Origin: Escherichia coli
GTDB taxonomy: Bacteria; Pseudomonadota; Gammaproteobacteria; Enterobacterales; Enterobacteriaceae
NCBI RefSeq assembly: GCF_009931435.1
Contig: NZ_CP043414.1
Reading direction: 5' to 3' (one strand)
Length of the DNA stretch: 64,000 bases
Part shown: one piece after another, positions 1 through 64,000 of the stretch
Layout of the letters: each line of letters starts with the position of its first letter
How positions within the stretch are numbered: the first letter of the stretch is position 1
The notes under the pieces: model-generated
What the model was told of the DNA's origin: nothing
What the model saw: only the letters and a program-made list of their open reading frames with translations
Databases searched by the model: none
Made by a program: the position numbers and the translations under genes

Positions 1-2616
1 TAGTTGACCGTTATTACCGTGGTAGTTCCCCTTCACCACCAACACGTTGCCAGCTTGCTGTCCTGACATTCCGGTCATCAGCGTACCGTTGTTGGTCAGA
101 TTGCCACCCAGGGTGTAATTCACTGGTGCAGCCGCTCTTTTTTCAGCGCTATTATTCAGCGCCAGGGTGCCGTTGTTCTCAATGTTTGCGTTACCCATTC
201 CCTGCGCATGACTAACCAGGACATTAGCCGAGCTAGCAATGTTCACATTCGCCGTCAGGTTGCTATTATCGCCCGCTATGTCCAGCGTGCCGCCCTGGAT
301 ATTCAGTTCCCCGTCGCCGCTTAACGAACCGCTTGAAGTCCCCCCGTTGGCAACCGTCAGAGTGCCGCCGTTTAAGTTCAGCAACGAATCGGCGCTAGCC
401 TTGAGCGTACCCACGGTCTGGCTGTGACCATTCATATCCAGTTCAGTCTCTGCCGCCAGACGCAGTTCATGGGTATTACCCAACACGTTATCGTTATTCA
501 ACAAAAGCGTCCCGCTACGCAGATCGGTAACACCGGTATAGTCATTGTCTTTGTTTGAAAGCGATACGGTCTGACCTTTCTGGCTGCTGAAGGCCAGGTC
601 ACCACTGCCGGTAACCTTTGCACTGAGATCGGCGGCATTCTCGCTCTTACCGTTGGCACTCAGCACCAGGGCGTCACTGTCGGTAGCCTGCAAATCAAGC
701 TGGGTCAGGCCGTAACCGATATACAGACCGTCATTGTTTACCCCACTCGTCAGGCGATAATCATAAGTGCCGACGGCCGCTTTTTGCCCATTCTGCTGAA
801 TATCACGCTGTGATCTGCTGGAGAGGATTTGCCCATTTTTATTCTGTAGTTGAAGATTACCCGCATCCCCCAGAACTTCCGCACCCTGTGCATCAACCAG
901 CTTAATGGTGCTGTTACCATCATCGACTTCAGTGAGCGATAACGCAGAGTCAATATCACGAGAAACAGAGCGTACAACGTCACTGTCAGTAACCTGAATC
1001 ACACCCTCGCCGCGCAAATCCAGCGTTTTACTAACGTTGACCGTCCCTTCTGTCATCTGCGCGCCAGCGGCCAGGGCACCAAAATCAACGGTTCCGCCCG
1101 AGAATCCCAGAGTGCTAATGGAGTGAGCGCCCTTACCCACTGTTATCTGGCTTCCCTGACCCGCAGTGATCCCGCCTTTCTGCAGAAACTCAGCATTTTT
1201 TTCCAGGTTAAATGTCGTGTTCTGGAACGCCAGTGAACCCTGGAACCAGTCTGTATAAGCAAACTCATCGAAGGAGAATTCGTGATTCCCCATGTTTATT
1301 TCAACAATGCCTTTACCTTCAAGATCGTTATCAAATACCCAATCTTTGTTGGCATTAATTTGCAGTTTGCCATCAACATCCAGTTCTGCACGGCCGATGT
1401 TCTTATCTTCAGAAATAACAGCGACAGCATCGGAAGCGACATCAATATATCCGCTGAATGCATAGTTATTGCCGGTCAACTCCACCGTCCCACTGTCGAT
1501 ACTTATTGTACCGTTGCCGGAAATCTTATTGGCAAAGGTCATGCTATCGTCAGCCTTCAGGTGTAATTTCCCGCGGTTGGTGATTTCTGCTGTACCTATA
1601 TTTTGGGTGATCCCTAAAGCCCCGTTTTTCTCAATTTTGACTTTACCGCTAAAGGCGGAGTTATCCCCGGTTAAGTAAGTTGTACCATTGAGCGCATTGA
1701 TATAGCCCAGGCCCTCGCTGCCACTGACAATATCCGCGGAAATAGTCGCGTTTTTATCCGTGTGGTTTAAAGTGATTTTCTTATCTGATGTCGAAGCCCA
1801 CACAAACTCAATTTTTTCGGCATCAATAATCCCTGCCGCTTTCGCATCACTCCCTTCCTGGGCACCTAACGCCAACTCAGAGTTGGTGCTTAAACTAATA
1901 GTCGGCGCAGAAACTTTACCGCCTTCTGAAACGGCAAGTGTTGTATCGGAGTTTTGGTTATAATAGCCCAGGCTAATTTGCTTACTGGCATTAACTTCAC
2001 CGCCGTTATTAACTGACAGGTACTGATTACCACCGTAACTGCTGTAAACGCCCATAAAGAAGGTTTCAGAATTTACCTGGCTGCCTTCACCACTGACATT
2101 TCCCTGCAAATAGGTCAGACGACTGGTGCCCTTAACATGGATTTTGCCGCCATTGGAGACGTTAAAATAGCCGCGATCATGCCAGGAGCCGGAGTTTGAG
2201 TCATATAAATCATCTGCATACAACTCACTACCAGCATTGGAGACGTTCAGGAAACCTGTACCTTTCAGCAGGACGTCAAGCTGACCATTGATATACACTT
2301 TCCCTCCGGTGATATCCAATCCACCACCAGAATTGAGCGTAAAGCGTGGACGCGAGGTGTCTGTTACGTTAATAACCAGATTAGCATTATCAGTCACCGT
2401 AATACGGTAATCGATGTTCTGATCGGTTTTGCCGTAATCAACAGTCTTATCCTGGTTCACGATGAAATCACCAGAGAACGCCAGAGATGAATATAAACTT
2501 ATCGCGCTAATTAAAACAGCCCGGGACTTTTTTCCTTTTACTCTGCTCCCCAGCTCCGAGCAGACGCTCCAACAGTTACGGGACCTGTTCCACTTTAGCC
2601 GATATATTTTATTCAT
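1..2616 (-). CDS. AIDA-I/Ag43-type autotransporter adhesin, N-terminal ~872 codons (gene continues past the window start)
   Basis: Manual translation of the minus strand from ATG at 2616..2614 (GGAGA RBS upstream) gives MNKIYRLKWNRSRNCWSVCSELGSRV..., the extended signal peptide typical of type Va autotransporters, followed by a Gly/Asn/Thr-rich repetitive passenger region. No complete ORF is listed by the track because the frame runs off the edge. The hand translation may contain errors. Confidence 0.7.
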   Translation of the reverse strand, partial: MNKIYRLKWNRSRNCWSVCSELGSRVKGKKSRAVLISAISLYSSLAFSGDFIVNQDKTVDYGKTDQNIDYRITVTDNANLVINVTDTSRPRFTLNSGGGLDITGGKVYINGQLDVLLKGTGFLNVSNAGSELYADDLYDSNSGSWHDRGYFNVSNGGKIHVKGTSRLTYLQGNVSGEGSQVNSETFFMGVYSSYGGNQYLSVNNGGEVNASKQISLGYYNQNSDTTLAVSEGGKVSAPTISLSTNSELALGAQEGSDAKAAGIIDAEKIEFVWASTSDKKITLNHTDKNATISADIVSGSEGLGYINALNGTTYLTGDNSAFSGKVKIEKNGALGITQNIGTAEITNRGKLHLKADDSMTFANKISGNGTISIDSGTVELTGNNYAFSGYIDVASDAVAVISEDKNIGRAELDVDGKLQINANKDWVFDNDLEGKGIVEINMGNHEFSFDEFAYTDWFQGSLAFQNTTFNLEKNAEFLQKGGITAGQGSQITVGKGAHSISTLGFSGGTVDFGALAAGAQMTEGTVNVSKTLDLRGEGVIQVTDSDVVRSVSRDIDSALSLTEVDDGNSTIKLVDAQGAEVLGDAGNLQLQNKNGQILSSRSQRDIQQNGQKAAVGTYDYRLTSGVNNDGLYIGYGLTQLDLQATDSDALVLSANGKSENAADLSAKVTGSGDLAFSSQKGQTVSLSNKDNDYTGVTDLRSGTLLLNNDNVLGNTHELRLAAETELDMNGHSQTVGTLKASADSLLNLNGGTLTVANGGTSSGSLSGDGELNIQGGTLDIAGDNSNLTANVNIASSANVLVSHAQGMGNANIENNGTLALNNSAEKRAAAPVNYTLGGNLTNNGTLMTGMSGQQAGNVLVVKGNYHGNNGQL

Positions 2617-3188
2617 CACAATCTCCAGCAATACATCCAAATAAAACTAAGATTGCATAAACAGCAACGCATTAAATGCCATTCCGGTTACTGTTCATCG
2701 CATATAAAAATTCAAAAATTTTGCATAGCATTGACAACCACATATCTGAGTATGTAGTTCAGAGGGTAATAAAATAGCAAGTTACTACTGAAAACTTATT
2801 TTAAGTTAACACTATTAACTTTATCATTACATTCCACCCAGTCTCGAATACATGCGCATTATATGTATCCAGGAACTCAAATCAACTCAAAATATAAACA
2901 AAAGCAGGAGGAATACATTTAATATACAGCCGGTAAAAGTGGTAACTCTTATTAGGTATCAAAATATAAGAATCGTCTTATTAATAAATATATAACTCTA
3001 TAGGACTGAATCCATTCAGCTAATGCAAAATAAAATCGTTAATTAATAAAATATAAAATCATGAAGTGATACAAGAGGAATTGCAGGATATGACATGACA
3101 ATCATATATAATATATGCATAATTTTTTACAGCGAGTCAATGATTTCCGCGCCATATGCAGACATGGCGCGGTTTTATGCAAAAATAA

Positions 3189-5222
3189 TCACACGTCCGG
3201 GAACATTACGCTATTACCCGGCGCTTCACGATGGAGATGGATAAAGTTTAGGTGCCGCTCGTACTGATCGAGAATATCGGTGATCACCTGCTCTTTGCTG
3301 TAGTCCATCAGGTCGTTGCCCTGGCTGCCTTCTAACAGGAAGGTTTCCAGCCGGTAGTAGGTCGATTTACCGCTACGTGCGCGGTAGGTAAAGCCCGGCA
3401 CCGAATATTGCTGCGGCCAAATCTGATAGACAAAGTTTTGCTCTTCGCCCATATGCACCAACAAATCCAGATGCCCCAACTGTTGTCCCTCTTCCGGCGG
3501 CAGGCTTTTTAGCTCCACGTACGCGCCGCGCAACCGCAGCTCCTGCGCCACTTCTTCCATTGCCGGGTAACAGACCGTCTCCATCATCTGTTTAGTGTAA
3601 CGCGTGCCCGGATAATTCATCAGGCGCGAGAGACGTTTTTTCCAGCTCAGGCGATCCTGAAGCCCCAGCGGTCGCGGCGCGGTATCACGGTTGGCACTTT
3701 CACGGCGGTAATCTTCTACCTTCAGAGATTTATACAATCCCGCCATCACGAAGAAAATCACAAAGCTGAACGGCAGCCCCATGATTACCGTGGTGTTTTG
3801 CAGCGCGGATATCCCGTTGGTCATCAGCATGCCAAGCGTCAGCAGACCAATGGCAACCGACCAGAAGACACGCAGCCAGCCCGGCGCGTCGCTGTTGATA
3901 TCTTTAAGCTGCGAGGTGAAATTCCCCAGCACCAGCGCCCCGGAATCCGCCGAAGTTACGTAGAACAGCAAGCCAGTGATGGTGGCAACCGAGGCGCTAA
4001 AGGTAAATGCCGGATATTGCGCCAGCAGGCTGTAGAAGCCGCGCTCCGGATGGACCATCGCTTCCTCGGCAAATGCCGCGCCGCCGTGGATGATTTCATA
4101 CAGCGCGCTATTGCCGAATACCGAGAGCCATAACAGCGTGAAGGTAAACGGAATAATCAACGTGCCCAGCACGAACTGGCGAATGGTACGCCCGCGCGAG
4201 ATACGCGCCAGGAACAGGCCGACAAACGGCGACCATGCCACCCACCATGCCCAGAAGAAGAGCGTCCAGTTATTCATCCACTCAACCGGACGGTCGAAGG
4301 CAAAACTGTTGAGCGTCATTCCCATAAAGCGATTCACATAGTCGCCAACGTTCAGCACCAGCGCATTAAGCAGGAACGAGGTGTCGCCCATAAACAGCAC
4401 GAACAGGATCAACCCCAGCGCCAGCGCAACGTTGAGTTCCGATAACACGCGAATGCCCTTATCGACACCGGAGGTGACAGAGATCGTTGCGATGATCACC
4501 GACAAGGCGATCAGTGCCGCTTTCGCCGCCATCGAATCGGGAATATCAAACAGTACGCTCAAGCCATAGTTAAGCTGCACCACGCCAATACCGAGCGTGG
4601 TCGCAATACCGAAAATGGTGCCGATTACCGCCGCGATATCTACCGTGTGACCAATCGGCCCGTTGATCCGTTTGCCGAAAATAGGATACAGCGCCGAGCG
4701 GATCGTGAGCGGTAAATCATAACGATAGCTAAAGTATCCAAGCGCCATGCCCATCAGCGCATACATCGACCAGCCGGTTAAGCCGTAGTGAAACAGCGTC
4801 CAGACCATCGCCTGACGCGCGGCCTCAATTGTCTGTCCCGCGCCTTCCGGCGGCTGCATATACTGCGTGACCGGCTCAGCAACGGAGAAGAACATCAGAT
4901 CAATACCAATCCCGGCAGCGAACAGCATCGCCGCCCAGCTCAGTAGACTGAATTCCGGTTTGGATTGTTCAGGCCCGAGCTTCACCGAACCAAAACGCGA
5001 ACAAGCGATGCAGACCACAAAGACAATATAGAGCGTTGCCGCCAGCAGATAGTACCAACCGAAGGTTTTAGAAACCCAGTCCAGCGTGCGGCCAATCCAC
5101 AGGGCCGAGAAGTCGCGAAACAGGATCGTTGTCAGGGAAAACAACAAAATCAGTCCGGCGGAGGTGTAAAACACCACCGGATTGATTTTGTCCTTTTCCC
5201 TGCTGTGCGAAAGGTCTGTCAT
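3189..5222 (-). CDS. betT: choline transporter BetT (BCCT family)
   Basis: 677-aa ORF, polytopic membrane protein with BCCT-like sequence; divergent from betIBA as in E. coli. Confidence 0.95.
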   Translation of the reverse strand: MTDLSHSREKDKINPVVFYTSAGLILLFSLTTILFRDFSALWIGRTLDWVSKTFGWYYLLAATLYIVFVVCIACSRFGSVKLGPEQSKPEFSLLSWAAMLFAAGIGIDLMFFSVAEPVTQYMQPPEGAGQTIEAARQAMVWTLFHYGLTGWSMYALMGMALGYFSYRYDLPLTIRSALYPIFGKRINGPIGHTVDIAAVIGTIFGIATTLGIGVVQLNYGLSVLFDIPDSMAAKAALIALSVIIATISVTSGVDKGIRVLSELNVALALGLILFVLFMGDTSFLLNALVLNVGDYVNRFMGMTLNSFAFDRPVEWMNNWTLFFWAWWVAWSPFVGLFLARISRGRTIRQFVLGTLIIPFTFTLLWLSVFGNSALYEIIHGGAAFAEEAMVHPERGFYSLLAQYPAFTFSASVATITGLLFYVTSADSGALVLGNFTSQLKDINSDAPGWLRVFWSVAIGLLTLGMLMTNGISALQNTTVIMGLPFSFVIFFVMAGLYKSLKVEDYRRESANRDTAPRPLGLQDRLSWKKRLSRLMNYPGTRYTKQMMETVCYPAMEEVAQELRLRGAYVELKSLPPEEGQQLGHLDLLVHMGEEQNFVYQIWPQQYSVPGFTYRARSGKSTYYRLETFLLEGSQGNDLMDYSKEQVITDILDQYERHLNFIHLHREAPGNSVMFPDV

Positions 5223-5350
5223 CCAGTATCCCCACTGTTATTGTTACCATTTAAAATCAAATTAGTAACAATTAAGACACATTTTATATTGAACGTCCAA
5301 TCAATAACGGCTTTAATAGATTAACAACGCTGATGAATGGAGTGGCAAAA
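5223..5350. promoter_or_regulatory. betT / betIBA divergent promoter region (expected BetI operator)
   Basis: Intergenic position between divergently transcribed betT and betI; the operator itself was not mapped by eye. Confidence 0.45.
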
Positions 5351-5938
5351 ATGCCCAAATTGGGGATGCAGTCGATCCGGCGCAGACAACTGATCGACGC
5401 CACGCTGGAAGCAATAAATGAAGTAGGTATGCACGATGCGACGATCGCGCAGATTGCCCGCCGGGCGGGCGTTTCCACCGGGATCATTAGCCACTATTTC
5501 AAAGATAAAAATGGTCTGCTGGAAGCAACCATGCGTGATATCACCAGCCAGCTGCGTGACGCGGTCTTGAACCGCTTACACGCGCTACCGGATGGCAGCC
5601 CTGAGCAGCGATTACAGGCGATTGTTGACGGAAATTTCGATGAGACTCAGGTCAGTAATGCTGCGATGAAAGCCTGGCTGGCGTTTTGGGCCAGCAGTAT
5701 GCATCAGCCGATGCTTTACCGTTTGCAGCAGGTGAGCAGCCGCCGCTTGTTGTCGAATCTGGTGAGCGAATTTCACCGCGAGTTACCGCGCAAAGAGGCA
5801 CAGGAGGCAGGTTATGGCCTGGCCGCGCTGATTGACGGTTTATGGCTGCGCGCGGCATTGAGCGGTAAACCGCTGGATAAACCTCTCGCACACTCGCTCA
5901 CCCGCCACTTTATCACTCAGCATTTACCCACCGATTAA
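5351..5938 (+). CDS. betI: TetR-family repressor BetI
   Basis: Track ORF 5333..5938; likely start at [19 protein letters not shown] giving 195 aa; TetR HTH N-terminus. Confidence 0.93.
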
Positions 5939-5948
5939 CCGAGGAGAC

Positions 5949-7424
5949 GTGATGTCCCGAATGGCAGAACAGCAGCTTTATATACATGGTGGTTATACCT
6001 CCGCCACCAGCGGTCGCACCTTCGAGACCATTAACCCGGCCAACGGTAACGTGCTGGCGACCGTGCAGGCCGCCGGGCGTGAGGATGTCGATCGCGCCGT
6101 GAAGAGCGCCCAGCAGGGGCAAAAAATCTGGGCGGCGATGACCGCCATGGAACGCTCGCGCATTCTGCGTCGGGCCGTTGATATTCTGCGCGAACGCAAT
6201 GACGAACTCGCTAAACTGGAAACCCTCGACACCGGGAAGGCGTATTCAGAAACCTCAACCGTCGATATCGTTACCGGCGCGGACGTACTGGAGTACTACG
6301 CCGGGCTGATCCCGGCGCTGGAAGGCAGCCAGATCCCGCTACGCGAGACGTCGTTTGTTTATACCCGCAGTGAACCGCTGGGCGTGGTCGCCGGAATTGG
6401 CGCATGGAACTACCCGATTCAGATTGCTTTGTGGAAATCCGCTCCGGCACTGGCCGCAGGCAACGCGATGATATTCAAACCGAGCGAAGTTACCCCGCTT
6501 ACCGCGTTAAAGCTGGCTGAAATCTACAGCGAAGCGGGCCTGCCGGACGGCGTATTTAACGTGTTGCCGGGCGTAGGTGCGGAAACCGGGCAGTATCTGA
6601 CCGAGCATCCGGGCATCGCCAAAGTGTCGTTTACCGGCGGCGTCGCCAGCGGCAAAAAGGTGATGGCTAACGCGGCGGCCTCTTCCCTGAAAGAGGTGAC
6701 CATGGAGCTGGGCGGTAAATCGCCGCTGATCGTTTTCGACGATGCAGACCTCGATCTCGCCGCCGATATCGCCATGATGGCGAACTTCTTTAGCTCCGGT
6801 CAGGTGTGTACCAATGGCACCCGCGTCTTCGTTCCGGCGAAATGCAAAGCCGCGTTTGAGCAGAAAATACTGGCGCGCGTTGAACGCATTCGCGCGGGCG
6901 ACGTTTTCGATCCGCAAACCAACTTTGGCCCGCTGGTCAGCTTCCCGCATCGCGATAACGTGCTGCGCTATATCGCCAAAGGTAAAGAGGAAGGCGCACG
7001 CGTGCTCTGCGGCGGCGATGTGCTGAAGGGTGATGGCTTCGATAACGGCGCATGGGTTGCACCGACCGTGTTCACCGATTGCCGCGACGAAATGACTATC
7101 GTGCGCGAAGAGATCTTCGGCCCGGTGATGTCGCTCCTCACGTATGAGTCTGAAGACGAAGTGATTCGCCGCGCCAATGATACCGACTACGGTCTGGCGG
7201 CGGGTATCGTCACGGCGGATCTGAACCGCGCGCATCGCGTCATTCATCAGCTGGAAGCCGGCATTTGCTGGATCAACACCTGGGGAGAATCCCCGGCGGA
7301 GATGCCCGTTGGCGGTTACAAACACTCCGGCATTGGCCGCGAGAACGGCGTGATGACGCTCCAGAGTTATACCCAGGTGAAGTCCATCCAGGTTGAGATG
7401 GCTAAATTCCAGTCCATATTCTAA
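5949..7424 (+). CDS. betB: betaine aldehyde dehydrogenase BetB
   Basis: 491-aa aldehyde dehydrogenase ORF immediately after betI. Confidence 0.96.
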
Positions 7425-7437
7425 CCAGGAGGTTTAT

Positions 7438-9126
7438 TTGCAATTTGACTACATCATTATTGGCGCCGGCTCTGCCGGCAACGTCCTCGCGACACGTCTG
7501 ACTGAAGATCCGAACACTACCGTGCTGCTGCTTGAAGCGGGCGGCCCGGACTATCGCTTTGACTTCCGTACCCAAATGCCCGCTGCGCTGGCGTTCCCGC
7601 TACAGGGTAAACGCTATAACTGGGCGTATGAGACCGAGCCGGAACCGTTTATGAACAACCGTCGCATGGAGTGCGGACGCGGTAAGGGGCTTGGTGGATC
7701 ATCACTGATCAACGGCATGTGTTACATCCGTGGTAACGCGCTGGATCTCGATAACTGGGCGAAAGAACCCGGTCTGGAGAACTGGAGCTACCTCGACTGT
7801 CTGCCCTACTATCGCAAGGCCGAGACTCGCGATGTGGGCGAGAACGACTACCACGGCGGTGATGGCCCGGTGAGCGTCACCACCTCCAAACCCGGCGTCA
7901 ATCCGCTGTTTGAAGCGATGATTGAAGCGGGCGTGCAGGCGGGCTACCCGCGCACGGACGATCTCAACGGCTATCAGCAGGAAGGTTTTGGCCCGATGGA
8001 TCGCACCGTCACGCCGCAGGGCCGTCGCGCCAGTACCGCGCGCGGTTATCTCGATCAGGCCAAATCGCGCCCTAACCTGACGATTCGTACTCACGCTATG
8101 ACCGATCACATCATTTTTGACGGCAAACGCGCGGTGGGCGTCGAGTGGCTGGAAGGCGACAGCACCATTCCGACCCGCTCGGCGGCGAATAAAGAAGTGC
8201 TGTTATGTGCAGGCGCGATTGCTTCACCGCAGATCCTGCAACGCTCCGGCGTCGGCAACGCTGGACTGCTGGCGGAGTTTGATATTCCGCTGGTGCATGA
8301 ATTACCTGGCGTCGGCGAAAATCTTCAGGATCACCTGGAGATGTATCTGCAATATGAGTGCAAAGAACCGGTTTCCCTCTACCCTGCCCTGCAGTGGTGG
8401 AATCAGCCGAAAATCGGTGCGGAGTGGCTGTTTGGCGGCACCGGCGTGGGTGCCAGCAACCACTTTGAAGCAGGTGGATTTATCCGCAGCCGTGAGGAAT
8501 TTGCGTGGCCGAACATTCAATACCACTTCCTGCCGGTAGCGATTAACTACAACGGCTCGAATGCGGTGAAAGAGCACGGTTTCCAGTGCCACGTTGGCTC
8601 AATGCGCTCGCCAAGCCGTGGGCATGTGCGGATTAAATCCCGCGACCCGCACCAGCATCCGGCGATTTTGTTTAACTACATGTCGCACGAACAGGACTGG
8701 CAGGAGTTCCGCGACGCGATTCGCATCACCCGCGAGATCATGCATCAACCGGCGCTGGATCAATACCGTGGCCGCGAAATCAGCCCCGGCGCGGAATGCC
8801 AGACAGATGAGCAGCTCGATGAGTTTGTGCGTAATCACGCCGAAACCGCCTTCCACCCATGCGGTACGTGCAAAATGGGGTACGACGAGATGTCCGTTGT
8901 GGATGGCGAAGGCCGCGTGCACGGGCTGGAAGGATTACGCGTAGTCGATGCGTCAATTATGCCGCAGATCATCACCGGCAATCTGAACGCCACGACCATT
9001 ATGATTGGCGAGAAAATGGCGGATATGATTCGCGGACGAGAAGCGTTGCCCAGAAGTCTGGCGGCGTATTTTGTGGCGAATGGGATGCCAGTAAGAGCGA
9101 AAAAACTGAATCGCGATTTGAACTAA
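7438..9126 (+). CDS. betA: choline dehydrogenase BetA (GMC oxidoreductase)
   Basis: FAD-binding motif [11 protein letters not shown] at the N-terminus; likely TTG start at 7438 preceded by AGGAGG and just after the betB stop. The track extends the ORF to 7393, overlapping betB. Confidence 0.93.
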
Positions 9127-9323
9127 CGCAGGAACTTACAAGATTGAGAGTTACCGTTCTACGATAAGGACCGAATCCTTATATAAAAAACATAGGTAAC
9201 TCTCATGCTTCATATCCAGTATTCATGATGCTGGTTTTTTGCTGATGTTTTTACCAGAATATTCCTGATACAGACTATTAATTCAAGCTTATCTGCGACA
9301 GATTTCATTTTCTGGATATATTA

Positions 9324-9906
9324 TGAGTGACAAATCAAACAGGATATCGATCTGATTGAAATTTTATTTTATCTGAAGAAAAAGATTCGTGTTATTCTGT
9401 TTATTATAGCTGTTTGTATGACAATGGTGCTATTATTTCTGTACATCAATAAAGACAATATAAAGCTGAGTTACAGCCTAAAAATAAACCACACAACATC
9501 AGGCATACTTGTAAGCTGTGATAGCAATAATAACTTTGCCTGTCAGACCACAATGACTGAAGATGTTATTCAGCGAATTACGAGTTTTTTAGACCAGTAC
9601 TAATGCTAAAAATTGCCTTGTCAAAAAAATGGTAGATGAATACAAACAAAACTCTGGGCAGTAATAAACAGCATTCTGATAGAGAGTGCCTGTATAAAGC
9701 TGAAGTGACAATGACCGGGAAGGGAGCCCGTCTTCAGGAATGGATTCCTGTCTTTTTCACTGTAAATATCCTGGCATTATTAATGTCAGGATATTTACAG
9801 AAGAGCAGCATAACCATGACGGAACGGGGTTAAGTCAGGTTGTCCTTAACGCTATTCACAACCTCGTATACCGCCTTCAGGTTTATGTCCAGACTTCATA
9901 TCTCTC
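9324..9906 (+). pseudogene. possible degraded gene (position where K-12 carries ykgH), frame-shifted short ORFs
   Basis: Three consecutive short ORFs in three different frames (9418..9603, 9636..9833, 9740..9952) in an AT-rich stretch; ATG at 9324 hits a stop after 10 codons and the +1 frame continues with a KKK-anchored hydrophobic segment. Assignment is by synteny only. Confidence 0.25.
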
Positions 9907-10602
9907 TCAGCAATCCTCAATAATCAGATACACCGCTTTCACCGGACCATGAACCCCGACGACTTTGATAAGCTCAATGTCCGCCGTTGAACTAGGACCA
10001 CTGATGATGTTAATACATGACGGCATTCGTTCACCGGCCTGCGCTTTCTGATGCAATTTTTCTGCGAGTTGCGCTACACGCGGCAGGATTGTGCTTTTAC
10101 GCAGGATAAAAAGAGAAGATTCCGGGAGCAGGCTCAATGAACGCCCGCGCCCGGCGGCGGAAAAAAGAACCACGCCACCCGATTCGGTTAAACCATATTC
10201 AGCATATACGACGCCCACTTTAGCCTGCTCTGCTTGTGATATGTTCTCAATACCTTTCGCCGGATCCCAAACAACGGCATTGCATTCCTGCTGCAAACGT
10301 TCGCTAATCCCCAATTCCTCCAGCCTCGTGTCACCGCTAATCACGACCGACTGCTCTCCCAGCTCTTTACACAGACATATTGCAGCTTCTGCGGCCTGCG
10401 CCTCGCTGGTCAGTTCACAGCGCGTCAACATAACATCGCTGGCAAACTGGATAAACGCGTCACAGCGCTGCTGTTGGTTAAGTTCGGTAAGCCGCTCGTT
10501 AGCATAGTTGTTAAGCGGCGCATCTTCTGCTTGCGGTTCAAGTCGCTGCGGGCGACCCAGTGCCTGAGCAACGTTATTCAAAAATTCGCTCCGATTATCC
10601 AT
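9907..10602 (-). CDS. ykgG: LutC-like protein YkgG
   Basis: Track ORF 9907..10755; likely start at MDNRSEF (231 aa), ATG overlapping the ykgF stop region. Confidence 0.88.
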   Translation of the reverse strand: MDNRSEFLNNVAQALGRPQRLEPQAEDAPLNNYANERLTELNQQQRCDAFIQFASDVMLTRCELTSEAQAAEAAICLCKELGEQSVVISGDTRLEELGISERLQQECNAVVWDPAKGIENISQAEQAKVGVVYAEYGLTESGGVVLFSAAGRGRSLSLLPESSLFILRKSTILPRVAQLAEKLHQKAQAGERMPSCINIISGPSSTADIELIKVVGVHGPVKAVYLIIEDC

Positions 10603-12022
10603 TCTTTTTCTCCTGCGCCTGATGTTTCTTAAACCAACTACGGAAACTCTCTCCGTCAGCTTCAGGAAGATCGCGTGCTTCCATCCAGTCGCTAATCGCG
10701 CCAAATTTGAGTGGTGTTTTGCCGCCATTGATAAACCAGCTTGCCGCATGAGCACCAGCCATCATCCCGACTTTCCACAATCCTGGATGACTATTGGCAT
10801 AAGCGAACATTTTTATCGCCCGTTGCTCTGCTTTTGCGGTGATCCCTTTTTCAGCCATCACCCGACGATGACGCAAAATCAGTTTTGACAGCGGAATACG
10901 CACCGGACACACGCTGTCACAAGCTGTGCATAAAGAGCAGGCGTAGGGTAAATCTTTAAAATCTTTATAGCCGCCAAGTAACGGGGAAATCACCGCACCA
11001 ATTGGCCCTGGATAAATAGAGCCATATCCATGACCGCCAATATGGCGATATGCCGGACAAGTATTCATACAAGCCCCGCAGCGAATACAGCGCAGCACAT
11101 CCCGAAATTCAGAAGCCAGCACCTCAGAACGCCCGTTATCGACAATAACCAGATGAAACTCTTCAGGACCATCAACGTGCCCCGCTTCGCGCGGTCCTGT
11201 CAGCCAGGTGTTGTATCCCGTCAAACGTGCACCAACGGCACTGCGCGCCAGCATGGTGATCAATACATCTACCTCGGCAAACGTGGGGGCAATACGCTCC
11301 ATTCCCATCACTGCAATATGCGTTTTAGGCAGCGTGGTACACATTCGCGCATTACCTTCATTGGTCACCAGGCATACCGAACCGGTCTCTGCCACCGCGA
11401 AATTACAGCCGGTAATACCTATTTCAGCACTGAGGAAATCTTCGCGGATTTTTTGCCGAATGAATAAGGTCATCGCTTCAGGCGTTTCCGGCCCCTCATA
11501 ACCCAGACGTTCGTGTAGCACTCGACGGATCTGATGGCGATCTTTATGAATTGCCGGGACCACAACATGAGAGGGCGGATCTTGATCCAGCTGGAGAATG
11601 TATTCACCCAGATCGGTTTCAATCACCTGAATACCAGCATCCTGCAACACATGATTGACACCAATCTCTTCGGTCACCATCGATTTAGATTTCACCACCT
11701 TCCGGGCATTTTTGCGTTGGGCGACCTGTAAAATGTAGCGGGTGGCGTCTTCTTTGGTTTTTGCAAAATAGACGTGACCGCCGTTTTGCGTCACTTTTTC
11801 AGAGAGCTGGTACAGATAAGCGTCGAGATTACTCAGAACATGATCACGTATCTGGGCGGCCCGGTCGCGCCACTCCTCCCAGTGCCCTAATTCATCGACC
11901 ATTTTTTGCCGATTTGCCCCAATACGCTGCTGCGCGTTTGCCACCGCTTTGCGCATGATCGGATCTTCAATTTGCTGACGGATGCGTGTCTTAAAATCTG
12001 TATTACTGGTTTTGATCGACAT
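10595..12022 (-). CDS. ykgF: LutB-like iron-sulfur protein YkgF
   Basis: 475-aa ORF with two CxxCxxC-type ferredoxin motifs (CIRCGACMNTCP, CSLCTACDSVCP). Confidence 0.92.
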   Translation of the reverse strand: MSIKTSNTDFKTRIRQQIEDPIMRKAVANAQQRIGANRQKMVDELGHWEEWRDRAAQIRDHVLSNLDAYLYQLSEKVTQNGGHVYFAKTKEDATRYILQVAQRKNARKVVKSKSMVTEEIGVNHVLQDAGIQVIETDLGEYILQLDQDPPSHVVVPAIHKDRHQIRRVLHERLGYEGPETPEAMTLFIRQKIREDFLSAEIGITGCNFAVAETGSVCLVTNEGNARMCTTLPKTHIAVMGMERIAPTFAEVDVLITMLARSAVGARLTGYNTWLTGPREAGHVDGPEEFHLVIVDNGRSEVLASEFRDVLRCIRCGACMNTCPAYRHIGGHGYGSIYPGPIGAVISPLLGGYKDFKDLPYACSLCTACDSVCPVRIPLSKLILRHRRVMAEKGITAKAEQRAIKMFAYANSHPGLWKVGMMAGAHAASWFINGGKTPLKFGAISDWMEARDLPEADGESFRSWFKKHQAQEKKNG

Positions 12023-12032
12023 CTTTATATCC

Positions 12033-12752
12033 TCAGCGGCTCATCAGCACTTCAGCAATATGCATCACTTTGACTTTCTGCCCTTCCCGTTGTAATCGTC
12101 CACTGATGTTCAGCAGGCAACTCACGTCAGCACCAATTAAATACTCAGGGCGGACTTCCATCAGGTGCGCAACCTTTTCTTTCACCATCTCGCCGGATAT
12201 TTCGGCCATTTTGACCGAGAACGTGCCGCCAAATCCGCAGCAGGTATCCTGTTCAGCAAAGGTCAACAGCTCCAGTCCACGCACATTTTTCAGCAGCGTA
12301 AGTGGCTCGTCCTTCACCCCCAGCTTACGGGCCAGGCTACAAGATGGGTGATACACCGCTCTCCCTTGCAAACTGGCACCTACATCGACTACCCCTAATG
12401 TATTAACAATAAAAGAGGTGAGATCCTGCATACGCGCGGCAACCTTTTCGGCACGTGATGCCCATTCAGGCTCATCCGCCAGATACGTTGGGTAACTTTT
12501 TACGGCATAGGTACAGGAGCCAGCCGGTGAAATAATGGGATCGTCGTTATCCTCCAGTGCGGCGATCAGATTTTTCATCCCTGGAATCGCTTCTTTGATA
12601 TAACCACTATTGATCGCAGGCTGACCGCAGCATCCCTGTTTCTCCGGGAAATTTACGCGACAGCCGAGTTTTTCCAGTAGCAGCACGGAGTCTCGTGCCA
12701 TTCTTGATTTCAGGGCGTCACCAATACAGGTGACAAAGAAATTGACATTCAC
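12033..12752 (-). CDS. ykgE: LutA-like Cys-rich protein YkgE
   Basis: 239-aa ORF with CCG-domain-like Cys motifs, first gene of the ykgEFG operon. Confidence 0.92.
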   Translation of the reverse strand: MNVNFFVTCIGDALKSRMARDSVLLLEKLGCRVNFPEKQGCCGQPAINSGYIKEAIPGMKNLIAALEDNDDPIISPAGSCTYAVKSYPTYLADEPEWASRAEKVAARMQDLTSFIVNTLGVVDVGASLQGRAVYHPSCSLARKLGVKDEPLTLLKNVRGLELLTFAEQDTCCGFGGTFSVKMAEISGEMVKEKVAHLMEVRPEYLIGADVSCLLNISGRLQREGQKVKVMHIAEVLMSR

Positions 12753-13269
12753 AACTAATACTCCATTACTTCATGCCCATTTATGCCCGATGCTTCCCCC
12801 CACCTGGGGATCAATCATCAATAAATATGGCGTTCTTTTTTAATTGGCTAGCAACATACCACCCCTCATTTGTATGACAAATGATAATCTTTCATCCAAA
12901 CTTCAAATGCAATAACTAATTTTATTTCTTTCGGCATCGCTCACATTTTATAGGGAAATCGACGATCATTTTTGGCATAAGAAATTCATTTAAAAAGGCC
13001 ACATCCCTTATACCTATTCAGAGCTACTTATTCAGGGGTTGTTGAGATATACAATGATGGTGTACTAACAAAATCACCGGCAATAATCAGGTATCAAGTA
13101 ATAGTCGGCATTTTATTTAATTAAAGCAATTTAGTTTGCGTTTTTATTTACATACTGGGCCTGCATTCTTCAAAAAAACATATAAAACACAGTTGGAAAT
13201 AGAAATAGTTGAAAGGCTCACAACACCCGGAATGCTGATTATCTTTGCTCCGATTCCTGGCGGTTTTAT

Positions 13270-14124
13270 TCAGGGTGCAAGCTGTCTGACTCTTTCCCGA
13301 TATTCTCCCGGGGTACAACCAAACTCGCGGACAAACGCCTTGTGAAAAGATGATTCACTGGCATAGCCTACTGACTCAGCGATCACCACAACAGGGAACG
13401 TTTCCCGGGAAAACATCTGGGCCGCTATTTGTAGACGCAACTTTGTTAATACAGCCAGCGGCGTGGTTCCGGAAACATCACGGAAAAGCTGGGCAAAACT
13501 TGCCCGGGACATGTGGGCGATGCTGGCCAGCGATTCGACGGTCCAGGCGTGTCCTGGCATTTCCAGCATTTGCTGTATTACCGCACCAAGACGTGGATGC
13601 AGAAGCAAACTGAGAATGTTTTTCTCAGTATTAACCTGTGCAATCCACTCACGCACCGCGAGGGTAAAGAATGTAGCGCAGATCTGGCTACACAGTGCAT
13701 CCACTCCCGGCATTGCCGATCTGGACTCCTGTTGTAAAAACGGGATCGCCTCCCTCAGCCAGTTATATTCCACGCTGTGGTTAACCGGTGCTAAAAACAG
13801 CGTTTCCGGCAAAGACGTTAAAAAATAACGCGCCGAATGTTGTAGCCGAAGAGTGCCACAGACAATACAGGTCGATTCATTATCGACATGACTCAGGCGA
13901 TGAGCTGAATTTTGTGGTAGCAGGACCACATTTCCCGGGCGTAATGTAAAAATCTCCCCCGTCGGCATTTCCAGCTTCGCCGCTCCTTGCGTTAACGCAT
14001 GCCAACGAATAACCGATAATTCCCCGGCACCATGTGGAAGCTGCCAGTCACTTCCTAACACGCAATTCTTATCGATCGTTCCTTGTGGAGCGTTAAGCAT
14101 CAACAAACGGCTAAGGGCATCCAT
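13270..14124 (-). CDS. rclR: AraC-family reactive-chlorine regulator RclR
   Basis: 284-aa ORF with C-terminal AraC HTH, divergent from rclABC. Confidence 0.88.
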   Translation of the reverse strand: MDALSRLLMLNAPQGTIDKNCVLGSDWQLPHGAGELSVIRWHALTQGAAKLEMPTGEIFTLRPGNVVLLPQNSAHRLSHVDNESTCIVCGTLRLQHSARYFLTSLPETLFLAPVNHSVEYNWLREAIPFLQQESRSAMPGVDALCSQICATFFTLAVREWIAQVNTEKNILSLLLHPRLGAVIQQMLEMPGHAWTVESLASIAHMSRASFAQLFRDVSGTTPLAVLTKLRLQIAAQMFSRETFPVVVIAESVGYASESSFHKAFVREFGCTPGEYRERVRQLAP

Positions 14125-14349
14125 ATCAGACTCCTGAGTGGTTTTTGATTACAAACACCAACAATCTTAGACAATAATTAATCTAATACCATCAAATGGT
14201 TAATCATGATTTTTGTTTTGTGATTCTGATTAATAAAAAGAAAATACCAGACGATAAGACAAAATATCAAGCGTTGTGAAGAAATGTTATTTGCTCTTTT
14301 GCGTCTATAGTCATGATGTCAAATGAACGCGTTTCGACAGGAAATCATC

Positions 14350-15675
14350 ATGAATAAATATCAGGCAGTTATTATTGGTTTTGGCAAGGCTGGAAAAACA
14401 TTAGCCGTCACGCTGGCAAAAGCAGGTTGGCGTGTGGCTCTCATCGAACAATCAAATGCAATGTATGGCGGGACCTGTATTAATATCGGCTGTATCCCAA
14501 CCAAAACATTGGTTCATGACGCACAGCAGCACACAGATTTTGTCCGTGCCATACAGCGTAAAAATGAAGTGGTTAATTTTTTACGTAATAAGAATTTTCA
14601 TAATCTTGCGGATATGCCCAATATCGACGTGATCGACGGCCAGGCGGAGTTTATCAATAATCATAGCCTGCGTGTTCATCGGCCTGGGGGAAATCTGGAG
14701 ATTCATGGCGAGAAAATTTTTATTAATACCGGTGCACAAGCCGTGGTTCCGCCAATTCCTGGAATTACCACCACGCCTGGTGTATATGACAGCACCGGAT
14801 TACTTAATCTAAAAGAATTGCCTGGGCATTTAGGTATTTTGGGCGGCGGATATATTGGCGTTGAGTTCGCCTCTATGTTCGCTAATTTTGGCAGCAAAGT
14901 AACCATTTTAGAGGCATCTTCGCTGTTTTTGCCTCGGGAAGATCGGGATATTGCTGATAATATCGCGACGATTTTACGCGATCAGGGCGTCGATATAATC
15001 CTCAATGCCCATGTGGAGCGAATCAGTCACCATGAAAATCAAGTGCAAGTGCATAGCGAGCACGCCCAACTGGCGGTGGATGCACTGTTAATAGCTTCCG
15101 GTCGTCAACCGGCTACCGCTTCGTTACATCCAGAAAATGCAGGTATCGCAGTAAACGAGCGCGGGGCAATTGTCGTTGACAAGCAATTACATACCACCGC
15201 AGACAATATTTGGGCGATGGGAGATGTTACCGGCGGGCTGCAATTTACTTACATTTCACTGGATGATTACCGCATTGTACGTGATGAGTTACTGGGTGAA
15301 GGCAAACGTAGTACTGATGATCGGAAAAATGTGCCTTATTCCGTATTTATGACACCGCCCCTGTCCAGGGTTGGTATGACAGAAGAACAAGCCAGAGAGA
15401 GTGGTGCTGATATTCAGGTGGTGACATTGCCTGTAGCTGCAATTCCGCGCGCCAGAGTGATGAACGATACCCGTGGGGTATTAAAAGCGATTGTTGATAA
15501 TAAAACCCAACGTATATTAGGGGCATCACTGCTGTGTGTTGACTCCCACGAGATGATTAATATAGTGAAAATGGTGATGGATGCCGGGCTGCCTTATAGC
15601 ATATTACGCGATCAGATATTTACTCATCCGTCGATGAGCGAATCACTCAATGATCTATTTTCATTAGTCAAATAA
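14350..15675 (+). CDS. rclA: pyridine nucleotide-disulfide oxidoreductase RclA
   Basis: Track ORF 14323..15675; start at MNKYQAVIIGFGKAG gives 441 aa; Rossmann GxGxxG and CINIGC redox-active disulfide motif. Confidence 0.9.
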   Translation: MNKYQAVIIGFGKAGKTLAVTLAKAGWRVALIEQSNAMYGGTCINIGCIPTKTLVHDAQQHTDFVRAIQRKNEVVNFLRNKNFHNLADMPNIDVIDGQAEFINNHSLRVHRPGGNLEIHGEKIFINTGAQAVVPPIPGITTTPGVYDSTGLLNLKELPGHLGILGGGYIGVEFASMFANFGSKVTILEASSLFLPREDRDIADNIATILRDQGVDIILNAHVERISHHENQVQVHSEHAQLAVDALLIASGRQPATASLHPENAGIAVNERGAIVVDKQLHTTADNIWAMGDVTGGLQFTYISLDDYRIVRDELLGEGKRSTDDRKNVPYSVFMTPPLSRVGMTEEQARESGADIQVVTLPVAAIPRARVMNDTRGVLKAIVDNKTQRILGASLLCVDSHEMINIVKMVMDAGLPYSILRDQIFTHPSMSESLNDLFSLVK

Positions 15676-15783
15676 ACTCAAAATCAGACGCCAGGACAAA
15701 TATTCTGGCGTCTCAGAGAAAAGAATCTTATTAATTCCTTGTTATTATATAACTTCTTAATCACTTCATTGATGGTATTTTAT

Positions 15784-16020
15784 ATGTTTAAAAAACCTGT
15801 TTTATTTGCAACACTATTATCTGGCGTTATGGCATTTTCCACCAATGCAGATGATAAAATAATTCTGAAACATATCAGCGTCTCGTCAGTATCAGCATCA
15901 CCGACAGTTCTGGAGGATGCCATTGCTGATATAGCCAGAAAATATAATGCTTCATCCTGGAAAGTCACATCGATGCGAATTGATAATAATTCAACCGCAA
16001 CAGCAGTATTGTATAAATAA
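15784..16020 (+). CDS. rclB: DUF1471 periplasmic protein RclB
   Basis: Track ORF 15739..16020; start at MFKKPVLFATLLSGVMAFSTNA (signal peptide), 78 aa. Confidence 0.8.
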   Translation: MFKKPVLFATLLSGVMAFSTNADDKIILKHISVSSVSASPTVLEDAIADIARKYNASSWKVTSMRIDNNSTATAVLYK

Positions 16021-16031
16021 GGATGTTCACA

Positions 16032-16625
16032 ATGGAAAAATACCTGCACCTGTTAAGTCGGGGAGATAAAATTGGCCTGACATTGATTCGTCTGAGTATT
16101 GCGATTGTTTTTATGTGGATTGGGTTATTAAAGTTTGTCCCTTACGAGGCAGACAGCATTACACCATTCGTCGCAAACAGTCCACTAATGTCGTTCTTTT
16201 ATGAACACCCGGAAGACTATAAACAGTATCTGACTCACGAAGGCGAATACAAACCAGAAGCAAGGGCATGGCAATCGGCCAATAATACCTATGGTTTTTC
16301 CAACGGTCTTGGCGTCGTGGAGGTGATTATTGCTCTGCTGGTTTTGGCTAATCCTGTCAATCGCTGGTTAGGTTTATTGGGAGGGCTGATGGCATTTACC
16401 ACACCGTTGGTAACACTCTCATTTTTAATCACCACCCCGGAGGCATGGGTACCCGCATTGGGTGACGCTCATCATGGTTTCCCTTATTTATCTGGTGCTG
16501 GTCGCCTGGTATTGAAAGATACTCTGATGCTGGCAGGTGCTGTCATGATAATGGCAGATTCGGCGCGGGATATTCTTAAACAACGCAGTAATGAATCCAG
16601 TTCAACGTTAAAAACTGAATATTGA
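16032..16625 (+). CDS. rclC: inner-membrane protein RclC
   Basis: Track ORF 16023..16625; start at MEKYLHLLS gives 197 aa; several hydrophobic segments. Confidence 0.85.
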   Translation: MEKYLHLLSRGDKIGLTLIRLSIAIVFMWIGLLKFVPYEADSITPFVANSPLMSFFYEHPEDYKQYLTHEGEYKPEARAWQSANNTYGFSNGLGVVEVIIALLVLANPVNRWLGLLGGLMAFTTPLVTLSFLITTPEAWVPALGDAHHGFPYLSGAGRLVLKDTLMLAGAVMIMADSARDILKQRSNESSSTLKTEY

Positions 16626-16658
16626 TAATCCGAACACTGTCTGTTGTTCACTTTTTCA

Positions 16659-16696
16659 GGCGTCAGGCTCCCTTTCTGATGATGAAGCCTGACGCC
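16659..16696. terminator. hairpin between convergent rclC and the aldo-keto reductase gene
   Basis: Inverted repeat GGCGTCAGGCT ... AGCCTGACGCC with about a 16-nt loop. Confidence 0.4.
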
Positions 16697-16784
16697 ATAT
16701 TACCGGAGATATGACAGAGTGAAGATCAATATCACTCCCCTGTTAAAAGATTCTTGTCGTCTCAGGTAAAATAAGTGATTAATA

Positions 16785-17669
16785 TCAATCATGTATTTTT
16801 ACAGCAAGACAACCACGAACAAACTCAGGATTAAAATGTTTTACCGATTCCCCAACATAACCCAAATCAAGCGAACTAATTTGCGCCATTTCTTTCTCTG
16901 TCAGTGAGAAATCCCAGATAGCAAAATTTTCTTCGATACGCTGTTGATGTGTCGATTTCGGAATAACGACCACTCCCCGTTGAATATTCCAACGCAGAAT
17001 GACCTGAGAAATCGATTTTTGATGGGCATCTGCAATATTCTGAAGCAGACTATTTTCAAAGGTTTTATGTCTTCCACCGCCTAACGGAGCCCATGCTTCA
17101 GGCTGCACGTTATAATACTTCATGGTTGCCAGCGCCTCTGGTTGGGCAAAATAGGGATGCAACTCGACCTGGTTGACCATCGGTTTAACTCTTACCGTCT
17201 CACAAAAGTTCGCCAGAACATGAGGGTAGAAATTGGAAACCCCAATCGCTTTTAATTTTCCCTCTTCATAGGCATCTTCGAGTGCACGCCACGCACTAAA
17301 ATAATCGCGCATGGCCTGGTGTAATAAATAGAGATCGAAGTATTCCAGTCCCGATTTTTTTAATGATGCTTCAATACCTGCTGCTGCAATATCCTGATTC
17401 AACATATCCTGCACCCACAATTTAGACGTTATAAATAACTCTTCTCGGGTACATAAACCTTCAGATATGGCTTCACGAACGGCTTCACCGACGGCATCTT
17501 CATTACCGTATACCGCTGCAGTGTCGATGAGTCGATAACCCGTGCGGATAGCATTCAACACTGACTGTTTGCACACGTCTTTATCGGTAACCTGAAAAAC
17601 ACCAAATCCCATCATCGGCATTTTCAGATTGTTACTTAATACGGAAAATTCCACTGTCAGTCCCTCCAT
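16785..17669 (-). CDS. aldo-keto reductase (2,5-diketogluconate reductase-like)
   Basis: 294-aa ORF with AKR motifs (MPMMGFGVFQ, LIDTAAVYGNE, IGVSNF, IPKS); a GTG at 17654 with a GGAGGGA RBS may be the true start. Confidence 0.85.
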   Translation of the reverse strand: MEGLTVEFSVLSNNLKMPMMGFGVFQVTDKDVCKQSVLNAIRTGYRLIDTAAVYGNEDAVGEAVREAISEGLCTREELFITSKLWVQDMLNQDIAAAGIEASLKKSGLEYFDLYLLHQAMRDYFSAWRALEDAYEEGKLKAIGVSNFYPHVLANFCETVRVKPMVNQVELHPYFAQPEALATMKYYNVQPEAWAPLGGGRHKTFENSLLQNIADAHQKSISQVILRWNIQRGVVVIPKSTHQQRIEENFAIWDFSLTEKEMAQISSLDLGYVGESVKHFNPEFVRGCLAVKIHD

Positions 17670-17869
17670 TAGGTATGAACAATGAGTCTACGTTAAAACG
17701 TAACCTCAAATTAGTATGTGGATTTTGATATCACTTATGCAAAAAATTCATTAATAATGTAGGACTGAAACCTCTCTATTTTCGGGGACAACGAAGCAGA
17801 CGCTACCAGTGCTTTTGCCTTCGCCCTTGCTGTTTTTGATACACTTAGGGCCCAGGGCATAACGAAAAT

Positions 17870-18760
17870 GTGCGATATGACAAAGAATTAACGGAGAATG
17901 TGATGATCAGGCAGAAGATTCTACAGCAGCTCCTGGAGTGGATTGAGTGCAATCTTGAGCACCCTATTTCAATCGAAGATATCGCACAGAAATCTGGCTA
18001 CAGCAGACGCAACATCCAGCTTCTGTTCCGAAATTTCATGCATGTGCCTTTGGGAGAATACATTCGCAAACGAAGGCTTTGTCGCGCCGCCATTCTTGTC
18101 CGGCTCACCGCGAAATCTATGCTTGATATTGCACTCTCTTTGCATTTTGATTCACAGCAGTCATTCAGCCGCGAATTTAAAAAGTTATTCGGCTGCTCTC
18201 CCCGTGAATACCGCCACCGTGATTATTGGGATCTCGCAAATATCTTCCCTTCTTTTTTAATACGTCAACAGCAAAAGACGGAGTGTAGATTAGTCAACTT
18301 TCCTGAGACGCCTATTTTTGGCAATTCATTTAAATATGATATTGAAGTGTCGAATAAATCACCGGATGAAGAAGTCAAACTGCGACGTCATCATTTAGCC
18401 AGATGTATGAAGAATTTTAAGACGGATATCTATTTCGTCTCCACGTTCGAACCGTCAACAAAATCGGTCGATTTGCTCACAGTTGAAACTTTTGCCGGTA
18501 CGGTATGCAAACAAACCGATTCAGAGATGTCGAAAGAGTGGACAATTAACCGAGGACTGTATGCCTCTTTCCGCTATGAAGGTGAGTGGGAGCACTACCC
18601 TGAATGGGCGCGAAACCTCTATCTGATGGAATTACCTGCCAGGGGGTTAGCCAGAGTGAACGGCAGTGATATTGAGCGATTTTATTACAATGAAGATTTC
18701 GTAGAAAAGGATAGCAATGATGTTGTTTGCGAAATATTTATCCCTGTTCGTCCGGTTTAG
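17870..18760 (+). CDS. AraC-family regulator with GyrI-like effector domain (ykgA-like)
   Basis: 296-aa ORF with N-terminal AraC HTH (SIEDIAQKSGYSRRNIQLLF); probable start at ATG 17903 (MIRQKILQQLL) after a GGAGA RBS. Confidence 0.8.
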   Translation: MRYDKELTENVMIRQKILQQLLEWIECNLEHPISIEDIAQKSGYSRRNIQLLFRNFMHVPLGEYIRKRRLCRAAILVRLTAKSMLDIALSLHFDSQQSFSREFKKLFGCSPREYRHRDYWDLANIFPSFLIRQQQKTECRLVNFPETPIFGNSFKYDIEVSNKSPDEEVKLRRHHLARCMKNFKTDIYFVSTFEPSTKSVDLLTVETFAGTVCKQTDSEMSKEWTINRGLYASFRYEGEWEHYPEWARNLYLMELPARGLARVNGSDIERFYYNEDFVEKDSNDVVCEIFIPVRPV

Positions 18761-18814
18761 TTATCGCTATGTCTAAATGAATTTATAACAAGACTACTGT
18801 CAGGCAATTCAATA

Positions 18815-18847
18815 AATAATGGCGTTGAAGATGTCAACGCCATTATT
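18815..18847. terminator. palindromic bidirectional terminator between convergent genes
   Basis: AATAATGGCGTTGA-AGATG-TCAACGCCATTATT, a perfect 14-bp inverted repeat. Confidence 0.5.
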
Positions 18848-18880
18848 GTTTATTAGAATGTTACTTTCATACTCTTAATA

Positions 18881-21800
18881 TTATTTCATCGCCTCCTCGC
18901 CCGTTGCCGTATTGGCATCCACCGCGGTAATGGTCACCGTCACTGGCTTCATTTCGTACCCGCCATAGGTCAGGGCGTTAAATGTGAACGTATAGACACC
19001 AGGCTTGCTGGTACTAAATGTACGCGTGATTTTTCCGCTCACGAAATGGTCATTTTTCGACGGCAGGAACTGATAATCCTTCTCCGTCACCCCTTCCGGC
19101 GTCTGAATGTCGACCCACATATTCCCGCCAACGGGGTTATTTGCCGACATCAGGGTCACCTCCAGCTTCGCAGTCGATTTCCCATCCGCCACCAGCGAAG
19201 GCACATTAGATGATGCGGTGAGCTGCGCGTTTTTATCATCCGCGACGAATTTAGCTTCGGCGGTTTTCGTTGATACCTGACCGTTGTTCTGACTCACTTG
19301 CGCCGTGAGTGTATATGTCGCCGCAACAGTCGTGGTGGCGGTGAAAATAGCCTGCCCTTGCTCATTCGTTGTCGCAGTGCCATTCGGTTCCAGGTTTAAC
19401 GAAGCCGGGCTGGCGGTCAGCGTCACTTCGCTATCTTTCACCAAATTCTTATTGGCATCAGTCACCGTAACTTTATACGTTTGTTTGGCTTTGCCGTCCG
19501 CCAGTGCATAGTTGCCAATCACCTCAATACTGGAGACGGTTGCGGTAGCCTTATCGGCTACAAACGTTATAGTCTGCGTATTCGAAGGCTGGCTATTCCC
19601 TGCCGATGCCGTGATCTCATACGTTCCGGCAGTCACTGAAACCACCTGCAACTCTGCTTTCCCCTCATCGTTGGCTTTCACCCAGACATTATCGCCAGTA
19701 AGCGGCTTGACACCCCGGGGCAGATTAAATGTCACCAGAGTTCCTGGAACAGGGTTACCGTTTTTATCCTCAACGGTCGCCGTCAGCGTAAAGGCATCTT
19801 TGCCGTTTGCCACTTTTTGAACGGCGGTGTCTACCTGCAGGTTTGCCTGACCGGTGCTGGCATCCGCGTTGAATTTCACCGTGACCGTCTTCTGAGAGTT
19901 TTTCACCGCGGCCGCGATTTCAAGTTCCCCTGCAACGGTTGATATCAACTCAATATCCGCTTTACCTGCCGCATTGGTTGTTACTGTATTCCCCGTCTTG
20001 CTAGTCACACCCTGCGGTAAAGTCAGCGTAACTTCTTGCCCCTGCAACGGGTTACCATAGCTGTCCACGACGGTCAGGGTTACCTGGTTAGCAGACTGTC
20101 CATTTGCCAGTTGGTTATTCACCTTCACCGCCATATCACTGATCACTGCCCGGGAAGCGTCGCCTGCAACATTCAGCACCAATGGCTGAGCAACGGCATT
20201 TTGGCCGTTCACGCGTGGCATGACAGACAACTGACCTGCAGCCGATCCCAGCGTTAAGGTCGCCACGTAGACCCCATTACCTTTCTCTGTCCAGTTACCT
20301 GCTGAAGGACGCTCACTCCCCGTGCTGGCGGCACCGCTAAACACGGGTGCATCGAGTTTCAGGTTACTAACAGGGTTGCCATACGCATCCTTCACGGTGA
20401 AGGTAAGTTCCGTCGTCGTTTTAACCGTTGGAGTCTTATTGTCCGCAACAAGCGTAGAGTTCGCTGATGACATCTCCCCGGCGATGACCGTCAACTGCGC
20501 GGCTTCGGTGGCTGCTGGCTGGCCGTTGAAGAGCGGCATGACACGAAGTTCGCCCGTCTTTCCGCCTGTGGTCAACGTAGCAACATAGGAACCGTCACCT
20601 TTTTCGGTCCAACTGGAAATAGTCGCCCCTTCAGAGGCGGTCCCCGTCAAACTTGCCGACAACGAAAGACCACTGATAGCGTTGCCATGCGCATCTTTCG
20701 CCACCAGCGTCACGGTTGTGCTTTCGCCTGCTTTTACGCGATCTGCGGCTACAGACACTGTCGACTGGCCTGAAGATAACGCATCAGCCACCACGGTTAC
20801 TTTTGCCGCGTTTGCTGCCGCATCCTGTCCATTTAGCTTCGGCATAACTTCTAATTCACCCGCCGTAGAGCCGAGAGTAATCTGCGCAGTCCACGTCCCA
20901 TCACCATTATTTGTCCAGCCAGATGCCGTAGAACCAGCAGCTGCTGCGCCCGATAATGACGGTGCATCCGGATTGAGGCCTGTTACAGGGTTGTCATTGG
21001 CATCTTTTGCCGTCCAGATTGCCGTAAGCGTACCGCCGACCACCGGTTTATCAGGATTCAGGGTGATGGACGAGTGTGCTGCATCAAGCGGCCCGGCAAC
21101 GAACTTCAGCGTTTGTTGTAATGTGCCCAGCTGATACTGCTCGCTGAAGGCACGCACAACAACGTTTCCGGCACGGGTCGAAGAAACCGTGGCGCTGTAA
21201 ACCCCTGGTTTTATTTCCGAAATGGCACCAACGGTTACACCATTAGTGTCTTGCGGAACAAGTCGCAGGCGGCTGGCTTCTCCCGTCACCGGATTACCCT
21301 CGGAGTCCACCGCTGTCAGTGTCAGCGTGTAGGCTTGCTGACCATCAGCAACCACGTCACCTGACGGCTCGTTAGCGCTCAGGGTGGAGTTTGCCACATC
21401 CATCATCGTGGCCCGCAGTTCTGCAGTGACGGTTTTGCTCATGCCATCAACGCTAACAGTAATCGTTGCCTCACCTGACTGCGTTCCGGTCGTAAAGACA
21501 GACTGGTACACCCCTGCTTCAGTTTCGGTGAACTCACCCAGTGTGGGTTTTGCCTGTGATTTAGTGGCCTTCAGGGTACGAGTCACAATATTTCCAGCCG
21601 GTTTGAAGGATAGTTCAGTCTTGATCTGATCTTTCATGCCCTTGACTGGCTGGCCCTCTGCGTCGCGCAGAGACAGCACCAGCGGCTTTTGCTCATTACC
21701 GTTAGCAAGCATTTGAATACGGCTCTGACCGTCAAGCGTTAACGCCGTACGATCGGCGCTCATACCAGCTCCGCTAATAACCACTTCTGTCTGCACACGT

Positions 21801-23134
21801 TTCGAGGCATTGCCTTTGTTATCGTAGGCAACTGCTGAAATCGCATAATAATTGTCTTTGCCTGGACGGTAAGCCGGGAGCGTTACTTGCCACTGACTAC
21901 CCTGACCGGTAATTTTGCCACCTTCAGCCAGTAATGACGGCGCTTCCCACTGCACATTTTTCAGTCCGTGAGTTGCTTTGCTGACCACAAGCCCCAGGGA
22001 AACCGTCTGACCGCCCTTGCCTTCAATACGCTCAGGCAGAGCAATACGGATCACTTCAGATTTGCGGTACTCAAGAACGATGTTGTTATTACGCTCAACC
22101 AGGTCATAGCGGCTGCCTGCCAGCATTCGACGCTCGCGAATGCTGTCTGTATCGAGTTGTTTTTGCAGAGGTTCGCCAATTCGGTAGTTAACTTCCAGGC
22201 CAAAGCGAGTGTCATTCTCACCACTCTTGCCCTGCTTATGCCCGGCGCTCAGTGTCAGAAGAGGCACTGGTGTATAGGTTACCTCGGCAGAAATAGCATG
22301 CGGGTCTTTCTGGCGTTTATCTTTACCAAACAGCCCGACTTCATCGCCATAATACTGCTCATACATCAGGCTTGCGCCAAGCTGCGGCCAGGCAGGTAAA
22401 TAGCCCTCAGCACGAATATCCCAGCCATTCGCCGGGCGTTCCTGATAATCCTCAACATCCGGCGATTTTTTCCAGCCAGAAGCCCGGATATAACCATTGG
22501 CGCTCAGTTTCAAATAATCACGCCAGTATTCCGCACCAACACCAATGCGGGTATGACTACGGGATAAATCATGATCGATAAAAGTATTCACCCCCGCCAT
22601 CCAGTCATTTCCTGAAAAATGACGCCAGCCAAAACCAATATTTGACTGAGTACGATCGTCGGTACGATGTATTGCCCCCTGAGTGAACAACATATTTGTC
22701 GGCGTGTCATAAATCGGATAAAGCATTTCCAGCGAAGAATCCTTCAGCGAGAAATCTTTATCGACATTCAGTTTGACGCGCGCTGTACCATATTTCCCGA
22801 GCCACTCCTGTATTTCCTGGTTAGCTTTAGCGGTGGCCATTCCGGTAATAAAATTACGTGTCGCATCGCTATCTGGCTGACTGCTTAAAAATGTCCCGGC
22901 ATTCGCGGCAAGCGACGCGACATTTTTCTCCACGTTATTATCAGCAGTTACCGTAGTATTTTCCATGCTCAATCGTGGCTGAACCGCATGCTGCGCATGT
23001 GCCGCCATTACTGGGGTAAAAGTGACTGCGAGTGGGAAAAGAACCTGAACAGAGATATTTGCCCACGCCACGCAGCGGGCCAGAACTGAATAACGAAATC
23101 GTGGTTGTTTATGACCTGTTTTATAACGTGACAT
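18881..23134 (-). CDS. fdeC: intimin/invasin-family adhesin FdeC (EaeH), full length
   Basis: 1417-aa ORF with signal peptide, N-terminal beta-barrel-like region and long Thr/Val/Ala-rich Ig-like repeat region; position matches eaeH. Confidence 0.9.
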   Translation of the reverse strand: MSRYKTGHKQPRFRYSVLARCVAWANISVQVLFPLAVTFTPVMAAHAQHAVQPRLSMENTTVTADNNVEKNVASLAANAGTFLSSQPDSDATRNFITGMATAKANQEIQEWLGKYGTARVKLNVDKDFSLKDSSLEMLYPIYDTPTNMLFTQGAIHRTDDRTQSNIGFGWRHFSGNDWMAGVNTFIDHDLSRSHTRIGVGAEYWRDYLKLSANGYIRASGWKKSPDVEDYQERPANGWDIRAEGYLPAWPQLGASLMYEQYYGDEVGLFGKDKRQKDPHAISAEVTYTPVPLLTLSAGHKQGKSGENDTRFGLEVNYRIGEPLQKQLDTDSIRERRMLAGSRYDLVERNNNIVLEYRKSEVIRIALPERIEGKGGQTVSLGLVVSKATHGLKNVQWEAPSLLAEGGKITGQGSQWQVTLPAYRPGKDNYYAISAVAYDNKGNASKRVQTEVVISGAGMSADRTALTLDGQSRIQMLANGNEQKPLVLSLRDAEGQPVKGMKDQIKTELSFKPAGNIVTRTLKATKSQAKPTLGEFTETEAGVYQSVFTTGTQSGEATITVSVDGMSKTVTAELRATMMDVANSTLSANEPSGDVVADGQQAYTLTLTAVDSEGNPVTGEASRLRLVPQDTNGVTVGAISEIKPGVYSATVSSTRAGNVVVRAFSEQYQLGTLQQTLKFVAGPLDAAHSSITLNPDKPVVGGTLTAIWTAKDANDNPVTGLNPDAPSLSGAAAAGSTASGWTNNGDGTWTAQITLGSTAGELEVMPKLNGQDAAANAAKVTVVADALSSGQSTVSVAADRVKAGESTTVTLVAKDAHGNAISGLSLSASLTGTASEGATISSWTEKGDGSYVATLTTGGKTGELRVMPLFNGQPAATEAAQLTVIAGEMSSANSTLVADNKTPTVKTTTELTFTVKDAYGNPVSNLKLDAPVFSGAASTGSERPSAGNWTEKGNGVYVATLTLGSAAGQLSVMPRVNGQNAVAQPLVLNVAGDASRAVISDMAVKVNNQLANGQSANQVTLTVVDSYGNPLQGQEVTLTLPQGVTSKTGNTVTTNAAGKADIELISTVAGELEIAAAVKNSQKTVTVKFNADASTGQANLQVDTAVQKVANGKDAFTLTATVEDKNGNPVPGTLVTFNLPRGVKPLTGDNVWVKANDEGKAELQVVSVTAGTYEITASAGNSQPSNTQTITFVADKATATVSSIEVIGNYALADGKAKQTYKVTVTDANKNLVKDSEVTLTASPASLNLEPNGTATTNEQGQAIFTATTTVAATYTLTAQVSQNNGQVSTKTAEAKFVADDKNAQLTASSNVPSLVADGKSTAKLEVTLMSANNPVGGNMWVDIQTPEGVTEKDYQFLPSKNDHFVSGKITRTFSTSKPGVYTFTFNALTYGGYEMKPVTVTITAVDANTATGEEAMK

Positions 23135-23684
23135 TGAGATAATTTCCTGATGAACGAATTAACGAACATAGGCAGACACAAATAATGGTGTCTGCTTGTC
23201 AGAAAAACCGGGGATTTCCCGGTTTCCTTTTCCGCAGAAAAGGAAATACCTTTATGTAAGAAAGTACACCGCCACCTAATATATCCAGTGCCTGTAGCCA
23301 CTCATCAGGTGGTTGGGCGCGGGATTATATTTTTATTTATGGGTGAGAATTTAGCTTTTTGTGCAAACCATTAAATAGATACCTAAGTTATATTTCTTAC
23401 TCTGCGGACAGTGAATAATTCATTATTCAGAGTGAATAATAATGACCTACCTTTAATTAGCAACTATCGGAAATACGTCGAAGTAGGTATATACGCCAGG
23501 ATAAACCGATATATTTTTTATGGATATTCATTTTCCTTCATCAGACTGTGAATTGCAGGGATATCGAACTTGCACGACTCATCGCAACACTCAAACAGAT
23601 TTATGAATTTCGTTCATAACCCCTGACAAATCCTGCCGTCTAATCGCGTGACTCCCTTTACGTTATGCTTCTCATGAACGATAA

Positions 23685-24275
<591 letters not shown>

Positions 24276-24467
24276 GCGATTATGCATCTACCTATTTACG
24301 TCGGTCACTCAGTCAGAGTCTTGCCCATATTCAATGAGGTTCAACACCGCAGCCAATGAAAAGTAGGCCATGCGGGGATTAATAGCATTACTCATTAATC
24401 AATCGCTCTTTTCATTTACGTGCTCTTTATGTAACATATTGCTTTTATTGATCTTCCTGGAGTTTGC

Positions 24468-24824
24468 ATGAATAAGAATCTCATCCTCGCATTTGCATTA
24501 TTTTCCTTACCTGTATTTGCAGAAGAAGATCTGGGGCCAGGCAAATATGTTTGTGACATTAGGATTTCCAGCCTGGATACCGCTACTCAAATTCTGTCAA
24601 AATCCGCAACAGTTCTCGATAATGGAAACAATTTCATCGTTCAAATGCCAAATGGAGATCAATTGTACTCTCCAGATCTGGAAAATGTTGATGATGGTAT
24701 AAAACAAAAAGCAACAATAGGTGGAGTGACATTTATTCGTCGTCCAACTTTTAACGATCGCTTCATCGTGGAAGATGGAAATACAGGATTCTTCTATAAG
24801 ATGCGAAACTGCGAGAAGAAATAA
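24468..24824 (+). CDS. hypothetical secreted protein (118 aa, two Cys)
   Basis: N-terminal signal peptide MNKNLILAFALFSLPVFA; no family recognised. Confidence 0.55.
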   Translation: MNKNLILAFALFSLPVFAEEDLGPGKYVCDIRISSLDTATQILSKSATVLDNGNNFIVQMPNGDQLYSPDLENVDDGIKQKATIGGVTFIRRPTFNDRFIVEDGNTGFFYKMRNCEKK

Positions 24825-25112
24825 AGGAAGTTTGATAGCGATATCCTCCTGATTTTCAGGCTTTGTACCTGTTCAAGACTTACAACTACAAGCCGCTACG
24901 TGTTAACGCCTCCCAAAATAACCACCGTTAACCGTAGCGGTCATAGATACTATTATTTTAGCCACATTACTGGTGATAATGATAATTGATATTATGGCCG
25001 TATAGAAAATAAGCATTAATTATCAGAAAGTTTATTATGTAAACGCGTCCTAATGATTACGTTATTCCTCTTACCGATATTCGCCCAGAGCAACCATCAA
25101 TTACACATATCA

Positions 25113-26039
25113 TCAATTTTCGAGTTTTACTCTTTTCTCCACCATAAAATCAATAAAAGCACGAACTTTAGAGGGCATTCTCACCCGTGATGAAACATAA
25201 ATATAAAATCCAGGAAATGAAACAGCCCAATCCTCAAGAATCGGCTGTAACTTGCCCGCATTGATATGTTCAGCGATTGCAAAATCCAGATGTTGAATGA
25301 TACCCGTTCCATTCAGCGCCATTCGTATCATGCTTTCGTCATCATTAGAAATATACTTACCTGAAACCTCTATTTCGAACTCTTCATTACCCCCCACAAC
25401 ATTAGAAAACTCCCATGCAGAGAGTGCACCGCTACTTTTATGCCGCAACCGAAGGCAATTATGGTTACTCAGTTCCTGAGGCGTTTCAGGAATACCGTGT
25501 TCTTTTAAATAATCTGGCGATGCCACAGTAACCAGTTTAATAAGCGGAGAAACAGGAACGGCAGTCATATGCTCATCCAGTCCTTGCTCAAGACGTATGC
25601 CCACATCACAGCCGTCCGCAATAATGTTAGATAAACCGTCATCCATAATGAGTTCTATCTTTGTTTTGGGGTAACGAGTAAGAAACTCGCCAATATGAGG
25701 CTCAACAAGCATCCGTGCTGCAACACGGGAGGAATTTATTCTCAACAGGCCTGTAGGTTCAAGTTGGGTATCACCAACATCTTTCAAAGCATCATCAATT
25801 TGCCCCAAAGCCGACACCAGCACTTCATACAGACGCTGTCCTTCCTCAGTAAGCGACATATTGCGGGTCGTACGGTATATCAGCTTGGTGTTAAGACGTT
25901 CCTCAAGAGATTTTAAATTCTGGGACAATGCGGCCCGCGTAATACCCATTTCAGAAGCGGCTCTGGAAAAACTGCCGGCACGAACAATCAGCGCAAACCA
26001 GGCAAGAGAAGGCAAAATTGAAGGCTCTATTTTCATCAT
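25113..26039 (-). CDS. LysR-family transcriptional regulator
   Basis: LysR HTH (GSFSRAASEMGITRAALSQNLKSLEERL); probable start at MMKIEPS; divergent from the hydrolase gene. Confidence 0.85.
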   Translation of the reverse strand: MMKIEPSILPSLAWFALIVRAGSFSRAASEMGITRAALSQNLKSLEERLNTKLIYRTTRNMSLTEEGQRLYEVLVSALGQIDDALKDVGDTQLEPTGLLRINSSRVAARMLVEPHIGEFLTRYPKTKIELIMDDGLSNIIADGCDVGIRLEQGLDEHMTAVPVSPLIKLVTVASPDYLKEHGIPETPQELSNHNCLRLRHKSSGALSAWEFSNVVGGNEEFEIEVSGKYISNDDESMIRMALNGTGIIQHLDFAIAEHINAGKLQPILEDWAVSFPGFYIYVSSRVRMPSKVRAFIDFMVEKRVKLEN

Positions 26040-26195
26040 TGTAAACCTTAACTTAACACTGTGATAGATATTAGACCATTGATGATAACCAATACAAGTC
26101 ATACTATTACGCCGTTCTCGATATGAACACAAATGCCAGTTGCGGATAATAGAAATGATATTTAAATCTGTTTAGGCAAATCCCTGGAGCTTGAA

Positions 26196-27116
26196 ATGAA
26201 AACGGTTTCGATAAAACACACTTACTGGGATATAGCTGCTGATATCTATTTCCCTGACGATTTTAATAGTGAAAAAAAGTATCCTGCCATTATCAGTGCC
26301 CATCCAATTGGAAGCTGCAAAGAACAGACATCGGGTAGTGTGTATGGTGCCGCCCTGGCAAAAGCTGGCTTTATCGTCATTGCTTTTGATGCCAGTTTTC
26401 AGGGAAGCAGCGGTGGAGAACCGCGTTATCTGGAAGATCCAACAATGCGAGTAAAAGACTTCAGCATTGTCGTTGATTACCTTACCACCTTACCTTACGT
26501 TGATGCCGGGCGTATTGGTGTACTGGGTATTTGTGGTGGAGGTGGATATGCCATTAATGCCGCAATGACAGAACGTCGGATTAAAGCCATTGGTACTGTC
26601 ACGGGTGCTAACTACGGGCGTCTTATGCGTGAGGGATTTACAGCGTTTAATCCTATCGGAGCACTCGAAGCAATGGCGCAACAAAGAACAGACGAAGCTA
26701 ACGGCGCAAAACTTCGCGTAGATGATTTGCTCCCTTCTTCTCCGGAAGCAGCTCTTGAAGCGGGATTAACAGAAATAGACCTTTTTGAAGCAACAGAATA
26801 TTATCGTTCGCCACGAGGCTGTGCGCCTAATGGGGTAAATCGTTCGCTATTTTCACATCAGACTGTTGCCGTGGGCTGGGATGCTTTTCATCTTGCAGAA
26901 GTCCTGTTAACTCAACCACTAATGGTTGTAGTGGGCGATAGAGTGGGCGCTTTTGGTGCCTATCGTGACGGCTGCGAAATTATTGGTCGTGCAGCCTCAA
27001 AACATAAAGAGTTGGTCGTGGTTGAAGGTTATTCACATTACGACCTGTATGATAAGCCAGAACCTGTGAAACAGGCGCTCGATAAATTAATTCCTTTTTA
27101 CAAAACACATTTGTAA
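26196..27116 (+). CDS. alpha/beta-fold hydrolase, no signal peptide
   Basis: 306-aa ORF with nucleophile-elbow-like LGICGGGGYA; paralogous to the ORF at 45817..46953. Confidence 0.8.
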   Translation: MKTVSIKHTYWDIAADIYFPDDFNSEKKYPAIISAHPIGSCKEQTSGSVYGAALAKAGFIVIAFDASFQGSSGGEPRYLEDPTMRVKDFSIVVDYLTTLPYVDAGRIGVLGICGGGGYAINAAMTERRIKAIGTVTGANYGRLMREGFTAFNPIGALEAMAQQRTDEANGAKLRVDDLLPSSPEAALEAGLTEIDLFEATEYYRSPRGCAPNGVNRSLFSHQTVAVGWDAFHLAEVLLTQPLMVVVGDRVGAFGAYRDGCEIIGRAASKHKELVVVEGYSHYDLYDKPEPVKQALDKLIPFYKTHL

Positions 27117-27288
27117 TAACCTTGCAGGGAGATTCATTATCTCCCTGAGATTTATCCTTTATTGACTACACGACAATAATAAAATTACTCAAAAAGAATT
27201 CTATTAAAGGAAAAAAGCATCAAAAAGTAGCAACTCAACTTATTAAGATTATACGCATTAAAATCAGATAAACATTTGAGGTATTGTT

Positions 27289-28431
27289 ATGATAAATAAA
27301 CACCCATCATTGTTTTCTCCTTTTATGCTGACAGAAAAAATAAAGCTACGTAATCGTATCGTTATGGCCCCTATGACGACCTGGTCAGCTAATCCTGATG
27401 GAACCATCTCTGAGCAAGAACTCGAATTTTATAAACGTCGCTCACAAAATGTTGGTTTAGTAATAACAGGATGCACCTATGTCACGCCAAGCGGCATTGG
27501 GTTTACTCATGAATTTGCCGCATATGACGACCGTTTCATTAACAGCCTTGAAAAGTTAGCTGCTGCAGCCAAAAGTGGCGGTGCTCCGGCTATTTTGCAG
27601 ATTTTCCACGCCGGTAATAAAGCCATCCCGGAGCTTGTGCCAAATTACGATGTTATTAGTGCCAGCGCATCAAGCGTAAAATCTGGTGACTTTATGAAGA
27701 GAGTGGTACAAAGCAGGGAAATGACTGAAAACGAAATTCAGGAAACCATTAGAGCATTCGGAGATGTCACAAAAAGGGCGATTAAAGCAGGTTTTGATGG
27801 CGTTGAACTTCATGGTGCGCACGGATTCCTTCTGCAGAATTTCTTCTCCCCTCTATTTAACCAGCGTAATGACCGATGGGGAGGAGATCTTGAAGGACGT
27901 ATGCGCTTCCCGCTGGCCGTATTACAGGAAGTAAAAAATGTAGTCTATGAATATGCGAAAAAGCCCTTTGCCATCGGTTACAGAATATCTCCTGAAGAAT
28001 CTGTAACAGGGGGGCTGCGGATAGAGGATACTTATAAACTCCTTGATCGGCTCATTTCATCCGGTATTTCGTATATACATACCTCGCTGGTCAGTATTAA
28101 CGATAGCTACCCTGTTGAGTCGCCAAATGGCCCCCGAACTATTGAATTGATTTTAAATCATATTGCAGGCAGAGTGCCGGTAATCGCCGCAGGTAAAATA
28201 CGCACACCTTCTCAGGCTCAAGAAGCAATTTCCGCTGGCCTGCCACTTGTTGCGATCGGTAAAGGGCTGGTGATAAATCCAGAATGGGTGACTTTAGCTG
28301 AATCAGGTAGAAGTCATGAAATTCAAACAGCCCTTAATCCACAACGCGTTCCTGAATTAACCATTCCGGATAAACTATGGGATCAAATTCAGGCATCGAA
28401 AGGAACTGGCTGGTTTCCGTTAATGGATTAA
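27289..28431 (+). CDS. NADH:flavin oxidoreductase (Old Yellow Enzyme family)
   Basis: 380-aa ORF; N-terminal LRNRIVMAPMTT and HGAHGFLLQNFFSP motifs typical of OYE/NemA-like enzymes. Confidence 0.85.
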   Translation: MINKHPSLFSPFMLTEKIKLRNRIVMAPMTTWSANPDGTISEQELEFYKRRSQNVGLVITGCTYVTPSGIGFTHEFAAYDDRFINSLEKLAAAAKSGGAPAILQIFHAGNKAIPELVPNYDVISASASSVKSGDFMKRVVQSREMTENEIQETIRAFGDVTKRAIKAGFDGVELHGAHGFLLQNFFSPLFNQRNDRWGGDLEGRMRFPLAVLQEVKNVVYEYAKKPFAIGYRISPEESVTGGLRIEDTYKLLDRLISSGISYIHTSLVSINDSYPVESPNGPRTIELILNHIAGRVPVIAAGKIRTPSQAQEAISAGLPLVAIGKGLVINPEWVTLAESGRSHEIQTALNPQRVPELTIPDKLWDQIQASKGTGWFPLMD

Positions 28432-28903
28432 ATATCTATTACTCTCCCGAGAGTAAAACTATCAAACCAATGAGTAACCGATACAGCCTCGCAAATTCTT
28501 TCAGATAATTAACCCGTCACTGCGGCACGTTCTCTCATAAGGCGTGCCTGCTGTGTAATCCAGTATGTATCCGGCATACTTGACGGTTTAATAGAACTCA
28601 ATTCCTTTCCCAGGTAACCAACAACGATATCTTGTATAACACCCCAGGAGATACGACATTATGATGAGATGAGGTATGCTCCTCAGCGCCAATCAACGCC
28701 AGGGCTGGGCCAGTTTTGAGATCAGACTCATTCCCGGACTGACTTCAGGCGACATATATCAATGACGTTGGGGCAATAAAAGATAGCCGATGTAATACAT
28801 CTATTCAAATTTGTGATACATGTCAAAAAATTGGTTGACCAAACTCGTTATTTATATAAGGGCACTTACGAAGTGCACTCTTTTTTAAAGCGAGGAAGTA
28901 CCA

Positions 28904-29005
28904 ATGAAAGAGAATAAAGTACAGCAAATCAGTCATAAACTGATTAATATCGTTGTTTTTGTCGCAATTGTAGAATACGCCTATTTATTTCTCCATTTCT
29001 ATTAA
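28904..29005 (+). CDS. ykgR: 33-aa hydrophobic small protein (likely YkgR by synteny)
   Basis: ATG at 28904 preceded by GAGGAAG; MKENKVQQISHKLINIVVFVAIVEYAYLFLHFY has a single TM-like segment; lies just upstream of ykgM. Confidence 0.5.
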   Translation: MKENKVQQISHKLINIVVFVAIVEYAYLFLHFY

Positions 29006-29047
29006 TAACGGCAATAAACTGTTCACTTCAGTGATATTTAAAATATG
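28940..29047 (+). repeat. dispersed repeat, copy A (second copy at 48263..48369, about 94% identical)
   Basis: By-eye alignment of about 108 nt shows roughly 6 mismatches and 1 indel. Confidence 0.7.
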
Positions 29048-29340
29048 CATCCTCTCCCTTTTTTTTAAGTGATTATTATATCCGTGGGAGAGGAATACAC
29101 GCTATCAGGTAATCAATCAAACTGCGATAAATCATCGGCCAGTAAAGTGGAGATAGCCTCCATTCTCGAAAAATTCATACTCTCAGCGAAACCATCATCA
29201 ATCACTCATCCAGGCGTTTATGGGAGCGTCGCCAATGGCTGCTAACAATGCCAGACTTCCCCGTTGCCGAAATTCCACATACCACAAATGGTCACAGGGA
29301 TTGGGTGTTGAAATGATCCGGATGAGCATGTATCTTTACG

Positions 29341-29358
29341 GTTATGTTATAACATAAC
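29341..29358. promoter_or_regulatory. Zur box upstream of ykgM
   Basis: Perfect 18-bp palindrome GTTATGTTATAACATAAC centred 17 bp upstream of the ykgM start; resembles the Zur operator. Confidence 0.7.
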
Positions 29359-29366
29359 AGGTAAAA

Positions 29367-29633
29367 ATGATGAAACCCAATATCCATCCTGAGTATCGTA
29401 CTGTGGTGTTCCACGACACCAGCGTTGATGAGTACTTTAAAATCGGCTCGACTATCAAAACAGACCGTGAGATTGAGCTGGATGGCGTAACGTATCCGTA
29501 CGTAACAATTGATGTCTCTTCGAAATCGCACCCGTTCTATACAGGGAAGCTGAGAACAGTGGCATCAGAAGGAAATGTTGCACGGTTCACCCAACGTTTT
29601 GGTCGTTTTGTTAGCACGAAAAAGGGGGCGTGA
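29367..29633 (+). CDS. ykgM: ribosomal protein L31 paralog (type B, zinc-independent)
   Basis: 88-aa [22 protein letters not shown]... with L31 signature and no CxxC zinc ribbon. Confidence 0.92.
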
Positions 29634-29773
29634 TGAAAGTCCTTAACTCTCTGCGTACCGCAAAAGAACGCCATCCAGACTGTCAGATTGTGAAGCGAAA
29701 AGGACGGCTGTATGTGATTTGTAAATCTAATCCACGTTTTAAGGCCGTTCAGGGGCGTAAGAAAAAGCGTTGA
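29633..29773 (+). CDS. ykgO: ribosomal protein L36 paralog
   Basis: Not in the track (below size cutoff). ATG overlaps the ykgM stop (TGATG); translates to [46 protein letters not shown], 46 aa. Confidence 0.88.
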
Positions 29774-29807
29774 TTCATAATTCGCCGGATTAACGATATT
29801 TGTCTGA

Positions 29808-30035
29808 TTAATAATCAGACCGGATTAATGTTGGTGTATTGATTACACCAACATTAATTTTCCTGGAAATATATTCTTTAAGTTCATTTAAAGCCAACTG
29901 CCTGACGTTTCTCTCCGAATATTCCATTATATTAATGTTGATTTGTTGACCAACTTCGCCCCTGTATGCTGGTATCAACTCTCTTTTAGACTGAACAAGC
30001 CACTCCGCCCCCTCCCTTTGCGGAGCAGCCTGCAT
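29808..30035 (-). CDS. hypothetical 75-aa protein (ykgL-like by position)
   Basis: Track ORF only; overlaps the ykgMO terminator hairpin, so it may be spurious. Confidence 0.3.
   Translation of the reverse strand: MQAAPQREGAEWLVQSKRELIPAYRGEVGQQININIMEYSERNVRQLALNELKEYISRKINVGVINTPTLIRSDY
29824..29858 (+). terminator. ykgMO terminator hairpin
   Basis: ATTAATGTTGGTGTA-TTGAT-TACACCAACATTAAT, a perfect 15-bp inverted repeat followed by TTTTCC. Confidence 0.5.
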
Positions 30036-30791
30036 TTACACTCAAACTGTTAAGATGATAAATGTGGTAAATCTGTTGGTACTAACATAAAAACGTTTAC
30101 GCCACAGGAACAGCCTGATCCACCGGTAACCCCATCGCCGACGTTCGAGTGCCAGTTAGAGTAACGCGCACAGATGACTGCACGCAGTGCCCTGTCAAAG
30201 AGGCCATCGTTCCTGTGACAGCTGGCAGCCTTCGTTTAACTTCACTTAATTTGGCTCTTGGGGGGGCTTACCGAACAGATGACGTAGTCACACCTATTCA
30301 ATTTTTCACCACTTATTGGAGTAAACACCCATAACCATTTTGTGCGGCATGTTAATCCATTAAAACACCTTATTTATTGTCAAATCTTCTTTAATGATGG
30401 TCAATAATAGTTTTATGTTCTATTTATTATCATTAAAACTTGTTTTTTTACTAGTCGAGCACAAAACGCATTAAGACTATTCCTAACACCTCAGGGCAAA
30501 GTTCCTGGCTAATATAAAATGCAAGTAAGAATTGAACGTTATATTGCCAATAACCTTATGAAACTGAATGTCTTTTTCTTCTTATCAAAAAAGCAATATT
30601 TTCATTTTTAGTAAATATTGACTTAACCATGGAATTCCTTTTCTGTTCACATATTGACACTCATCAGGAAAAAAACATAAATTTAAGCCCAATCGAAAAT
30701 AATTAAAACTTAATCTCGTTTAACCTATATTGATATGTGCTACGTATCTTATTTACTTCCGATTTACTAACAACACTGAATGTACTTGTAA

Positions 30792-31403
<612 letters not shown>

Positions 31404-31477
31404 ACTCCAGGCAAGTTAGTTTTAAAAAATGACTCACAGGGACATCATGTCCTCAATTTAACTCGGGAAGAAAAGCA

Positions 31478-32065
31478 ATGAAAAAAAAGGTTCTGGCAAT
31501 AGCTCTGGTAACGGTGTTTACCGGCATGGGTGTGGCGCAGGCTGCTGACGTAACAGCTCAGGCTGTAGCGACATGGTCGGCAACAGCCAAAAAAGACACC
31601 ACCAGTAAACTGGTGGTGACGCCACTCGGTAGCCTGGCGTTCCAGTATGCCGAAGGCATTAAAGGCTTTAACTCACAGAAAGGTCTATTTGACGTGGCTA
31701 TTGAGGGTGACTCAACGGCTACCGCCTTTAAACTGACCTCACGTCTTATCACCAACACCTTAACCCAGTTGGATACCTCAGGTTCCACACTGAATGTGGG
31801 CGTGGATTATAACGGCGCGGCAGTCGAAAAAACTGGCGATACCGTGATGATCGATACCGCCAACGGCGTACTGGGCGGCAACCTTAGCCCGCTGGCTAAC
31901 GGTTACAATGCCAGCAATCGTACCACCGCACAGGATGGTTTCACCTTCTCCATCATCAGCGGTACCACCAATGGTACCACCGCAGTAACCGATTACAGCA
32001 CTCTACCGGAAGGCATCTGGAGCGGCGACGTTAGCGTACAGTTCGACGCGACCTGGACCAGTTAA
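31478..32065 (+). CDS. ecpA: E. coli common pilus major subunit EcpA (MatB)
   Basis: 195-aa ORF with signal peptide [22 protein letters not shown]. Confidence 0.93.
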
Positions 32066-32122
32066 TCTCTCTGATGTACCAGCAGGGGTAGCCCCCCTGC
32101 TTTATTCCTGGACGGAATTGTT

Positions 32123-32791
32123 ATGAAAAAGCACCTTCTGCCTCTCGCTCTGCTGTTTGCCGGAATATCTCCGGCCCATGCGCTGGATGTCGGCGATATA
32201 TCATCGTTTATGAACAGTGACAGCAGCACGCTGAGCAAAACAATCAAAAACAGTACCGACAGTGGTCGCCTCATCAATATCCGTCTCGAACGGCTCTCTT
32301 CACCGCTTGACGACGGGCAGGTTATCGCAATGGACAAGCCGGATGAGTTGCTACTCACTCCCGCCAGCTTGCTGCTACCCGCCCAAGCCAGCGAAGTGAT
32401 CCGCTTCTTCTATAAGGGACCAGTAGATAAAAAAGAGCGCTACTACCGCATTGTCTGGTTTGATCAGGCCCTCAGTGATGCGCAGCGCGATAATGCCAAC
32501 CGCAGCGCTGTGGCCACTGCTTCCGCCCGCATCGGCACCATTCTGGTCGTCGCCCCCCGCCAGGCGAACTACCGCTTTCAGTACGCCAACGGCTCCCTGA
32601 CAAATACAGGAAATGCGACGCTGCGGATCCTCGCCTACGGCCCCTGCCTGAAAGCCGCCAATGGTAAGGAGTGTAAAGAGAACTACTACCTGATGCCGGG
32701 CAAGTCGCGTCGTTTTACCCGCGTGGACACGGCGGATAACAAAGGACGGGTTGCACTTTGGCAGGGTGATAAGTTCATTCCCGTGAAATAG
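32123..32791 (+). CDS. ecpB: ECP chaperone EcpB
   Basis: 222-aa ORF with signal peptide; operon position. Confidence 0.9.
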
Positions 32792-32816
32792 ATAGCTGTG
32801 CAGATGGATAACGACA

Positions 32817-35342
32817 ATGCCTTTACGACGGTTCTCCCCAGGACTGAAAGCCCAGTTTGCCTTCGGCATGGTCTTTTTGTTCGTTCAGCCCGATGCCAGC
32901 GCTGCTGACATAAGCGCGCAGCAAATAGGTGGGGTGATTATTCCGCAGGCCTTCAGTCAGGCGCTTCAGGACGGCATGAGCATCCCGCTCTATATTCATC
33001 TCGCCGGTAGCCAGGGTCGCCAGGACGATCAGCGAATCGGCAGCGCTTTTATCTGGTTGGATGATGGACAGTTACGCATCCGGAAAATACAGCTGGAAGA
33101 GAGTGAAGATAACGCCAGTGTCAGCGAACAAACTCGACAGCAACTGATGACTCTGGCCAACGCCCCGTTCAATGAGGCCCTTACCATCCCCCTGACTGAC
33201 AACGCGCAGTTGGATCTCAGCTTGCGCCAACTGCTGCTGCAGCTGGTGGTCAAGCGCGAAGCACTGGGCACCGTACTACGCTCACGTAGCGAAGACATCG
33301 GGCAATCCAGTGTTAACACCCTCAGCAGTAACCTGAGCTATAACTTCGGCATCTATAACAACCAGTTGCGTAACGGCGGGAACAATACATCCAGCTATCT
33401 GTCGCTAAATAACGTGACAGCACTGCGCGAACATCATGTGGTGCTCGACGGCTCGCTGTATGGGATCGGTAGCGGTCAACAGGACAGTGAATTATATAAA
33501 GCGATGTATGAACGCGATTTTGCTGGTCACCGATTTGCCGGTGGAATGCTCGACACCTGGAACTTGCAGTCCTTAGGGCCGATGACCGCCATTTCAGCAG
33601 GGAAGATTTACGGCCTTTCCTGGGGAAACCAGGCCAGCTCCACCATCTTCGACAGCAGCCAGTCGGCCACGCCAGTGATCGCCTTTTTACCGGCGGCGGG
33701 CGAAGTACATCTCACCCGTGATGGGCGGCTACTAAGCGTTCAGAACTTCACCATGGGCAATCATGAAGTGGATACCCGAGGTCTACCGTACGGTATTTAC
33801 GATGTGGAAGTTGAGGTGATCGTTAACGGTCGCGTGATCAGCAAACGCACCCAGCGGGTCAATAAGCTGTTTAGCCGGGGGCGCGGTGTCGGTGCGCCGC
33901 TGGCGTGGCAGATATGGGGCGGCAGCTTTCATATGGATCGCTGGTCGGAAAACGGGAAAAAGACGCGACCAGCTAAAGAGAGTTGGCTAGCAGGAGCCTC
34001 GACCTCCGGCTCACTGAGTACGCTTAGCTGGGCGGCAACGGGATATGGGTACGATAATCAGGCAGTAGGTGAAACCCGTCTGACGCTGCCGCTTGGGGGA
34101 GCAATCAACGTTAACCTGCAAAACATGCTGGCCAGTGACAGCTCATGGAGCAATATCGGCAGCATCAGCGCCACACTACCGGGAGGCTTCAGTTCGCTGT
34201 GGGTTAACCAGGAGAAAACCCGCATTGGCAATCAATTGCGGCGTAGCGATGCCGACAACCGTGCAATCGGCGGCACACTCAACCTGAACTCACTGTGGTC
34301 GAAGCTGGGCACATTCAGCATCAGCTACAATGATGACCGCCGCTACAACAGCCATTATTACACGGCAGATTACTATCAAAGTGTTTACAGCGGTACCTTT
34401 GGTTCGCTTGGCCTGCGAGCCGGTATTCAGCGCTATAACAACGGCGACAGCAGCGCCAATACAGGGAAATATATCGCTCTCGATCTCTCGCTACCTCTGG
34501 GCAACTGGTTTAGCGCAGGGATGACTCATCAAAACGGCTACACCATGGCAAACCTGTCAGCACGCAAGCAGTTTGATGAAGGAACCATTCGCACTGTTGG
34601 TGCCAATCTGTCACGAGCCATCTCCGGCGATACCGGTGATGACAAAACCCTCAGCGGTGGGGCGTATGCACAGTTCGACGCTCGTTACGCCAGCGGAACG
34701 CTGAACGTCAATAGCGCGGCGGACGGCTACGTCAATACCAACTTGACCGCCAATGGCAGCGTCGGCTGGCAGGGTAAAAACATCGCTGCCAGCGGGCGGA
34801 CTGATGGCAACGCTGGGGTGATATTCAACACCGGGCTGGAGGACGACGGTCAGATCAGCGCCAAAATCAACGGGCGGATTTTCCCGCTTAACGGCAAGCG
34901 CAACTACCTCCCGCTCTCTCCGTATGGGAGATATGAGGTGGAGTTGCAGAACAGCAAAAACTCACTCGACAGCTACGATATCGTCAGCGGCCGCAAAAGC
35001 CATCTGACCCTCTATCCAGGCAATGTCGCCGTCATTGAGCCAGAGGTGAAGCAGATGGTTACCGTCTCCGGTCGTATCCGTGCAGAAGACGGCACACTGC
35101 TGGCTAACGCACGGATTAACAACCATATCGGCCGAACCCGAACCGATGAAAACGGCGAGTTTGTCATGGACGTGGATAAGAAATACCCCACTATCGATTT
35201 TCGCTACAGTGGCAATAAAACCTGCGAAGTGGCACTGGAACTCGACCAGGCGCGCGGTGCCGTCTGGGTCGGTGATGTGGTCTGCAGCGGCCTCTCATCG
35301 TGGGCGGCGGTGACGCAGACAGGAGAAGAGAATGAGAGTTAA
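32817..35342 (+). CDS. ecpC: ECP outer-membrane usher EcpC
   Basis: 841-aa ORF with signal peptide; usher-sized. Confidence 0.93.
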
Positions 35343-36975
35343 CCTACTGATAGCGATGATAATCTTTGCGCTATTCTGGCCAGCAACCGCGCTCAGAGCT
35401 GCAGTGAGCAAAACAATCTGGACGGATGCACCGGCACGCGAGTTTGTGTTTGTCGAAAACAACTCAGACGACAACTTTTTCGTCACGCCTGGCGGGGCGC
35501 TGGATCCGCGCCTGACCGGTGCCAACCGCTGGACCGGTTTAAAATACACTGGCTCAGGAACCATCTATCAACAAAGCCTCGGCTACATTGATAACGGTTA
35601 CAACACCGGCCTTTATACCAACTGGAAGTTTGATATGTGGCTGGAAAATTCGCCGGTTTCATCTCCTTTAACTGGCTTGCGCTGCATCAACTGGTACGCA
35701 GGGTGTAATATGACCACCAGTCTTATCCTGCCGCAAACCACCGACGCCAGTGGATTTTATGGCGCGACGGTGACCAGCGGCGGCTCGAAGTGGATGCACG
35801 GCATGTTGTCAGACGCGTTTTACCAGTATCTGCAACAAATGCCCGTTGGCAGCAGCTTTACGATGACCATCAATGCCTGCCAAACCTCAGTGAACTATGA
35901 CGCCAGCAGCGGCGCGCGCTGTAAGGATCAGGCCTCCGGCAACTGGTATGTTCGCAACGTCACCCATACGAAAGCAGCAAATTTGCGGTTGATAAATACC
36001 CACTCGCTGGCGGAGGTATTTATCAACAGCGACGGAGTACCGACTCTGGGCGAAGGGAACGCCGACTGCCGGACGCAAACCATCGGCAGCCGTTCAGGAT
36101 TAAGTTGTAAGATGGTTAACTATACCCTGCAAACAAACGGGCTCAGCAACACCTCAATCCATATATTCCCGGCGATCGCCAACTCGTCGTTAGCCTCGGC
36201 CGTCGGGGCGTACGATATGCAGTTCAGTCTGAATGGTAGTTCATGGAAACCGGTGAGCAATACCGCTTATTACTACACCTTCAACGAGATGAAGAGCGCA
36301 GACTCGATCTATGTTTTCTTCTCGAGCAACTTCTTTAAGCAGATGGTGAACCTGGGGATCAGCGATATCAACACCAAAGATCTATTCAACTTTCGCTTTC
36401 AGAACACCACATCACCGGAGTCTGGCTGGTATGAATTTTCTACCTCCAACACGCTGATTATCAAACCCCGTGATTTCAGCATCAGTATTATCTCCGATGA
36501 ATATACTCAGACACCGTCGCGGGAGGGATATGTTGGCAGCGGCGAGTCGGCACTCGATTTCGGCTATATCGTAACCACCAGCGGTAAAACAGCTGCCGAC
36601 GAAGTGCTGATCAAGGTGACCGGACCCGCGCAGGTGATTGGCGGACGCTCCTATTGTGTCTTCAGCTCCGATGACGGTAAGGCGAAAGTACCGTTCCCGG
36701 CGACGCTTTCCTTTATTACCCGCAACGGAGCTACAAAAACCTACGATGCCGGGTGCGATGATAGCTGGCGGGATATGACCGATGCGCTGTGGCTAACCAC
36801 ACCGTGGACTGATATCTCTGGCGAAGTGGGGCAGATGGATAAGACCACTGTCAAATTTTCGATTCCAATGGATAACGCCATTTCGCTGCGTACGATAGAT
36901 GATAACGGCTGGTTTGGCGAAGTTAGCGCTTCAGGAGAGATTCATGTTCAGGCGACATGGCGTAACATTAACTAA
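35332..36975 (+). CDS. ecpD: ECP tip adhesin EcpD
   Basis: 547-aa ORF with signal peptide; start overlaps the ecpC stop. Confidence 0.9.
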
Positions 36976-37654
36976 GGCCCTGCTGACAGTGGTCTGTATG
37001 CTGGCGACACCTTTGACACAGGCGATTTCGGTCGGCAATCTGACTTTTTCACTGCCGTCCGAGACTGACTTTGTCAGCAAACGTGTAGTGAATAACAACA
37101 AAAGCGCGCGGATATACCGTATTGCCATCAGTGCCATCGATAGCCCAGGCAGCAGTGAATTGCGCACTCGACCGGTGGATGGTGAACTGCTTTTCGCTCC
37201 CCGCCAGCTGGCGTTGCAGGCTGGTGAGAGTGAGTATTTTAAATTTTACTATCATGGCCCCCAGGATAACCGCGAGCGCTACTACCGGGTCTCATTTCGC
37301 GAGGTCCCCACTCGCAACCAGACAAGACGCAGCCCAACCGGCGGCGAGGTCAGCACTGAGCCGGTGGTGGTGATGGATACCATTCTGGTAGTACGACCTC
37401 GTCAGGTTCAGTTTAAATGGTCCTTCGACCAGGTGACAGGAACGGTAAGTAACACCGGCAACACGTGGTTTAAGCTACTGATTAAACCAGGATGTGATTC
37501 GACCGAAGAGGAAGGCGACGCCTGGTATCTACGTCCGGGAGACGTAGTTCATCAGCCTGAGTTACGTCAGCCGGGGAATCATTATCTGGTCTATAACGAC
37601 AAATTCATTAAGATTAGCGATTCCTGTCCTGCTAAGCCCCCTTCGGCGGACTAA
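36944..37654 (+). CDS. ecpE: ECP chaperone EcpE
   Basis: Track ORF 36899..37654; likely start at MFRRHGVTL (236 aa); shares motifs with EcpB (RYYR, VVRPRQ). Confidence 0.88.
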
Positions 37655-37967
37655 GACTTATCCATCGGACGAGGGAAGAATTCCACCTCAGAGACTCAAA
37701 TAATCGTTTAAATGATGTGGAAGCGATCGTCAATGTCACCTGTAATGATGGGCTTTCTCATATGTACACCATAGTGTTCAGGAGACACGGAAAAGTGCCA
37801 GGCAGCCTGCTAACGAGTGGTTTCTTCACGAATTAGTACGTAAAATCGGTAACGGCTGGAAATCATTCAATACTCACACTATCGAAAGTTCCCCAGCCAA
37901 CCGCGGTACGTTCTTACATACGATGTACCGCTGTTCTCTTTACGATTTATAGCTGTACTGGTGAATT

Positions 37968-38297
37968 ATGAGCAATCTGAATCCATGCATGACGTGTGGT
38001 GCCTGTTGTGCATTTTTCCGCGTCTCTTTTTACTGGGCCGAAGCCGACGATGCTGGCGGTACCATTCCCGCCAGGCTCACTGAACAAATATCCCCTTTTC
38101 ACCGATGCATGAGCGGTACCAATCAGAAAAACCCCAGATGTATTGCCCTTGCAGGAACACCGGGCAAAAATGCCTGCTGCACGATATATAAAAATCGATC
38201 GTCCACGTGCAGAGAATTCGCCATGTCTGGTGAGAACGGAGAAGTCAATGAGGCTTGCAATCGTGCAAGAGCTAAATACGGGCTGACACCGTTATAA
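37968..38297 (+). CDS. ykgJ: Cys-rich putative iron-sulfur/zinc-binding protein YkgJ
   Basis: 109-aa ORF with CMTCGACC and further Cys clusters. Confidence 0.85.
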
Positions 38298-38545
38298 AGA
38301 TGCAATAATTAATTGCACTGCCCCGCCAGCTATAATCGCGGGGCTTCGTTTTTCAGGGATAACAAAACCCGAAACTTCTTCCATCTGCCAGCAACAATGC
38401 CTCTTCCTCTATAGGGTTCTCCGGATCTACAGCATCCTGAAGTAGCGCGATGTACTCACTGGCTATCTGCATCAGAAAGTTAAAAACAATGTTTTTAACC
38501 TATAAAAATGGCGCTGTATTTGCGCCATTTTTATCATTCAATGCA

Positions 38546-39160
38546 TTATCTGTTTGAGCCTAAAGGGATCTCAGGGTCTGGCTCATGAGTAATTCTGTTT
38601 CGTAAATCTCTGCGAATAATTTCAATGGACCAGAACCAGACTAAATGTCCAAAAATTTCAGAAACATTCTCATACCACGGGAGATCAAACAGAGGTGGCG
38701 TCAGTCCCATGAGAGGGAATGAAATCATATGAACAAAAAGTTGGGCTAAAGCACCTGCCAGTAAGCCCTGCCAGAGTTTAATTTTTGGAAATACTTCAGC
38801 GACCACACAATAACCGACAGCAAACACTATCGAAAAGATAATGTGCGTAACACCAACCCAGTTAAAGACATGCCCGGCAAAGGTATAAACAGCCGAATTT
38901 GGATCTGTCAGTCCCAGCCAGTCTCGAAGAAAAATATACGGAGGATTGAGAAAATTACGGGAGCAATCAATTTGCCCAGCAGCCCTGATTAATGATTCCG
39001 GGCCACACGCTGCATTAAACATATCCACCGGGCTACGTGGCGGCAATGGAACTTCAGCCCCCCACTTCACAAATGCGGAAACAACGCCAGCAATTAGCCC
39101 AATGAATGCAGCAAGACCATAACGTCTGCGGTTCGGTGGAGTTTGTTCAAATATATTCAT
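38546..39160 (-). CDS. yagU: DUF1440 inner-membrane protein YagU
   Basis: 204-aa hydrophobic ORF at the expected position next to paoA. Confidence 0.85.
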
Positions 39161-39565
39161 ATTTACCCTGTTTGTTTCATTATGTTGTACACCTCTTCAG
39201 GAGTATTCATAAAACAAGATAAATGTAAAGAACTGTATTGTTTTGTATAATGCAATGGTGACTAATCGCCAATTAATATAAGCACCATCATTTCTCCCTA
39301 TTTTTATGTTAGAAGTGACAACGACTTGCAGGGTGATGCAGAGCTGACAATCACAGGTTTCCTTATCGGTTTTTGCATCGCACAACTAAAGCAATAAACT
39401 AGCTCCCGTCATCGGCGAATATGAATTAATTAGCCGGGCTCATAGCTGCATTCGCGTTTTAAGAATAATCCTCCTGCTCTCACCGACTATGCTTAACGTT
39501 TAAAAAAGCATCAACACTCTCGCAACGCACTCTTATTTTCCCCTTTAGAATACCGGAGGCCTGGT

Positions 39566-40255
39566 ATGAGCAACCAAGGCGAATACCCCGAAGATAATCG
39601 GGTTGGGAAGCACGAGCCGCACGATTTTAGTTTGACCCGCCGCGATCTGATTAAAGTGAGCGCCGCAACGGCGGCGACCGCCGTGGTTTATCCTCATTCT
39701 ACGCTTGCGGCAAGCGTTCCGGCAGCTACACCCGCGCCAGAGATAATGCCCCTGACACTTAAGGTGAACGGCAAAACCGAGCAGCTTGAGGTGGATACCC
39801 GAACCACGCTACTGGACGCTTTGCGTGAAAATCTGCATCTGATCGGTACCAAGAAAGGTTGCGATCACGGACAGTGCGGAGCCTGTACCGTACTGGTCAA
39901 TGGTCGCAGGCTTAATGCCTGCCTGACGCTGGCAGTCATGCATCAGGGGGCCGAGATCACCACCATTGAAGGCCTGGGTTCACCAGAGAATCTTCACCCC
40001 ATGCAGGCGGCCTTTATCAAGCATGATGGCTTCCAGTGCGGCTACTGCACCTCCGGGCAAATTTGCTCATCAGTAGCGGTGCTAAAAGAGATTCAGGACG
40101 GCATTCCCAGTCACGTCACGGTCGATTTGGTTTCCCCTCCAGAAAGAACTGCCGATGAGATCCGTGAACGTATGAGCGGCAACATCTGTCGCTGTGGTGC
40201 ATACGCTAACATCCTTGCCGCCATTGAAGACGCTGCGGGGGAGATAAAATCATGA
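39566..40255 (+). CDS. paoA: periplasmic aldehyde oxidoreductase 2Fe-2S subunit PaoA
   Basis: 229-aa ORF with Tat-type signal ([18 protein letters not shown]) and two [2Fe-2S] Cys clusters. Confidence 0.93.
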
Positions 40256-41208
40256 AGGCGTTTACCTATGAACGTGTGAACACCCCTGCCGAGGCGGCAC
40301 TTAGCGCTCAGCGCGTACCCGGCGCAAAATTTATCGCTGGCGGGACCAATCTGCTGGACCTGATGAAGCTGGAAATTGAAACGCCAACCCACCTTATCGA
40401 TGTGAACGGGCTCGGGCTCGATAAGATTGAAGTGACCGACGCGGGTGGGCTGCGCATCGGCGCACTGGTACGGAACACCGACCTGGCGGCTCACGAGCGC
40501 GTGCGTCGTGATTACGCGGTACTCTCCCGCGCTCTGCTCGCTGGCGCGTCTGGTCAGTTACGTAATCAGGCAACCACCGCAGGTAATCTGCTCCAGCGCA
40601 CGCGCTGCCCCTATTTTTACGACACCAATCAGCCCTGCAATAAGCGCCTGCCCGGGAGCGGCTGCGCGGCACTTGAAGGCTTTAGCCGTCAGCACGCGGT
40701 GGTAGGCGTAAGCGAAGCCTGCATTGCCACCCATCCGAGCGATATGGCGGTCGCAATGCGGTTGCTGGATGCGGTGGTGGAAACCATCACGCCGGAGGGA
40801 AAAACTCGCAGTATCACACTGGCTGATTTTTATCACCCACCGGGGAAAACGCCGCACATTGAAACCGCCCTGCTTCCCGGTGAGCTTATCGTTGCGGTGA
40901 CGTTACCTCCGCCGCTCGGCGGAAAACATATCTACCGCAAGGTGCGCGATCGCGCCTCCTACGCCTTTGCCCTGGTATCGGTCGCGGCGATTATTCAGCC
41001 TGACGGCAGCGGGCGCGTCGCGCTGGGCGGAGTAGCACATAAGCCCTGGCGCATTGAGGCTGCGGATGCTCAGCTATCCCAGGGGGCGCAGGCCGTGTAT
41101 GACGCGCTGTTCGCCAGCGCCCATCCCACCGCTGAAAATACCTTTAAACTCCTGTTGGCGAAGCGAACGCTTGCCTCCGTACTGGCTGAAGCGAGGGCAC
41201 AGGCATGA
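40252..41208 (+). CDS. paoB: aldehyde oxidoreductase FAD-binding subunit PaoB
   Basis: 318-aa ORF, translationally coupled (ATGA overlap) to paoA. Confidence 0.93.
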
Positions 41209-43403
41209 AATTTGATAAACCCGCAGGGGAAAACCCGATCGATCAGCTGAAGGTTGTCGGTCGTCCCCATGACCGCATCGACGGACCGCTGAAAACTACC
41301 GGCACGGCACGCTACGCCTACGAATGGCATGAAGAAGCCCCCAACGCCGCCTATGGCTATATCGTCGGTTCCGCCATTGCCAAAGGACGCCTCACCGCCC
41401 TAGATACGGACGCCGCGCAAAAAGCGCCGGGCGTACTGGCTGTCATTACCGCCAGTAACGCTGGGGCACTCGGCAAAGGCGACAAAAACACCGCCAGGCT
41501 GTTAGGCGGCCCCACTATTGAGCACTATCATCAGGCCATTGCGCTGGTAGTGGCCGAGACCTTCGAACAGGCGCGAGCGGCGGCCTCGCTGGTGCAGGCG
41601 CACTATCGCCGTAATAAAGGAGCTTACTCCCTGGCGGACGAGAAACAGGCCGTCAGTCAGCCGCCGGAAGACACGCCCGATAAAAACGTTGGTGACTTTG
41701 ACGGGGCTTTCACCTCCGCTGCAGTGAAAATTGATGCTACATACACGACCCCGGACCAGAGCCATATGGCGATGGAGCCGCATGCCTCGATGGCCGTCTG
41801 GGATGGAAATAAGCTTACCCTCTGGACCTCAAATCAGATGATTGACTGGTGCCGCACCGATCTGGCAAAAACGCTGAAAGTGCCCGTGGAGAATGTGCGT
41901 ATTATCTCCCCGTATATCGGCGGAGGGTTTGGCGGCAAGCTATTCCTGAGAAGCGATGCGCTGCTGGCGGCCCTCGCCGCCCGTGCGGTGAAACGTCCGG
42001 TTAAAGTGATGCTCCCCCGCCCCACTATTCCCAATAACACCACGCACCGCCCCGCCACCCTTCAGCACCTGCGTATCGGTGCCGACCAGAGCGGGAAAAT
42101 CACCGCTATCTCACATGAAAGCTGGTCCGGAAACCTGCCCGGCGGCACGCCGGAAACGGCGGTACAGCAAAGCGAATTACTCTACGCAGGGGCAAACCGT
42201 CATACCGGCCTGCGGCTCGCCGCGCTTGATTTGCCGGAAGGGAACGCCATGCGTGCGCCCGGCGAAGCCCCCGGTCTGATGGCGCTCGAAATCGCGATCG
42301 ACGAACTGGCGGAAAAAGCGGGCATCGATCCCGTCGAGTTTCGCATCCTGAATGACACTCAGGTTGACCCCGCCGACCCGACGCGCCGCTTCTCTCGCCG
42401 TCAGCTTATCGAGTGCTTGCGCACCGGAGCGGATAAATTTGGCTGGAAGCAGCGCAACGCTACACCCGGACAGGTGCGCGACGGGGAGTGGCTAGTCGGC
42501 CACGGTGTTGCGGCGGGCTTTCGCAATAATCTGCTGGAAAAATCGGGTGCTCGGGTTCACCTCGAACAAAATGGCACCGTTACCGTAGAAACGGACATGA
42601 CCGACATTGGCACCGGCAGCTACACCATTCTGGCCCAGACGGCAGCGGAAATGCTTGGCGTACCGCTGGAGCAGGTTGCGGTTCACCTCGGCGATTCCAG
42701 TTTCCCGGTTTCTGCGGGTTCTGGTGGACAATGGGGCGCGAATACCTCCACCTCCGGCGTTTACGCCGCCTGTGTGAAACTTCGCGAAATGATTGCCTCG
42801 GCGGTCGGGTTTGATCCTGAGCAGTCGCAGTTTGCCGACGGCAAGATTACCAACGGTACCCGAAGCGCCACGCTACATGAGGCCACCGCAGGCGGCAGAC
42901 TGACAGCGGAAGAGAGCATTGAGTTCGGCACTCTCAGCAAGGAGTACCAGCAATCGACCTTTGCCGGGCATTTTGTGGAGGTCGGCGTGCATAGCGCGAC
43001 GGGAGAAGTTCGGGTCCGGCGTATGCTCGCCGTGTGCGCAGCGGGGCGCATTCTGAATCCGAAAACTGCACGCAGCCAGGTCATTGGCGCGATGACTATG
43101 GGCATGGGCGCGGCACTGATGGAGGAGCTGGCGGTAGATGACCGTTTGGGCTACTTCGTTAATCACGATATGGCGGGGTATGAGGTGCCGGTTCATGCGG
43201 ATATCCCAAAACAGGAGGTGATTTTCCTGGATGATACCGACCCCATCTCCTCCCCGATGAAGGCCAAAGGTGTCGGTGAGCTGGGCCTGTGCGGCGTGAG
43301 CGCGGCTATCGCCAACGCGGTGTATAACGCCACCGGTATTCGGGTACGGGATTATCCCATCACTCTGGATAAGCTGCTCGATAAACTGCCGGATGTGGTT
43401 TAA
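41205..43403 (+). CDS. paoC: aldehyde oxidoreductase molybdopterin subunit PaoC
   Basis: 732-aa ORF, xanthine dehydrogenase-family large subunit. Confidence 0.95.
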
Positions 43404-43412
43404 GGAGGAACA

Positions 43413-44369
43413 ATGTCATACTCGCTTTTTGACAAAGACGAGCACTGGCATAAGCCAGAGCAGGCGTTTCTCACCGATGACCACCGGACCATTCTGCGCT
43501 TCGCCGTAGAGGCGCTAATGTCCGGTAAAGGAGCGGTGCTGGTGACGCTGGTGAAGATACGCGGCGGCGCGGCGCGCCCGCTCGGAGCACAGATGGTGGT
43601 GCGCGAAGATGGTCGTTACTGCGGTTTTGTCTCTGGCGGCTGCGTGGAGGCCGCTGCCGCTTTTGAAGCGCTGGAGGTGATGGGCTCAGGCTGCGATCGC
43701 GAAATTCGCTATGGCGAAGGTTCGCCGTGGTTTGACATCGTTCTGCCCTGCGGCGGTGGGATCACGCTGACGCTCCATAAACTACGCTCGGCACAGCCTC
43801 TGCTCGCCGTGCTGAACCGCCTGGAACAGAGAAAACCGGCGGGTCTGCGCTACGATCCGCAAGCTCAATCGCTGGTGTGCCTGCCCACGCAAACCCGAAC
43901 GGGCTGGAATCTCAATGGCTTTGAGGTGGGGTTCAGGCCATGCGTCAGGCTGATGATTTACGGACGTTCTCTTGAGGCGCAGGCAACCGCGAGTCTTGCA
44001 GCAGCCACAGGCTATGACAGCCATATCTTCGATATTTTTCCGGCCTCAGCCAGCGCTCAGATCGATACCGATACGGCGGTCATTTTGCTGTGCCATGATC
44101 TCAACCGGGAGCTGCCAGTGTTGCAGGCCGCGCGAGAGGCAAAACCCTTTTATCTCGGCGCATTGGGCAGCTATCGAACCCACACGTTACGTCTGCAAAA
44201 GCTCCACGAGCTAGGATGGTCCAGGGAGGAGACAGCGCAAATCCGGGCACCCATCGGGATATTCCCCAAAGCCCGGGATGCGCATACTCTGGCACTCTCC
44301 GTGCTGGCAGAAGTCGCTTCTGTACGTCTCCATCAGGAGGAGGATTCATGCCTGCCCCCGTCGTCGTGA
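43413..44369 (+). CDS. paoD: molybdenum cofactor insertion chaperone PaoD (XdhC family)
   Basis: 318-aa ORF after paoC. Confidence 0.9.
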   Translation: MSYSLFDKDEHWHKPEQAFLTDDHRTILRFAVEALMSGKGAVLVTLVKIRGGAARPLGAQMVVREDGRYCGFVSGGCVEAAAAFEALEVMGSGCDREIRYGEGSPWFDIVLPCGGGITLTLHKLRSAQPLLAVLNRLEQRKPAGLRYDPQAQSLVCLPTQTRTGWNLNGFEVGFRPCVRLMIYGRSLEAQATASLAAATGYDSHIFDIFPASASAQIDTDTAVILLCHDLNRELPVLQAAREAKPFYLGALGSYRTHTLRLQKLHELGWSREETAQIRAPIGIFPKARDAHTLALSVLAEVASVRLHQEEDSCLPPSS

Positions 44370-44477
44370 TCCTTGCGGCCGGGCGTGGAGAGCGCTTTCT
44401 CGCCTCCGGGGGAAATACCATAAATTAAGAGAAAAATCTGCAGTAGCCGTTTTAGAAAATCACCTAAATCGTTTAAA

Positions 44478-44501
44478 AGAGCGCCCAACCCATAGTGGGC
44501 G
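44478..44501. terminator. hairpin between convergent paoD and the MFS gene
   Basis: AGCGCCCA-ACCCATAG-TGGGCGCT inverted repeat. Confidence 0.35.
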
Positions 44502-44547
44502 CTCATCGCCTTGTGTAACTTATTCAGCAACGCGCGCCCTCGCCGGA

Positions 44548-45741
44548 CTAAAGCGCACCGGCCTTCTGGCGTGCGGTAACAAAGGTCAGTACGCCAGCGC
44601 AAAGGAGCAGCACGCTACTCATAGCAAACGTGCTCTGCCAGCCAAGGCGGTCAAACACAATGCCTCCTGCCGTTGATCCAAGGGCGATGGCGAGCTGAAT
44701 CACCGCGACCATGAGCCCGCCTCCGGCTTCGGCGTTGTCAGGCAACGTACGCGCAATCCATGTCCACCATCCGGTTGGCGCGGCGGTGGCCAGCATGCCC
44801 CAGAGTCCTAACAGCAGCGAGACCGTCCAGACGTGATGCCCGATAAGCATCAGACCGATAGCAATGACGGCCATAAGTCCGGGTATGGCCATCAGCGTGG
44901 GGTAGAATTTTCTGTTGAGAAATGCCGAAACAACCAGCGTGCCAATAAAACCGGCCACGCCGATAATCAGCAAAATCAACGACAAGCCTGAGGAATTAAC
45001 CCGTGTCACCGACTCCAGAAACGGGCGCACATAGGTGAATAGCGCAAACTGCCCCATGAAAAACAGGCCACAAGCTATCATGCCGACCACAACCATGCGG
45101 CGGCTAAATAAGCGGAATACCGTGCCAAATGACGTGTGGCTTTTATTCGCATCCATACTGGGCAGGCTGATGCACTGCCAGATAAAGGCGACAACCGCCA
45201 TGGGCACCAGGCACAAGAAAGCGCCTCGCCATCCGACCGTAGCCCCCAGATAGCTTCCCAGCGGCGCGGCCACGACCGTCGCCAGCGCATTACCGGCATT
45301 GAAAATCGCCAGCGCACGCGTGACCTGTTGCTGCGGCACCAGACGAATCGCCGTTGCCGCAGACATCGACCAGAATCCGCCAATAGCCACACCAATCATC
45401 GCACGACCGACCATATACATCAGATAACTGGAAGCCAGCGCAATAATAAGCCCCGAGACGGCCATCAGAACCGTCATCCCCAGCAGCAGGAACTTACGAT
45501 TCATCTTTCCAGCTAGCGTTGAAAGCGTCAGGCTGGTCAGAACCGCCAGCGCGCCGGAGATAGCAATCCCCTGCCCTGCCAGCCCCTCCGTCACGCCTAA
45601 ATCGCGGGTAATCGGCGTGAGCAGGCTGACGGGCATAAATTCAGAAGCAATCAGCACAAACACGCACAGGGTCATGGCAAAAATACCGCCCCAGTATGCG
45701 TGCTGATGATGAGGTGATGGTGTTTGGCTTAGTGTCGACAT
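44548..45741 (-). CDS. MFS transporter (12-TM, drug/sugar efflux-like)
   Basis: 397-aa highly hydrophobic ORF with MFS-like loop motifs. Confidence 0.85.
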   Translation of the reverse strand: MSTLSQTPSPHHQHAYWGGIFAMTLCVFVLIASEFMPVSLLTPITRDLGVTEGLAGQGIAISGALAVLTSLTLSTLAGKMNRKFLLLGMTVLMAVSGLIIALASSYLMYMVGRAMIGVAIGGFWSMSAATAIRLVPQQQVTRALAIFNAGNALATVVAAPLGSYLGATVGWRGAFLCLVPMAVVAFIWQCISLPSMDANKSHTSFGTVFRLFSRRMVVVGMIACGLFFMGQFALFTYVRPFLESVTRVNSSGLSLILLIIGVAGFIGTLVVSAFLNRKFYPTLMAIPGLMAVIAIGLMLIGHHVWTVSLLLGLWGMLATAAPTGWWTWIARTLPDNAEAGGGLMVAVIQLAIALGSTAGGIVFDRLGWQSTFAMSSVLLLCAGVLTFVTARQKAGAL

Positions 45742-45816
45742 AGTGAAATTTCACAAAGATCAGGATAAAAGCCACCGGCCATAGACCGGTGGCTTTGCAT
45801 CAATTCAGGAGAGGTT

Positions 45817-46953
45817 TTATTTCAGTTTGGTCTGGAAAAATTGTTCGAACTTCGCGAAAGGTATTTTTCCGGCCACGTTATCGTACAGGTCCACGTGATT
45901 TGCCCCTGGTACCACCACCAGCTCTTTGTCTTTACTGCCAACCGCCTTGTAAGCATCTTCAGCAAAATAGCGTGAATGCGCTTTCTCACCGGTCACAATC
46001 AGCGTCGGAATGGTGATTTCACTGGCGTAGCTCAACAGCGGCATATTCATAAATGACAGCGGCATCGTTGCCGTCCACGCCCCGGTAGAGTTAACGGAAC
46101 GTTCGTGGAAGCCGCGCGGCATGCGATAGTAGTCAAAGAACTCTTTCAGTACCGGATGAGGATTTGCCGGCAGCGTTTCTGGCAGAATACGCTCGCCCGC
46201 ACTGACCTTGCCGTTGCTGTCGACATTAATATCATGACCACCGTGAGCGAACGTTCCGCTCTGCGCATCCTTCCAGCGCTGTTCATTCAGATATTGCAGA
46301 ACAGCACGACGGTCGGCGGTAGAATAACGGTCTTTGCCATCCCCCACACCATGGCCCATCGCCCGGCTCATGTCATACATCACGCTGGTAGCTACCGCTT
46401 TAACGCGGGTATCCATCGCCGCGTCGTTCAGCGCCATGCCGCCCCAGCCACAAATACCGAGCAGCCCGATACGGTTGCGATCTACCTCTTTTTGCAGCCC
46501 TAAGAAATCCACCGCCGCGCTGAAATCTTCAGTGTTGATATCCGGTGAAGCGACGTTTCGCGGATAGCCGCCGCTTTCCCCGGTGTAAGAAGGATCGAAC
46601 GCCAGGGTAACAAACCCTCGTTCCGCCAGCGTCTGCGCATACAGGCCGCTGGATTGCTCTTTCACCGCGCCAAATGGCCCACTGACCGCAATCGCCGCCA
46701 GCTTGCGATCGCCACGGTCTTTAGGCAGGTAAAGATCGCCCACTAAGGTGATGCCATATCGGTTCGGGAACGAGACTTTACGGTGATCGACTTTCTGGCT
46801 CTCGGCGAACGTTTTATCCCATTTATCTGTCATGGACACAGGGGCATTAGGATTGGTTGAATCAGCATAACTCATTGTCGTGACTCCACTTAATGATGCG
46901 AAAAGCAGCATGGTCGGCATCGCGATTTTTAGCGTTCGGGTGAAGGCTTTCAT
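45817..46953 (-). CDS. secreted alpha/beta-fold hydrolase
   Basis: Track ORF 45817..46974; probable start at MKAFTRTLKIAMPTMLLFASLSGVTTMSYA (signal peptide); LGICGWGGMA motif; paralog of 26196..27116. Confidence 0.8.
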   Translation of the reverse strand: MKAFTRTLKIAMPTMLLFASLSGVTTMSYADSTNPNAPVSMTDKWDKTFAESQKVDHRKVSFPNRYGITLVGDLYLPKDRGDRKLAAIAVSGPFGAVKEQSSGLYAQTLAERGFVTLAFDPSYTGESGGYPRNVASPDINTEDFSAAVDFLGLQKEVDRNRIGLLGICGWGGMALNDAAMDTRVKAVATSVMYDMSRAMGHGVGDGKDRYSTADRRAVLQYLNEQRWKDAQSGTFAHGGHDINVDSNGKVSAGERILPETLPANPHPVLKEFFDYYRMPRGFHERSVNSTGAWTATMPLSFMNMPLLSYASEITIPTLIVTGEKAHSRYFAEDAYKAVGSKDKELVVVPGANHVDLYDNVAGKIPFAKFEQFFQTKLK

Positions 46954-47139
46954 AAAAATCCCCATAAAAAACAACAGAGAGATACAGGTTTCCGACGGAC
47001 AACACTGCGGTGCTTTACTTTGATGGGGTCATTATAGTGAGCAGAATTAGTGCTGATTAGGGGGCGATTAATGCTAAGATTAATACCATATTGTTATAAA
47101 TTAATGCGGAGATTGCCGGCATGAAGGGGGGATGTTTCA

Positions 47140-48024
47140 ATGGCGAAAAGGGAGAACTACAACGAGCTGTACCTGTTTATGCAGGTGGTGCGGGAAGGCA
47201 GCTTTACCGCAGCGGCTCAGCGGCTGGGTCTTGCTCAGTCAGGAGTCAGCCGTTCTGTTCGCGAGCTTGAAGAAAGGCTCGGCGTCCAGCTGCTGGTGCG
47301 CACCACGCGTAAACTGTCGCTGACGCAAGCAGGCGAGCAGCTCTACCAGAAGACGGCATCTGGATTTGAAATGTTAGATCTTGGGCTTGCCACACTGGCG
47401 CACTATCGAGAGACGCCCTCCGGCACGGTGCGTATCAATGCCAGCCAGCACGCGATTGATAAATGCCTGCTGCCAAAGCTGGCGGTATTTAAACAGCGAT
47501 ATCCTGATATCCGGCTTGAACTGATAAATGAGAGCCGGTTCGTCGATATCATCGAGGAAAGATTCGATGCTGGTGTCCGCCTGGGGCCTGAAGTCGGCCA
47601 GGGTATGGTCGCGGTACGCATCACGCCCGATATGGAGATGGCAATTGTGGGGACTCCGGAACATTTTCGTCGCTATGGTTTTCCGCAAACCCCGGCGGAT
47701 TTAAAGGCGCATCCCTGTATCGCCTATCAGTTTGCCGACGGCAGCGTATACCAGTGGGAACTCAATCAGGATGATAAAAAAATCACTCATCGCCCTGAAG
47801 GGCAATGGGCCCTATCCGACAGCTATATGGAAGCAGAAGCCGCACGGCTGGGCCTCGGATTGGCCTATGTTCCTGTTGAACTGGTTGCGGATGATTTAGA
47901 ACACGGTAAGCTTATCAGAGTGTTGCAGCGTTACAGCCTGCGAATGGAGGGATTGTTTCTCTATTACCCTCATCGCAACGTCTCCCCCGCTCTGCGGATG
48001 GTCATTGATACATTGAAAATCTGA
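47140..48024 (+). CDS. LysR-family transcriptional regulator
   Basis: 294-aa ORF with LysR HTH (GSFTAAAQRLGLAQSGVSRSVRELEERL). Confidence 0.85.
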   Translation: MAKRENYNELYLFMQVVREGSFTAAAQRLGLAQSGVSRSVRELEERLGVQLLVRTTRKLSLTQAGEQLYQKTASGFEMLDLGLATLAHYRETPSGTVRINASQHAIDKCLLPKLAVFKQRYPDIRLELINESRFVDIIEERFDAGVRLGPEVGQGMVAVRITPDMEMAIVGTPEHFRRYGFPQTPADLKAHPCIAYQFADGSVYQWELNQDDKKITHRPEGQWALSDSYMEAEAARLGLGLAYVPVELVADDLEHGKLIRVLQRYSLRMEGLFLYYPHRNVSPALRMVIDTLKI

Positions 48025-48262
48025 ACGTTAACAACGACCGACTCTTCACTGTGCAATATTGTGTCAGGTAGTCACTCTGCGTTCAATTCCAGGGGCCGCT
48101 TTGAGCGAGAAAGAGCGGACTTATCTGTACAAGGGGACTATCCAGCAATGGAGATCACCCATAAGAAAAAAGTACCTGGCTCCCTCGACAACCTTCATCC
48201 GGGAATTTAGCCTCAATCAACATTTTTATATCTGTCAGGTTACTTCATTATGAAAACCGATC

Positions 48263-48369
48263 AATATCGTTGTTTTTGTTGCAATAGTAGAATACGCCTA
48301 TTTATTCCTCCATTTCTATTAATAACGGCCATAAACCGTTCACTTCACTGATATTTAAAATATGCATCC
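48263..48369 (+). repeat. dispersed repeat, copy B (decayed ykgR-like segment)
   Basis: About 94% identical to 28940..29047; the upstream part differs by a roughly 30-nt deletion plus a 1-nt insertion, which destroys the ykgR reading frame. Confidence 0.7.
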
Positions 48370-48734
48370 TTTTCCTGCTTTTCAAGTTGTTCAGCGGCGT
48401 AAGAAAACGTATTAAATATGAATTCGACGATTTAACCATTTCTGTCTGATTGGTAATCATCTGTGATTAATGCTGGTCTATTGATTACGCCAGCATTAAC
48501 CGCTTAGGGATGTATTCTTCCTGATCATATACATCCCTCGAAAAAGAGAGAAAATAAAACTGTGTCCAATATTACTCTACCACTCCAGACCGAAGTATCG
48601 GTAGAATTAGCAGAACGACTGGTACAATAGATTGGGATAGCGTCATTTGTCAGGTATTCCATTGCCTGACAAATGACAATTTTGAGTCAATAGACGTGCT
48701 TCTTGATCATGTCTTACAAATTATACCATGAACC

Positions 48735-49007
48735 TTATGAAGCATCATTTTTACTGACTGGTGTTAACTTTGCTATCATATAAACTCTGTTCTTAAAAAA
48801 CGCGCCCAGAATTTTATATGATTTCCCTTGTTTTTCTGCCTGTAAAGAAATTTCTTTTTCAGTGCTGTTAATGGTTGAACCGACGGCAGTAATCTTTTTG
48901 GCGACGCTACTGAATGATAATAAAGACAGTGTAACCACAACAATTAAAGAACAGATAGTATTCACGTTAATTCTCCTGACAATTGAGAGGGTGAGTTTTA
49001 TATACAT
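48735..49007 (-). CDS. small secreted DUF1471-like protein
   Basis: 90-aa ORF with hydrophobic N-terminus; loose resemblance to YhcN/BhsA-type proteins. Confidence 0.45.
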   Translation of the reverse strand: MYIKLTLSIVRRINVNTICSLIVVVTLSLLSFSSVAKKITAVGSTINSTEKEISLQAEKQGKSYKILGAFFKNRVYMIAKLTPVSKNDAS

Positions 49008-49176
49008 AGGTATTAAACATGAGTCATATTTACTCCAAGAGAAAACACTCCTTCTGTAATTAAACCTTCATCTCCTTCGGGGTGAGCAATACATAATGCA
49101 TCTTGCTATGCAAAACAGGTGGATATCAATTTTCCTCCCGACCTATTTAATAAAACGTGAATATAAAAGTTATTCT

Positions 49177-49914
49177 TCAGTTTGCAGATGCAGTAGGTCT
49201 GATGGTAATTTCGGTTGTATCAACGCTTTCGGGAGATTCAATAATATGCCTTACAGCACGGGCAATATCCGCGGGTTGAAGTGCAACAGAACGGTAGGCG
49301 TTCATTGACTTCATGGTTTCCACATGGGTAATGGTTGAAGCCAGTTCACTTTCTACAACCCCAGGATTTACGCAGGTCACACGGATTTTCGAGCTTTCCT
49401 GCCGTAAGCCATCAGAAATAGCCCGTACTGCAAATTTTGATGCGCAATAGACTGCGCCTGTGGGCACAACAGAAAGGGCACCAATAGAACCAAGATTGAT
49501 TATCTGACCGGAACCCTGTGCTTCCATCACCGGAAGTACAGCGCCAATTCCCCAAAGTACGCCTTTGATATTCACGTCAATAGTGAGCTCCCATTCATTT
49601 TGTTTTCCTGCTGCAAGCGGTGAAAGCGGCATAACGCCCGCATTATTGATAAGAACATCAACTCGCCCCCAGCTATCCAGCGCTGCTTGCACGAAATCTG
49701 CCATGGACTGTCGGTCTGTGACATCCAACTCCCGCGCTTTAGCAATTCCTCCTGCGCGGCAGATTTCTTTTGCAATGGCTTCGATACGCTCAAGTCTGCG
49801 TGCTCCCAGTAAAACCTTTGCACCTGCCGTTCCCAGCTCTCTGGCAATACCTTCCCCAATACCACTTGATGCGCCGGTGATTAATATGACCTTATCCATT
49901 ACGTTCTCCTTCAA
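49177..49914 (-). CDS. short-chain dehydrogenase/reductase (SDR)
   Basis: 245-aa ORF with TGASSGIG Rossmann motif and NNAG. Confidence 0.88.
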   Translation of the reverse strand: MKENVMDKVILITGASSGIGEGIARELGTAGAKVLLGARRLERIEAIAKEICRAGGIAKARELDVTDRQSMADFVQAALDSWGRVDVLINNAGVMPLSPLAAGKQNEWELTIDVNIKGVLWGIGAVLPVMEAQGSGQIINLGSIGALSVVPTGAVYCASKFAVRAISDGLRQESSKIRVTCVNPGVVESELASTITHVETMKSMNAYRSVALQPADIARAVRHIIESPESVDTTEITIRPTASAN

Positions 49915-49997
49915 ATGTGTTCGGAGAGAGAATAGAACTTTATGATTGGTTCCAGTATCCTGCTTTCAATGTACTCAATGGTTAGCGGCATTAAACA

Positions 49998-50897
49998 ATG
50001 AAAATCGATCTTAATCTTTTACCCATTTTTATCGCGGTAGCAGAAGAGAGTAATTTCAGTAAAGCCGCCGCACGACTGGGCGTTACCCGTTCAGCGGTCA
50101 GTCAGGGAATAAGACGTCTTGAAGATGCATTCGGGACAATGCTTGTAATGCGGACCACGCGCTCAGTTAATTTGACGGAAGCGGGAGAACGGCTGCATAA
50201 ATCGTTGTCATTACCTTTATCCGGTATTGAGGCAGCGTTCGAAGAGATGGTCTCTGACCATGTACCACGTGGACATCTCAGAATCGCGGTGACGTCGATA
50301 GCAGAAGAATTTCTTTCAGGTCCGCTAATCGCTTCGTTTGCAGCTGCCAATCCAGCCGTTACGCTTGATATTGTTGTCACGGATGAGGAATTCGATATCG
50401 TTGCCGCAGGTTACGATGCTGGCGTAAGGCTCGGAGAGGTCATTGAAAAAGACATGATTGCTGTTCCCCTTACCGGTAAGCAGCGTGAGATGGTCGTTGC
50501 CTCTCCCTCCTATCTCGCAGCCAACAGCACACCTGTTCATCCGCGCGAACTTGTGAATCATAAGTGTATCGGCTGGCGTCAGTCCCCGGAGGTTGCGCCT
50601 TATCGCTGGCCATTTGAAGAAAACGGTAGAGCTTTCGACCTTGCGATTGAACCGCAGATTACGACGAATGATCTGCGTCTGATGTTGAGGCTGGCTCTTG
50701 CCGGCGGAGGAATAACAATTGCCACTCAGGAAACGTTCAGGCCATATATTGAAAGCGGTAAGCTTGTATCGCTGCTTGATGACTTTCTTCCACAATTTCC
50801 GGGCTTCTATCTGTATTTCCCACAGCGTCGCAATATTGCACCAAAGCTCCGCGCCCTGATTGACCACGTCAAGGAATGGCGGCAGCAATTGGCTTAA
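49998..50897 (+). CDS. LysR-family transcriptional regulator
   Basis: 299-aa ORF with LysR HTH; divergent from the SDR gene. Confidence 0.88.
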   Translation: MKIDLNLLPIFIAVAEESNFSKAAARLGVTRSAVSQGIRRLEDAFGTMLVMRTTRSVNLTEAGERLHKSLSLPLSGIEAAFEEMVSDHVPRGHLRIAVTSIAEEFLSGPLIASFAAANPAVTLDIVVTDEEFDIVAAGYDAGVRLGEVIEKDMIAVPLTGKQREMVVASPSYLAANSTPVHPRELVNHKCIGWRQSPEVAPYRWPFEENGRAFDLAIEPQITTNDLRLMLRLALAGGGITIATQETFRPYIESGKLVSLLDDFLPQFPGFYLYFPQRRNIAPKLRALIDHVKEWRQQLA

Positions 50898-51024
50898 ATG
50901 TCTGCACCTGCACTGCCTGATGTCAGAACAGTATTTTGAGAAATTGCCAGGGTTACAATGGCACAAATACGGCACAGGAGGAAAACGTGGTGTAATTGAA
51001 TGTGAGGTAACTTATTGATTTAAA

Positions 51025-51100
51025 TGGTGCCGATAATAGGAGTCGAACCTACGACCTTCGCATTACGAATGCGCTGCTCTACCAACTGAGCTATATCGGC
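51025..51100 (-). tRNA. thrW: tRNA-Thr (anticodon CGU)
   Basis: Reverse complement reads GCCGATATAGCTCAGTTGGTAGAGCAGCGCATTCGTAATGCGAAGGTCGTAGGTTCGACTCCTATTATCGGCACCA, a 76-nt cloverleaf with encoded CCA. Confidence 0.95.
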
Positions 51101-51214
51101 CCTGAAAGGACATGTTCACGAGCGTGAATCACGGTGGACAAGGTTAAAACTAACCGGGCGATGCGTCAATGGCCTTGTGAATCAAATGGCTACTTTTGCA
51201 TCACCCGGTTTTAT

Positions 51215-52468
51215 TTATGCACGAATGGTGTAATCACCAATGCCGATCCACTTGTAGGTGGTCAGAGCTTCCAGCCCCATTGGGCCGCGCGCGTGGAGTT
51301 TTTGTGTGCTTACCGCAACTTCCGCACCCAGACCAAACTGGCCGCCGTCGGTAAACCGCGTAGAGGCGTTAACGTAAACAGCGGAGGAATCCACTTCGTT
51401 GACAAAACGCTGGGCATTACGCATATCGCGGGTCAGGATCGCATCGGAGTGTTGCGTACCGTGTTCACGAATATGGGCGATGGCATCGTCAAGATCGCTG
51501 ACGATTTTGACGTTCAAGTCTAATGACAGGAACTCATCGTCATACTCTTCGGCTTTAACAGCCACCACCTTCGCGGGGCCTGCCTGCAACTGCGCCAGCG
51601 CAGTTGCGTCAGCGTGTAATGTCACGCCGCTTTCCGCCATTTGCTTGCTTAATGCGGGCAGGAAGCTATCTGCGATGTTTTTATTTACCAGCAACGTTTC
51701 TACCGTATTACACGTGCTCGGGCGCTGAGTTTTCGCGTTGACAATCACTTTCAATGCTTCAGCGATCTCTGCACTTTCATCAACGTAAATATGGCATACG
51801 CCTATACCACCTGTGATTACCGGAATCGTCGACTGCTCGCGGCACAGTTTATGCAACCCAGCCCCGCCGCGTGGGATCAGCATGTCGATGTATTTATCCA
51901 TACGCAGCAGTTCACTGACCAGCGCACGGTCAGGATTATCAATCGCCTGCACGGCACCCGCCGGTAAACCGCAGGATTTCAGGGCGTCCTGAATCACCGC
52001 CACCGTTGCAGCGTTAGTGCGACAGGTTTCTTTGCCGCCACGCAGAATCACTGCATTACCGGTTTTCAGGCACAGCGAAGCGACATCAACCGTCACGTTC
52101 GGGCGCGCTTCATAAATCACGCCAATCACCCCCAGCGGCACGCGACGGCGTTCCAGGCGCAGGCCACTGTCCAGCACGCCACCATCAATCACCTGCCCCA
52201 CCGGATCGGCGAGGTTACACACCTGGCGCACATCATCGGCAATGCTTTTCAGCCGTGCGGGCGTCAGTGCCAGGCGGTCAAGCATCGCTTCGCTAAGGCC
52301 ATTGGCACGCGCGTCAGCAACATCCTGGGCGTTAGCATTGAGGATGCTTTCGCTTTGTGCTTCCAGTTCATCGGCGATTTTTTCCAGCACGCGATTTTTT
52401 TCGCGACTGGAGAGTTGCGCTAAATTATACGAGGCTTGCTTCGCGGCAATGCCCATTTGTTCCAGCAT
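51215..52468 (-). CDS. proA: gamma-glutamyl phosphate reductase
   Basis: 417-aa ORF; proBA operon. Confidence 0.96.
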
Positions 52469-52478
52469 CGGCTGCTCC

Positions 52479-53582
52479 TTAACGGGTAATCATATCATCA
52501 CGGTGAACGGCAACCGGGCCGTATTCATATCCCAGTATTGCATCAATTTCTTGCGAGTGGTGTCCGGCAATACGGCGTAATGCATCGCTGTTGTAACGAC
52601 TGACGCCGTGGGCGATATCGCGACCTTCGAGGTTGCAAATGCGAATGACTTCACCACGCGAGAAGTTGCCGGTTACGCTTTTAATGCCTTTCGGCAACAG
52701 GGAGCTGCCGCGTTCAAGAATGGCGGCGGTTGCCCCTTCATCTACCGTGATTTCACCCGCAGGTGGCGCACCGAAAATCCAACGTTTGCGGTTTTCAAGC
52801 GGAGTCGCCTGGGCATGGAACAGCGTACCGACGGAAATACCTTCCATCACATCACCAATGACACCCGGCTTACTGCCCGCGGCAATAATGGTGTCGATAC
52901 CCGCACGGCAAGCCACGTCAGCGGCCTGCAATTTAGTGCTCATGCCGCCGGTTCCAAGACCTGAAACGCTGTCACCGGCAATCGCGCGCAGTGCGTCATC
53001 AATGCCGTACACATCTTTAATCAGTTCTGCCTGCGGATTGCTACGCGGGTCAGCGGTATACAAACCTTTTTGATCGGTCAGCAACAACAGTTTATCGGCA
53101 CCTGCCAGAATCGCCGCCAGCGCCGAAAGGTTATCGTTATCGCCGACTTTAATCTCTGCAGTAGCGACAGCATCGTTCTCATTAATTACCGGGACAATGT
53201 TGTTATCGAGCAGCGCACGAAGGGTATCCCGCGCGTTAAGGAAGCGTTCACGGTCTTCCATATCAGCACGAGTTAGCAGCATCTGCCCGACGTGAATGCC
53301 ATAAATCGAAAACAGCTGTTCCCACAGTTGAATCAGTCGACTCTGCCCTACCGCCGCCAGAAGTTGTTTCGAGGCGATAGTCGCTGGCAGTTCCGGGTAA
53401 CCCAGGTGCTCACGTCCGGCGGCAATCGCCCCCGACGTCACAATTACAATCCGATGCCCGGCGGCATGTAGCTGCGCGCACTGGCGAACAAGTTCAACGA
53501 TATGGGCACGGTTCAGGCGGCGCGATCCGCCTGTTAGCACACTGGTGCCGAGTTTTACCACCAGCGTCTGGCTGTCACTCAT
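52479..53582 (-). CDS. proB: glutamate 5-kinase
   Basis: Track ORF 52479..53669; start at [19 protein letters not shown] gives 367 aa. Confidence 0.96.
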
Positions 53583-53770
53583 GATTCTCTGCCATTCAAT
53601 TTTAGGGAAAATGATATCAAACGAACGTTTTAGCAGGACTGTCGCCGGTTGCCAACCATCTGCAAGCAAAGCATGGCGTTTTGTTGCGCGGGATCAGCAA
53701 GCGTAGCGGCAGTTGTTTACGCTTTTATTACAGATTTAATAAATTACCACATTTTAAGAATATCATTAAT

Positions 53771-53788
53771 CTGTAATATATCTTTAAC
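53771..53788 (+). promoter_or_regulatory. Pho box of the phoE promoter
   Basis: CTGTAATATATCTTTAAC matches the PhoB-box pattern about 80-100 bp upstream of the phoE start. Confidence 0.5.
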
Positions 53789-53869
53789 AATCTCAGGTTA
53801 AAAACTTTCCTGTTTTCAACGGGGCTCTCCCGCTGAATATTCGCGCGTTAATTAAAATCAGGAATGAAA

Positions 53870-54925
53870 ATGAAAAAGAGCACTCTGGCATTAGTGGTGA
53901 TGGGCATTGTGGCATCGGCATCCGTACAGGCCGCAGAAATATATAACAAAGACGGTAATAAACTGGATATCTATGGCAAAGTTAAAGCCATGCATTATAT
54001 GAGCGATAATGACAGTAAAGATGGCGACCAAAGTTATATCCGTTTTGGTTTTAAAGGCGAAACACAAATTAACGATCAACTGACCGGTTATGGTCGCTGG
54101 GAAGCAGAGTTTGCCGGAAATAAAGCAGAGAGTGATACTGCTCAGCAAAAAACGCGTCTTGCCTTTGCCGGGTTGAAATATAAAGATTTGGGTTCTTTCG
54201 ACTATGGTCGTAACCTGGGGGCGCTGTATGACGTGGAAGCATGGACCGATATGTTCCCGGAATTCGGCGGCGATTCCTCCGCGCAGACAGACAACTTTAT
54301 GACCAAACGCGCCAGCAGTCTGGCAACGTATCGGAACACCGACTTCTTCGGCGTTATCGATGGTCTGAACTTAACCCTGCAATATCAAGGAAAAAACGAA
54401 AACCGCGACGTTAAAAAGCAAAACGGTGATGGCTTCGGCACGTCATTGACATATGACTTTGGCGGCAGCGATTTTGCCATTAGTGGGGCCTATACCAACT
54501 CCGATCGCACCAACGAGCAGAACCTGCAAAGCCGTGGCACGGGCAAGCGTGCAGAAGCATGGGCAACAGGCCTGAAATACGATGCCAATAATATTTACCT
54601 GGCAACTTTCTATTCTGAAACGCGTAAAATGACGCCAATCTCTGGTGGTTTTGCCAATAAGACGCAGAACTTTGAAGCAGTCGCTCAATACCAATTCGAC
54701 TTTGGCCTGCGTCCATCGCTGGGTTATGTCTTATCGAAAGGGAAAGATATTGAGGGCATCGGTGATGAGGATCTGGTCAATTATATTGATGTCGGTGCTA
54801 CATATTATTTCAACAAAAATATGTCGGCCTTTGTTGATTATAAAATCAACCAACTGGACAGCGATAACAAATTAAATATTAATAATGATGATATTGTCGC
54901 GGTTGGGATGACCTATCAGTTTTAA
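53870..54925 (+). CDS. phoE: phosphate-starvation-inducible porin PhoE
   Basis: Start at [21 protein letters not shown]; C-terminal ...VAVGMTYQF. Confidence 0.95.
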
Positions 54926-54932
54926 TGGAGAT

Positions 54933-54955
54933 TGCCGGATGCGGCGCATCCGGCA
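54933..54955. repeat. REP-like palindromic unit
   Basis: TGCCGGATGCGGCGCATCCGGCA between convergent phoE and crl. Confidence 0.45.
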
Positions 54956-54963
54956 CTTTTCAC

Positions 54964-55422
<459 letters not shown>

Positions 55423-56667
55423 TTAACACAATCGTTTTTCGATCCAGCTCGTGATTTCCTGAAGACCTTTGTCAAAATTCCGATACACCGGATTAAATGG
55501 AATCTCTAACAATTTACCATCAGCAGATGATGAGGTGATTAAGCGTGAGTCCTCTTCCGGGCTGAACGGATCGTTCTTCCAGTAGCCTGATAACATTGGC
55601 GTCGGGCAGCGACGGCCCAGCAATCCTTGCACTTTTAATGAATAACGATTCAGTTCCACACGCAACGCTTCATCGGAAGCATCATGCATCCCCAAACGAC
55701 TCGCCAGAACGTCAAGATACATTTCCGGCACCTGTTGCTGGCACTTAAAATCACTCAACAGGGTATGAACTACCGGACCAAGACAAGCAACCGCTTTCAG
55801 ACGCGGCGATTCAAGATATGCCAGACGCACAGCAACGTTAGCGCCAAAACGGAAACCAAAGGCCGCGACACGGGTGTGATCCACCCACGGGACGTTAGGC
55901 AGCGCCTTTAAGACGTGCTGATGCAACAGGCTGGAGTCCTGGGTGAGCTTCCATTTTGAAGAAAAGCCCACCGACGGCATATCAATAGTCAGCATCGCAA
56001 TGCCGCGCGGGGCAAAATAACGTTCATACAGACTGTAATAATCCGTCTGCATCGCATCCAGACCACCACACATTAATACCGTCGGGAACGGGCCATCGCC
56101 TTTCGGCATATGCAAAAAGCCGGTGATGGGCGCACCGCCTGGTACGGTAAACTCCATCTGCCGCATCGTGCCCGGCAGACGTTGGGCGGCCTCTTCATAG
56201 GCACGGTTTGACAAAGCCTGCGCTTGCTCGGCCAGGTCATCCCCTTTCAGATGAGGATAGGCGGCAATGTTGTACAACGTGGCCGCATGCAGCCAGTGAC
56301 GACCACTGAGTTGTGGATCTTCTTCCGCACAAGCTTTTTGTTGCCACACCATCGCCTGGGTGGCCCATTCATAAATCCAGTTGCCGCCGCGGTAGCCAAT
56401 CACCGTATCGTATAAATCATCGTCGGTACGTTCAGCATCGCTCATCACAATACGCGCCTGAACGTCGAGGATTTCACGTGGGTCAATGCCGCGCCAGATC
56501 CACATCAGACGGTTTATCATGCGATACCAGTGGGGGATGGTTTTACCATCAAGGGCCGACTGCACAGGCGGTTGTGCGCCGTGATTAAAGCGGCGGACTA
56601 GCGTCGAGGTTTCAGGATGTTTAAAGCGGGGTTTGAACAGGGTTTCGCTCAGGTTTGCCTGTGTCAT
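55423..56667 (-). CDS. frsA: esterase FrsA
   Basis: 414-aa ORF. Confidence 0.93.
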
Positions 56668-56758
56668 GGATGCAGCCTCCAGAATACTTACTGGAAACTA
56701 TTGTAACCTGCCTGAAGTTAAAAAGAACAACGCCCGGCAGTGCCAGGCGTTGAAAAGA

Positions 56759-57217
56759 TTAGCGACCGGAGATTGGCGGGACGAATACGACGCCCATATC
56801 CCACGGCTGTTCAATCCAGGTATCTTGTGGGATATCAACAACATAATCATCAACCAGCGGACGACCTGCCGGTTTAGCGAAGATGGTGACAAAGTGCGCT
56901 TTTGGATACATTTCACGAATCGCAACCGCAGTACCGCCGGTATCCACCAGATCATCAATAACGATGAAGCCTTCGCCATCGCCTTCTGCGCGTTTCAGCA
57001 CTTTAAGCTCGCGCTGGTTGTCGTGATCGTAGCTGGAAATACAAACGGTATCGACATGACGAATACCCAGTTCACGCGCCAGTAACGCACCCGGTACCAG
57101 ACCGCCACGGCTTACGGCAATAATGCCTTTCCATTGTTCAGAAGGCATCAGTCGGCTTGCGAGTTTACGTGCATGGATCTGCAACATGTCCCAGGTGACG
57201 ATGTATTTTTCGCTCAT
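56759..57217 (-). CDS. gpt: xanthine-guanine phosphoribosyltransferase
   Basis: 152-aa ORF. Confidence 0.96.
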
Positions 57218-57477
57218 GTGAAGTGTCCCAGCCTGTTTATCTACGGCTTAAAAAGTGTTCGAGGGGAAAATAGGTTGCGCGAGATTATAGAGATCTGACG
57301 CACTAAAAACCAGTATTTCACATGAGTCCGCGTCTTTTTACGCACAGCCTCTCCCTGACGCGGGATAAAGTGGTATTCTCAAACATATCTCGCAAGCCTG
57401 TCTTGTGTTGACAACATTTTCTGCTAACCCTGTGACCTGCAATACTGTTTTGCGGGTGATCGACAAGGAGACTTAAC

Positions 57478-58935
57478 GTGTCTGAACTGTCTCAATTATC
57501 TCCACAGCCGCTGTGGGATATTTTTGCCAAAATCTGTTCTATTCCTCACCCGTCCTATCATGAAGAGCAACTCGCTGAATACATTGTTGGTTGGGCAAAA
57601 GAGAAAGGTTTCCATGTCGAACGCGATCAGGTGGGTAATATCCTGATTCGTAAACCTGCTACCGCAGGTATGGAAAATCGTAAACCGGTCGTCTTACAGG
57701 CCCACCTCGATATGGTGCCGCAGAAAAATAACGACACCGTGCATGACTTCACTAAAGATCCTATCCAGCCTTATATTGATGGCGAATGGGTTAAAGCGCG
57801 CGGTACCACGCTGGGCGCGGATAACGGCATTGGTATGGCCTCTGCACTGGCGGTTCTGGCTGACGAAAACGTGGTTCACGGCCCGCTGGAAGTGCTGCTA
57901 ACCATGACCGAAGAAGCCGGTATGGACGGGGCGTTCGGCTTACAGAGCAACTGGTTGCAGGCTGATATTCTGATTAACACCGACTCCGAAGAAGAAGGTG
58001 AAATCTACATGGGTTGTGCTGGGGGTATCGACTTCACCTCCAACCTGCATTTAGATCGTGAAGCCGTTCCGGCTGGTTTTGAAACCTTCAAATTAACCTT
58101 AAAAGGTCTGAAAGGCGGTCACTCCGGCGGTGAAATCCACGTTGGCCTGGGTAACGCGAACAAACTGCTGGTGCGCTTCCTGGCGGGACATGCAGAAGAA
58201 CTGGACCTGCGTCTTATTGATTTCAACGGCGGCACACTGCGTAACGCCATCCCGCGTGAAGCCTTTGCGACCATCGCTGTCGCAGCTGATAAAGTCGACG
58301 CACTGAAAACGCTGGTGAATACCTATCAGGACATCCTGAAAAACGAGCTGGCAGAGAAAGAGAAAAATCTGGCCTTGTTGCTGGACTCTGTTGCGAACGA
58401 TAAAGCTGCCCTGATTGCGAAATCTCGCGATACCTTTATTCGTCTGCTGAACGCCACCCCGAACGGTGTGATCCGCAACTCCGACGTGGCAAAAGGTGTG
58501 GTTGAAACCTCCCTGAACGTCGGTGTCGTGACCATGACCGACAACAACGTAGAAATTCACTGTCTGATCCGTTCTCTGATCGACAGCGGTAAAGACTACG
58601 TGGTGAGCATGCTGGATTCGCTGGGTAAACTGGCTGGCGCGAAAACCGAAGCGAAAGGCGCATATCCTGGCTGGCAGCCGGACGCTAATTCTCCGGTGAT
58701 GCATCTGGTACGTGAAACCTATCAGCGCCTGTTCAACAAGACGCCGAACATCCAGATTATTCACGCGGGCCTGGAATGTGGTCTGTTCAAAAAACCGTAT
58801 CCGGAAATGGACATGGTTTCTATCGGGCCAACCATCACCGGTCCGCACTCTCCGGATGAGCAGGTTCACATCGAAAGCGTAGGCCATTACTGGACACTGC
58901 TGACTGAACTGCTGAAAGAAATTCCGGCGAAGTAA
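57478..58935 (+). CDS. pepD: cytosol nonspecific dipeptidase PepD
   Basis: 485-aa M20-family peptidase ORF. Confidence 0.96.
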   Translation: MSELSQLSPQPLWDIFAKICSIPHPSYHEEQLAEYIVGWAKEKGFHVERDQVGNILIRKPATAGMENRKPVVLQAHLDMVPQKNNDTVHDFTKDPIQPYIDGEWVKARGTTLGADNGIGMASALAVLADENVVHGPLEVLLTMTEEAGMDGAFGLQSNWLQADILINTDSEEEGEIYMGCAGGIDFTSNLHLDREAVPAGFETFKLTLKGLKGGHSGGEIHVGLGNANKLLVRFLAGHAEELDLRLIDFNGGTLRNAIPREAFATIAVAADKVDALKTLVNTYQDILKNELAEKEKNLALLLDSVANDKAALIAKSRDTFIRLLNATPNGVIRNSDVAKGVVETSLNVGVVTMTDNNVEIHCLIRSLIDSGKDYVVSMLDSLGKLAGAKTEAKGAYPGWQPDANSPVMHLVRETYQRLFNKTPNIQIIHAGLECGLFKKPYPEMDMVSIGPTITGPHSPDEQVHIESVGHYWTLLTELLKEIPAK

Positions 58936-58991
58936 TTTTTTGATTTGCTGCCGGATGGCGTTTGATCGTCTTCCGGCAGTTTCATCCTTTC

Positions 58992-59606
58992 TTATCCTTC
59001 GATAAAAGCCATCCCTGTAAACGTCCGTCGCGGGTTGCCACGTTCAATCTGGTGATGGAACATTCGCCGCTGCGATTTCAGCGCCGCGCTATTTTCCTGT
59101 TGCTGTTGCTCCAGCTTCCAGGCAATCAGCAATCGCGCCAGCCGTTTGTTGGCATGTTGGCTGCGCTCTGACTGAACCTTCACGCTAATCCCGGATGCCA
59201 GATGCGTGGCGCGTACCGCCGAGTCGGTTTTATTGACATGTTGACCGCCCGGCCCCGACGAACGCAGCGTCTCATAACGGATTGCATCCGATTGTTCCTG
59301 CTCATCAGCGGTAAAACGCCCAATGCCCAGAAACCAGTTTTTGCGCCCATGATGAGGCCGATACGGGCTTGGGCAAATCCACTGAATAGTGCCGCACCAA
59401 CTTTCGCTTAATGCCCATGCGTTATCGCCATCCAGAGAAATCAGCGCCGAACGCAGCGTGTCAGAGTAGCGGCCCGTTTCTGTTTCCAGCACCGTTACCG
59501 CGACGTCTTGTCGGGTAGCTTCTTTAATCAACCTGTCCAGCGCCTTTTTCACTGCGAGACAACATTCTTCCGGTCCCTGAGCTGAGGAGAGTTGCAGCAA
59601 GATCAT
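58992..59606 (-). CDS. prfH: peptide-chain release factor homolog PrfH (intact)
   Basis: 204 aa from [15 protein letters not shown]; contains GGQ motif ([12 protein letters not shown]); ATGA overlap with the rtcB2 stop. Confidence 0.9.
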
Positions 59607-60754
59607 CCTTTTTTCCCTCCACTGTTTTTGAGCGTCAGCACCGGACGCAGTCGCGCGGCAGGAATAATTAAACCGGCCTGCACCAGACATTGCACCACAC
59701 TTTCAGCCGATTTATAGGCTTGTGGCGCTTCTTCAAAGATGAGTTGTTTATCGCGACAAATTACCCGACCGCCAAGTTCAGTACGTGAGAGTTGCGTCGC
59801 CGTGTATTTCGCTGCCAGACGCCCTTTACACTCGGTGCGCCCCCATTTACGCCCTGCCCCATGCGCCAGTGAGTGAAGCGTTTTTTCGTTCGCAACAGGT
59901 TTAACCAGCCAGGAGTAATCACCGCGTGAACCGGGAATAATCACCAGACCGTTGTCATCCGGCGTAGCCCCTTTACGGTGTAACCATCCTTGTTGATCGC
60001 CGATTCGACATGCGCTAACAAAGTTATGCGCCACATCCAGAACCGAATTTCCGTTGGCCTTAACTTGTTGCATTATGCGCAAAGCGATCAGCTGGCGATT
60101 AATACGCGCAAACGCCAGCGCATCATCATGTTCCGCAATATAACTTAGCGCGTCGTCACTGCCTTCCGGCAAACCATGATGCGAAAACGAGGCAATATGC
60201 CGCTGTAAAATAGACTGCCCTAAACCACGCGAGCCGCTATGGACCAGCAGTTGCAGATGCTGCGCATCCAGACCTGACAGTGCAAACAGTTCCGCATCGA
60301 TGATTTGATCAATCTGTTGCAGTTCTGCAAAGTGGTTACCGCCACCGATAGAGCCAAGCGCGCAGCGCCACGGATGCTGTGCAAACGCTGACGGCAGGTT
60401 TTCCTCCAGCCAGCTTTCTTCAGCAACGTCATCCAGCGCAGATAATCGCTTTTCAAACTTATCGGCGTTGTATTTACGCGCGAGAATATCTGTTTGCCAT
60501 AGCGCCATACCGCAGCCGATATCATTGCCGACCAGTGCCGGGTAAAAACGGCCTACGGAGAAGAACGCTGCGCCAATCGGATAGCCGCGTCCTGGGTGTA
60601 AATCTGGCATCCCTACGACGCGTTGCATGTCGGGTAAATTTGCCGTGGTGTGTAATTGTTGGATCGCTGAACTCTCGATCCACAGGTCATCAGATGCGAT
60701 GGTAAATACCGCATCGGATAAGGGACGAATATATTTGCCCATGTACCATTCCAT
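59603..60754 (-). CDS. rtcB: RtcB-family RNA ligase (RtcB2, intact)
   Basis: 383-aa ORF; position where K-12 has the ykfJ pseudogene. Confidence 0.88.
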
Positions 60755-61059
60755 TTATACTCGTCATACTTCAAGTTGCATGTACTGCGACTGCGTTCGT
60801 TCACCCCAGTCACTTACTTTAGTAAGCTCCTGGGGATTCACTCGCTTGTCGCCTTCCTGCAACTCGAATTATTTAGAGTATATAAATATAAAAATCAGGA
60901 AATGGCAGACGAATCCAGGGCAAGAAAAAAAGAATTAATCCTGGAAAGGTCTGCAAAGAGTCATTGATAAAGGATTTTTCATGATTTACCTCCTTGCAGT
61001 TTGTGGAATAAGAAAACGCGCACATATTAGGCGGGCGTTATTTTCATTGCAAGCTGGAT

Positions 61060-61512
61060 TTAGTGTTGCGGTTTATATCGCATATGAAAATTAGTAAACC
61101 ACGCTCCCCGGCATTCAACGCGCTGCTGCTTAACTGTCTGAAAACCATAACGTTCAAAAAAGGGTTTTGCGGTTATGCTGGCATCTACCGTAAGTTCGGA
61201 TTCAGACTTAATCAAAGGTTTTAACAAAGCGCTGGCAACCCCGCAGCGGTTGTATTTCGGATCAACAAATAACATATCGATATAATGCTCAATGCAGGTA
61301 ATAAAGCCGACCAGTTGTGTATTAATCACCGCAACCCGCACTTGTGATTTCGCGAGTTTCTCTTTCCATCGATGTTCATCAATCTGCGCCCAGGCGGCAA
61401 TTTGTTGTGGTGAATAATGCTGACTGGCGGTCATCGTAACCGCTCTAATAAAAATAGCGCATAGCTGCTGAAAATCGCCAGGCTGATAGTCTCTTATTTG
61501 TATATTATTCAT
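61060..61512 (-). CDS. yafP: GNAT-family N-acetyltransferase YafP
   Basis: 150-aa ORF immediately after dinB with a 4-nt gap/overlap. Confidence 0.85.
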
Positions 61513-62564
61513 AATCCCAGCACCAGTTGTCTTTCCATTTGCGGATCAAGCAACGTCACATGCAGCCCCACCAGTCGCACACCGCGTCCGCCCCGGCGTT
61601 CATCCCAGGTTTTACGCGCAGTGGCGATCAAGTCAGCTTTATTCAGCCGCGGCCAGACGTGTTCCTGGGTGGTTTGCTGAAAATCGTCGAACTTTAATTT
61701 CACCCCCTGGCGGGCAATCAGTAAATCAGGTTTTACCTTTGCCAGACGACGCTCCAGTTCAGGGTAAAGCCGCTCGATGATCGCTTCACATTCAGACCAG
61801 TGATGAATATCTTCCGCCATGGTGCGTTCTACACCGACGGATTTTCGCAACCTTTCGCTGTTAACGTCGCGCTCGTCAATCCCCTGACTACGCTCCCACA
61901 AAATGCGACCAAATTTGCCAAAGCGTTTAAGCAACGTCACCAGATCACACTTTTGTACATCGCCGCAGGTCCGCAGCCCCATCGCTTCCAGTTTTGCCGC
62001 CGAGACTTTGCCGACACCGGGAATTTTTGCCAGCGGTAAGGTTTGCAGAAATGCCGGGACGTCCGCCGGCGTAATCACAAACTGTCCGTTGGGTTTATTC
62101 ATATCAGAGGCGATTTTGGCGAGAAACTTGACCGGCGCAACGCCCGCAGACGCCGTCAGTTGCAGCTCGTTGAAGATCGTCTGGCGGATTTCCTGAGCGA
62201 TAAGGGTCGCAGAGCCGTGGCAATGTACGCTGTCGGTGACGTCGAGATAGGCTTCATCCAGTGACAGCGGCTCAATACGCGATGTGTAGCGAGAGAAGAT
62301 TTCGCGGATATGATTTGACGCTTCTTTGTAGGCGTCAAAGCGCCCTGGAAGCAAGGTGAGATGCGGACACAGTTTGAGCGCCATGCCGGTTGGCATTGCG
62401 CTACGCACGCCAAATTTACGCGCGGGATAATTGGCGGTGCTGATCACCCCCCGGCGTTCGCGGCTGCCGCCAATAGCAATAGGGATATCGCGCAGGGCGG
62501 GATTGTCGCGCATCTCCACCGCGGCGAAAAAGCAGTCCATATCCACATGAATGATTTTACGCAT
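61509..62564 (-). CDS. dinB: DNA polymerase IV
   Basis: 351-aa ORF beginning [26 protein letters not shown]. Confidence 0.97.
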
Positions 62565-62578
62565 TGCTCACCTCTCAA

Positions 62579-62598
62579 CACTGGTAAAGTATACAGTG
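62579..62598. promoter_or_regulatory. LexA (SOS) box of dinB
   Basis: CACTGGTAAAGTATACAGTG contains CTG-N10-CAG, 15-34 bp upstream of the dinB start. Confidence 0.7.
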
Positions 62599-62634
62599 AT
62601 TTCAGAGTTTGAGAAATGCGTAAAGATTCAGCAT

Positions 62635-63400
62635 TTAACGCGTTCGCTGCGAAAGCACCTGCTGCTTATCCAGCTTTTTCACCAGCGGCTGCACCACCTT
62701 ATCCCCATGCTGACCAAAATATTGATACAACGTATCAGACGCGCTTTTGGTGAGCACCATAATCTCAATGCGCCGGTTACCCGCACTTTGCGGATTTTTC
62801 GTGTCCAGCAGCATCTGGTCCGCCATTGCGCTCACCTGCATCACTTTATCTTCCGGCATCCCGGCCTCTTCCAGCACCCGACGAGCCGAGAGCGCACGAT
62901 CGCCCGAAAGGTTCCAGTTGTTGTAGATATTGCTTTTATAGGCCATCGCATCGGTATGCCCGGTAATAATAATTTTGTTATCGAGCGAGTCGAATACCGG
63001 CGCGAGCTCCACCAGCAGAGTTTTAAAGAACGGCATAATCTTCGCGCTGCCGCGTTCAAACATATTGCGGTTCTGGTCATCTTTAATCAGCACGCGTAAT
63101 CCCTGCGGGACAATCTCCATCTCCAGATTGGCTTCCATATGCGCATCGCGGGCGATGGTGTTGATACTGGTCGCCAGCTCGCCAAGCTCAGTGGCGGACT
63201 TCTTCTTCAGTAGCGCCGTTTTCTCGTTGACGTCGCGGGCTTTTTTCTCCGTCTCTTCCGGCACCGCCACGGTGGCAGGTTTCAGCGGATGCGTCGGGCT
63301 GATTTTATTTAACGGCGATAGCCCGCCGCCATTGAAAATCGACTGCCCGTGCAGCGCGGCGATAATGCTTTCACGCTCGGATTTACTGACGCTGTTGACA
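62635..63400 (-). pseudogene. lafU: lafU fragment (MotB-like, OmpA-type C-terminal domain; N-terminus deleted)
   Basis: Track ORF 62635..63552; the MotB/OmpA-like C-terminal domain is recognisable (IIITGHTDAMAYKS ... NRRIEIMVLTK), while the N-terminal extension is antisense to the lfhA fragment and lacks the TM anchor. Confidence 0.65.
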
Positions 63401-64000
63401 ATCAACTTTATTGTCGTCACCAAAGGGGCTGAGCGTATTTCCGAGGTTTCTGCCCGCTTTACCCTGGACGCGATGCCCGGCAAGCAAATGGCGATTGACG
63501 CCGATCTTAACGCCGGGTTGATCAACCAGGCGCAGGCGCAGACCCGCCGCAAAGATGTTGCCAGCGAGGCCGATTTCTACGGCGCGATGGACGGGGCATC
63601 GAAGTTTGTGCGCGGGGATGCCATCGCCGGGATGATGATTCTGGCGATCAACCTGATTGGCGGCGTTTGTATCGGGATCTTCAAATACAACCTGAGCGCC
63701 GATGCCGCCTTCCAGCAATATGTGCTGATGACCATCGGCGACGGCCTGGTGGCGCAGATCCCGTCCCTGCTGCTTTCCACCGCGGCGGCGATTATCGTCA
63801 CCCGCGTCAGCGACAACGGCGATATTGCCCATGACGTGCGCCACCAGTTGCTGGCAAGCCCGTCGGTGCTCTACACCGCCACCGGGATTATGTTCGTGCT
63901 GGCGGTGGTGCCGGGAATGCCGCACTTCCCGTTCCTGATGTTCAGCGCCCTGCTTGGTTTTACCGGCTGGCGAATGAGCAAACGCCCGCAGGCGGCGGAG
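63401..64000 (+). pseudogene. lfhA: lfhA fragment (FlhA-like export gate, internal portion; runs off window end)
   Basis: Plus-strand frame translates to INFIVVTKGAERISEVSARFTLDAMPGKQMAIDADLNAGLI..., matching FlhA from about residue 130 onward; no N-terminus. Confidence 0.65.

What the first reader, a model, noticed from the sequence alone, without database searches (positions are those of the whole stretch)
58992..60754. Intact rtcB2–prfH operon (pseudogenes ykfJ/prfH in K-12)
Both ORFs are full length and translationally coupled by an ATGA overlap, and PrfH keeps its GGQ motif. As I recall the literature, this pair acts on ribosomes with damaged 16S rRNA (colicin E3-type cleavage), with the release-factor homolog recognising the damaged decoding site and RtcB2 religating. 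It sits downstream of dinB–yafP in a stress-response neighbourhood.
Basis: partly seen in the sequence, partly recalled or inferred. Interest (0 to 1): 0.55.

Follow-up and report, generated by a model that had tools for sequence, protein, structure and literature searches.

The report
Intact rtcB2–prfH ribosome-repair operon
This E. coli window carries an undamaged copy of the published two-gene system (RNA ligase RtcB2 plus release-factor-like PrfH) that repairs ribosomes cut by colicin E3-type toxins. It is ordinary, being present in about half of complete E. coli genomes, but it has a conserved upstream leader mini-gene that the E. coli papers I read do not mention.

Summary
On the minus strand, rtcB2 (59603-60742, 379 aa) and prfH (58992-59606, 204 aa) are uninterrupted and overlap by ATGA. 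PrfH is 203/204 identical to the E. coli ATCC 25922 protein in cryo-EM entry 7SA4. RtcB2 is 364/379 identical to the ATCC 25922 enzyme. All catalytic and rRNA-contact residues are present.

The system is therefore already known. About half of complete E. coli genomes (2709/5426) keep the locus; the rest, including K-12, carry deletions.

Corrections to the finding:
- The genes are on the minus strand.
- The real rtcB2 start is most likely 60742, not 60754.
- dinB-yafP here lacks yafN-yafO.
- The operon has its own conserved promoter.

One addition goes beyond the finding. A 15-codon leader ORF (60935-60982) with covarying hairpins precedes rtcB2 in 18 sampled taxa, from Escherichia to Pseudomonas. 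It looks like the counterpart of the P. aeruginosa PA5471.1 leader peptide, which senses ribosome stalling. In this window a 127-bp ERIC repeat is inserted between that leader and the rtcB2 start.

Interest is low to moderate.

The parts
58992..59606 (-). prfH: peptide chain release factor H, 204 aa, short (E. coli-type) subfamily without a C-terminal tail
   Evidence: ORF and translation. NCBIfam TIGR03072 scores 329 bits against a cut-off of 167. Pfam RF-1 domain at residues 106-194. 203/204 identical to PDB 7SA4 chain 8 and to the ATCC 25922 protein. GGQ at 120-122, and contact residues R52, S53, R83, H85, H86, R88, K89, N90, R181, H184 and R189 are all present.
59603..60742 (-). rtcB2: release-factor-H-coupled RtcB-family RNA ligase, 379 aa
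   Evidence: NCBIfam NF007153 scores 636 bits (cut-off 407) and TIGR03073 scores 617 bits. Pfam RtcB. 364/379 identical to ATCC 25922 WP_000521562.1. D74, C77, N136, H137, H168, H239 and H294 align with the P. horikoshii RtcB positions D95, C98, N202, H203, H234, H329 and H404. The protein matches the consensus at all 138 columns that are at least 98% conserved among 116 homologues.
59603..59606 (-). ATGA overlap of the rtcB2 stop and the prfH start, with a GGAGGG Shine-Dalgarno at 59615-59620
   Evidence: Read directly from the sequence. The same 4-nt overlap occurs in every Enterobacterales locus where the junction was examined. Some other taxa have TAATG or TGATGA instead.
60752..60754 (-).
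   Evidence: details are under the observation check.
60746..60752 (-). GGAATGG, the conserved ribosome-binding region of rtcB2, 3 nt upstream of the ATG at 60742
   Evidence: GGA(A/T)TGGTA(C/T)ATGGGCAA is nearly invariant from Escherichia to Pragia. It is complementary to the CCATTTC element at 60898-60905, and one position covaries (U:A in some taxa, A:U in others).
60756..60882 (-). 127-bp ERIC-type imperfect palindromic repeat inserted in the rtcB2 5' leader
   Evidence: It is absent at this site in ATCC 25922 and E. whittamii, and present in K-12 and R32_14_1F. It is a multi-copy element: the queries that include it match a median of 6 places per E. coli genome. There is a sub-threshold Rfam V_AS5 hit. 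It folds as a long hairpin. Its match to the ERIC consensus and primers is from my own knowledge.
60898..60905 (-). CCATTTCC, a candidate anti-ribosome-binding-site element immediately 3' of hairpin P2
   Evidence: In the predicted fold of the free leader this element, together with the P2 3' arm, pairs with the rtcB2 ribosome-binding site and start codon.
60905..60954 (-). Hairpin P2 (GCAGAC..CCAGG / CCTGG..GTCTGC). Its 5' arm lies in leader-ORF codons 10-14, and the ORF stop codon opens the loop.
   Evidence: RNAalifold predicts it as the consensus structure, with 5 pairs showing compensatory changes. Of the cells in its two sub-helices, 92-97% are paired; the whole-structure covariation score (P2 and P3 counted together) beats 500 of 500 shuffles. 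Examples of covariation: GCAGGC:GCCTGC in Limnobaculum, GCGGGC:GCCCGC in Providencia, GCAGAT:ATCTGC in Entomohabitans.
60935..60982 (-). Leader ORF of 15 codons, MKNPLSMTLCRPFQD*, with a strong Shine-Dalgarno (AAGGAGG, 60989-60995)
   Evidence: Found upstream of rtcB2 in all 18 sampled taxa, at 13-15 codons, and in all 15 metagenome loci that are true hits. Codons 2-8 vary freely but contain no stop codons. Length differences are multiples of 3. The C-terminal part is conserved as x-C-(R/G)-x-x-Q-x-stop. No held paper contains the peptide.
60953..60997 (-). Helix P1: GCAAGGAG (60990-60997, which overlaps the leader ORF's Shine-Dalgarno) pairs with CTCTTTGC (60953-60960, leader codons 8-10). 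It shares a GC with P2, so the two compete.
   Evidence: Predicted in the minimum-energy fold of every species tested. Both arms are almost invariant, so covariation cannot test it.
61024..61052 (-). Candidate sigma-70 promoter: TTGCAA (61047-61052), 17 nt, TAATAT (61024-61029), starting 8 nt after the yafP stop
   Evidence: CTTGCAAT and TAnTAT are invariant across Escherichia, Klebsiella, Citrobacter and Phytobacter/UBA3516, and a similar TTGCAA...TATCAT is present in Providencia sneebia. The simple consensus scan missed it, at 8/12 matches. No transcription start has been mapped.
58948..58979 (.). Inverted repeat CTGCCGGA...TCCGGCAG between the convergent pepD and prfH genes; terminator-like
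   Evidence: Read from the sequence. The T-run lies on the pepD side only. This has not been tested.

Best explanation
This is a functional copy of the known RtcB2-PrfH ribosome rescue-and-repair module.

The mechanism below was shown experimentally for the ATCC 25922 orthologues. It is inferred here from 96-99.5% identity.
- A colicin E3 or CdiA-CT type nuclease cuts 16S rRNA between A1493 and G1494 and stalls the 70S ribosome.
[quoted passage not shown] Its rRNA-recognition domain binds the new 3'-phosphate end at A1493, and its GGQ loop hydrolyses the peptidyl-tRNA.
- The ribosome can then be split.
- RtcB2, a GTP- and metal-dependent 3'-phosphate/5'-OH ligase acting through a His294-GMP intermediate, reseals the 16S rRNA in the freed 30S subunit.

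The two genes are made from one mRNA and overlap by ATGA.

An added inference concerns expression. It is probably set by a conserved leader, consisting of its own promoter, a 15-codon ORF with a strong Shine-Dalgarno, and three adjoining helices (P1, P2, P3). In the resting fold these helices hide the rtcB2 ribosome-binding site. A ribosome stalled early on the leader ORF would free P1's 3' arm, complete P2 and loosen P3. [quoted passage not shown] In this window a 127-bp ERIC hairpin sits inside that leader.
For: Identity of the genes:
- Both ORFs are intact and overlap by ATGA.
- Curated family scores are far above their cut-offs.
- PrfH is 203/204 identical to the cryo-EM protein.
- RtcB2 is 96% identical to the characterised enzyme.
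- All catalytic and contact residues are kept.
- Selection is purifying against ATCC 25922: dN/dS is 0.012 for prfH and 0.11 for rtcB2, at dS of about 0.18, like the flanking core genes.

Function:
- PMC9304027, PMC9223846 and PMC13166195.

Leader:
- The ORF and helices are conserved with rtcB2 in 18 taxa, including taxa where the neighbouring genes differ.
- Covariation supports P2 and, less strongly, P3.
- Predicted folds switch when a ribosome is placed on the leader start codon.
- Predicted ribosome-binding-site accessibility rises modestly in most of the species tested.
- The Pseudomonas precedent is described.
- K-12 ykfJ, which has the same leader plus the ERIC repeat, is reported to be inducible by 4-azaleucine.
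Against: Nothing was measured for this strain.

On the proteins:
- RtcB2 carries 15 substitutions. These include S325G (Ser in 112 of 116 homologues), V362A (the other 116 sequences have V, I or L) and C127 (not seen elsewhere). Their effect is unknown.
- Half of E. coli genomes have lost the operon, so it is dispensable.

On the leader model:
- The predicted ribosome-binding site stays mostly paired in every modelled state (unpaired probability 0.15-0.47).
- No canonical terminator was found in the short enterobacterial leader, whereas the Pseudomonas mechanism is described as transcription attenuation.
- I could not retrieve the PAO1 sequence or the primary paper. Homology to PA5471.1 therefore rests on position, the 13-codon length in Pseudomonas sp. 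YH-1, and the shared architecture.
- The effect of the ERIC insertion is unknown.
Confidence: 0.9

Rival explanations
1. The module's main role is to relieve ribosomes stalled by antibiotics or other translation stress, rather than to repair toxin-cut rRNA. This is the view in the Pseudomonas literature, where PA5470 (PrfH) is reported to release azithromycin-stalled ribosomes and the operon is induced by ribosome-targeting drugs.
For: The leader resembles a stalling sensor and is conserved with the operon. Reviews describe drug-inducible armZ-PA5470 and a role for PA5470 against azithromycin. K-12 ykfJ is reported to be inducible by 4-azaleucine.
Against: EcPrfH, which is 203/204 identical to this protein, showed no release activity and no binding on intact 70S ribosomes. 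Activity on both damaged and intact ribosomes needs the basic C-terminal tail of the 225-250 aa PrfH-CT subfamily, and this 204-aa protein lacks it. RtcB2 is a ligase with no obvious substrate in drug-stalled ribosomes. Induction by stalling is also compatible with the repair role.
Confidence: 0.07
2. The locus is an intact-looking but silent or decaying remnant on its way to loss, as has happened in K-12, O157 and many other lineages.
For: 2716 of 5425 matching complete genomes lack most of the locus, with several distinct deletion classes. A repeat element has landed in the 5' leader. In Intestinirhabdus the gene calls show prfH split, and the leader loop carries an insertion of about 170 nt.
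Against: There are no disabling mutations. dN/dS is 0.012 for prfH and 0.11 for rtcB2. All 138 highly conserved RtcB2 columns are kept. At least 40 complete genomes, including LF82, keep an intact operon together with the full ERIC. K-12, with the same ERIC, is still reported to be inducible.
Confidence: 0.02
3. RtcB2 here acts mainly as a regulator, sequestering a repressor in the way P. aeruginosa ArmZ sequesters MexZ, rather than as a ligase.
For: ArmZ belongs to the same curated family, PRK09588 / NF007153.
Against: All ligase catalytic residues are conserved. The 96%-identical E. coli enzyme has demonstrated ligase activity, and its H294N mutant loses most of the protective activity. No MexZ/MexXY partner was identified here, although I did not search for one.
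Confidence: 0.01

Closest known systems
E. coli ATCC 25922 RtcB2-PrfH (Tian et al. 2022 PNAS; Maviza et al. 2022 IJMS and 2026 RNA Biol; PDB 7SA4)
   Same: Same locus between yafP and pepD, same gene order and the same ATGA overlap. PrfH is 203/204 identical and RtcB2 is 364/379 identical. dinB-yafP lacks yafNO in both strains. The promoter and leader ORF are the same apart from K2T.
   Different: This window has a 127-bp ERIC repeat between the leader and the rtcB2 start, which ATCC 25922 lacks. RtcB2 has 15 substitutions. The nucleotide sequences are about 5% divergent, as are the flanking genes.
P. aeruginosa armZ (PA5471) - PA5470 (prfH) with leader peptide PA5471.1
   Same: Same two protein families. 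ArmZ is described as a member of PRK09588, which is this protein's best NCBIfam match. The Pseudomonas sp. YH-1 pair scores in the same models. A short leader ORF with a strong Shine-Dalgarno lies upstream, 13 codons in Pseudomonas and 15 here, with a shared ...LCR... core and the GCAAAGG / CCTTTGC helix.
   Different: In P. aeruginosa the ligase homologue also binds the MexZ repressor. Its leader is about 250 bp from the gene and is described as a transcription attenuator with terminators. Here the leader is 64-70 nt from the start codon where ERIC is absent, no canonical terminator was found, and the structure points to hiding of the ribosome-binding site. I did not have the PAO1 sequence.
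E. coli RtcB1-RtcA (rtcBA) RNA repair system
   Same: Same Pfam family (PF01139) and the same catalytic residues and chemistry.
   Different: About 28% identical, according to Tian et al. It is paired with the RtcA cyclase. It repairs cleaved tRNAs but not the colicin-cut 30S subunit, so the substrates are mutually exclusive.
PrfH-CT subfamily (Capnocytophaga gingivalis PrfH; PDB 9MOR, 9MQ4)
   Same: Same fold and same GGQ. The alignment covers residues 3-201, E = 2.5e-40.
   Different: CgPrfH has a basic C-terminal tail (231 aa) that lets it also rescue intact non-stop ribosomes. This protein ends at residue 204 with no tail.
Class I release factors RF1/RF2 and ArfB
   Same: GGQ peptidyl-hydrolase domain (Pfam RF-1).
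   Different: PrfH lacks domain 1. Its domain 2/4 equivalent reads cleaved rRNA rather than a stop codon.

Membership tests
RtcB2 (release-factor-H-coupled RtcB; NCBIfam NF007153 / TIGR03073) | Whole-protein score above the curated family cut-off | tested here: met
   636 bits against 407 for NF007153, and 617 bits against 272 for TIGR03073.
RtcB2 (release-factor-H-coupled RtcB; NCBIfam NF007153 / TIGR03073) | RtcB metal-binding and guanylylation residues (Asp, Cys, Asn-His, His, His, His-GMP) | tested here: met
   D74, C77, N136, H137, H168, H239 and H294 are present. They align to P. horikoshii D95, C98, N202, H203, H234, H329 and H404, and they are invariant in 116 homologues.
RtcB2 (release-factor-H-coupled RtcB; NCBIfam NF007153 / TIGR03073) | Encoded immediately upstream of prfH, in the same orientation | tested here: met
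   4-nt overlap. The same arrangement is seen in nearly all related loci; the exceptions are L020, cut at a contig end, and Intestinirhabdus, where the prfH call is split.
RtcB2 (release-factor-H-coupled RtcB; NCBIfam NF007153 / TIGR03073) | Religates 16S rRNA cut at A1493/G1494 in 30S subunits, but not cleaved tRNA | not testable with these tools
   Shown for the 96%-identical ATCC 25922 enzyme.
PrfH (TIGR03072; IPR017509), short E. coli-type subfamily | Whole-protein score above the curated cut-off | tested here: met
   329 bits against 167.
PrfH (TIGR03072; IPR017509), short E. coli-type subfamily | GGQ motif in an RF-1 type domain, with no RF domain 1 | tested here: met
   GGQ at 120-122. 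Pfam RF-1 at 106-194. Residues 6-189 align to RF2 residues about 115-308 only, so the region N-terminal to that (RF domain 1) has no counterpart.
PrfH (TIGR03072; IPR017509), short E. coli-type subfamily | Residues that bind the cleaved A1493 3'-phosphate, h18/S12, C1914 and C1054 | tested here: met
   R83, H86, R88, R189, K89, N90, R52, S53, R181, H184 and H85 are all present. The only difference from the structure's sequence is K20R.
PrfH (TIGR03072; IPR017509), short E. coli-type subfamily | No basic C-terminal tail, which would place it in the PrfH-CT subfamily | tested here: met
   204 aa, ending at the same residue as EcPrfH.
Leader-peptide control of the armZ/rtcB2-prfH operon (PA5471.1 type) | Short ORF with its own Shine-Dalgarno on the operon's 5' leader, conserved together with the operon | tested here: met
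   13-15 codons in the 18 taxa sampled and in 15 metagenome loci. Indels are in multiples of 3.
Leader-peptide control of the armZ/rtcB2-prfH operon (PA5471.1 type) | Alternative RNA structures that depend on ribosome position in the leader ORF | tested here: inconclusive
   P2 is supported by covariation. Predicted folds switch between P1 plus an extended P3, and a full P2, when a ribosome is placed on the start codon. The computed change in ribosome-binding-site accessibility is small, and no terminator was found.
Leader-peptide control of the armZ/rtcB2-prfH operon (PA5471.1 type) | Sequence homology to P. aeruginosa PA5471.1 itself | not tested
   The PAO1 sequence and Morita 2009 were not obtainable. 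Only Pseudomonas sp. YH-1 was examined (13 codons).
Leader-peptide control of the armZ/rtcB2-prfH operon (PA5471.1 type) | Induction by ribosome stalling | not testable with these tools
   Reported for P. aeruginosa, and for K-12 ykfJ with 4-azaleucine, in secondary sources.
ERIC (enterobacterial repetitive intergenic consensus) element | Imperfect palindrome of about 127 bp, multi-copy, intergenic, with presence or absence varying between strains | tested here: met
   127 bp at 60756-60882 with inverted ends TATACTC...GAGTATA. It folds as a long hairpin. The queries that include it match a median of 6 places per genome. It is absent at this site in ATCC 25922. The match to the published ERIC consensus was recalled from memory and was not run.

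The most novel reading that the evidence does not exclude
The ribosome-repair operon may carry its own damage sensor. The conserved 15-codon leader ORF upstream of rtcB2 would be the enterobacterial counterpart of P. aeruginosa PA5471.1. On this reading, ribosomes that stall at or just after its start codon flip the P1/P2/P3 helices and switch on rtcB2-prfH. Colicin E3-cut ribosomes are reported to stall in exactly that position.

This would join two bodies of work that, in the papers I could read, do not cite each other: ribosome repair in E. coli, and ArmZ/MexXY antibiotic induction in Pseudomonas. It also predicts that intact-operon E. coli strains induce the system in response to translation inhibitors. 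The ERIC insertion, which recurs at this spot in several lineages, could tune that switch.
Probability: 0.45. Interest if true: 0.5.

Novelty: already known. Interest (0 to 1): 0.25.

Why it matters
As found, it matters little. It is one more intact allele of a system characterised in 2022, and it is common in E. coli.

It is useful for annotation. Strains with this allele should tolerate colicin E3 and CdiA-CT type 16S rRNA nucleases better than K-12-like strains.

The leader adds some value. If it senses stalled or damaged ribosomes, it would explain how cells make repair enzymes at the moment translation is being destroyed. It would also tie the E. coli repair system to the clinically important ArmZ-MexXY induction pathway of P. 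aeruginosa.

Tried and rejected
- PADLOC defence-system models gave no hit for either protein. The module is not catalogued there, so this says nothing either way.
- Rfam gave no family for the leader at E <= 1. There was only a sub-threshold hit on the ERIC repeat and some chance hits.
- The simple promoter and terminator scan found neither the conserved promoter (8/12 matches) nor any terminator between yafP and rtcB2.
- I tested whether the 94-95% identity to most E. coli genomes marks this locus as unusually divergent. It does not. The flanking genes frsA, pepD, yafP, dinB and lafU are just as divergent, at 91-97%. The whole region comes from a divergent, mosaic lineage.
- Constrained folding with a ribosome placed at each leader codon gave only small changes in ribosome-binding-site accessibility. 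It is suggestive, not decisive.
- A trp-type arrangement, in which a terminator forms after full translation of the leader, could not be found by eye or by folding.
- The metagenome pattern scan added little diversity. It returned 15 true hits, mostly Klebsiella- and Kosakonia-like plus Cronobacter- and Pragia-like ones, and 5 false positives.
- Finding the ATCC 25922 locus needed several blind look-ups because that assembly is rearranged relative to K-12.
- Morita 2009 could not be read.
- I considered that the leader 'ORF' might be only an RNA structure. This was not excluded. However, a fixed length, indels in multiples of 3, no stop codons in the variable codons, and a strong, correctly spaced Shine-Dalgarno all favour translation.
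Full report
**What is there**

The finding's coordinates hold two uninterrupted ORFs on the minus strand.
- prfH runs 59606 to 58992: 204 codons plus a TAA stop.
- The upstream ORF ends in TGA at 59605-59603. The prfH ATG and this stop form ATGA, and a GGAGGG Shine-Dalgarno lies 9 nt upstream.
- The longest reading of the upstream ORF starts at 60754 (MEWYMGKY). The start at 60742 (MGKY, 379 aa) is better supported, for four reasons. The NCBIfam profile aligns from residue 5. RefSeq uses that start. It reproduces the H294 numbering of Tian et al.. Citrobacter, Intestinirhabdus and Providencia have no in-frame ATG at the upstream position.

**Identity**

RtcB2:
- It scores 636 bits on NCBIfam NF007153 (cut-off 407) and 617 bits on TIGR03073, the release-factor-H-coupled RtcB model.
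- I located the ATCC 25922 locus. RtcB2 is 364/379 identical to that strain's enzyme.
- The RtcB metal and guanylylation residues D74, C77, N136, H137, H168, H239 and H294 are present.
- In an alignment with 116 homologues, the window protein matches the consensus at all 138 columns that are at least 98% conserved.
- Three of the 15 substitutions are unusual for the family: S325G, V362A and C127.

PrfH:
- It scores 329 bits on TIGR03072 (cut-off 167).
- It is 203/204 identical (K20R) to chain 8 of PDB 7SA4, the E. coli PrfH bound to a damaged ribosome.
- GGQ (120-122) and every rRNA-contact residue named by Tian et al. are kept.

Selection against ATCC 25922 is purifying. dN/dS is 0.012 for prfH and 0.11 for rtcB2, at dS of about 0.18, similar to the flanking genes.

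**What it does**

This comes from the literature, for the near-identical proteins.
- PrfH releases peptide only from 70S ribosomes cut between A1493 and G1494. It recognises the cleaved 3'-phosphate end.
- RtcB2 reseals the cut in 30S subunits but does not repair tRNAs.
- Together they reverse colicin E3-like toxicity (PMC9304027).
- Deleting the operon sensitises ATCC 25922 to colicin E3 (PMC9223846).
- RtcB2 alone can repair 30S and vacant 70S ribosomes, and PrfH speeds repair of translating ribosomes (PMC13166195).
- At 204 aa this PrfH belongs to the short subfamily. It lacks the C-terminal tail that lets Capnocytophaga PrfH also rescue intact ribosomes.

**How common it is**

- Of 5426 complete E. 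coli genomes, 2709 hold at least 80% of the locus. The others have deletions of several kinds.
- The K-12 deletion corresponds to about 1027 bp of this window, between two near-identical 9-mers. It was already noted in 2006.
- The window is only 94-97% identical to most E. coli at this locus. The neighbouring genes are equally divergent, so this is a property of the lineage, not of the operon.
- The closest complete genome over the whole locus, R32_14_1F from a goat, is mosaic. It is 99.8% identical in prfH but 95.6% in yafP.

**Neighbourhood**

- dinB and yafP overlap directly, and yafN-yafO are absent, as in ATCC 25922.
- The order dinB-(yafP)-rtcB2-prfH-pepD is kept in Salmonella, Kosakonia, Cronobacter, Phytobacter, Intestinirhabdus and Entomohabitans.
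- In Limnobaculum, Pragia, Leminorella, Providencia, Proteus and Pseudomonas the neighbours are unrelated.
- The link to dinB is therefore inherited gene order, not a functional requirement.

**The leader (beyond the finding)**

The gap between yafP and rtcB2 is more conserved than the coding sequence. It contains the following elements.
- A candidate promoter, TTGCAA-17-TAATAT, invariant across four genera.
- A strong Shine-Dalgarno followed by a 15-codon ORF, MKNPLSMTLCRPFQD* (60935-60982).
- Helix P1, which pairs that Shine-Dalgarno region with leader codons 8-10.
- Hairpin P2, whose 5' arm lies in codons 10-14.
- A CCATTTCC element complementary to the rtcB2 ribosome-binding region GGAATGG (helix P3).

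The same layout precedes rtcB2 in all 18 taxa examined.
- The ORF has 13-15 codons.
- Codons 2-8 are variable and free of stop codons.
- Length changes come in multiples of three.
- The motif x-C-(R/G)-x-x-Q-x-stop is conserved.

Structural support:
- RNAalifold predicts P2 with five compensatory pairs.
- On alignment A3, 90% of cells in P2 plus P3 are paired, against 22-56% when the partners are slid. The covariation score beats all 500 shuffles.
- Predicted folds show P1 plus an extended P3 covering the rtcB2 start in the free leader. With a ribosome placed on the leader start codon, P2 forms fully and P3 is weaker.
- The computed gain in ribosome-binding-site accessibility is small, and no terminator was detected.

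**Link to Pseudomonas**

- Reviews state that P. aeruginosa PA5471 (ArmZ) belongs to the PRK09588 cluster, that it is co-transcribed with PA5470 (a PrfH), and that it is controlled by a 13-residue leader peptide, PA5471.1. That peptide senses ribosome stalling. Early stops or deletion of the leader activate expression.
- The same review reports that K-12 ykfJ is induced by 4-azaleucine.
- Pseudomonas sp. YH-1 has a 13-codon leader ORF with the same core, upstream of proteins in the same two families.
- I could not obtain the PAO1 sequence or the primary paper, so homology to PA5471.1 is an inference.
- None of the four E. coli RtcB2-PrfH papers mentions ArmZ, PA5471, PA5470 or Pseudomonas.
- No held paper pairs 'rtcB2' with 'leader peptide', or contains the leader peptide sequence (the K-12/ATCC 25922 form was searched).

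**The ERIC insertion**

- In this window a 127-bp ERIC-type palindrome (60756-60882) separates the leader from the rtcB2 ribosome-binding site.
- ATCC 25922 lacks it; K-12 has it.
- Among complete genomes, 1282 combine an intact operon with a full or shortened ERIC. At least 40 of these, including LF82, have the full form.
- Shortened ERIC-like inserts sit at the same spot in Escherichia sp. E1V33 and Klebsiella spallanzanii.

**Verdict**

The system is already known and common. The conserved leader, and its likely kinship with PA5471.1, is the only part that may be new for E. coli, and it needs experiments.

Noticed in passing
window 60898-61052 (- strand); L013-L033: A conserved promoter, a 15-codon leader ORF and three helices lie upstream of rtcB2 in 18 taxa from Escherichia to Pseudomonas. 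It is probably the counterpart of the P. aeruginosa leader peptide PA5471.1. The E. coli RtcB2-PrfH papers I read do not describe it.
   Followed up: partly
window 60756-60882; L017 (Escherichia sp. E1V33), L020 (K. spallanzanii): ERIC-type repeats, full or shortened, have inserted at the same point in several lineages, between the leader's U-rich tract and the rtcB2 ribosome-binding site. This suggests a preferred insertion site, or a tolerated or tuning role.
   Followed up: partly
window 61509-61512: dinB and yafP overlap directly. The yafN-yafO toxin-antitoxin pair found between them in K-12 is absent here, as it is in ATCC 25922 and R32_14_1F.
   Followed up: partly
window 62635-64000: lafU is full length (305 aa), and further ORFs follow it to the end of the window. 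In the closest genome, R32_14_1F, this region is annotated as lafU, motA and a FliA-type sigma factor, which belong to the Flag-2 lateral flagellar cluster. K-12 keeps only a remnant of that cluster.
   Followed up: no
window 55423-63552: The whole region is 91-97% identical to K-12 and ATCC 25922. It is a mosaic relative to the nearest complete genome (99.8% identical in prfH, 95.6% in yafP), which indicates a divergent, recombined E. coli lineage.
   Followed up: partly
window 44400-51100: tRNA-Thr (CGU), i.e. thrW, lies at 51025-51100. Only about 6.6 kb separates it from the pao genes; the three ORFs I scanned there are an MFS transporter, a lactonase-like protein and a LysR regulator. The large CP4-6 prophage that K-12 carries at this site appears to be absent.
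   Followed up: no
window 38340-38540 (-): Full-length Rfam match to the IS009 RNA (196 bits against a gathering score of 117).
   Followed up: no
L023 (Intestinirhabdus alba) 2120-4312: The loop of hairpin P2 carries an insertion of about 170 nt, and prfH is called as two pieces (144 aa and 61 aa). This suggests the operon is decaying in that species.
   Followed up: no
window 59509-59517 and 60536-60544: The K-12-type 1-kb deletion has its end points at two near-identical 9-mers (TGTCGGGTA and TGCCGGGTA). This is consistent with loss by slippage or recombination between short direct repeats.
   Followed up: yes
L003-L013 (E. coli ATCC 25922, NZ_CP009072.1): In this assembly the his-yegT segment lies out of order and in opposite orientation relative to the rest of the chromosome, compared with K-12. 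This is either a large rearrangement or an assembly artefact.
   Followed up: no

Follow-up and report, generated by a model that had tools for sequence, protein, structure and literature searches.

The nested inverted repeats between yafP and rtcB2 in Escherichia coli are a copy of the ERIC element beside a conserved putative leader

The nested inverted repeats found in the spacer between yafP and rtcB2 belong to a single copy of ERIC (synonyms IRU and RU-1), the long-known 127-bp mobile palindromic repeat of enteric bacteria, which is a non-autonomous element of the miniature inverted-repeat type. In the window, i.e., the whole 64,000-nucleotide stretch of Escherichia coli DNA analysed and to which all positions refer, this copy is full-length (Table 1), and it is most probably a tolerated, nearly neutral passenger and no dedicated control element of rtcB2-prfH. 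The original prediction had seen in the repeats a possible means of controlling rtcB2-prfH separately from the SOS-driven dinB-yafP transcript. This idea holds insofar as the spacer appears to contain its own promoter and a structured leader, but these are found in the conserved sequence beside ERIC and not in ERIC itself.

An inverted-repeat search of the spacer retrieved both repeats originally reported, all coordinates of which had been given 1 nt too low. The inner stem-loop, placed at 60803..60834, actually spans 60804-60835 (arms 60804-60818 and 60821-60835, complementarity 80%), and the outer 9-mers, namely CAAGTTGCA and TGCAACTCG, are at 60772-60780 and 60858-60866, respectively. Though real, the two repeats represent only part of the structure, since the outer one grows to 25-nt arms and both belong to a single imperfect palindrome of 127 bp with a G+C content of 46%. 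The minus strand, i.e., the transcribed one in the sense of rtcB2, folds at -57.9 kcal/mol against -26.9 +/- 3.3 kcal/mol for shuffled controls (z -9.35; 0/200 shuffles as good), a clear positive outcome for the folding check that had been put forward, and the plus strand folds at -46.9 kcal/mol (z -7.5). The sequence 3' of the ERIC hairpin is AAUGGAAUGG, and not the U-tract directly following a G+C-rich stem that characterises an intrinsic terminator; a terminator scan found none, in agreement with the original view that the structure was untypical in this respect.

The papers on ERIC, IRU and RU-1 are reportedly those of Sharples and Lloyd in 1990, Hulton et al. in 1991, and Wilson and Sharp in 2006. 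Over its full length and without gaps, the element shares 109/127 positions with the E. coli RU-1/ERIC consensus and 119/127 with SeRU-1 of S. enterica, the sequences of which are both printed in PMC2759123, and its minus strand corresponds to the orientation of the Wilson and Sharp consensus. The sites of the ERIC-PCR primers ERIC2 (21/22 matched, 60798-60819, minus strand) and ERIC1R (20/22 matched, 60820-60841, plus strand), the sequences of which are found side by side in published papers, are both recognisable, and the termini TATAC...GTATA match those of 30-31 of 52 other copies. As a family, ERICs are described by their length of 127 bp, terminal inverted repeats, TA ends, co-transcription and an RNase E effect (PMC2229807, PMC10969869, PMC3184786). 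They occur in 5425 of 5426 E. coli genomes, at 55,163 places and with a median of 11 per genome, and the core motif is found at no fewer than 120 loci in at least 10 genera, e.g., in Yersinia, Citrobacter, Serratia, Pectobacterium, and E. albertii. When the window was screened with a 20-mer of the conserved ERIC core, tolerating at most 3 mismatches, no copy other than this one came up.

In an alignment of 53 ERIC copies drawn from many genera, 87.3% of cells pair compared with 31-37% when the partner is slid, and compensatory changes occur at 25 pairs compared with 12.0 +/- 1.7 in shuffles (0/500 equal), figures to be read knowing that the search pattern itself dictated columns 53-77 and that the relatedness of the copies inflates the shuffle control. 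In helices 1-2, 89-95% of cells pair and 17/21 pairs exhibit compensatory changes; RNAalifold applied to the copies returned the same hairpin. Outside the pattern-fixed core and in the orientation of the transcribed strand, G.U pairs (134) exceed A.C mismatches (80), a bias which hints at a constraint at the RNA level. Paired positions thus covary across paralogous ERIC copies. Orthologous loci, in contrast, do not conserve ERIC, and a lack of conservation there was one of the refuting conditions originally set.

Considering the yafP-rtcB2 site in a systematic sample of 59 E. coli chromosomes, three alleles can be discriminated, namely (i) a full ERIC (18 chromosomes, ~31%), (ii) a short ERIC with a 72-bp internal deletion (25, ~42%), and (iii) an empty site (16, ~27%), and the presence or deletion of ERIC accounts for the 72- or 127-bp differences in spacer length between strains. 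At the empty loci, rtcB2-prfH is intact in a spacer exactly 127 bp shorter, and the gene arrangement of strains without ERIC is unchanged. The site is likewise empty in the outgroups Citrobacter, Salmonella, Kosakonia, and Cronobacter, which the empty allele of E. coli resembles; the orthologous spacer of Citrobacter, Kosakonia, and Cronobacter is free of ERIC, and that of Salmonella bears one elsewhere and in opposite orientation. ERIC is also missing at the site in Pragia, Proteus, Providencia, and Pseudomonas, all of which keep the neighbouring leader. With 64 bp of an ERIC left at this position in Klebsiella, an old insertion followed by repeated losses is conceivable instead of a recent one. 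The length difference between filled and empty alleles is 127 bp where 125 would be expected, and the 5 nt adjacent to the junction have diverged (ATTTA versus TCATA), so that the TA target-site duplication is blurred. The coexistence of three alleles at high frequency in E. coli suggests weak selection, and with ~73% of E. coli retaining a full or partial copy, some selective value is conceivable. As a dispersed repeat that is absent or deleted at the site while the operon remains intact, ERIC is no dedicated rtcB2 regulator. Neither a regulator-binding site nor a structured leader is supported as a reading of the repeats; in the orthologous spacers, too, ERIC is either missing or, in Salmonella, displaced and inverted.

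ERIC is intergenic, and the sequence separating it from yafP holds a promoter-like element (Table 1), of which TAnnAT shows no variation among 10 sequences representing 9 genera, and the TTG at -35 is kept in 7/10; this conservation includes Providencia, despite a different upstream gene. The element scores 8/12 to consensus, under the 9/12 threshold of the scan for promoters and terminators, which called no sites. From such conservation, we infer a promoter function for TTGnnn-17-TAnnAT and, taking the conserved leader into account as well, the transcription of ERIC with rtcB2. Respective to the other end of the spacer, the length of 305 bp originally stated holds only with the 60754 ATG as the start of rtcB2, and becomes 317 bp from the ATG at 60742, as used in the RefSeq annotation of orthologues. 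The ATG at 60754 was rejected: although Enterobacteriaceae conserve it in frame (MEWYMG / MDWYMG), it is out of frame in Pseudomonas and interrupted in Providencia, and the ATG at 60742 is preferred for that reason.

The spacer outside ERIC is conserved in 12/13 genera, and so is a mini-ORF within it. Its length amounts to 13, 14 or 15 codons depending on the genus, by whole-codon changes only, and its stop, where TAA and TAG interchange, is fixed 21 nt after the CTT of a conserved CTTTGC. The encoded peptide ends with the motif [LI]-C-[RG]-x-x-Q-x-stop in 11/12 genera, L replacing Q in Pseudomonas, and AAGGAG (AAGGGG in Citrobacter) is located exactly 7 nt 5' of the mini-ORF ATG in 12 genera. 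The mini-ORF is not annotated in the K-12 RefSeq entry, and its peptide was found neither in the literature searched nor in the supplements of one E. coli Ribo-seq paper. Rfam scans run on the spacer and on 12 orthologous loci assigned no family to the leader; side matches were STnc350 at chance level (E = 0.32, on the wrong strand) and, elsewhere in the Klebsiella locus, Thr_leader below threshold. As no description of a leader of rtcB2-prfH with a mini-ORF was found in the literature searched, it is apparently undescribed; its function as a leader is putative.

Several helices are predicted in this leader. Region 1, CTGCAAGGAG (60999-60990), is complementary to region 2, CTCTTTGCAG (60960-60951), and the helix they form is present in the minimum-free-energy fold of both alleles, i.e., with and without ERIC. 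The two arms are nearly invariant across genera and the helix was left out of the formal covariation count (at regions 1-2, MAFFT moved the E. coli row by one column). Further 3' is a conserved hairpin, the lower stem of which pairs GCAGAC (60954-60949, within the Cys-Arg codons) with GTCTGC (60910-60905), and the upper stem CCAGG (60944-60940) with CCTGG (60919-60915). In the lower stem, 72/72 cells pair (100%) and 3/6 pairs exhibit compensatory changes, seen in Proteus, Pragia, Limnobaculum, Pseudomonas, Providencia, and Entomohabitans. For the leader helices overall, in 12 sequences, the share of paired cells is 87.3%, compared with 21-51% after sliding, with 11 double changes against 3.6 +/- 1.4 in shuffles. 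The leader hairpin with its U-rich tract was also considered as a canonical intrinsic terminator and rejected, some 9 nt being located between the stem and the U run. Directly 3' of the hairpin, region 4 pairs with 60746-60752 in the minimum-free-energy fold, whether ERIC is present or absent, and covaries with the type of ribosome-binding site, which exists in two states: duplex energies are -8.2/-7.8 kcal/mol for matched types, -5.8/-5.5 kcal/mol for mismatched types, and -4.4 +/- 2.1 kcal/mol for shuffles. At the rtcB2 ribosome-binding site, GGAWTGGTAYATGGGC is conserved in 11/12 aligned genera; Providencia and, partly, Pseudomonas differ. The region 4 helix is thus predicted to sequester the rtcB2 ribosome-binding site, with ERIC sitting in its loop. 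In a single prediction, the minimum-free-energy fold of the short allele was unlike those of the full and empty alleles.

Table 1. Location of the ERIC copy and of the conserved features surrounding it in the yafP-rtcB2 spacer (window coordinates).
Feature	Position	Strand	Basis or remark
rtcB2 ribosome-binding region GGAATGG (60752-60746) and RefSeq-type start ATG (60742-60740)	60740..60752	-	predicted 3' partner of region 4
ERIC/IRU/RU-1 element, full-length, 127 bp	60756..60882	-	consensus alignments, dispersal, hairpin z -9.35
ERIC terminal inverted-repeat arm, rtcB2 side, TATACTCGTCATACTTCAAGTTGCA on plus strand	60756..60780	.	holds outer 9-mer 60772-60780
ERIC central inverted repeat (inner stem-loop)	60804..60835	.	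overlaps ERIC2 and ERIC1R primer sites
ERIC terminal inverted-repeat arm, yafP side, TGCAACTCGAATTATTTAGAGTATA on plus strand	60858..60882	.	holds outer 9-mer 60858-60866
Region 4, CCATTTCC, candidate anti-Shine-Dalgarno, directly 3' of hairpin	60898..60905	-	fold and covariation
Conserved hairpin, mini-ORF stop in loop	60905..60954	-	RNAalifold consensus and covariation
Mini-ORF, 15 codons, MKNPLSMTLCRPFQD followed by TAA	60935..60982	-	present in 12/13 genera; candidate leader peptide of rtcB2-prfH
Mini-ORF Shine-Dalgarno AAGGAGG	60989..60995	-	inside region 1
Promoter-like element just 3' of yafP stop, outside ERIC: -35 TTGCAA (61052-61047), 17-nt spacer, -10 TAATAT (61029-61024)	61024..61052	-	conservation

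Taking these elements together, a model can be offered tentatively, which we consider a real possibility if still short of probable: an undescribed cis-regulatory leader would travel with rtcB2-prfH across Enterobacterales and into Pseudomonas, comprising its own promoter, a translated mini-ORF (...LCRxxQx-stop), alternative pairings, a masked ribosome-binding site, and a switch-on induced by stalling. Part of the mini-ORF coding sequence would be able to form a helix with the mini-ORF Shine-Dalgarno or, alternatively, with a segment further 3', and the adjacent anti-Shine-Dalgarno would mask the rtcB2 ribosome-binding site. Ribosomes stalling on the mini-ORF or failing to terminate there, e.g., with a 16S rRNA cut by colicin E3, would remodel the RNA, and this remodelling would turn the ribosome-repair operon on. 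In such a model, ERIC would have landed in the loop of the masking helix and could give rise to natural expression variants among E. coli strains. As to the ERIC copy itself, it presumably inserted into an A/T-rich stretch 14 nt 5' of the rtcB2 start codon, in the predicted loop of the conserved leader helix. Being located between the promoter-like element and leader ORF on one side and the rtcB2 start on the other side, ERIC should be transcribed in the 5' untranslated region of rtcB2-prfH, in the orientation giving the more stable RNA hairpin. Since the self-folding of ERIC joins its two ends, the architecture of the surrounding leader is predicted to survive. The likeliest role of this copy is that of a passenger, tolerated and nearly neutral; at the utmost, it might modulate mRNA stability or processing in the way reported for ERICs of Yersinia.

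De Gregorio in 2005 is said to be the primary study behind the RNase E effect reviewed for the ERICs of Yersinia. According to the reviews, these ERICs are co-transcribed RNA hairpins altering mRNA stability via RNase E, and transcript levels shift with their orientation, an RNase E site being exposed in a terminal repeat (PMC2229807, PMC10969869). The RNA-processing element of the original prediction thereby finds a counterpart in a documented property of the family, but not as a structure specific to this locus. If ERIC were exapted in the same way here, RNase E or RNase III would cut it within the 5' untranslated region of rtcB2, the cut would sever the anti-Shine-Dalgarno and the rest of the leader from the rtcB2 coding region or change the half-life of the transcript, and the alleles would differ in RtcB2-PrfH expression. 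Such a role is compatible with the identity of the element, the rivalry concerning only its function at the site, and would be in line with its placement, region 4 being on one side and the rtcB2 ribosome-binding site on the other, the excess of G.U over A.C, and the departure of the predicted short-allele fold from those of the other two alleles. The Yersinia effect, however, concerned upstream genes whereas the upstream unit is here a short leader only, and three allelic states at high frequency point to weak selection, so that exaptation is deemed unlikely.

The other explanations carry far less weight than the passenger reading. The very stable hairpin immediately 5' of the rtcB2 start codon may evoke a structured leader, or a riboswitch-like hairpin, evolved at this locus to control rtcB2-prfH, but the same sequence is present about 11 times per genome at unrelated loci and is absent in the ~27% of E. 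coli with an empty site and an intact operon, as well as in seven genera keeping the leader; the comparison of orthologous sequences refutes this explanation for the ERIC repeats, which is accordingly most improbable. A stable hairpin 3' of yafP could also act as a terminator or transcriptional insulator ending the SOS-driven dinB-yafP transcript. No U-tract is present on either strand, though, nor did the terminator scan call any site; the hairpin only comes 177 nt past the yafP stop, 3' of the conserved promoter-like element and mini-ORF, and strains without ERIC have the same gene arrangement, making a terminator highly implausible. An action at the DNA level, either as the binding site of a regulator or as a cruciform-forming element, might be suspected from the palindromic sequence, the more so as compensatory changes are equally expected of a DNA hairpin. 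Against this, the terminal repeats are the only DNA motif listed for ERIC in reviews (PMC2229807 Table 1), the element is dispensable at the locus, and the G.U over A.C bias favours a constraint on the RNA; there is very little chance that this is the correct explanation. Finally, an independent small-RNA gene related to the Vibrio antisense RNA AS5 (Rfam V_AS5) is suggested by a match to RF02818 over the full model (positions 1-129, minus strand, E = 2e-9) and by a similar match on the Salmonella ERIC. At 46.7 bits, the match is far under the gathering score of 96 and is explained by V_AS5 itself resembling ERIC, and the scan found no promoter or terminator flanking the element; such a gene is almost certainly not what is present here.

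RtcB2-PrfH is the only known system able to rescue and re-ligate ribosomes that were cleaved at their decoding centre (PMC9304027, PMC9223846); the literature searched on it provided no regulatory data and no account of its switch-on. Recognising ERIC keeps a mobile element from being taken for a dedicated regulator. With a conserved leader ORF and covarying helices 5' of rtcB2, the switch-on of the operon becomes a testable question, for which the natural full, short, and empty ERIC alleles represent ready variants of the leader geometry.

Respective to known systems, the element is like ERIC/IRU/RU-1 in its 127 bp, its whole-length sequence, its central inverted repeat with primer sites, its TATA...TATA termini, and its long imperfect hairpin, as well as in being intergenic next to a start codon, dispersed in multiple copies, present or absent depending on the strain, and found in internally deleted variants; this copy stands out only by where it is located, in the loop of the conserved rtcB2-prfH leader helix, and by its three-allele polymorphism. 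The Correia elements or NEMIS of Neisseria, RUP of S. pneumoniae, and YPAL or RU-2 of Yersinia are similarly small and non-coding, with terminal inverted repeats, TA ends, long RNA stem-loops, and reported RNase effects on flanking transcripts (PMC2229807, PMC10969869), but differ from ERIC by unrelated sequences and hosts. Correia elements further contain promoters or IHF sites and are substrates of RNase III, whereas the motif reported for ERIC is limited to the terminal repeats. Like REP and BIME of E. coli, the element is intergenic, repeated, and palindromic, and would be transcribed; REPs are G+C-rich units of 20-40 bp (PMC3733652), and the element differs from them by its 127 bp, its 46% G+C, and its match to the ERIC consensus. 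V_AS5 shares the hairpin layout and an end-to-end covariance-model match, but the score places the element outside this family; judging by the resemblance, V_AS5 may descend from an ERIC-like repeat of Vibrio.

For the neighbouring leader, the comparison is with another type of system. Leader-peptide translational attenuators include those of ermC and cat, to which the leaders of tnaC and of HflXr, a ribosome-splitting factor, can be added. In common with them, the leader of rtcB2-prfH exhibits a strong Shine-Dalgarno and a short ORF, with part of the coding sequence serving as one arm in alternative helices, and is predicted to sequester the ribosome-binding site of the gene that follows. It differs in having no sequence similarity to these leaders and in preceding genes for a ribosome-repair ligase and a release-factor homologue.

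The feature lying between yafP and rtcB2 is an ERIC element (also called IRU or RU-1) and, as such, already known. The likeness of its central motif to ERIC-PCR primers was taken as a lead and then tested; the ERIC2 and ERIC1R primer sequences, used together in published work, match at 21/22 (60798-60819, minus strand) and 20/22 positions (60820-60841, plus strand), respectively. Delihas 2007 (PMC2759123) prints a 127-nt E. coli RU-1/ERIC consensus and one Salmonella copy, to which the window element is identical at 109/127 and 119/127 positions, respectively, with zero gaps. By that paper's own statement, the printed sequence is reverse-complemented relative to the Wilson & Sharp consensus; the canonical ERIC orientation thus lies on the minus strand of the window, i.e., the sense strand of rtcB2. 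Of 5426 complete E. coli genomes, 5425 gave BLAST matches to the 127 bp, at 55,163 places in all (median 11 per genome). When one genome was scanned for each species, the core motif occurred at at least 120 loci, those listed coming from Yersinia, Citrobacter, Serratia, Pectobacterium, E. albertii, Pluralibacter, Pseudescherichia and others; a 20-mer of the conserved core, searched within the window, found no second copy. In K-12 MG1655, the element occupies NC_000913.3 253,339-253,465, where no ERIC is annotated. A copy beside yafQ/dinJ (e.g., NZ_CP027461.1 402026-402152) is 99.2% identical to the window copy (1 mismatch in 127), and in K-12 yafQ lies a few kb from the rtcB2 ERIC locus; this hints at recent copying, or gene conversion, from one neighbouring copy to the other.

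Both inverted repeats of the original prediction exist, each 1 nt higher than it placed them, namely the inner stem-loop at 60804-60835 and the outer 9-mers at 60772-60780 and 60858-60866. Each outer arm actually spans 25 nt (60756-60780; 60858-60882), and inner and outer repeats together form one 127-bp imperfect palindrome. The minus-strand (transcribed) RNA forms one long hairpin at -57.9 kcal/mol, far better than shuffled controls (-26.9 +/- 3.3; z -9.35), and the plus-strand RNA reaches -46.9 kcal/mol (z -7.5). The hairpin is, as predicted, not followed by a U-tract, and scanning found no terminator-like site. End-to-end matches of 40-47 bits to the Rfam family RF02818 (Vibrio RNA AS5) fall on ERIC copies (window 60760-60883, minus strand; Salmonella locus L130, 1180-1303). 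The family, whose gathering score of 96 they do not reach, thus appears to have been built on a Vibrio ERIC-like repeat. Another sub-threshold match, to Thr_leader in the prfH-pepD interval of Klebsiella (L131 3170-3293; 37.4 bits, gathering 55), is probably due to chance.

Conservation of pairing was counted on the minimum-free-energy structure of the window copy, aligned with 52 gapless-aligning copies from the core-motif loci listed. Standard pairs fill 87.3% of cells vs 31-37% after sliding the 3' partner by 1-3 columns, and 25 of 43 pairs are changed on both sides vs 12.0 +/- 1.7 in shuffles (reached in 0/500), the covariation score being 0.186 vs 0.101; columns 53-77 are fixed by the search pattern, and kinship among copies inflates the shuffle control, while the slid control, which retains kinship, still comes out clearly lower. 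RNAalifold independently arrives at the same hairpin. Outside the fixed core, in rtcB2-sense orientation, 134 G.U pairs exceed 80 A.C mismatches, a modest hint that constraint acts on the RNA of the minus strand. Stable folding and paired positions are therefore upheld for the ERIC family; the element itself is not conserved across orthologous rtcB2 loci, being polymorphic in E. coli and missing in Citrobacter, Kosakonia and Cronobacter.

Three states were found at E. coli loci with intact rtcB2-prfH (alignment A1), namely (i) full, in the window, RMDEC465 and K-12-like strains (their rtcB2 being a pseudogene), (ii) short, lacking 72 internal bp, in UTAK-14 and O104:H4, and (iii) empty, with a locus exactly 127 bp shorter, in SX48, TUM17543 and W224N. 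A systematic sample of 59 chromosomes down the ranking of all genomes comprised 18 full, 25 short and 16 empty loci; query coverage of at least 80% in 3932 of 5425 genomes gives about 27% empty. Judging by the resemblance of the E. coli empty allele TTCATAAATGG to Salmonella TTCATACATGG, the ancestral state seems to have been empty. Filled and empty alleles differ in length by 127 bp vs the 125 bp expected with a TA duplication, and the adjacent 5 nt differ. The short haplotype, with just 93-94% identity or so across the region, suggests an old divergent allele; its rtcB2-side flank in UTAK-14 (L002 1544-1560) reads CCGTAAATGG vs CCATTTAT in the window (60751-60759), a change resembling a small inversion of CATTTA. 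Beyond E. coli, the spacers of Citrobacter, Kosakonia and Cronobacter hold no ERIC; Salmonella enterica LR134141.1 has a full copy elsewhere in its dinB-rtcB2 spacer (L130 1180-1303); this copy immediately follows dinB, lies upstream of the leader and is opposite in orientation to the E. coli copy. Klebsiella spallanzanii (L131, ~1377-1440) has a 64-bp internally deleted remnant at the E. coli position, flanked by a U-rich tract and by the rtcB2 ribosome-binding site. It reflects either an old insertion common to both or an A/T-rich loop that was hit repeatedly.

According to reviews, ERICs are miniature elements that are non-autonomous, carry terminal inverted repeats, end in TA and are co-transcribed with adjoining genes; in Yersinia, they reduce the level of upstream transcripts in an orientation-dependent manner via an exposed RNase E site (PMC2229807, PMC10969869, PMC3184786). 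The window copy precedes the rtcB2 start codon by 14 nt and follows a conserved promoter-like element, a position from which it would be transcribed within the rtcB2 5' untranslated region. Folding the leader with or without the ERIC predicts the same surrounding architecture, in which the ERIC would be a self-contained hairpin set in the loop of a leader helix; as this fold is unchanged, the ERIC is rated a tolerated passenger, an mRNA-processing role at rtcB2 being a minority possibility. The original prediction is partly supported, in two respects only: RNA processing is documented for ERICs as a family, and the spacer seems to hold a separate structured leader for rtcB2-prfH, formed by the neighbouring sequence and not by the ERIC, which merely sits inside one of its loops.

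Genes and candidate leader elements around the ERIC
Feature	Position	Strand	Remark
dinB	61509-62564	minus	
yafP	61060-61512	minus	
promoter-like -35 TTGCAA	61052-61047	minus	
promoter-like -10 TAATAT	61029-61024	minus	17-nt spacer from -35
Shine-Dalgarno AAGGAGG	60995-60989	minus	7 nt before ATG 60982
mini-ORF MKNPLSMTLCRPFQD	ATG 60982, TAA 60937-60935	minus	15 codons
hairpin lower stem, 3' arm GTCTGC	60910-60905	minus	pairs with GCAGAC in Cys-Arg codons; 72/72 cells pair
CCATTTCC	60905-60898	minus	directly 3' of hairpin; complementary to rtcB2 ribosome-binding region GGAATGG (60752-60746)
rtcB2	59603-60742	minus	to 60754 with longer ORF
prfH		minus	same strand as rtcB2
pepD		plus	

Gene calls of the window were compared with RefSeq orthologues. 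In the window genome, dinB runs directly into yafP with a 4-bp overlap (61509-61512), and the yafN-yafO toxin-antitoxin pair of K-12 and W224N is missing, as from many E. coli. Two in-frame ATG are candidate rtcB2 starts (60740-60754): that at 60742 is the RefSeq choice, and the longer form (MEWYMG..., 60754) is kept in Enterobacteriaceae with coding-like substitutions (GAA/GAT, TAC/TAT), being out of frame in Pseudomonas and interrupted in Providencia. Over 59500-61600 (2.1 kb), the top E. coli match reaches just 98.2% (most 93-95%), although the 501-bp spacer region finds a 99.8% match in one E. coli strain. The rtcB2 allele of the window is relatively divergent, with top RtcB2 protein matches of 94% identity.

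The remaining spacer (60883-61059, 177 bp) is nearly invariant within E. coli and, unexpectedly, also conserved between genera. The candidate leader extends over 60884-61052 and 60740-60752 of the window (minus strand) and is present in 12/13 genera (loci L129-L140). Its promoter-like element follows the pattern TTGnnn-17-TAnnAT, with TAnnAT invariant in 10 sequences, and its mini-ORF opens with AAGGAGG-7 nt-ATG. A small hairpin AACGCCCGC...GTGCGCGTT then UUUCUUAUU (61015-61039, minus strand) overlaps the promoter-like -10 region and could be a weak yafP terminator or part of the leader 5' end. The mini-ORF occurs in 12/13 genera, including Providencia, Proteus, Pragia, Limnobaculum and Pseudomonas with different flanking genes, and thus moves together with rtcB2-prfH. 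Only Intestinirhabdus, with a broken prfH, lacks it; this locus (I. alba, L137), the sole one without the mini-ORF half, carries prfH in pieces of 144 aa and 61 aa with no RF-1 domain, consistent with decay of the whole unit. Mini-ORF length varies by whole codons only (13, 14 or 15), ending in ...LCRxxQx-stop, with the stop (TAA/TAG interchange) always 21 nt after CTT of a conserved CTTTGC. The Leu-Cys codons are always YTT TGC, an invariance that points to nucleotide-level constraint.

The lower stem shows compensatory changes in 3/6 pairs (Proteus GCGGAC/GTCCGC, Pragia GCAGGC/GCCTGC, Entomohabitans GCAGAT/ATCTGC), and CTTTGCAG, the same segment as its Cys-Arg arm, is also complementary to CTGCAAAG in the Shine-Dalgarno region. 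Loci with GGAATGG carry CCAT.TCC and those with GGATTGG carry CCAA.TCC, matched duplexes reaching -8.2/-7.8 kcal/mol vs -5.8/-5.5 for mismatched ones and -4.4 +/- 2.1 for shuffles; through this helix, the rtcB2 ribosome-binding site would be masked. Across the 12 genera counted, 87.3% of leader cells pair vs 21-51% when slid, with 11 double changes vs 3.6 +/- 1.4 in shuffles (reached in 0/500).

No description of the leader was found: no Rfam family matches it, the literature found on PrfH and RtcB2 describes neither it nor native operon regulation, the peptide string is absent from the literature searched, and the mini-ORF is not annotated in RefSeq for K-12 or sampled E. coli records. While the ERIC by itself is of low interest, the locus draws its interest from the leader, whose layout is the same as that of a leader-peptide attenuator, as which we only infer it to function.

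Follow-up and report, generated by a model that had tools for sequence, protein, structure and literature searches.

The window, by which we mean the whole 64-kb stretch of Escherichia coli DNA that was analysed, carries an intact dinB gene followed on the same strand by an intact yafP gene, with a LexA (SOS) box upstream of dinB. The features of the locus, and the evidence from which each was read, are as follows.

61060..61512, minus strand: yafP, encoding a GNAT-family N-acetyltransferase of 150 aa, intact (open reading frame listing, NCBIfam, Pfam).
61509..61515, minus strand: the junction 7-mer ATTATGA, which includes the ATGA overlap of the two genes (direct reading and a junction comparison of 25 loci).
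61509..62564, minus strand: dinB, encoding DNA polymerase IV of 351 aa, intact (open reading frame listing, NCBIfam, Pfam).
62579..62598, minus strand: the predicted LexA (SOS) box of the dinB promoter, CACTGTATACTTTACCAGTG (pattern search and identity to K-12).
62588..62615, minus strand: a sigma-70-like promoter (consensus match only, 9/12).

Both products were identified by profile and by comparison with K-12 reference proteins, which were taken from a RefSeq K-12-type locus and from MG1655. The dinB product matches the NCBIfam model NF002677 (DNA polymerase IV) at 546.7 bits against a cutoff of 256, and has the Pfam domains IMS, IMS_HHH and IMS_C. It shares 99.4% amino acid identity with K-12 DinB, from which it differs only by E168D and M210T, and D8, F13, D103, E104 and the C-terminal QLVLGL are all as in K-12; we take these conserved residues to comprise the catalytic carboxylates, the steric-gate residue and the C-terminal beta-clamp motif (QLVLGL). 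The yafP product is matched over residues 1–150 by the equivalog NF007338 (YafP-type GNAT; 317 bits against a cutoff of 146), has the Pfam domain Acetyltransf_10, and is 91.3% identical to K-12 YafP at the amino acid level, with 13 substitutions.

Read directly on the minus strand, the dinB stop codon TGA (61511..61509) and the yafP start codon ATG (61512..61510) share the four nucleotides ATGA. The junction runs ...CTGGGATTATGAATAAT..., the dinB/yafP junction stretch being ...CTGGTGCTGGGATTATGAATAATATACAA..., and GGATTATGAATAA at 61518..61506 (minus strand) contains the overlap, with nothing between the genes. The original prediction had described the stop and start as adjacent; they in fact overlap by 4 nt, although its corollary, that the junction has no room for a toxin–antitoxin (TA) pair, stands. 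An identical −4 overlap was present in 11/11 two-gene loci extracted for comparison. The sole Shine-Dalgarno-like sequence for yafP is a weak GGTG about 8 nt upstream, a terminator scan found no clear terminator 3′ of yafP, and an Rfam scan of window positions 58900–64000 found no RNA family.

Upstream of dinB, the 70-bp lafU–dinB intergenic region is identical to K-12 at 69/70 positions, and the sole difference lies 8 nt upstream of the LexA box, outside it. The box itself (core CTG-N10-CAG at 62596..62581, minus strand) has the same sequence as the K-12 box, which bears out the earlier description of it as intact. The promoter-like site consists of a −35 element TTCTCA (62615..62610), a 16-nt spacer and a −10 element TATACT (62593..62588), with the −10 inside the LexA box. 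A search with the 20-mer LexA consensus TACTGTATATAAAAACAGTA, allowing up to 3 mismatches, gave no match, because the dinB box departs from that consensus. The looser pattern CTGT-N8-ACAG, allowing 1 mismatch, gave 22 matches in the window, the dinB box among them, against ~18 expected by chance; the pattern is thus common by chance, and the predicted box rests on its position and its identity to K-12 rather than on statistics.

[quoted passage not shown] Searches of the whole 64-kb window agree with this: tblastn with K-12 YafN and YafO gave a best E value of 1.4, and blastn with K-12 yafNO DNA gave only chance matches of 20 nt or less. Neither a YafN antitoxin gene (PhdYeFM_antitox, PF02604) nor a YafO toxin gene (YafO_toxin, PF13957) was found within the 64-kb window. 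Alignment of the junction with that of K-12, which had been proposed as a check, shows that the extra K-12 DNA is exactly 759 bp, bounded by a 7-bp direct repeat, ATTATGA. This insert holds a 51-nt spacer, yafN (PhdYeFM antitoxin), yafO (YafO_toxin) and 9 nt before yafP; its left boundary falls between ...GGGATTATGA and TGTATAC..., and its right boundary between ...TTTATATTATGA and ATAAC.... In the two-gene form, ATTATGA occurs once at the junction (window 61515..61509). In the junction comparison (25 loci; 11 two-gene, 12 four-gene and 2 with yafN only), dinB ends in ATTATGA in 12/12 four-gene and 2/2 yafN-only loci, and ATTATGA stands directly 5′ of yafP in 13/14 of these same loci, with GF43 having CATTATGA there.

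The two-gene arrangement is not peculiar to the source genome, and is one of two roughly equally common E. coli alleles. An 80-bp junction probe was contiguous (at least 80% coverage of the 80 bp) in 2,530/5,426 complete E. coli genomes (46.6%), and K-12 yafNO DNA was present in 2,847/5,426 (52.5%), with identity never below 95%. Of the 5,426 genomes, 5,414 were matched by a 600-bp query with the junction at its centre. In a spread sample of these, roughly half of the matches were one 600-bp piece and half were two pieces spanning 1,359 bp, and in the two-piece matches yafN and yafO are annotated in the gap. Since the junction and yafNO counts together make up nearly the whole collection, genomes that do not have yafNO at dinB are generally without yafNO altogether. 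For this reason, a copy of yafNO elsewhere in the source genome is unlikely, the more so because matches to yafNO among plasmids prove to be F′ plasmids or mislabelled chromosomes. Plasmid mobility of yafNO thus found no support: the 14 PLSDB matches were either F′ plasmids with the proAB–lac–dinB region of K-12 or records that were mislabelled or of chromosome size. One PLSDB record of 134 kb (CP044308.1), listed as an E. coli plasmid from chicken meat, holds a yafNO-like sequence at 119467..120193 with 80.6% identity to K-12, the sole clearly divergent copy seen.

Neither the two-gene arrangement nor its interpretation is new. Gutierrez, Elez, Clermont, Denamur and Matic found that in 40% of sequenced strains the operon consists of two genes overlapping at ATGA, and that 50% of ECOR strains are without yafNO (Gutierrez et al., 2011; NAR 39:4192, PMC3105422). 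They chose CFT073 for their work on yafP, which they studied there as an SOS gene, because of its two-gene operon. In the model they put forward, the four-gene form, which E. fergusonii carries, came first, and recombination between two ATGA sequences removed yafNO on at least three occasions (Gutierrez et al., 2011). A later review calls dinB–yafP an "undisturbed bicistronic operon" in strains without yafNO, and regards yafNO as having inserted between the two cistrons (Fraikin et al., 2020; PMC7167474). A 2023 survey found YafO to be less prevalent in phylogroups C, B1 and G and in ST131 and ST73.

Although the arrangement is common, the sequence that carries it here is not. The dinB, yafP, lafU and rtcB genes of the window have ~93–94% nucleotide identity to their counterparts in over 99% of the complete E. 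coli genomes; the closest of these genomes reach 97–98%, and none reaches 99% or more over the 5.1-kb region 58900..64000. Between the window and K-12, dinB has dS = 0.33 and dN = 0.0025. Judged by these identities, the window allele is one of a rare and deeply divergent group, and its close relatives are all two-gene. The adjoining 19 kb is 97–99% identical to typical E. coli. A sharply bounded introgressed dinB block was considered and rejected, as sliding identity to K-12 is ~94% over 61500–64000 yet just ~96% over 51000–59500; by this measure the dinB locus is more divergent than its surroundings, with a moderate contrast against K-12, and is not a clean block.

What the ancestral form of the operon was can be approached through outgroups. 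A scan of genome contigs for YafP by exact peptide patterns returned 5 loci and missed E. fergusonii, E. albertii and E. ruysiae, and further outgroups were reached by a YafP protein search and contig look-ups, of which the Yokenella look-up (P0037) found nothing. Within Escherichia, Escherichia sp. MOD1-EC7003 has the two-gene form, and four genes are present in E. whittamii and in the divergent "E. coli" SCPM-O-B-8794. E. marmotae has no yafNO, and its dinB and yafP share the 4 nt ATGA (GGGTTATGAATAAC). Beyond the genus, dinB of Citrobacter amalonaticus ends in TAA and is followed after 5 nt by the probable yafP ATG, and Kluyvera sichuanensis has a 2-nt gap between dinB and yafP, in both cases without yafNO. 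The E. marmotae, C. amalonaticus and K. sichuanensis loci all lie in a conserved neighbourhood by pepD–gpt–frsA. From this handful of outgroup genomes, the two-gene dinB–yafP operon is probably ancestral in Enterobacteriaceae, and direct adjacency of the two genes would then be older than the genus Escherichia, with yafNO a later insertion. Ancestral adjacency as read from these sequences is compatible with later losses of yafNO, yet losses would no longer be the sole explanation of the two-gene alleles.

The cassette itself appears to have a shorter history than the genes around it. Between K-12 and E. whittamii, dS is 0.29 for dinB, 0.17 for yafP, 0.088 for yafN and 0.037 for yafO, placing the cassette 3–8 times below its flanks in this E. 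coli to E. whittamii comparison, on few substitutions. Across 11 four-gene loci, mean pairwise nucleotide identity is 95.6% for dinB, 95.3% for yafP, 97.3% for yafN and 98.4% for yafO. Small as these counts are, they point to a cassette that coalesces later than its flanks, as it would if spread by recombination. Site-specific transfer of the cassette only is not demonstrated, as the tract of low divergence between K-12 and E. whittamii does not match the cassette bounds exactly: it begins near the 3′ end of yafN and stops where yafP starts.

Changes between the two forms appear to be recurrent. In neighbour-joining trees of dinB, of yafP and of both together, two- and four-gene alleles are interspersed. 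Diversity of dinB and yafP across E. coli is high (~4.5% mean pairwise), and their SNPs are strongly clustered, which points to a mosaic structure. Some pairs of opposite form are almost the same on both sides of the junction: two-gene LR-31 and four-gene O157:H7 have 1 difference in the last 240 bp of dinB and 0 in the first 281 bp of yafP, and two-gene Ecol_AZ161 does not differ from four-gene SF-088 anywhere in the last 363 bp of dinB or the first 216 bp of yafP. In another pair, two-gene O157:H16 Res13 and four-gene ZF34, the change of haplotype falls exactly at the junction, a pattern suggestive of allelic replacement through recombination.

Degenerate forms of the operon were also seen. 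A third form, dinB–yafN–yafP with an orphan antitoxin, is present in Escherichia sp. E1V33 (3676..4000 of extracted locus L005) and in E. coli GF43 (2814..3138 of L028); in both genomes a deletion at a TTAT microhomology, with the same junction, has left just the first 8 codons of yafO. In three further genomes yafN is intact and yafO is a pseudogene, through a frameshift in SBF22, an internal stop in ST3 and a premature stop at codon 119 in SCPM-O-B-8794. The toxin appears to decay before the antitoxin.

The locus is, very probably, a natural two-gene allele of the SOS-regulated dinB operon and one of its two common forms in E. coli. By origin, the 759-bp yafNO cassette would have been inserted at the ATGA junction within Escherichia, leaving the ATTATGA repeat, and the window allele either would never have received it, or would have lost it precisely between the repeats or by allelic replacement. 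The repeat is compatible with both directions of change, being the trace expected of an insertion with a short target duplication and also a substrate for precise excision by slippage.

An even chance may be given to the first of these histories, in which the allele stands in unbroken descent from an ancestral enterobacterial dinB–yafP bicistron and never had yafNO. The direct adjacency in the outgroups favours it, as do the low dS of the cassette, younger by this measure than its flanks, and the 7-bp duplication, which is what insertion into ATTATGA would leave. E. marmotae, moreover, has the very ATGA overlap that is found in all two-gene alleles of E. coli, even highly divergent ones (dinB dS of 0.33 between the window and K-12). 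However, such descent and a precise loss would produce the same sequence, the mosaic recombination in dinB and yafP uncouples the history of the allele from that of the lineage, and the four-gene state is found in both E. fergusonii and E. whittamii.

On a wider reading, to which we lend about as much credence as doubt, the scenario of an ancestral four-gene operon with at least three deletions has the matter backwards. The bicistron would be ancestral and would have been kept in about half of E. coli, the window allele included. The yafNO genes would be a young 759-bp cassette that entered by one insertion with duplication of ATTATGA, spread by homologous recombination through conserved flanks among E. 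coli lineages and other Escherichia, and has since been decaying toxin-first. That yafNO is an insertion was already stated in the 2020 review (PMC7167474); beyond that, the novelty would be confined to the repeat, the outgroups and the contrast in dS. Gutierrez et al., 2011 mention ATGA alone, whereas the ATTATGA 7-mer was read here (PMC3105422). The 7-bp repeat, the outgroups, the lower dS of the cassette and the variants with toxin-first decay are small additions, which refine a known evolutionary story.

Secondary loss, the model of Gutierrez et al., 2011, is a serious candidate that falls somewhat short of an even chance. It supposes a four-gene Escherichia ancestor. Short direct repeats (ATGA according to the paper, ATTATGA as read here) would have allowed recombination or slippage to remove the 759-bp cassette from the present lineage, so fusing dinB to yafP. 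Four genes in E. fergusonii (PMC3105422) and E. whittamii are as it predicts, and the interspersion of two- and four-gene alleles on the tree of the flanks fits it. So does the (near-)identity of LR-31 with O157:H7 and of Ecol_AZ161 with SF-088 over more than 200 bp on each side, as for a precise event in situ. Microhomology deletion is known at the locus from the removal of yafO alone at TTAT in E1V33 and GF43, and SBF22, ST3 and SCPM-O-B-8794 have yafO as a pseudogene. Against this, the two-gene operons of E. marmotae, Citrobacter and Kluyvera argue that four genes were not the deep ancestral state, and a cassette dS 3–8 times below that of the flanks fits later spread better than vertical inheritance from the ancestor of the genus. 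The clade of the window allele (the window, 2013C-4282 and 24A16CRGN010) is, furthermore, deeply divergent and uniformly two-gene, and no scar separates loss from primary absence. An assembly or sequencing artefact, in which a collapse or mis-join removed yafNO, is scarcely credible, as the junction is in frame for both genes and is identical both to that of 2,530 independently assembled complete genomes and to the PCR-sequenced junctions of ECOR strains (PMC3105422).

A mechanism can be proposed from what is established about the dinB operon in K-12 and about gene pairs that overlap at ATGA. For the two-gene allele of the window, LexA would repress a single dinB–yafP transcript, and upon DNA damage RecA-stimulated cleavage of LexA would de-repress it. 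Ribosomes terminating at the dinB TGA would then re-initiate at the overlapping yafP ATG (translational coupling), so that Pol IV and the YafP acetyltransferase would be induced together, with neither the ribosome-dependent mRNA interferase YafO nor its antitoxin YafN produced alongside them. We infer co-transcription and SOS induction of the pair from the overlap, from there being no intervening promoter or terminator, and from what has been published on K-12 and CFT073. That yafP would be induced along with dinB, free of YafO, may be regarded as a sound deduction, and the same situation has been studied in CFT073 (PMC3105422).

The nearest known system is the two-gene operon of CFT073 and UTI89 (PMC3105422, PMC7167474), which shares with the window the gene pair, the ATGA overlap, a LexA-controlled promoter region and the absence of yafNO. 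The allele alone differs, and with DinB at 99.4% identity to that of K-12, the proteins presumably function as they do elsewhere. The four-gene operon of K-12 (McKenzie et al., 2003; Singletary et al., 2009, both as cited in PMC3105422) is alike in its dinB promoter and LexA box (69/70) and in its first and last genes; it differs in having the 759-bp insert after the dinB stop, so that yafP follows yafO, whereas in the window yafP would be translationally coupled to dinB. A parallel discussed in the 2020 review is the relA–mazG bicistron, with or without mazEF (PMC7167474). This is likewise a stress or housekeeping operon that exists in two forms in E. coli, one with and one without a type II TA system at its intercistronic junction; the locus and the TA family are different.

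The source strain would accordingly be counted, by inference, among the ~47% of E. coli in which SOS induces Pol IV and YafP without YafNO. This bears on any extension of K-12 results on SOS-linked toxin activity or persistence to further strains, and beyond correct annotation it otherwise matters little. The locus also provides a clear case in nature of a TA cassette that has entered or left a junction of overlapping stop and start codons, and of a toxin that decays before its antitoxin.

Several observations concern the neighbouring genes. On the 3′ side of yafP, window positions 58992..60754 (minus strand) hold an intact gene for an rtcB-family RNA ligase (~59603..60742; NF007153 at 636 bits, TIGR03073) overlapping an intact prfH (~58992..59606; TIGR03072, 328 bits). 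K-12 has pseudogene remnants alone of both genes; the RtcB–PrfH pair is known to be variable. On the other side, window positions 62635..64000 hold the deletion scar of Flag-2 (lateral flagella), in which lafU (62635..63420, minus strand) overlaps a 5′-truncated flhA-like remnant (from ~63386, plus strand), a structure that is as annotated in K-12 and other E. coli. E. marmotae keeps motA/motB-like and sigma-factor genes upstream of dinB. Lastly, in E. coli 2013C-4282, among the nearest relatives of the window allele, dinB is annotated as frameshifted (1,055 bp; 1748..2802 of extracted locus L002) and yafP is intact.

Follow-up and report, generated by a model that had tools for sequence, protein, structure and literature searches.

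The window, a 64,000-nt stretch of Escherichia coli DNA, ends in two truncated genes of the lateral flagellar (Flag-2) system, lafU' and lfhA', which meet at their broken 5' ends close to dinB. The features of the locus are as follows.

61509-62564, minus strand: dinB (DNA polymerase IV), conserved, directly downstream of lafU' and anchoring the locus
62635-63403, minus strand: lafU' remnant, the last 769 nt of the gene for the lateral-flagellar MotB-like protein
63401-63403: deletion junction, a 3-bp microhomology (ATC) at which the lafU and lfhA alignments overlap (three-way alignment with A32)
63401-64000, plus strand: lfhA' remnant, an FlhA homologue beginning at residue 131, where TM4 ends (...IILMI/INFIVVTKG, the slash marking the break)
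62635-63552, minus strand: 305-aa ORF, a chimera whose 50 first codons (63403-63552) are antisense to lfhA'
63404-63552, minus strand: spurious upstream part of the 305-aa ORF, which ancestral LafU lacks

The remnants, their reading frames and their neighbours

The lafU' frame is open for 255 codons (63402-62638) and closes with a stop at 62637-62635; its first residue corresponds to residue 53 of the 307-aa protein, directly after the transmembrane helix (...FMTLW/IVNSVS). A Pfam search matched this segment (window 62638-63402, minus strand) to OmpA (PF00691, E 2.4e-14) and returned no match to MotB_plug (PF13677), the domain that occupies residues 19-70 of intact LafU. Together with alignment to lafU of strain A32, this bears out the original prediction of a MotB-like C-terminal fragment on the minus strand. 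Considered as a stator subunit, LafU' keeps the C-terminal OmpA-like peptidoglycan-binding domain and has lost the N-terminal cytoplasmic segment, the transmembrane helix and the plug, and no transmembrane segment or signal peptide was found in it even when its antisense 5' extension was included. Since the N-terminal segment and the helix are missing, LafU' would neither join a stator nor reach the periplasm.

On the plus strand, window 63401-64000 matched FHIPEP (PF00771, E 2e-100) over profile positions 103-298 of 657. This lfhA' segment has 200 open codons and is stopped, 600 nt in, by the end of the window at 64000. In relatives the remnant runs for 1,704 nt to its natural stop (567 codons plus the stop), after which comes rayT or hicAB. 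The segment had been described beforehand as an FlhA-like internal fragment: that it is FlhA-like on the plus strand is confirmed by the PF00771 match and by alignment to lfhA, but it seems internal only because the window ends at 64000, the natural stop being reached in relatives. Considered as an export gate, LfhA' is without 130 N-terminal residues, including TM1-4, which leaves the FHIPEP domain incomplete. Neither remnant appears able to do its ancestral job, part of this being directly observed and part deduced.

The 305-aa ORF had been suspected of being partly antisense to the lfhA remnant and unfit for annotation as one protein, and its first 50 codons are indeed antisense to lfhA'. 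The 5' extension at 63404-63552 looks conserved because it is the reverse complement of a conserved LfhA loop. Candidate starts for LafU' are a TTG at -7 in all taxa, a GTG at -6 in Escherichia and Citrobacter and an ATG at -3 in Atlantibacter and Kluyvera; RefSeq carries a 261-aa 'LafU' CDS that begins at the GTG equivalent to 63420, six codons into the antisense part, with no pseudogene flag. For LfhA', no conserved translation start was found across the scar taxa, in which the in-frame upstream extension ranges from 16 to 153 codons. E. coli and A. subterranea have an ATG at -12 that Citrobacter and Atlantibacter RC6 lack, and Citrobacter lfhA' has no start within its 18 open upstream codons, yet its codons 1-24 are conserved. 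A weak promoter-like sigma-70 match at 63339-63366 points into lfhA'. For annotation, lafU' and lfhA' are best treated as pseudogene remnants, and the 305-aa ORF is not to be listed as a protein; arguably, the RefSeq 261-aa 'LafU' should not be called a protein either.

The lafU' remnant lies directly upstream of dinB in the same orientation, with a 70-nt spacer between them. This spacer holds a LexA-box-like CTG-N10-CAG (ctggtaaagtatacag, plus strand) at 62581-62596 and a sigma-70-like match at 62615-62588, which from their sequence are presumably the expected SOS-regulated dinB promoter. The other neighbours in the window are yafP, an RtcB-family gene, prfH and pepD. Here yafP directly follows dinB (window 61060-62564) with a 4-nt overlap (61509-61512) and the yafN-yafO toxin-antitoxin pair is absent, unlike in K-12-type strains, where yafN-yafO lies between dinB and yafP; among complete E. 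coli, the pair is likewise missing from L001, L044, L047, L049 and L050 and present in L004, L045, L046, L048 and L051. The RtcB-family RNA ligase gene (59603-60754, minus strand) and prfH (58992-59690, minus strand) look intact in the window, whereas the annotation of the K-12-type laboratory strain treats them as partial pseudogenes. The housekeeping stretch at 51000-59000 is 98.5-98.8% identical to E. coli chromosomes. Values of dS against K-12 are 0.33 for dinB, 0.31 for lafU' and 0.19 for lfhA' (61509-64000), and 0.12 for pepD and 0.06 for gpt (55423-58935). On these values, dinB-lafU'-lfhA' would be a deep-allele region, of the kind seen around loci under diversifying selection. Beyond lfhA or lfhA' lies either rayT, which encodes a REP-associated tyrosine transposase, or the hicAB toxin-antitoxin pair, regardless of whether the locus is scar or intact: hicAB-type neighbours occur in L043 (10976-11603) and in L049 and L050 (~4210-4400), the other loci having rayT. 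IS110 and IS3 fragments lie downstream of lfhA' in L001.

Extent and frequency of the deletion

Alignment to an intact Flag-2 locus had been proposed as the way to place the breakpoints and any microhomology, and it provided both. We used four intact E. coli references (A32, DETEC-P836, 1444 and 2013C_3963). By BLAST, window 62400-63403 corresponds to the dinB-lafU end of A32 (L002 20001-21004, 95.1% identity), lafU' itself aligning to A32 lafU at L002 20236-21004, and window 63401-64000 corresponds to A32 lfhA (L003 6950-6351, 94.7%). The intact orthologues, of 307 aa (LafU) and 697 aa (LfhA), are collinear with the fragments at 94-95% nucleotide identity. The fragments had been placed as abutting at about 63400, which is right to within 3 nt, the overlap being at 63401-63403; in Atlantibacter the bases shared at the junction are AT only. 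Relative to the intact loci, 155 nt (52 codons) of 924 nt are missing from lafU and 390 nt (130 codons) of 2,094 nt from lfhA, so that both terminal genes have lost their 5' ends, as had been foreseen. A reading of the fragments as whole genes, or as parts of a different motility or secretion system, is scarcely conceivable, since the orthologues are longer and collinear and the domain truncation is shown directly.

In all four intact loci the cluster is bounded by lafU and lfhA, both of which face outward, so that one internal deletion takes both 5' ends. The missing interval measures ~37.4 kb in A32 (record positions 1,091,950-1,129,332), and with it have gone ~40 genes, lfhB through lafT, along with the 5' ends of both terminal genes. 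The alignments to the four intact loci thus support the original prediction of a single internal deletion removing the cluster, and one event of ~37.4 kb with a 3-bp microhomology accounts for the junction. Across that junction the window aligns without gaps to L004 (K-12-type) and L001, whose junction sequence is identical, and to other scar strains.

Intact loci carry short inverted repeats at both breakpoints. In lafU the repeat reads GACGCTGT-N9-ACAGCGTC, with the break within the spacer (L002 ~20990-21020), and in lfhA a palindrome, GATGATCATC, ends at the break (L003 ~6945-6965). Conservation of the lafU repeat extends over E. coli, C. farmeri and Atlantibacter, and Kluyvera has an imperfect form of it (further loci with the breakpoint region: L052, L054, L055 ~3150-3180). 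These repeats are short and could be of chance origin.

The contiguous scar was found in 4086 of 5426 complete E. coli genomes; in those of the remaining complete genomes that were sampled, the scar query was split by an intact cluster. The complete genome nearest to the window scar is that of strain 24A16CRGN010 (97.6%). Among complete E. coli assemblies, 17 of 6,751 places matched by the scar query lie on plasmids, and these might be F-prime-like elements with the pro-lac-dinB region. Some E. coli Flag-2 loci classed as intact have frameshifts, in fliF of DETEC-P836 (L041 17551-19198) and in motA/lafT of 2013C_3963 (L043 47399-48263), which suggests that the intact-type cluster may itself often not be fully functional. 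An lfgC defect is reportedly present in the Flag-2 locus of strain 042.

The junction in other genera and its origin

To look for the junction elsewhere, we ran a pattern in which all wobble positions were degenerate against species-representative genomes and verified the matches by tblastn and by eye. The identical junction (LafU residue 53 joined to LfhA 'INFIVVTKG') occurs in E. albertii, Citrobacter sp. MGH106, Kluyvera ascorbata, three Atlantibacter species and Cedecea sulfonylureivorans, and a metagenome scan added further Kluyvera and Citrobacter-like examples (cross-genus loci L005, L007, L009, L011-L014, L019, L031 and L040). A heavily gapped metagenome match (L030) was ignored, and matches in 'Clostridiales/Collinsella' MAGs (L008, L010), which are E. 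coli-like, were treated as contamination. Genus-specific wobble differences begin 3 nt from the junction and dS between the remnants of different genera exceeds 1; with so many wobble differences, recent spread of one sequence is not the explanation. The open frame of lfhA' measures exactly 567 codons in Citrobacter, in Kluyvera and in each of the three Atlantibacter species. Truncated and full-length LafU both occur in A. subterraneus, K. ascorbata, C. farmeri, C. amalonaticus and E. coli, and A. subterraneus also has a full-length LfhA (696 aa, 99% identical; P0004; L015). The LfhA of Siccibacter turicensis is 96% identical to the Atlantibacter protein (proteins compared: P0004, P0008-P0010), which suggests that Flag-2 may recently have been transferred between these genera. 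In the part of De Maayer et al. (2020; PMC6993521) consulted here, Table 1 gives no intact Flag-2 locus for Atlantibacter.

We then compared dN and dS (Nei-Gojobori estimates) among scars.

E. coli scars, lfhA': dS 0.19-0.20, dN/dS 0.04-0.07
E. coli scars, lafU': dS 0.32, dN/dS 0.04-0.05
Atlantibacter scars, lfhA': dS 0.34-0.81, dN/dS 0.02-0.03
Atlantibacter scars, lafU': dS 0.7-1.6, dN/dS 0.04-0.09

Alleles of ten complete-genome E. coli scars were set against those of the four intact loci, the window lafU' serving as an eleventh scar allele. In each of the ten genomes the two remnants have open frames, and lfhA' alleles lie ~5% apart among E. coli strains. Private polymorphisms in lfhA' number 98S:12N in scars and 37S:5N in intact alleles, scar singletons number 57S:5N in lfhA' and 30S:8N in lafU', and the interior Flag-2 genes of intact loci show the same diversity, with omega of 0.01-0.1. 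By the private S:N ratios and the interior-gene omega, the remnants show no visible excess of neutral decay. Disruptions do occur. In the E. albertii type strain lfhA' has lost 22 nt and the C-terminus of lafU' is altered, and several Escherichia metagenome contigs carry independent lfhA' deletions of 1, 1, 5 and 5 nt, in-frame deletions of 3 and 12 nt, or a broken lafU'. Sequencing error is an unlikely cause of the 5- and 22-nt losses; the pair of 1-nt deletions, in CC and GGGG runs, is less certain, and the disruption rate is uncertain at ~1/3 in metagenome contigs versus 0/10 in complete genomes. The identity of the breakpoint across genera, together with the lack of excess nonsynonymous decay, is a point that a specialist might not expect.

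One explanation for such conservation is that LfhA' (the FHIPEP loop, TM5-8 and the cytoplasmic ring domain), LafU' (the linker and OmpA-like domain) or both stayed functional after one ancient deletion and are under purifying selection. The frames open in ten of ten E. coli scars, in Citrobacter, in Kluyvera and in three Atlantibacter species point this way, as do dN/dS values of 0.02-0.09 in Atlantibacter and 0.04-0.07 in E. coli scars, at dS of up to 0.8, and the 57S:5N singletons of lfhA'. Expression evidence found for the remnants comprised only fhiA mRNA detectable by qRT-PCR in O157:H7 (PMC6863780) and the weak sigma-70-like match toward lfhA'. However, intact alleles are equally constrained, so that scar-specific selection is not needed, and a minority of Escherichia scars, the E. 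albertii type strain as well, carry independent frameshifts. LfhA' also has no conserved start even though conservation runs up to the junction, and LafU', with neither transmembrane segment nor signal, would keep its peptidoglycan-binding domain in the cytoplasm. Further against a function, several metabolic-engineering papers name mbhA, which reportedly serves there as a chromosomal integration site. On the premise that Atlantibacter has no intact Flag-2, we had taken the low dN/dS of its three scar alleles as proof of selection on the remnants, a claim that fell with the full-length A. subterraneus LfhA. Retention of the remnants by selection seems to us improbable, and we rank it as less likely than the repeated excision considered below.

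Comparison of scar with intact alleles showed that E. coli scars are not monophyletic. Reading outwards from the junction, no difference separates scar L049 from intact L043 over 441 nt of lfhA' and 77 nt of lafU'; the shared tract is 158 nt for scar L047 and intact A32, and 83 nt for scar L050 and intact L041; lfhA sites +12, +39 and +51 are polymorphic in both classes. Scar and intact alleles of A. subterranea differ at 19/1701 nt (lfhA') and 2/588 nt (lafU') and those of K. ascorbata at 8/489 nt, and in three genera same-species scar and intact alleles agree at 98-99.7% of positions as far as the breakpoint. Within the young clone ST131 the scar is found in subclade B1, and B2-B5 and clade C gained the full locus (PMC5369007; PMC4192283). 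An ancestral scar followed by gain of the full locus indicates that switching from scar to intact by recombination is recent and real. At one stage we held that the last 20-30 bp by the junction are immune to gene conversion, which would have excluded a single origin. This argument was withdrawn: recombination with a heterologous tail plausibly converts up to the border of homology, and near-junction sharing does not separate recurrent deletion from recombination.

Recurrent deletion would take the form of precise excision of the 37-kb cluster, directed by site or structure, at conserved sequences in lafU (...ATGACGCTGTGG/ATYGTNAACAGCGTC) and lfhA (...CTGATGATC/ATYAACTTYATYGT). The agent would be a recombinase, a topoisomerase or a hairpin-directed process; scars would be young and independent in each species with the junction identical, and the reciprocal circle junction would read ...CTGATGATCATC/CACAGCGTCAT.... 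If true, this would explain why an identical breakpoint is found in at least five genera beside near-identical intact alleles of the same species. It draws on the same junction with genus-specific wobble bases in Escherichia, Citrobacter, Kluyvera, Atlantibacter and Cedecea, on the 98-99.7% identity of scar and intact alleles to the breakpoint in three genera, on the lack of a nonsynonymous excess in scars and on the short inverted repeats that flank both breakpoints of intact loci. Yet the microhomology is only 2-3 bp, the repeats are short, imperfect in Kluyvera and could be chance, and a search of the annotations of intact loci gave no recombinase in or beside the cluster. RayT was considered as the recombinase and dropped, rayT being adjacent in E. 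coli and not in Atlantibacter. Moreover, the documented change in ST131 is a gain and not a loss, and homologous replacement covers the within-species data with no new mechanism. We regard recurrent excision as unlikely.

The explanation we lean towards, with confidence a little better than even, is that the junction is single and old, has come down by descent and has been swapped with intact alleles through homologous recombination; a small share of the probability goes to none of the readings weighed here. A deletion of ~37.4 kb fused lafU codon 53 with lfhA codon 131 through a 2-3-bp microhomology. This junction would have arisen once, long ago, to be passed on by descent, and the scar would persist beside intact Flag-2 alleles as a presence/absence polymorphism. 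The two remnants and the neighbouring genes would act as arms for homologous recombination that switches the state of the locus, and remnant sequence would thereby pass repeatedly through intact, selected alleles. Such passage would explain why scars look as if under purifying selection, share haplotypes near the junction with intact alleles and have only sporadic frameshifts. A single junction agrees with the low dN/dS and the haplotypes common to both classes, with the gain in ST131, and with frameshifts being sporadic and expression signals lacking. It is nonetheless demanding, since for the junction to be identical across at least five genera either the polymorphism must predate them or transfer between genera must have occurred, and de novo deletions with other junctions should also have accumulated. 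By a rough rate estimate, ordinary E. coli recombination rates would barely suffice for such low nonsynonymous decay. A single junction therefore needs unusually frequent switching, for which there is one documented case (ST131). With ten of ten scars fully open, the remnants are also better preserved than one would expect of long-dead pseudogenes.

The scar is the mark of a polymorphism in which the gene cluster for an entire organelle is present or absent, and lineages can regain that cluster, as in ST131. The shared breakpoint and the lack of excess nonsynonymous decay bear on how long such polymorphisms persist and on the possible directed loss of large clusters.

Comparison with described Flag-2 scars and with the primary flagellum

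The feature is the fhiA/mbhA (lfhA'/lafU') pseudogene pair of E. coli K-12, a Flag-2 deletion scar that has already been described; we take lfhA' (fhiA) to be b0229 and lafU' (mbhA) to be b0230 in that strain. The K-12 scar has the same genes, orientation and neighbour, dinB, and its junction is identical nucleotide for nucleotide, the K-12 and window alleles being ~93% (lafU') and ~95% (lfhA') identical with differences that are almost all synonymous. The scar description by Ren et al. (2005; J Bacteriol 187:1430) is cited in PMC6993521, PMC3032704 and PMC11420993, and as quoted in PMC3032704 it places the fhiA/mbhA (lfhA'/lafU') remnant in K-12 and B. In the sections of De Maayer et al. (2020; PMC6993521) to which we refer, truncated copies are given for 76 of 76 Flag-2-negative strains, 100 E. 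coli having been analysed, and the lfhA-lafU deletion for 531 of 4,028 Enterobacterales strains. These deletions affect the same two truncated genes as in the window; those sections give the truncation and do not report identity of the breakpoint at the nucleotide or codon level. Carter et al. (2024; PMC11420993) found the same pair in Flag-2-negative E. albertii. The fragments reported for ST131, ~1,700 bp of lfhA and 769 bp of lafU (PMC5369007), have the sizes that we measured.

The intact Flag-2 locus of E. coli, represented in the literature by strain 042, occupies the same chromosomal site, between dinB and rayT/yafL, and the remnants are the 3' parts of its terminal genes. MotB (PF13677 and PF00691) and FlhA (PF00771) of the primary flagellum have homologous domains; neither remnant is complete, MotB_plug and the transmembrane helix being absent from LafU' and FHIPEP starting at profile position 103 in LfhA'. 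The remnants are paralogues that belong to the lateral (Flag-2) system and not to flag-1.
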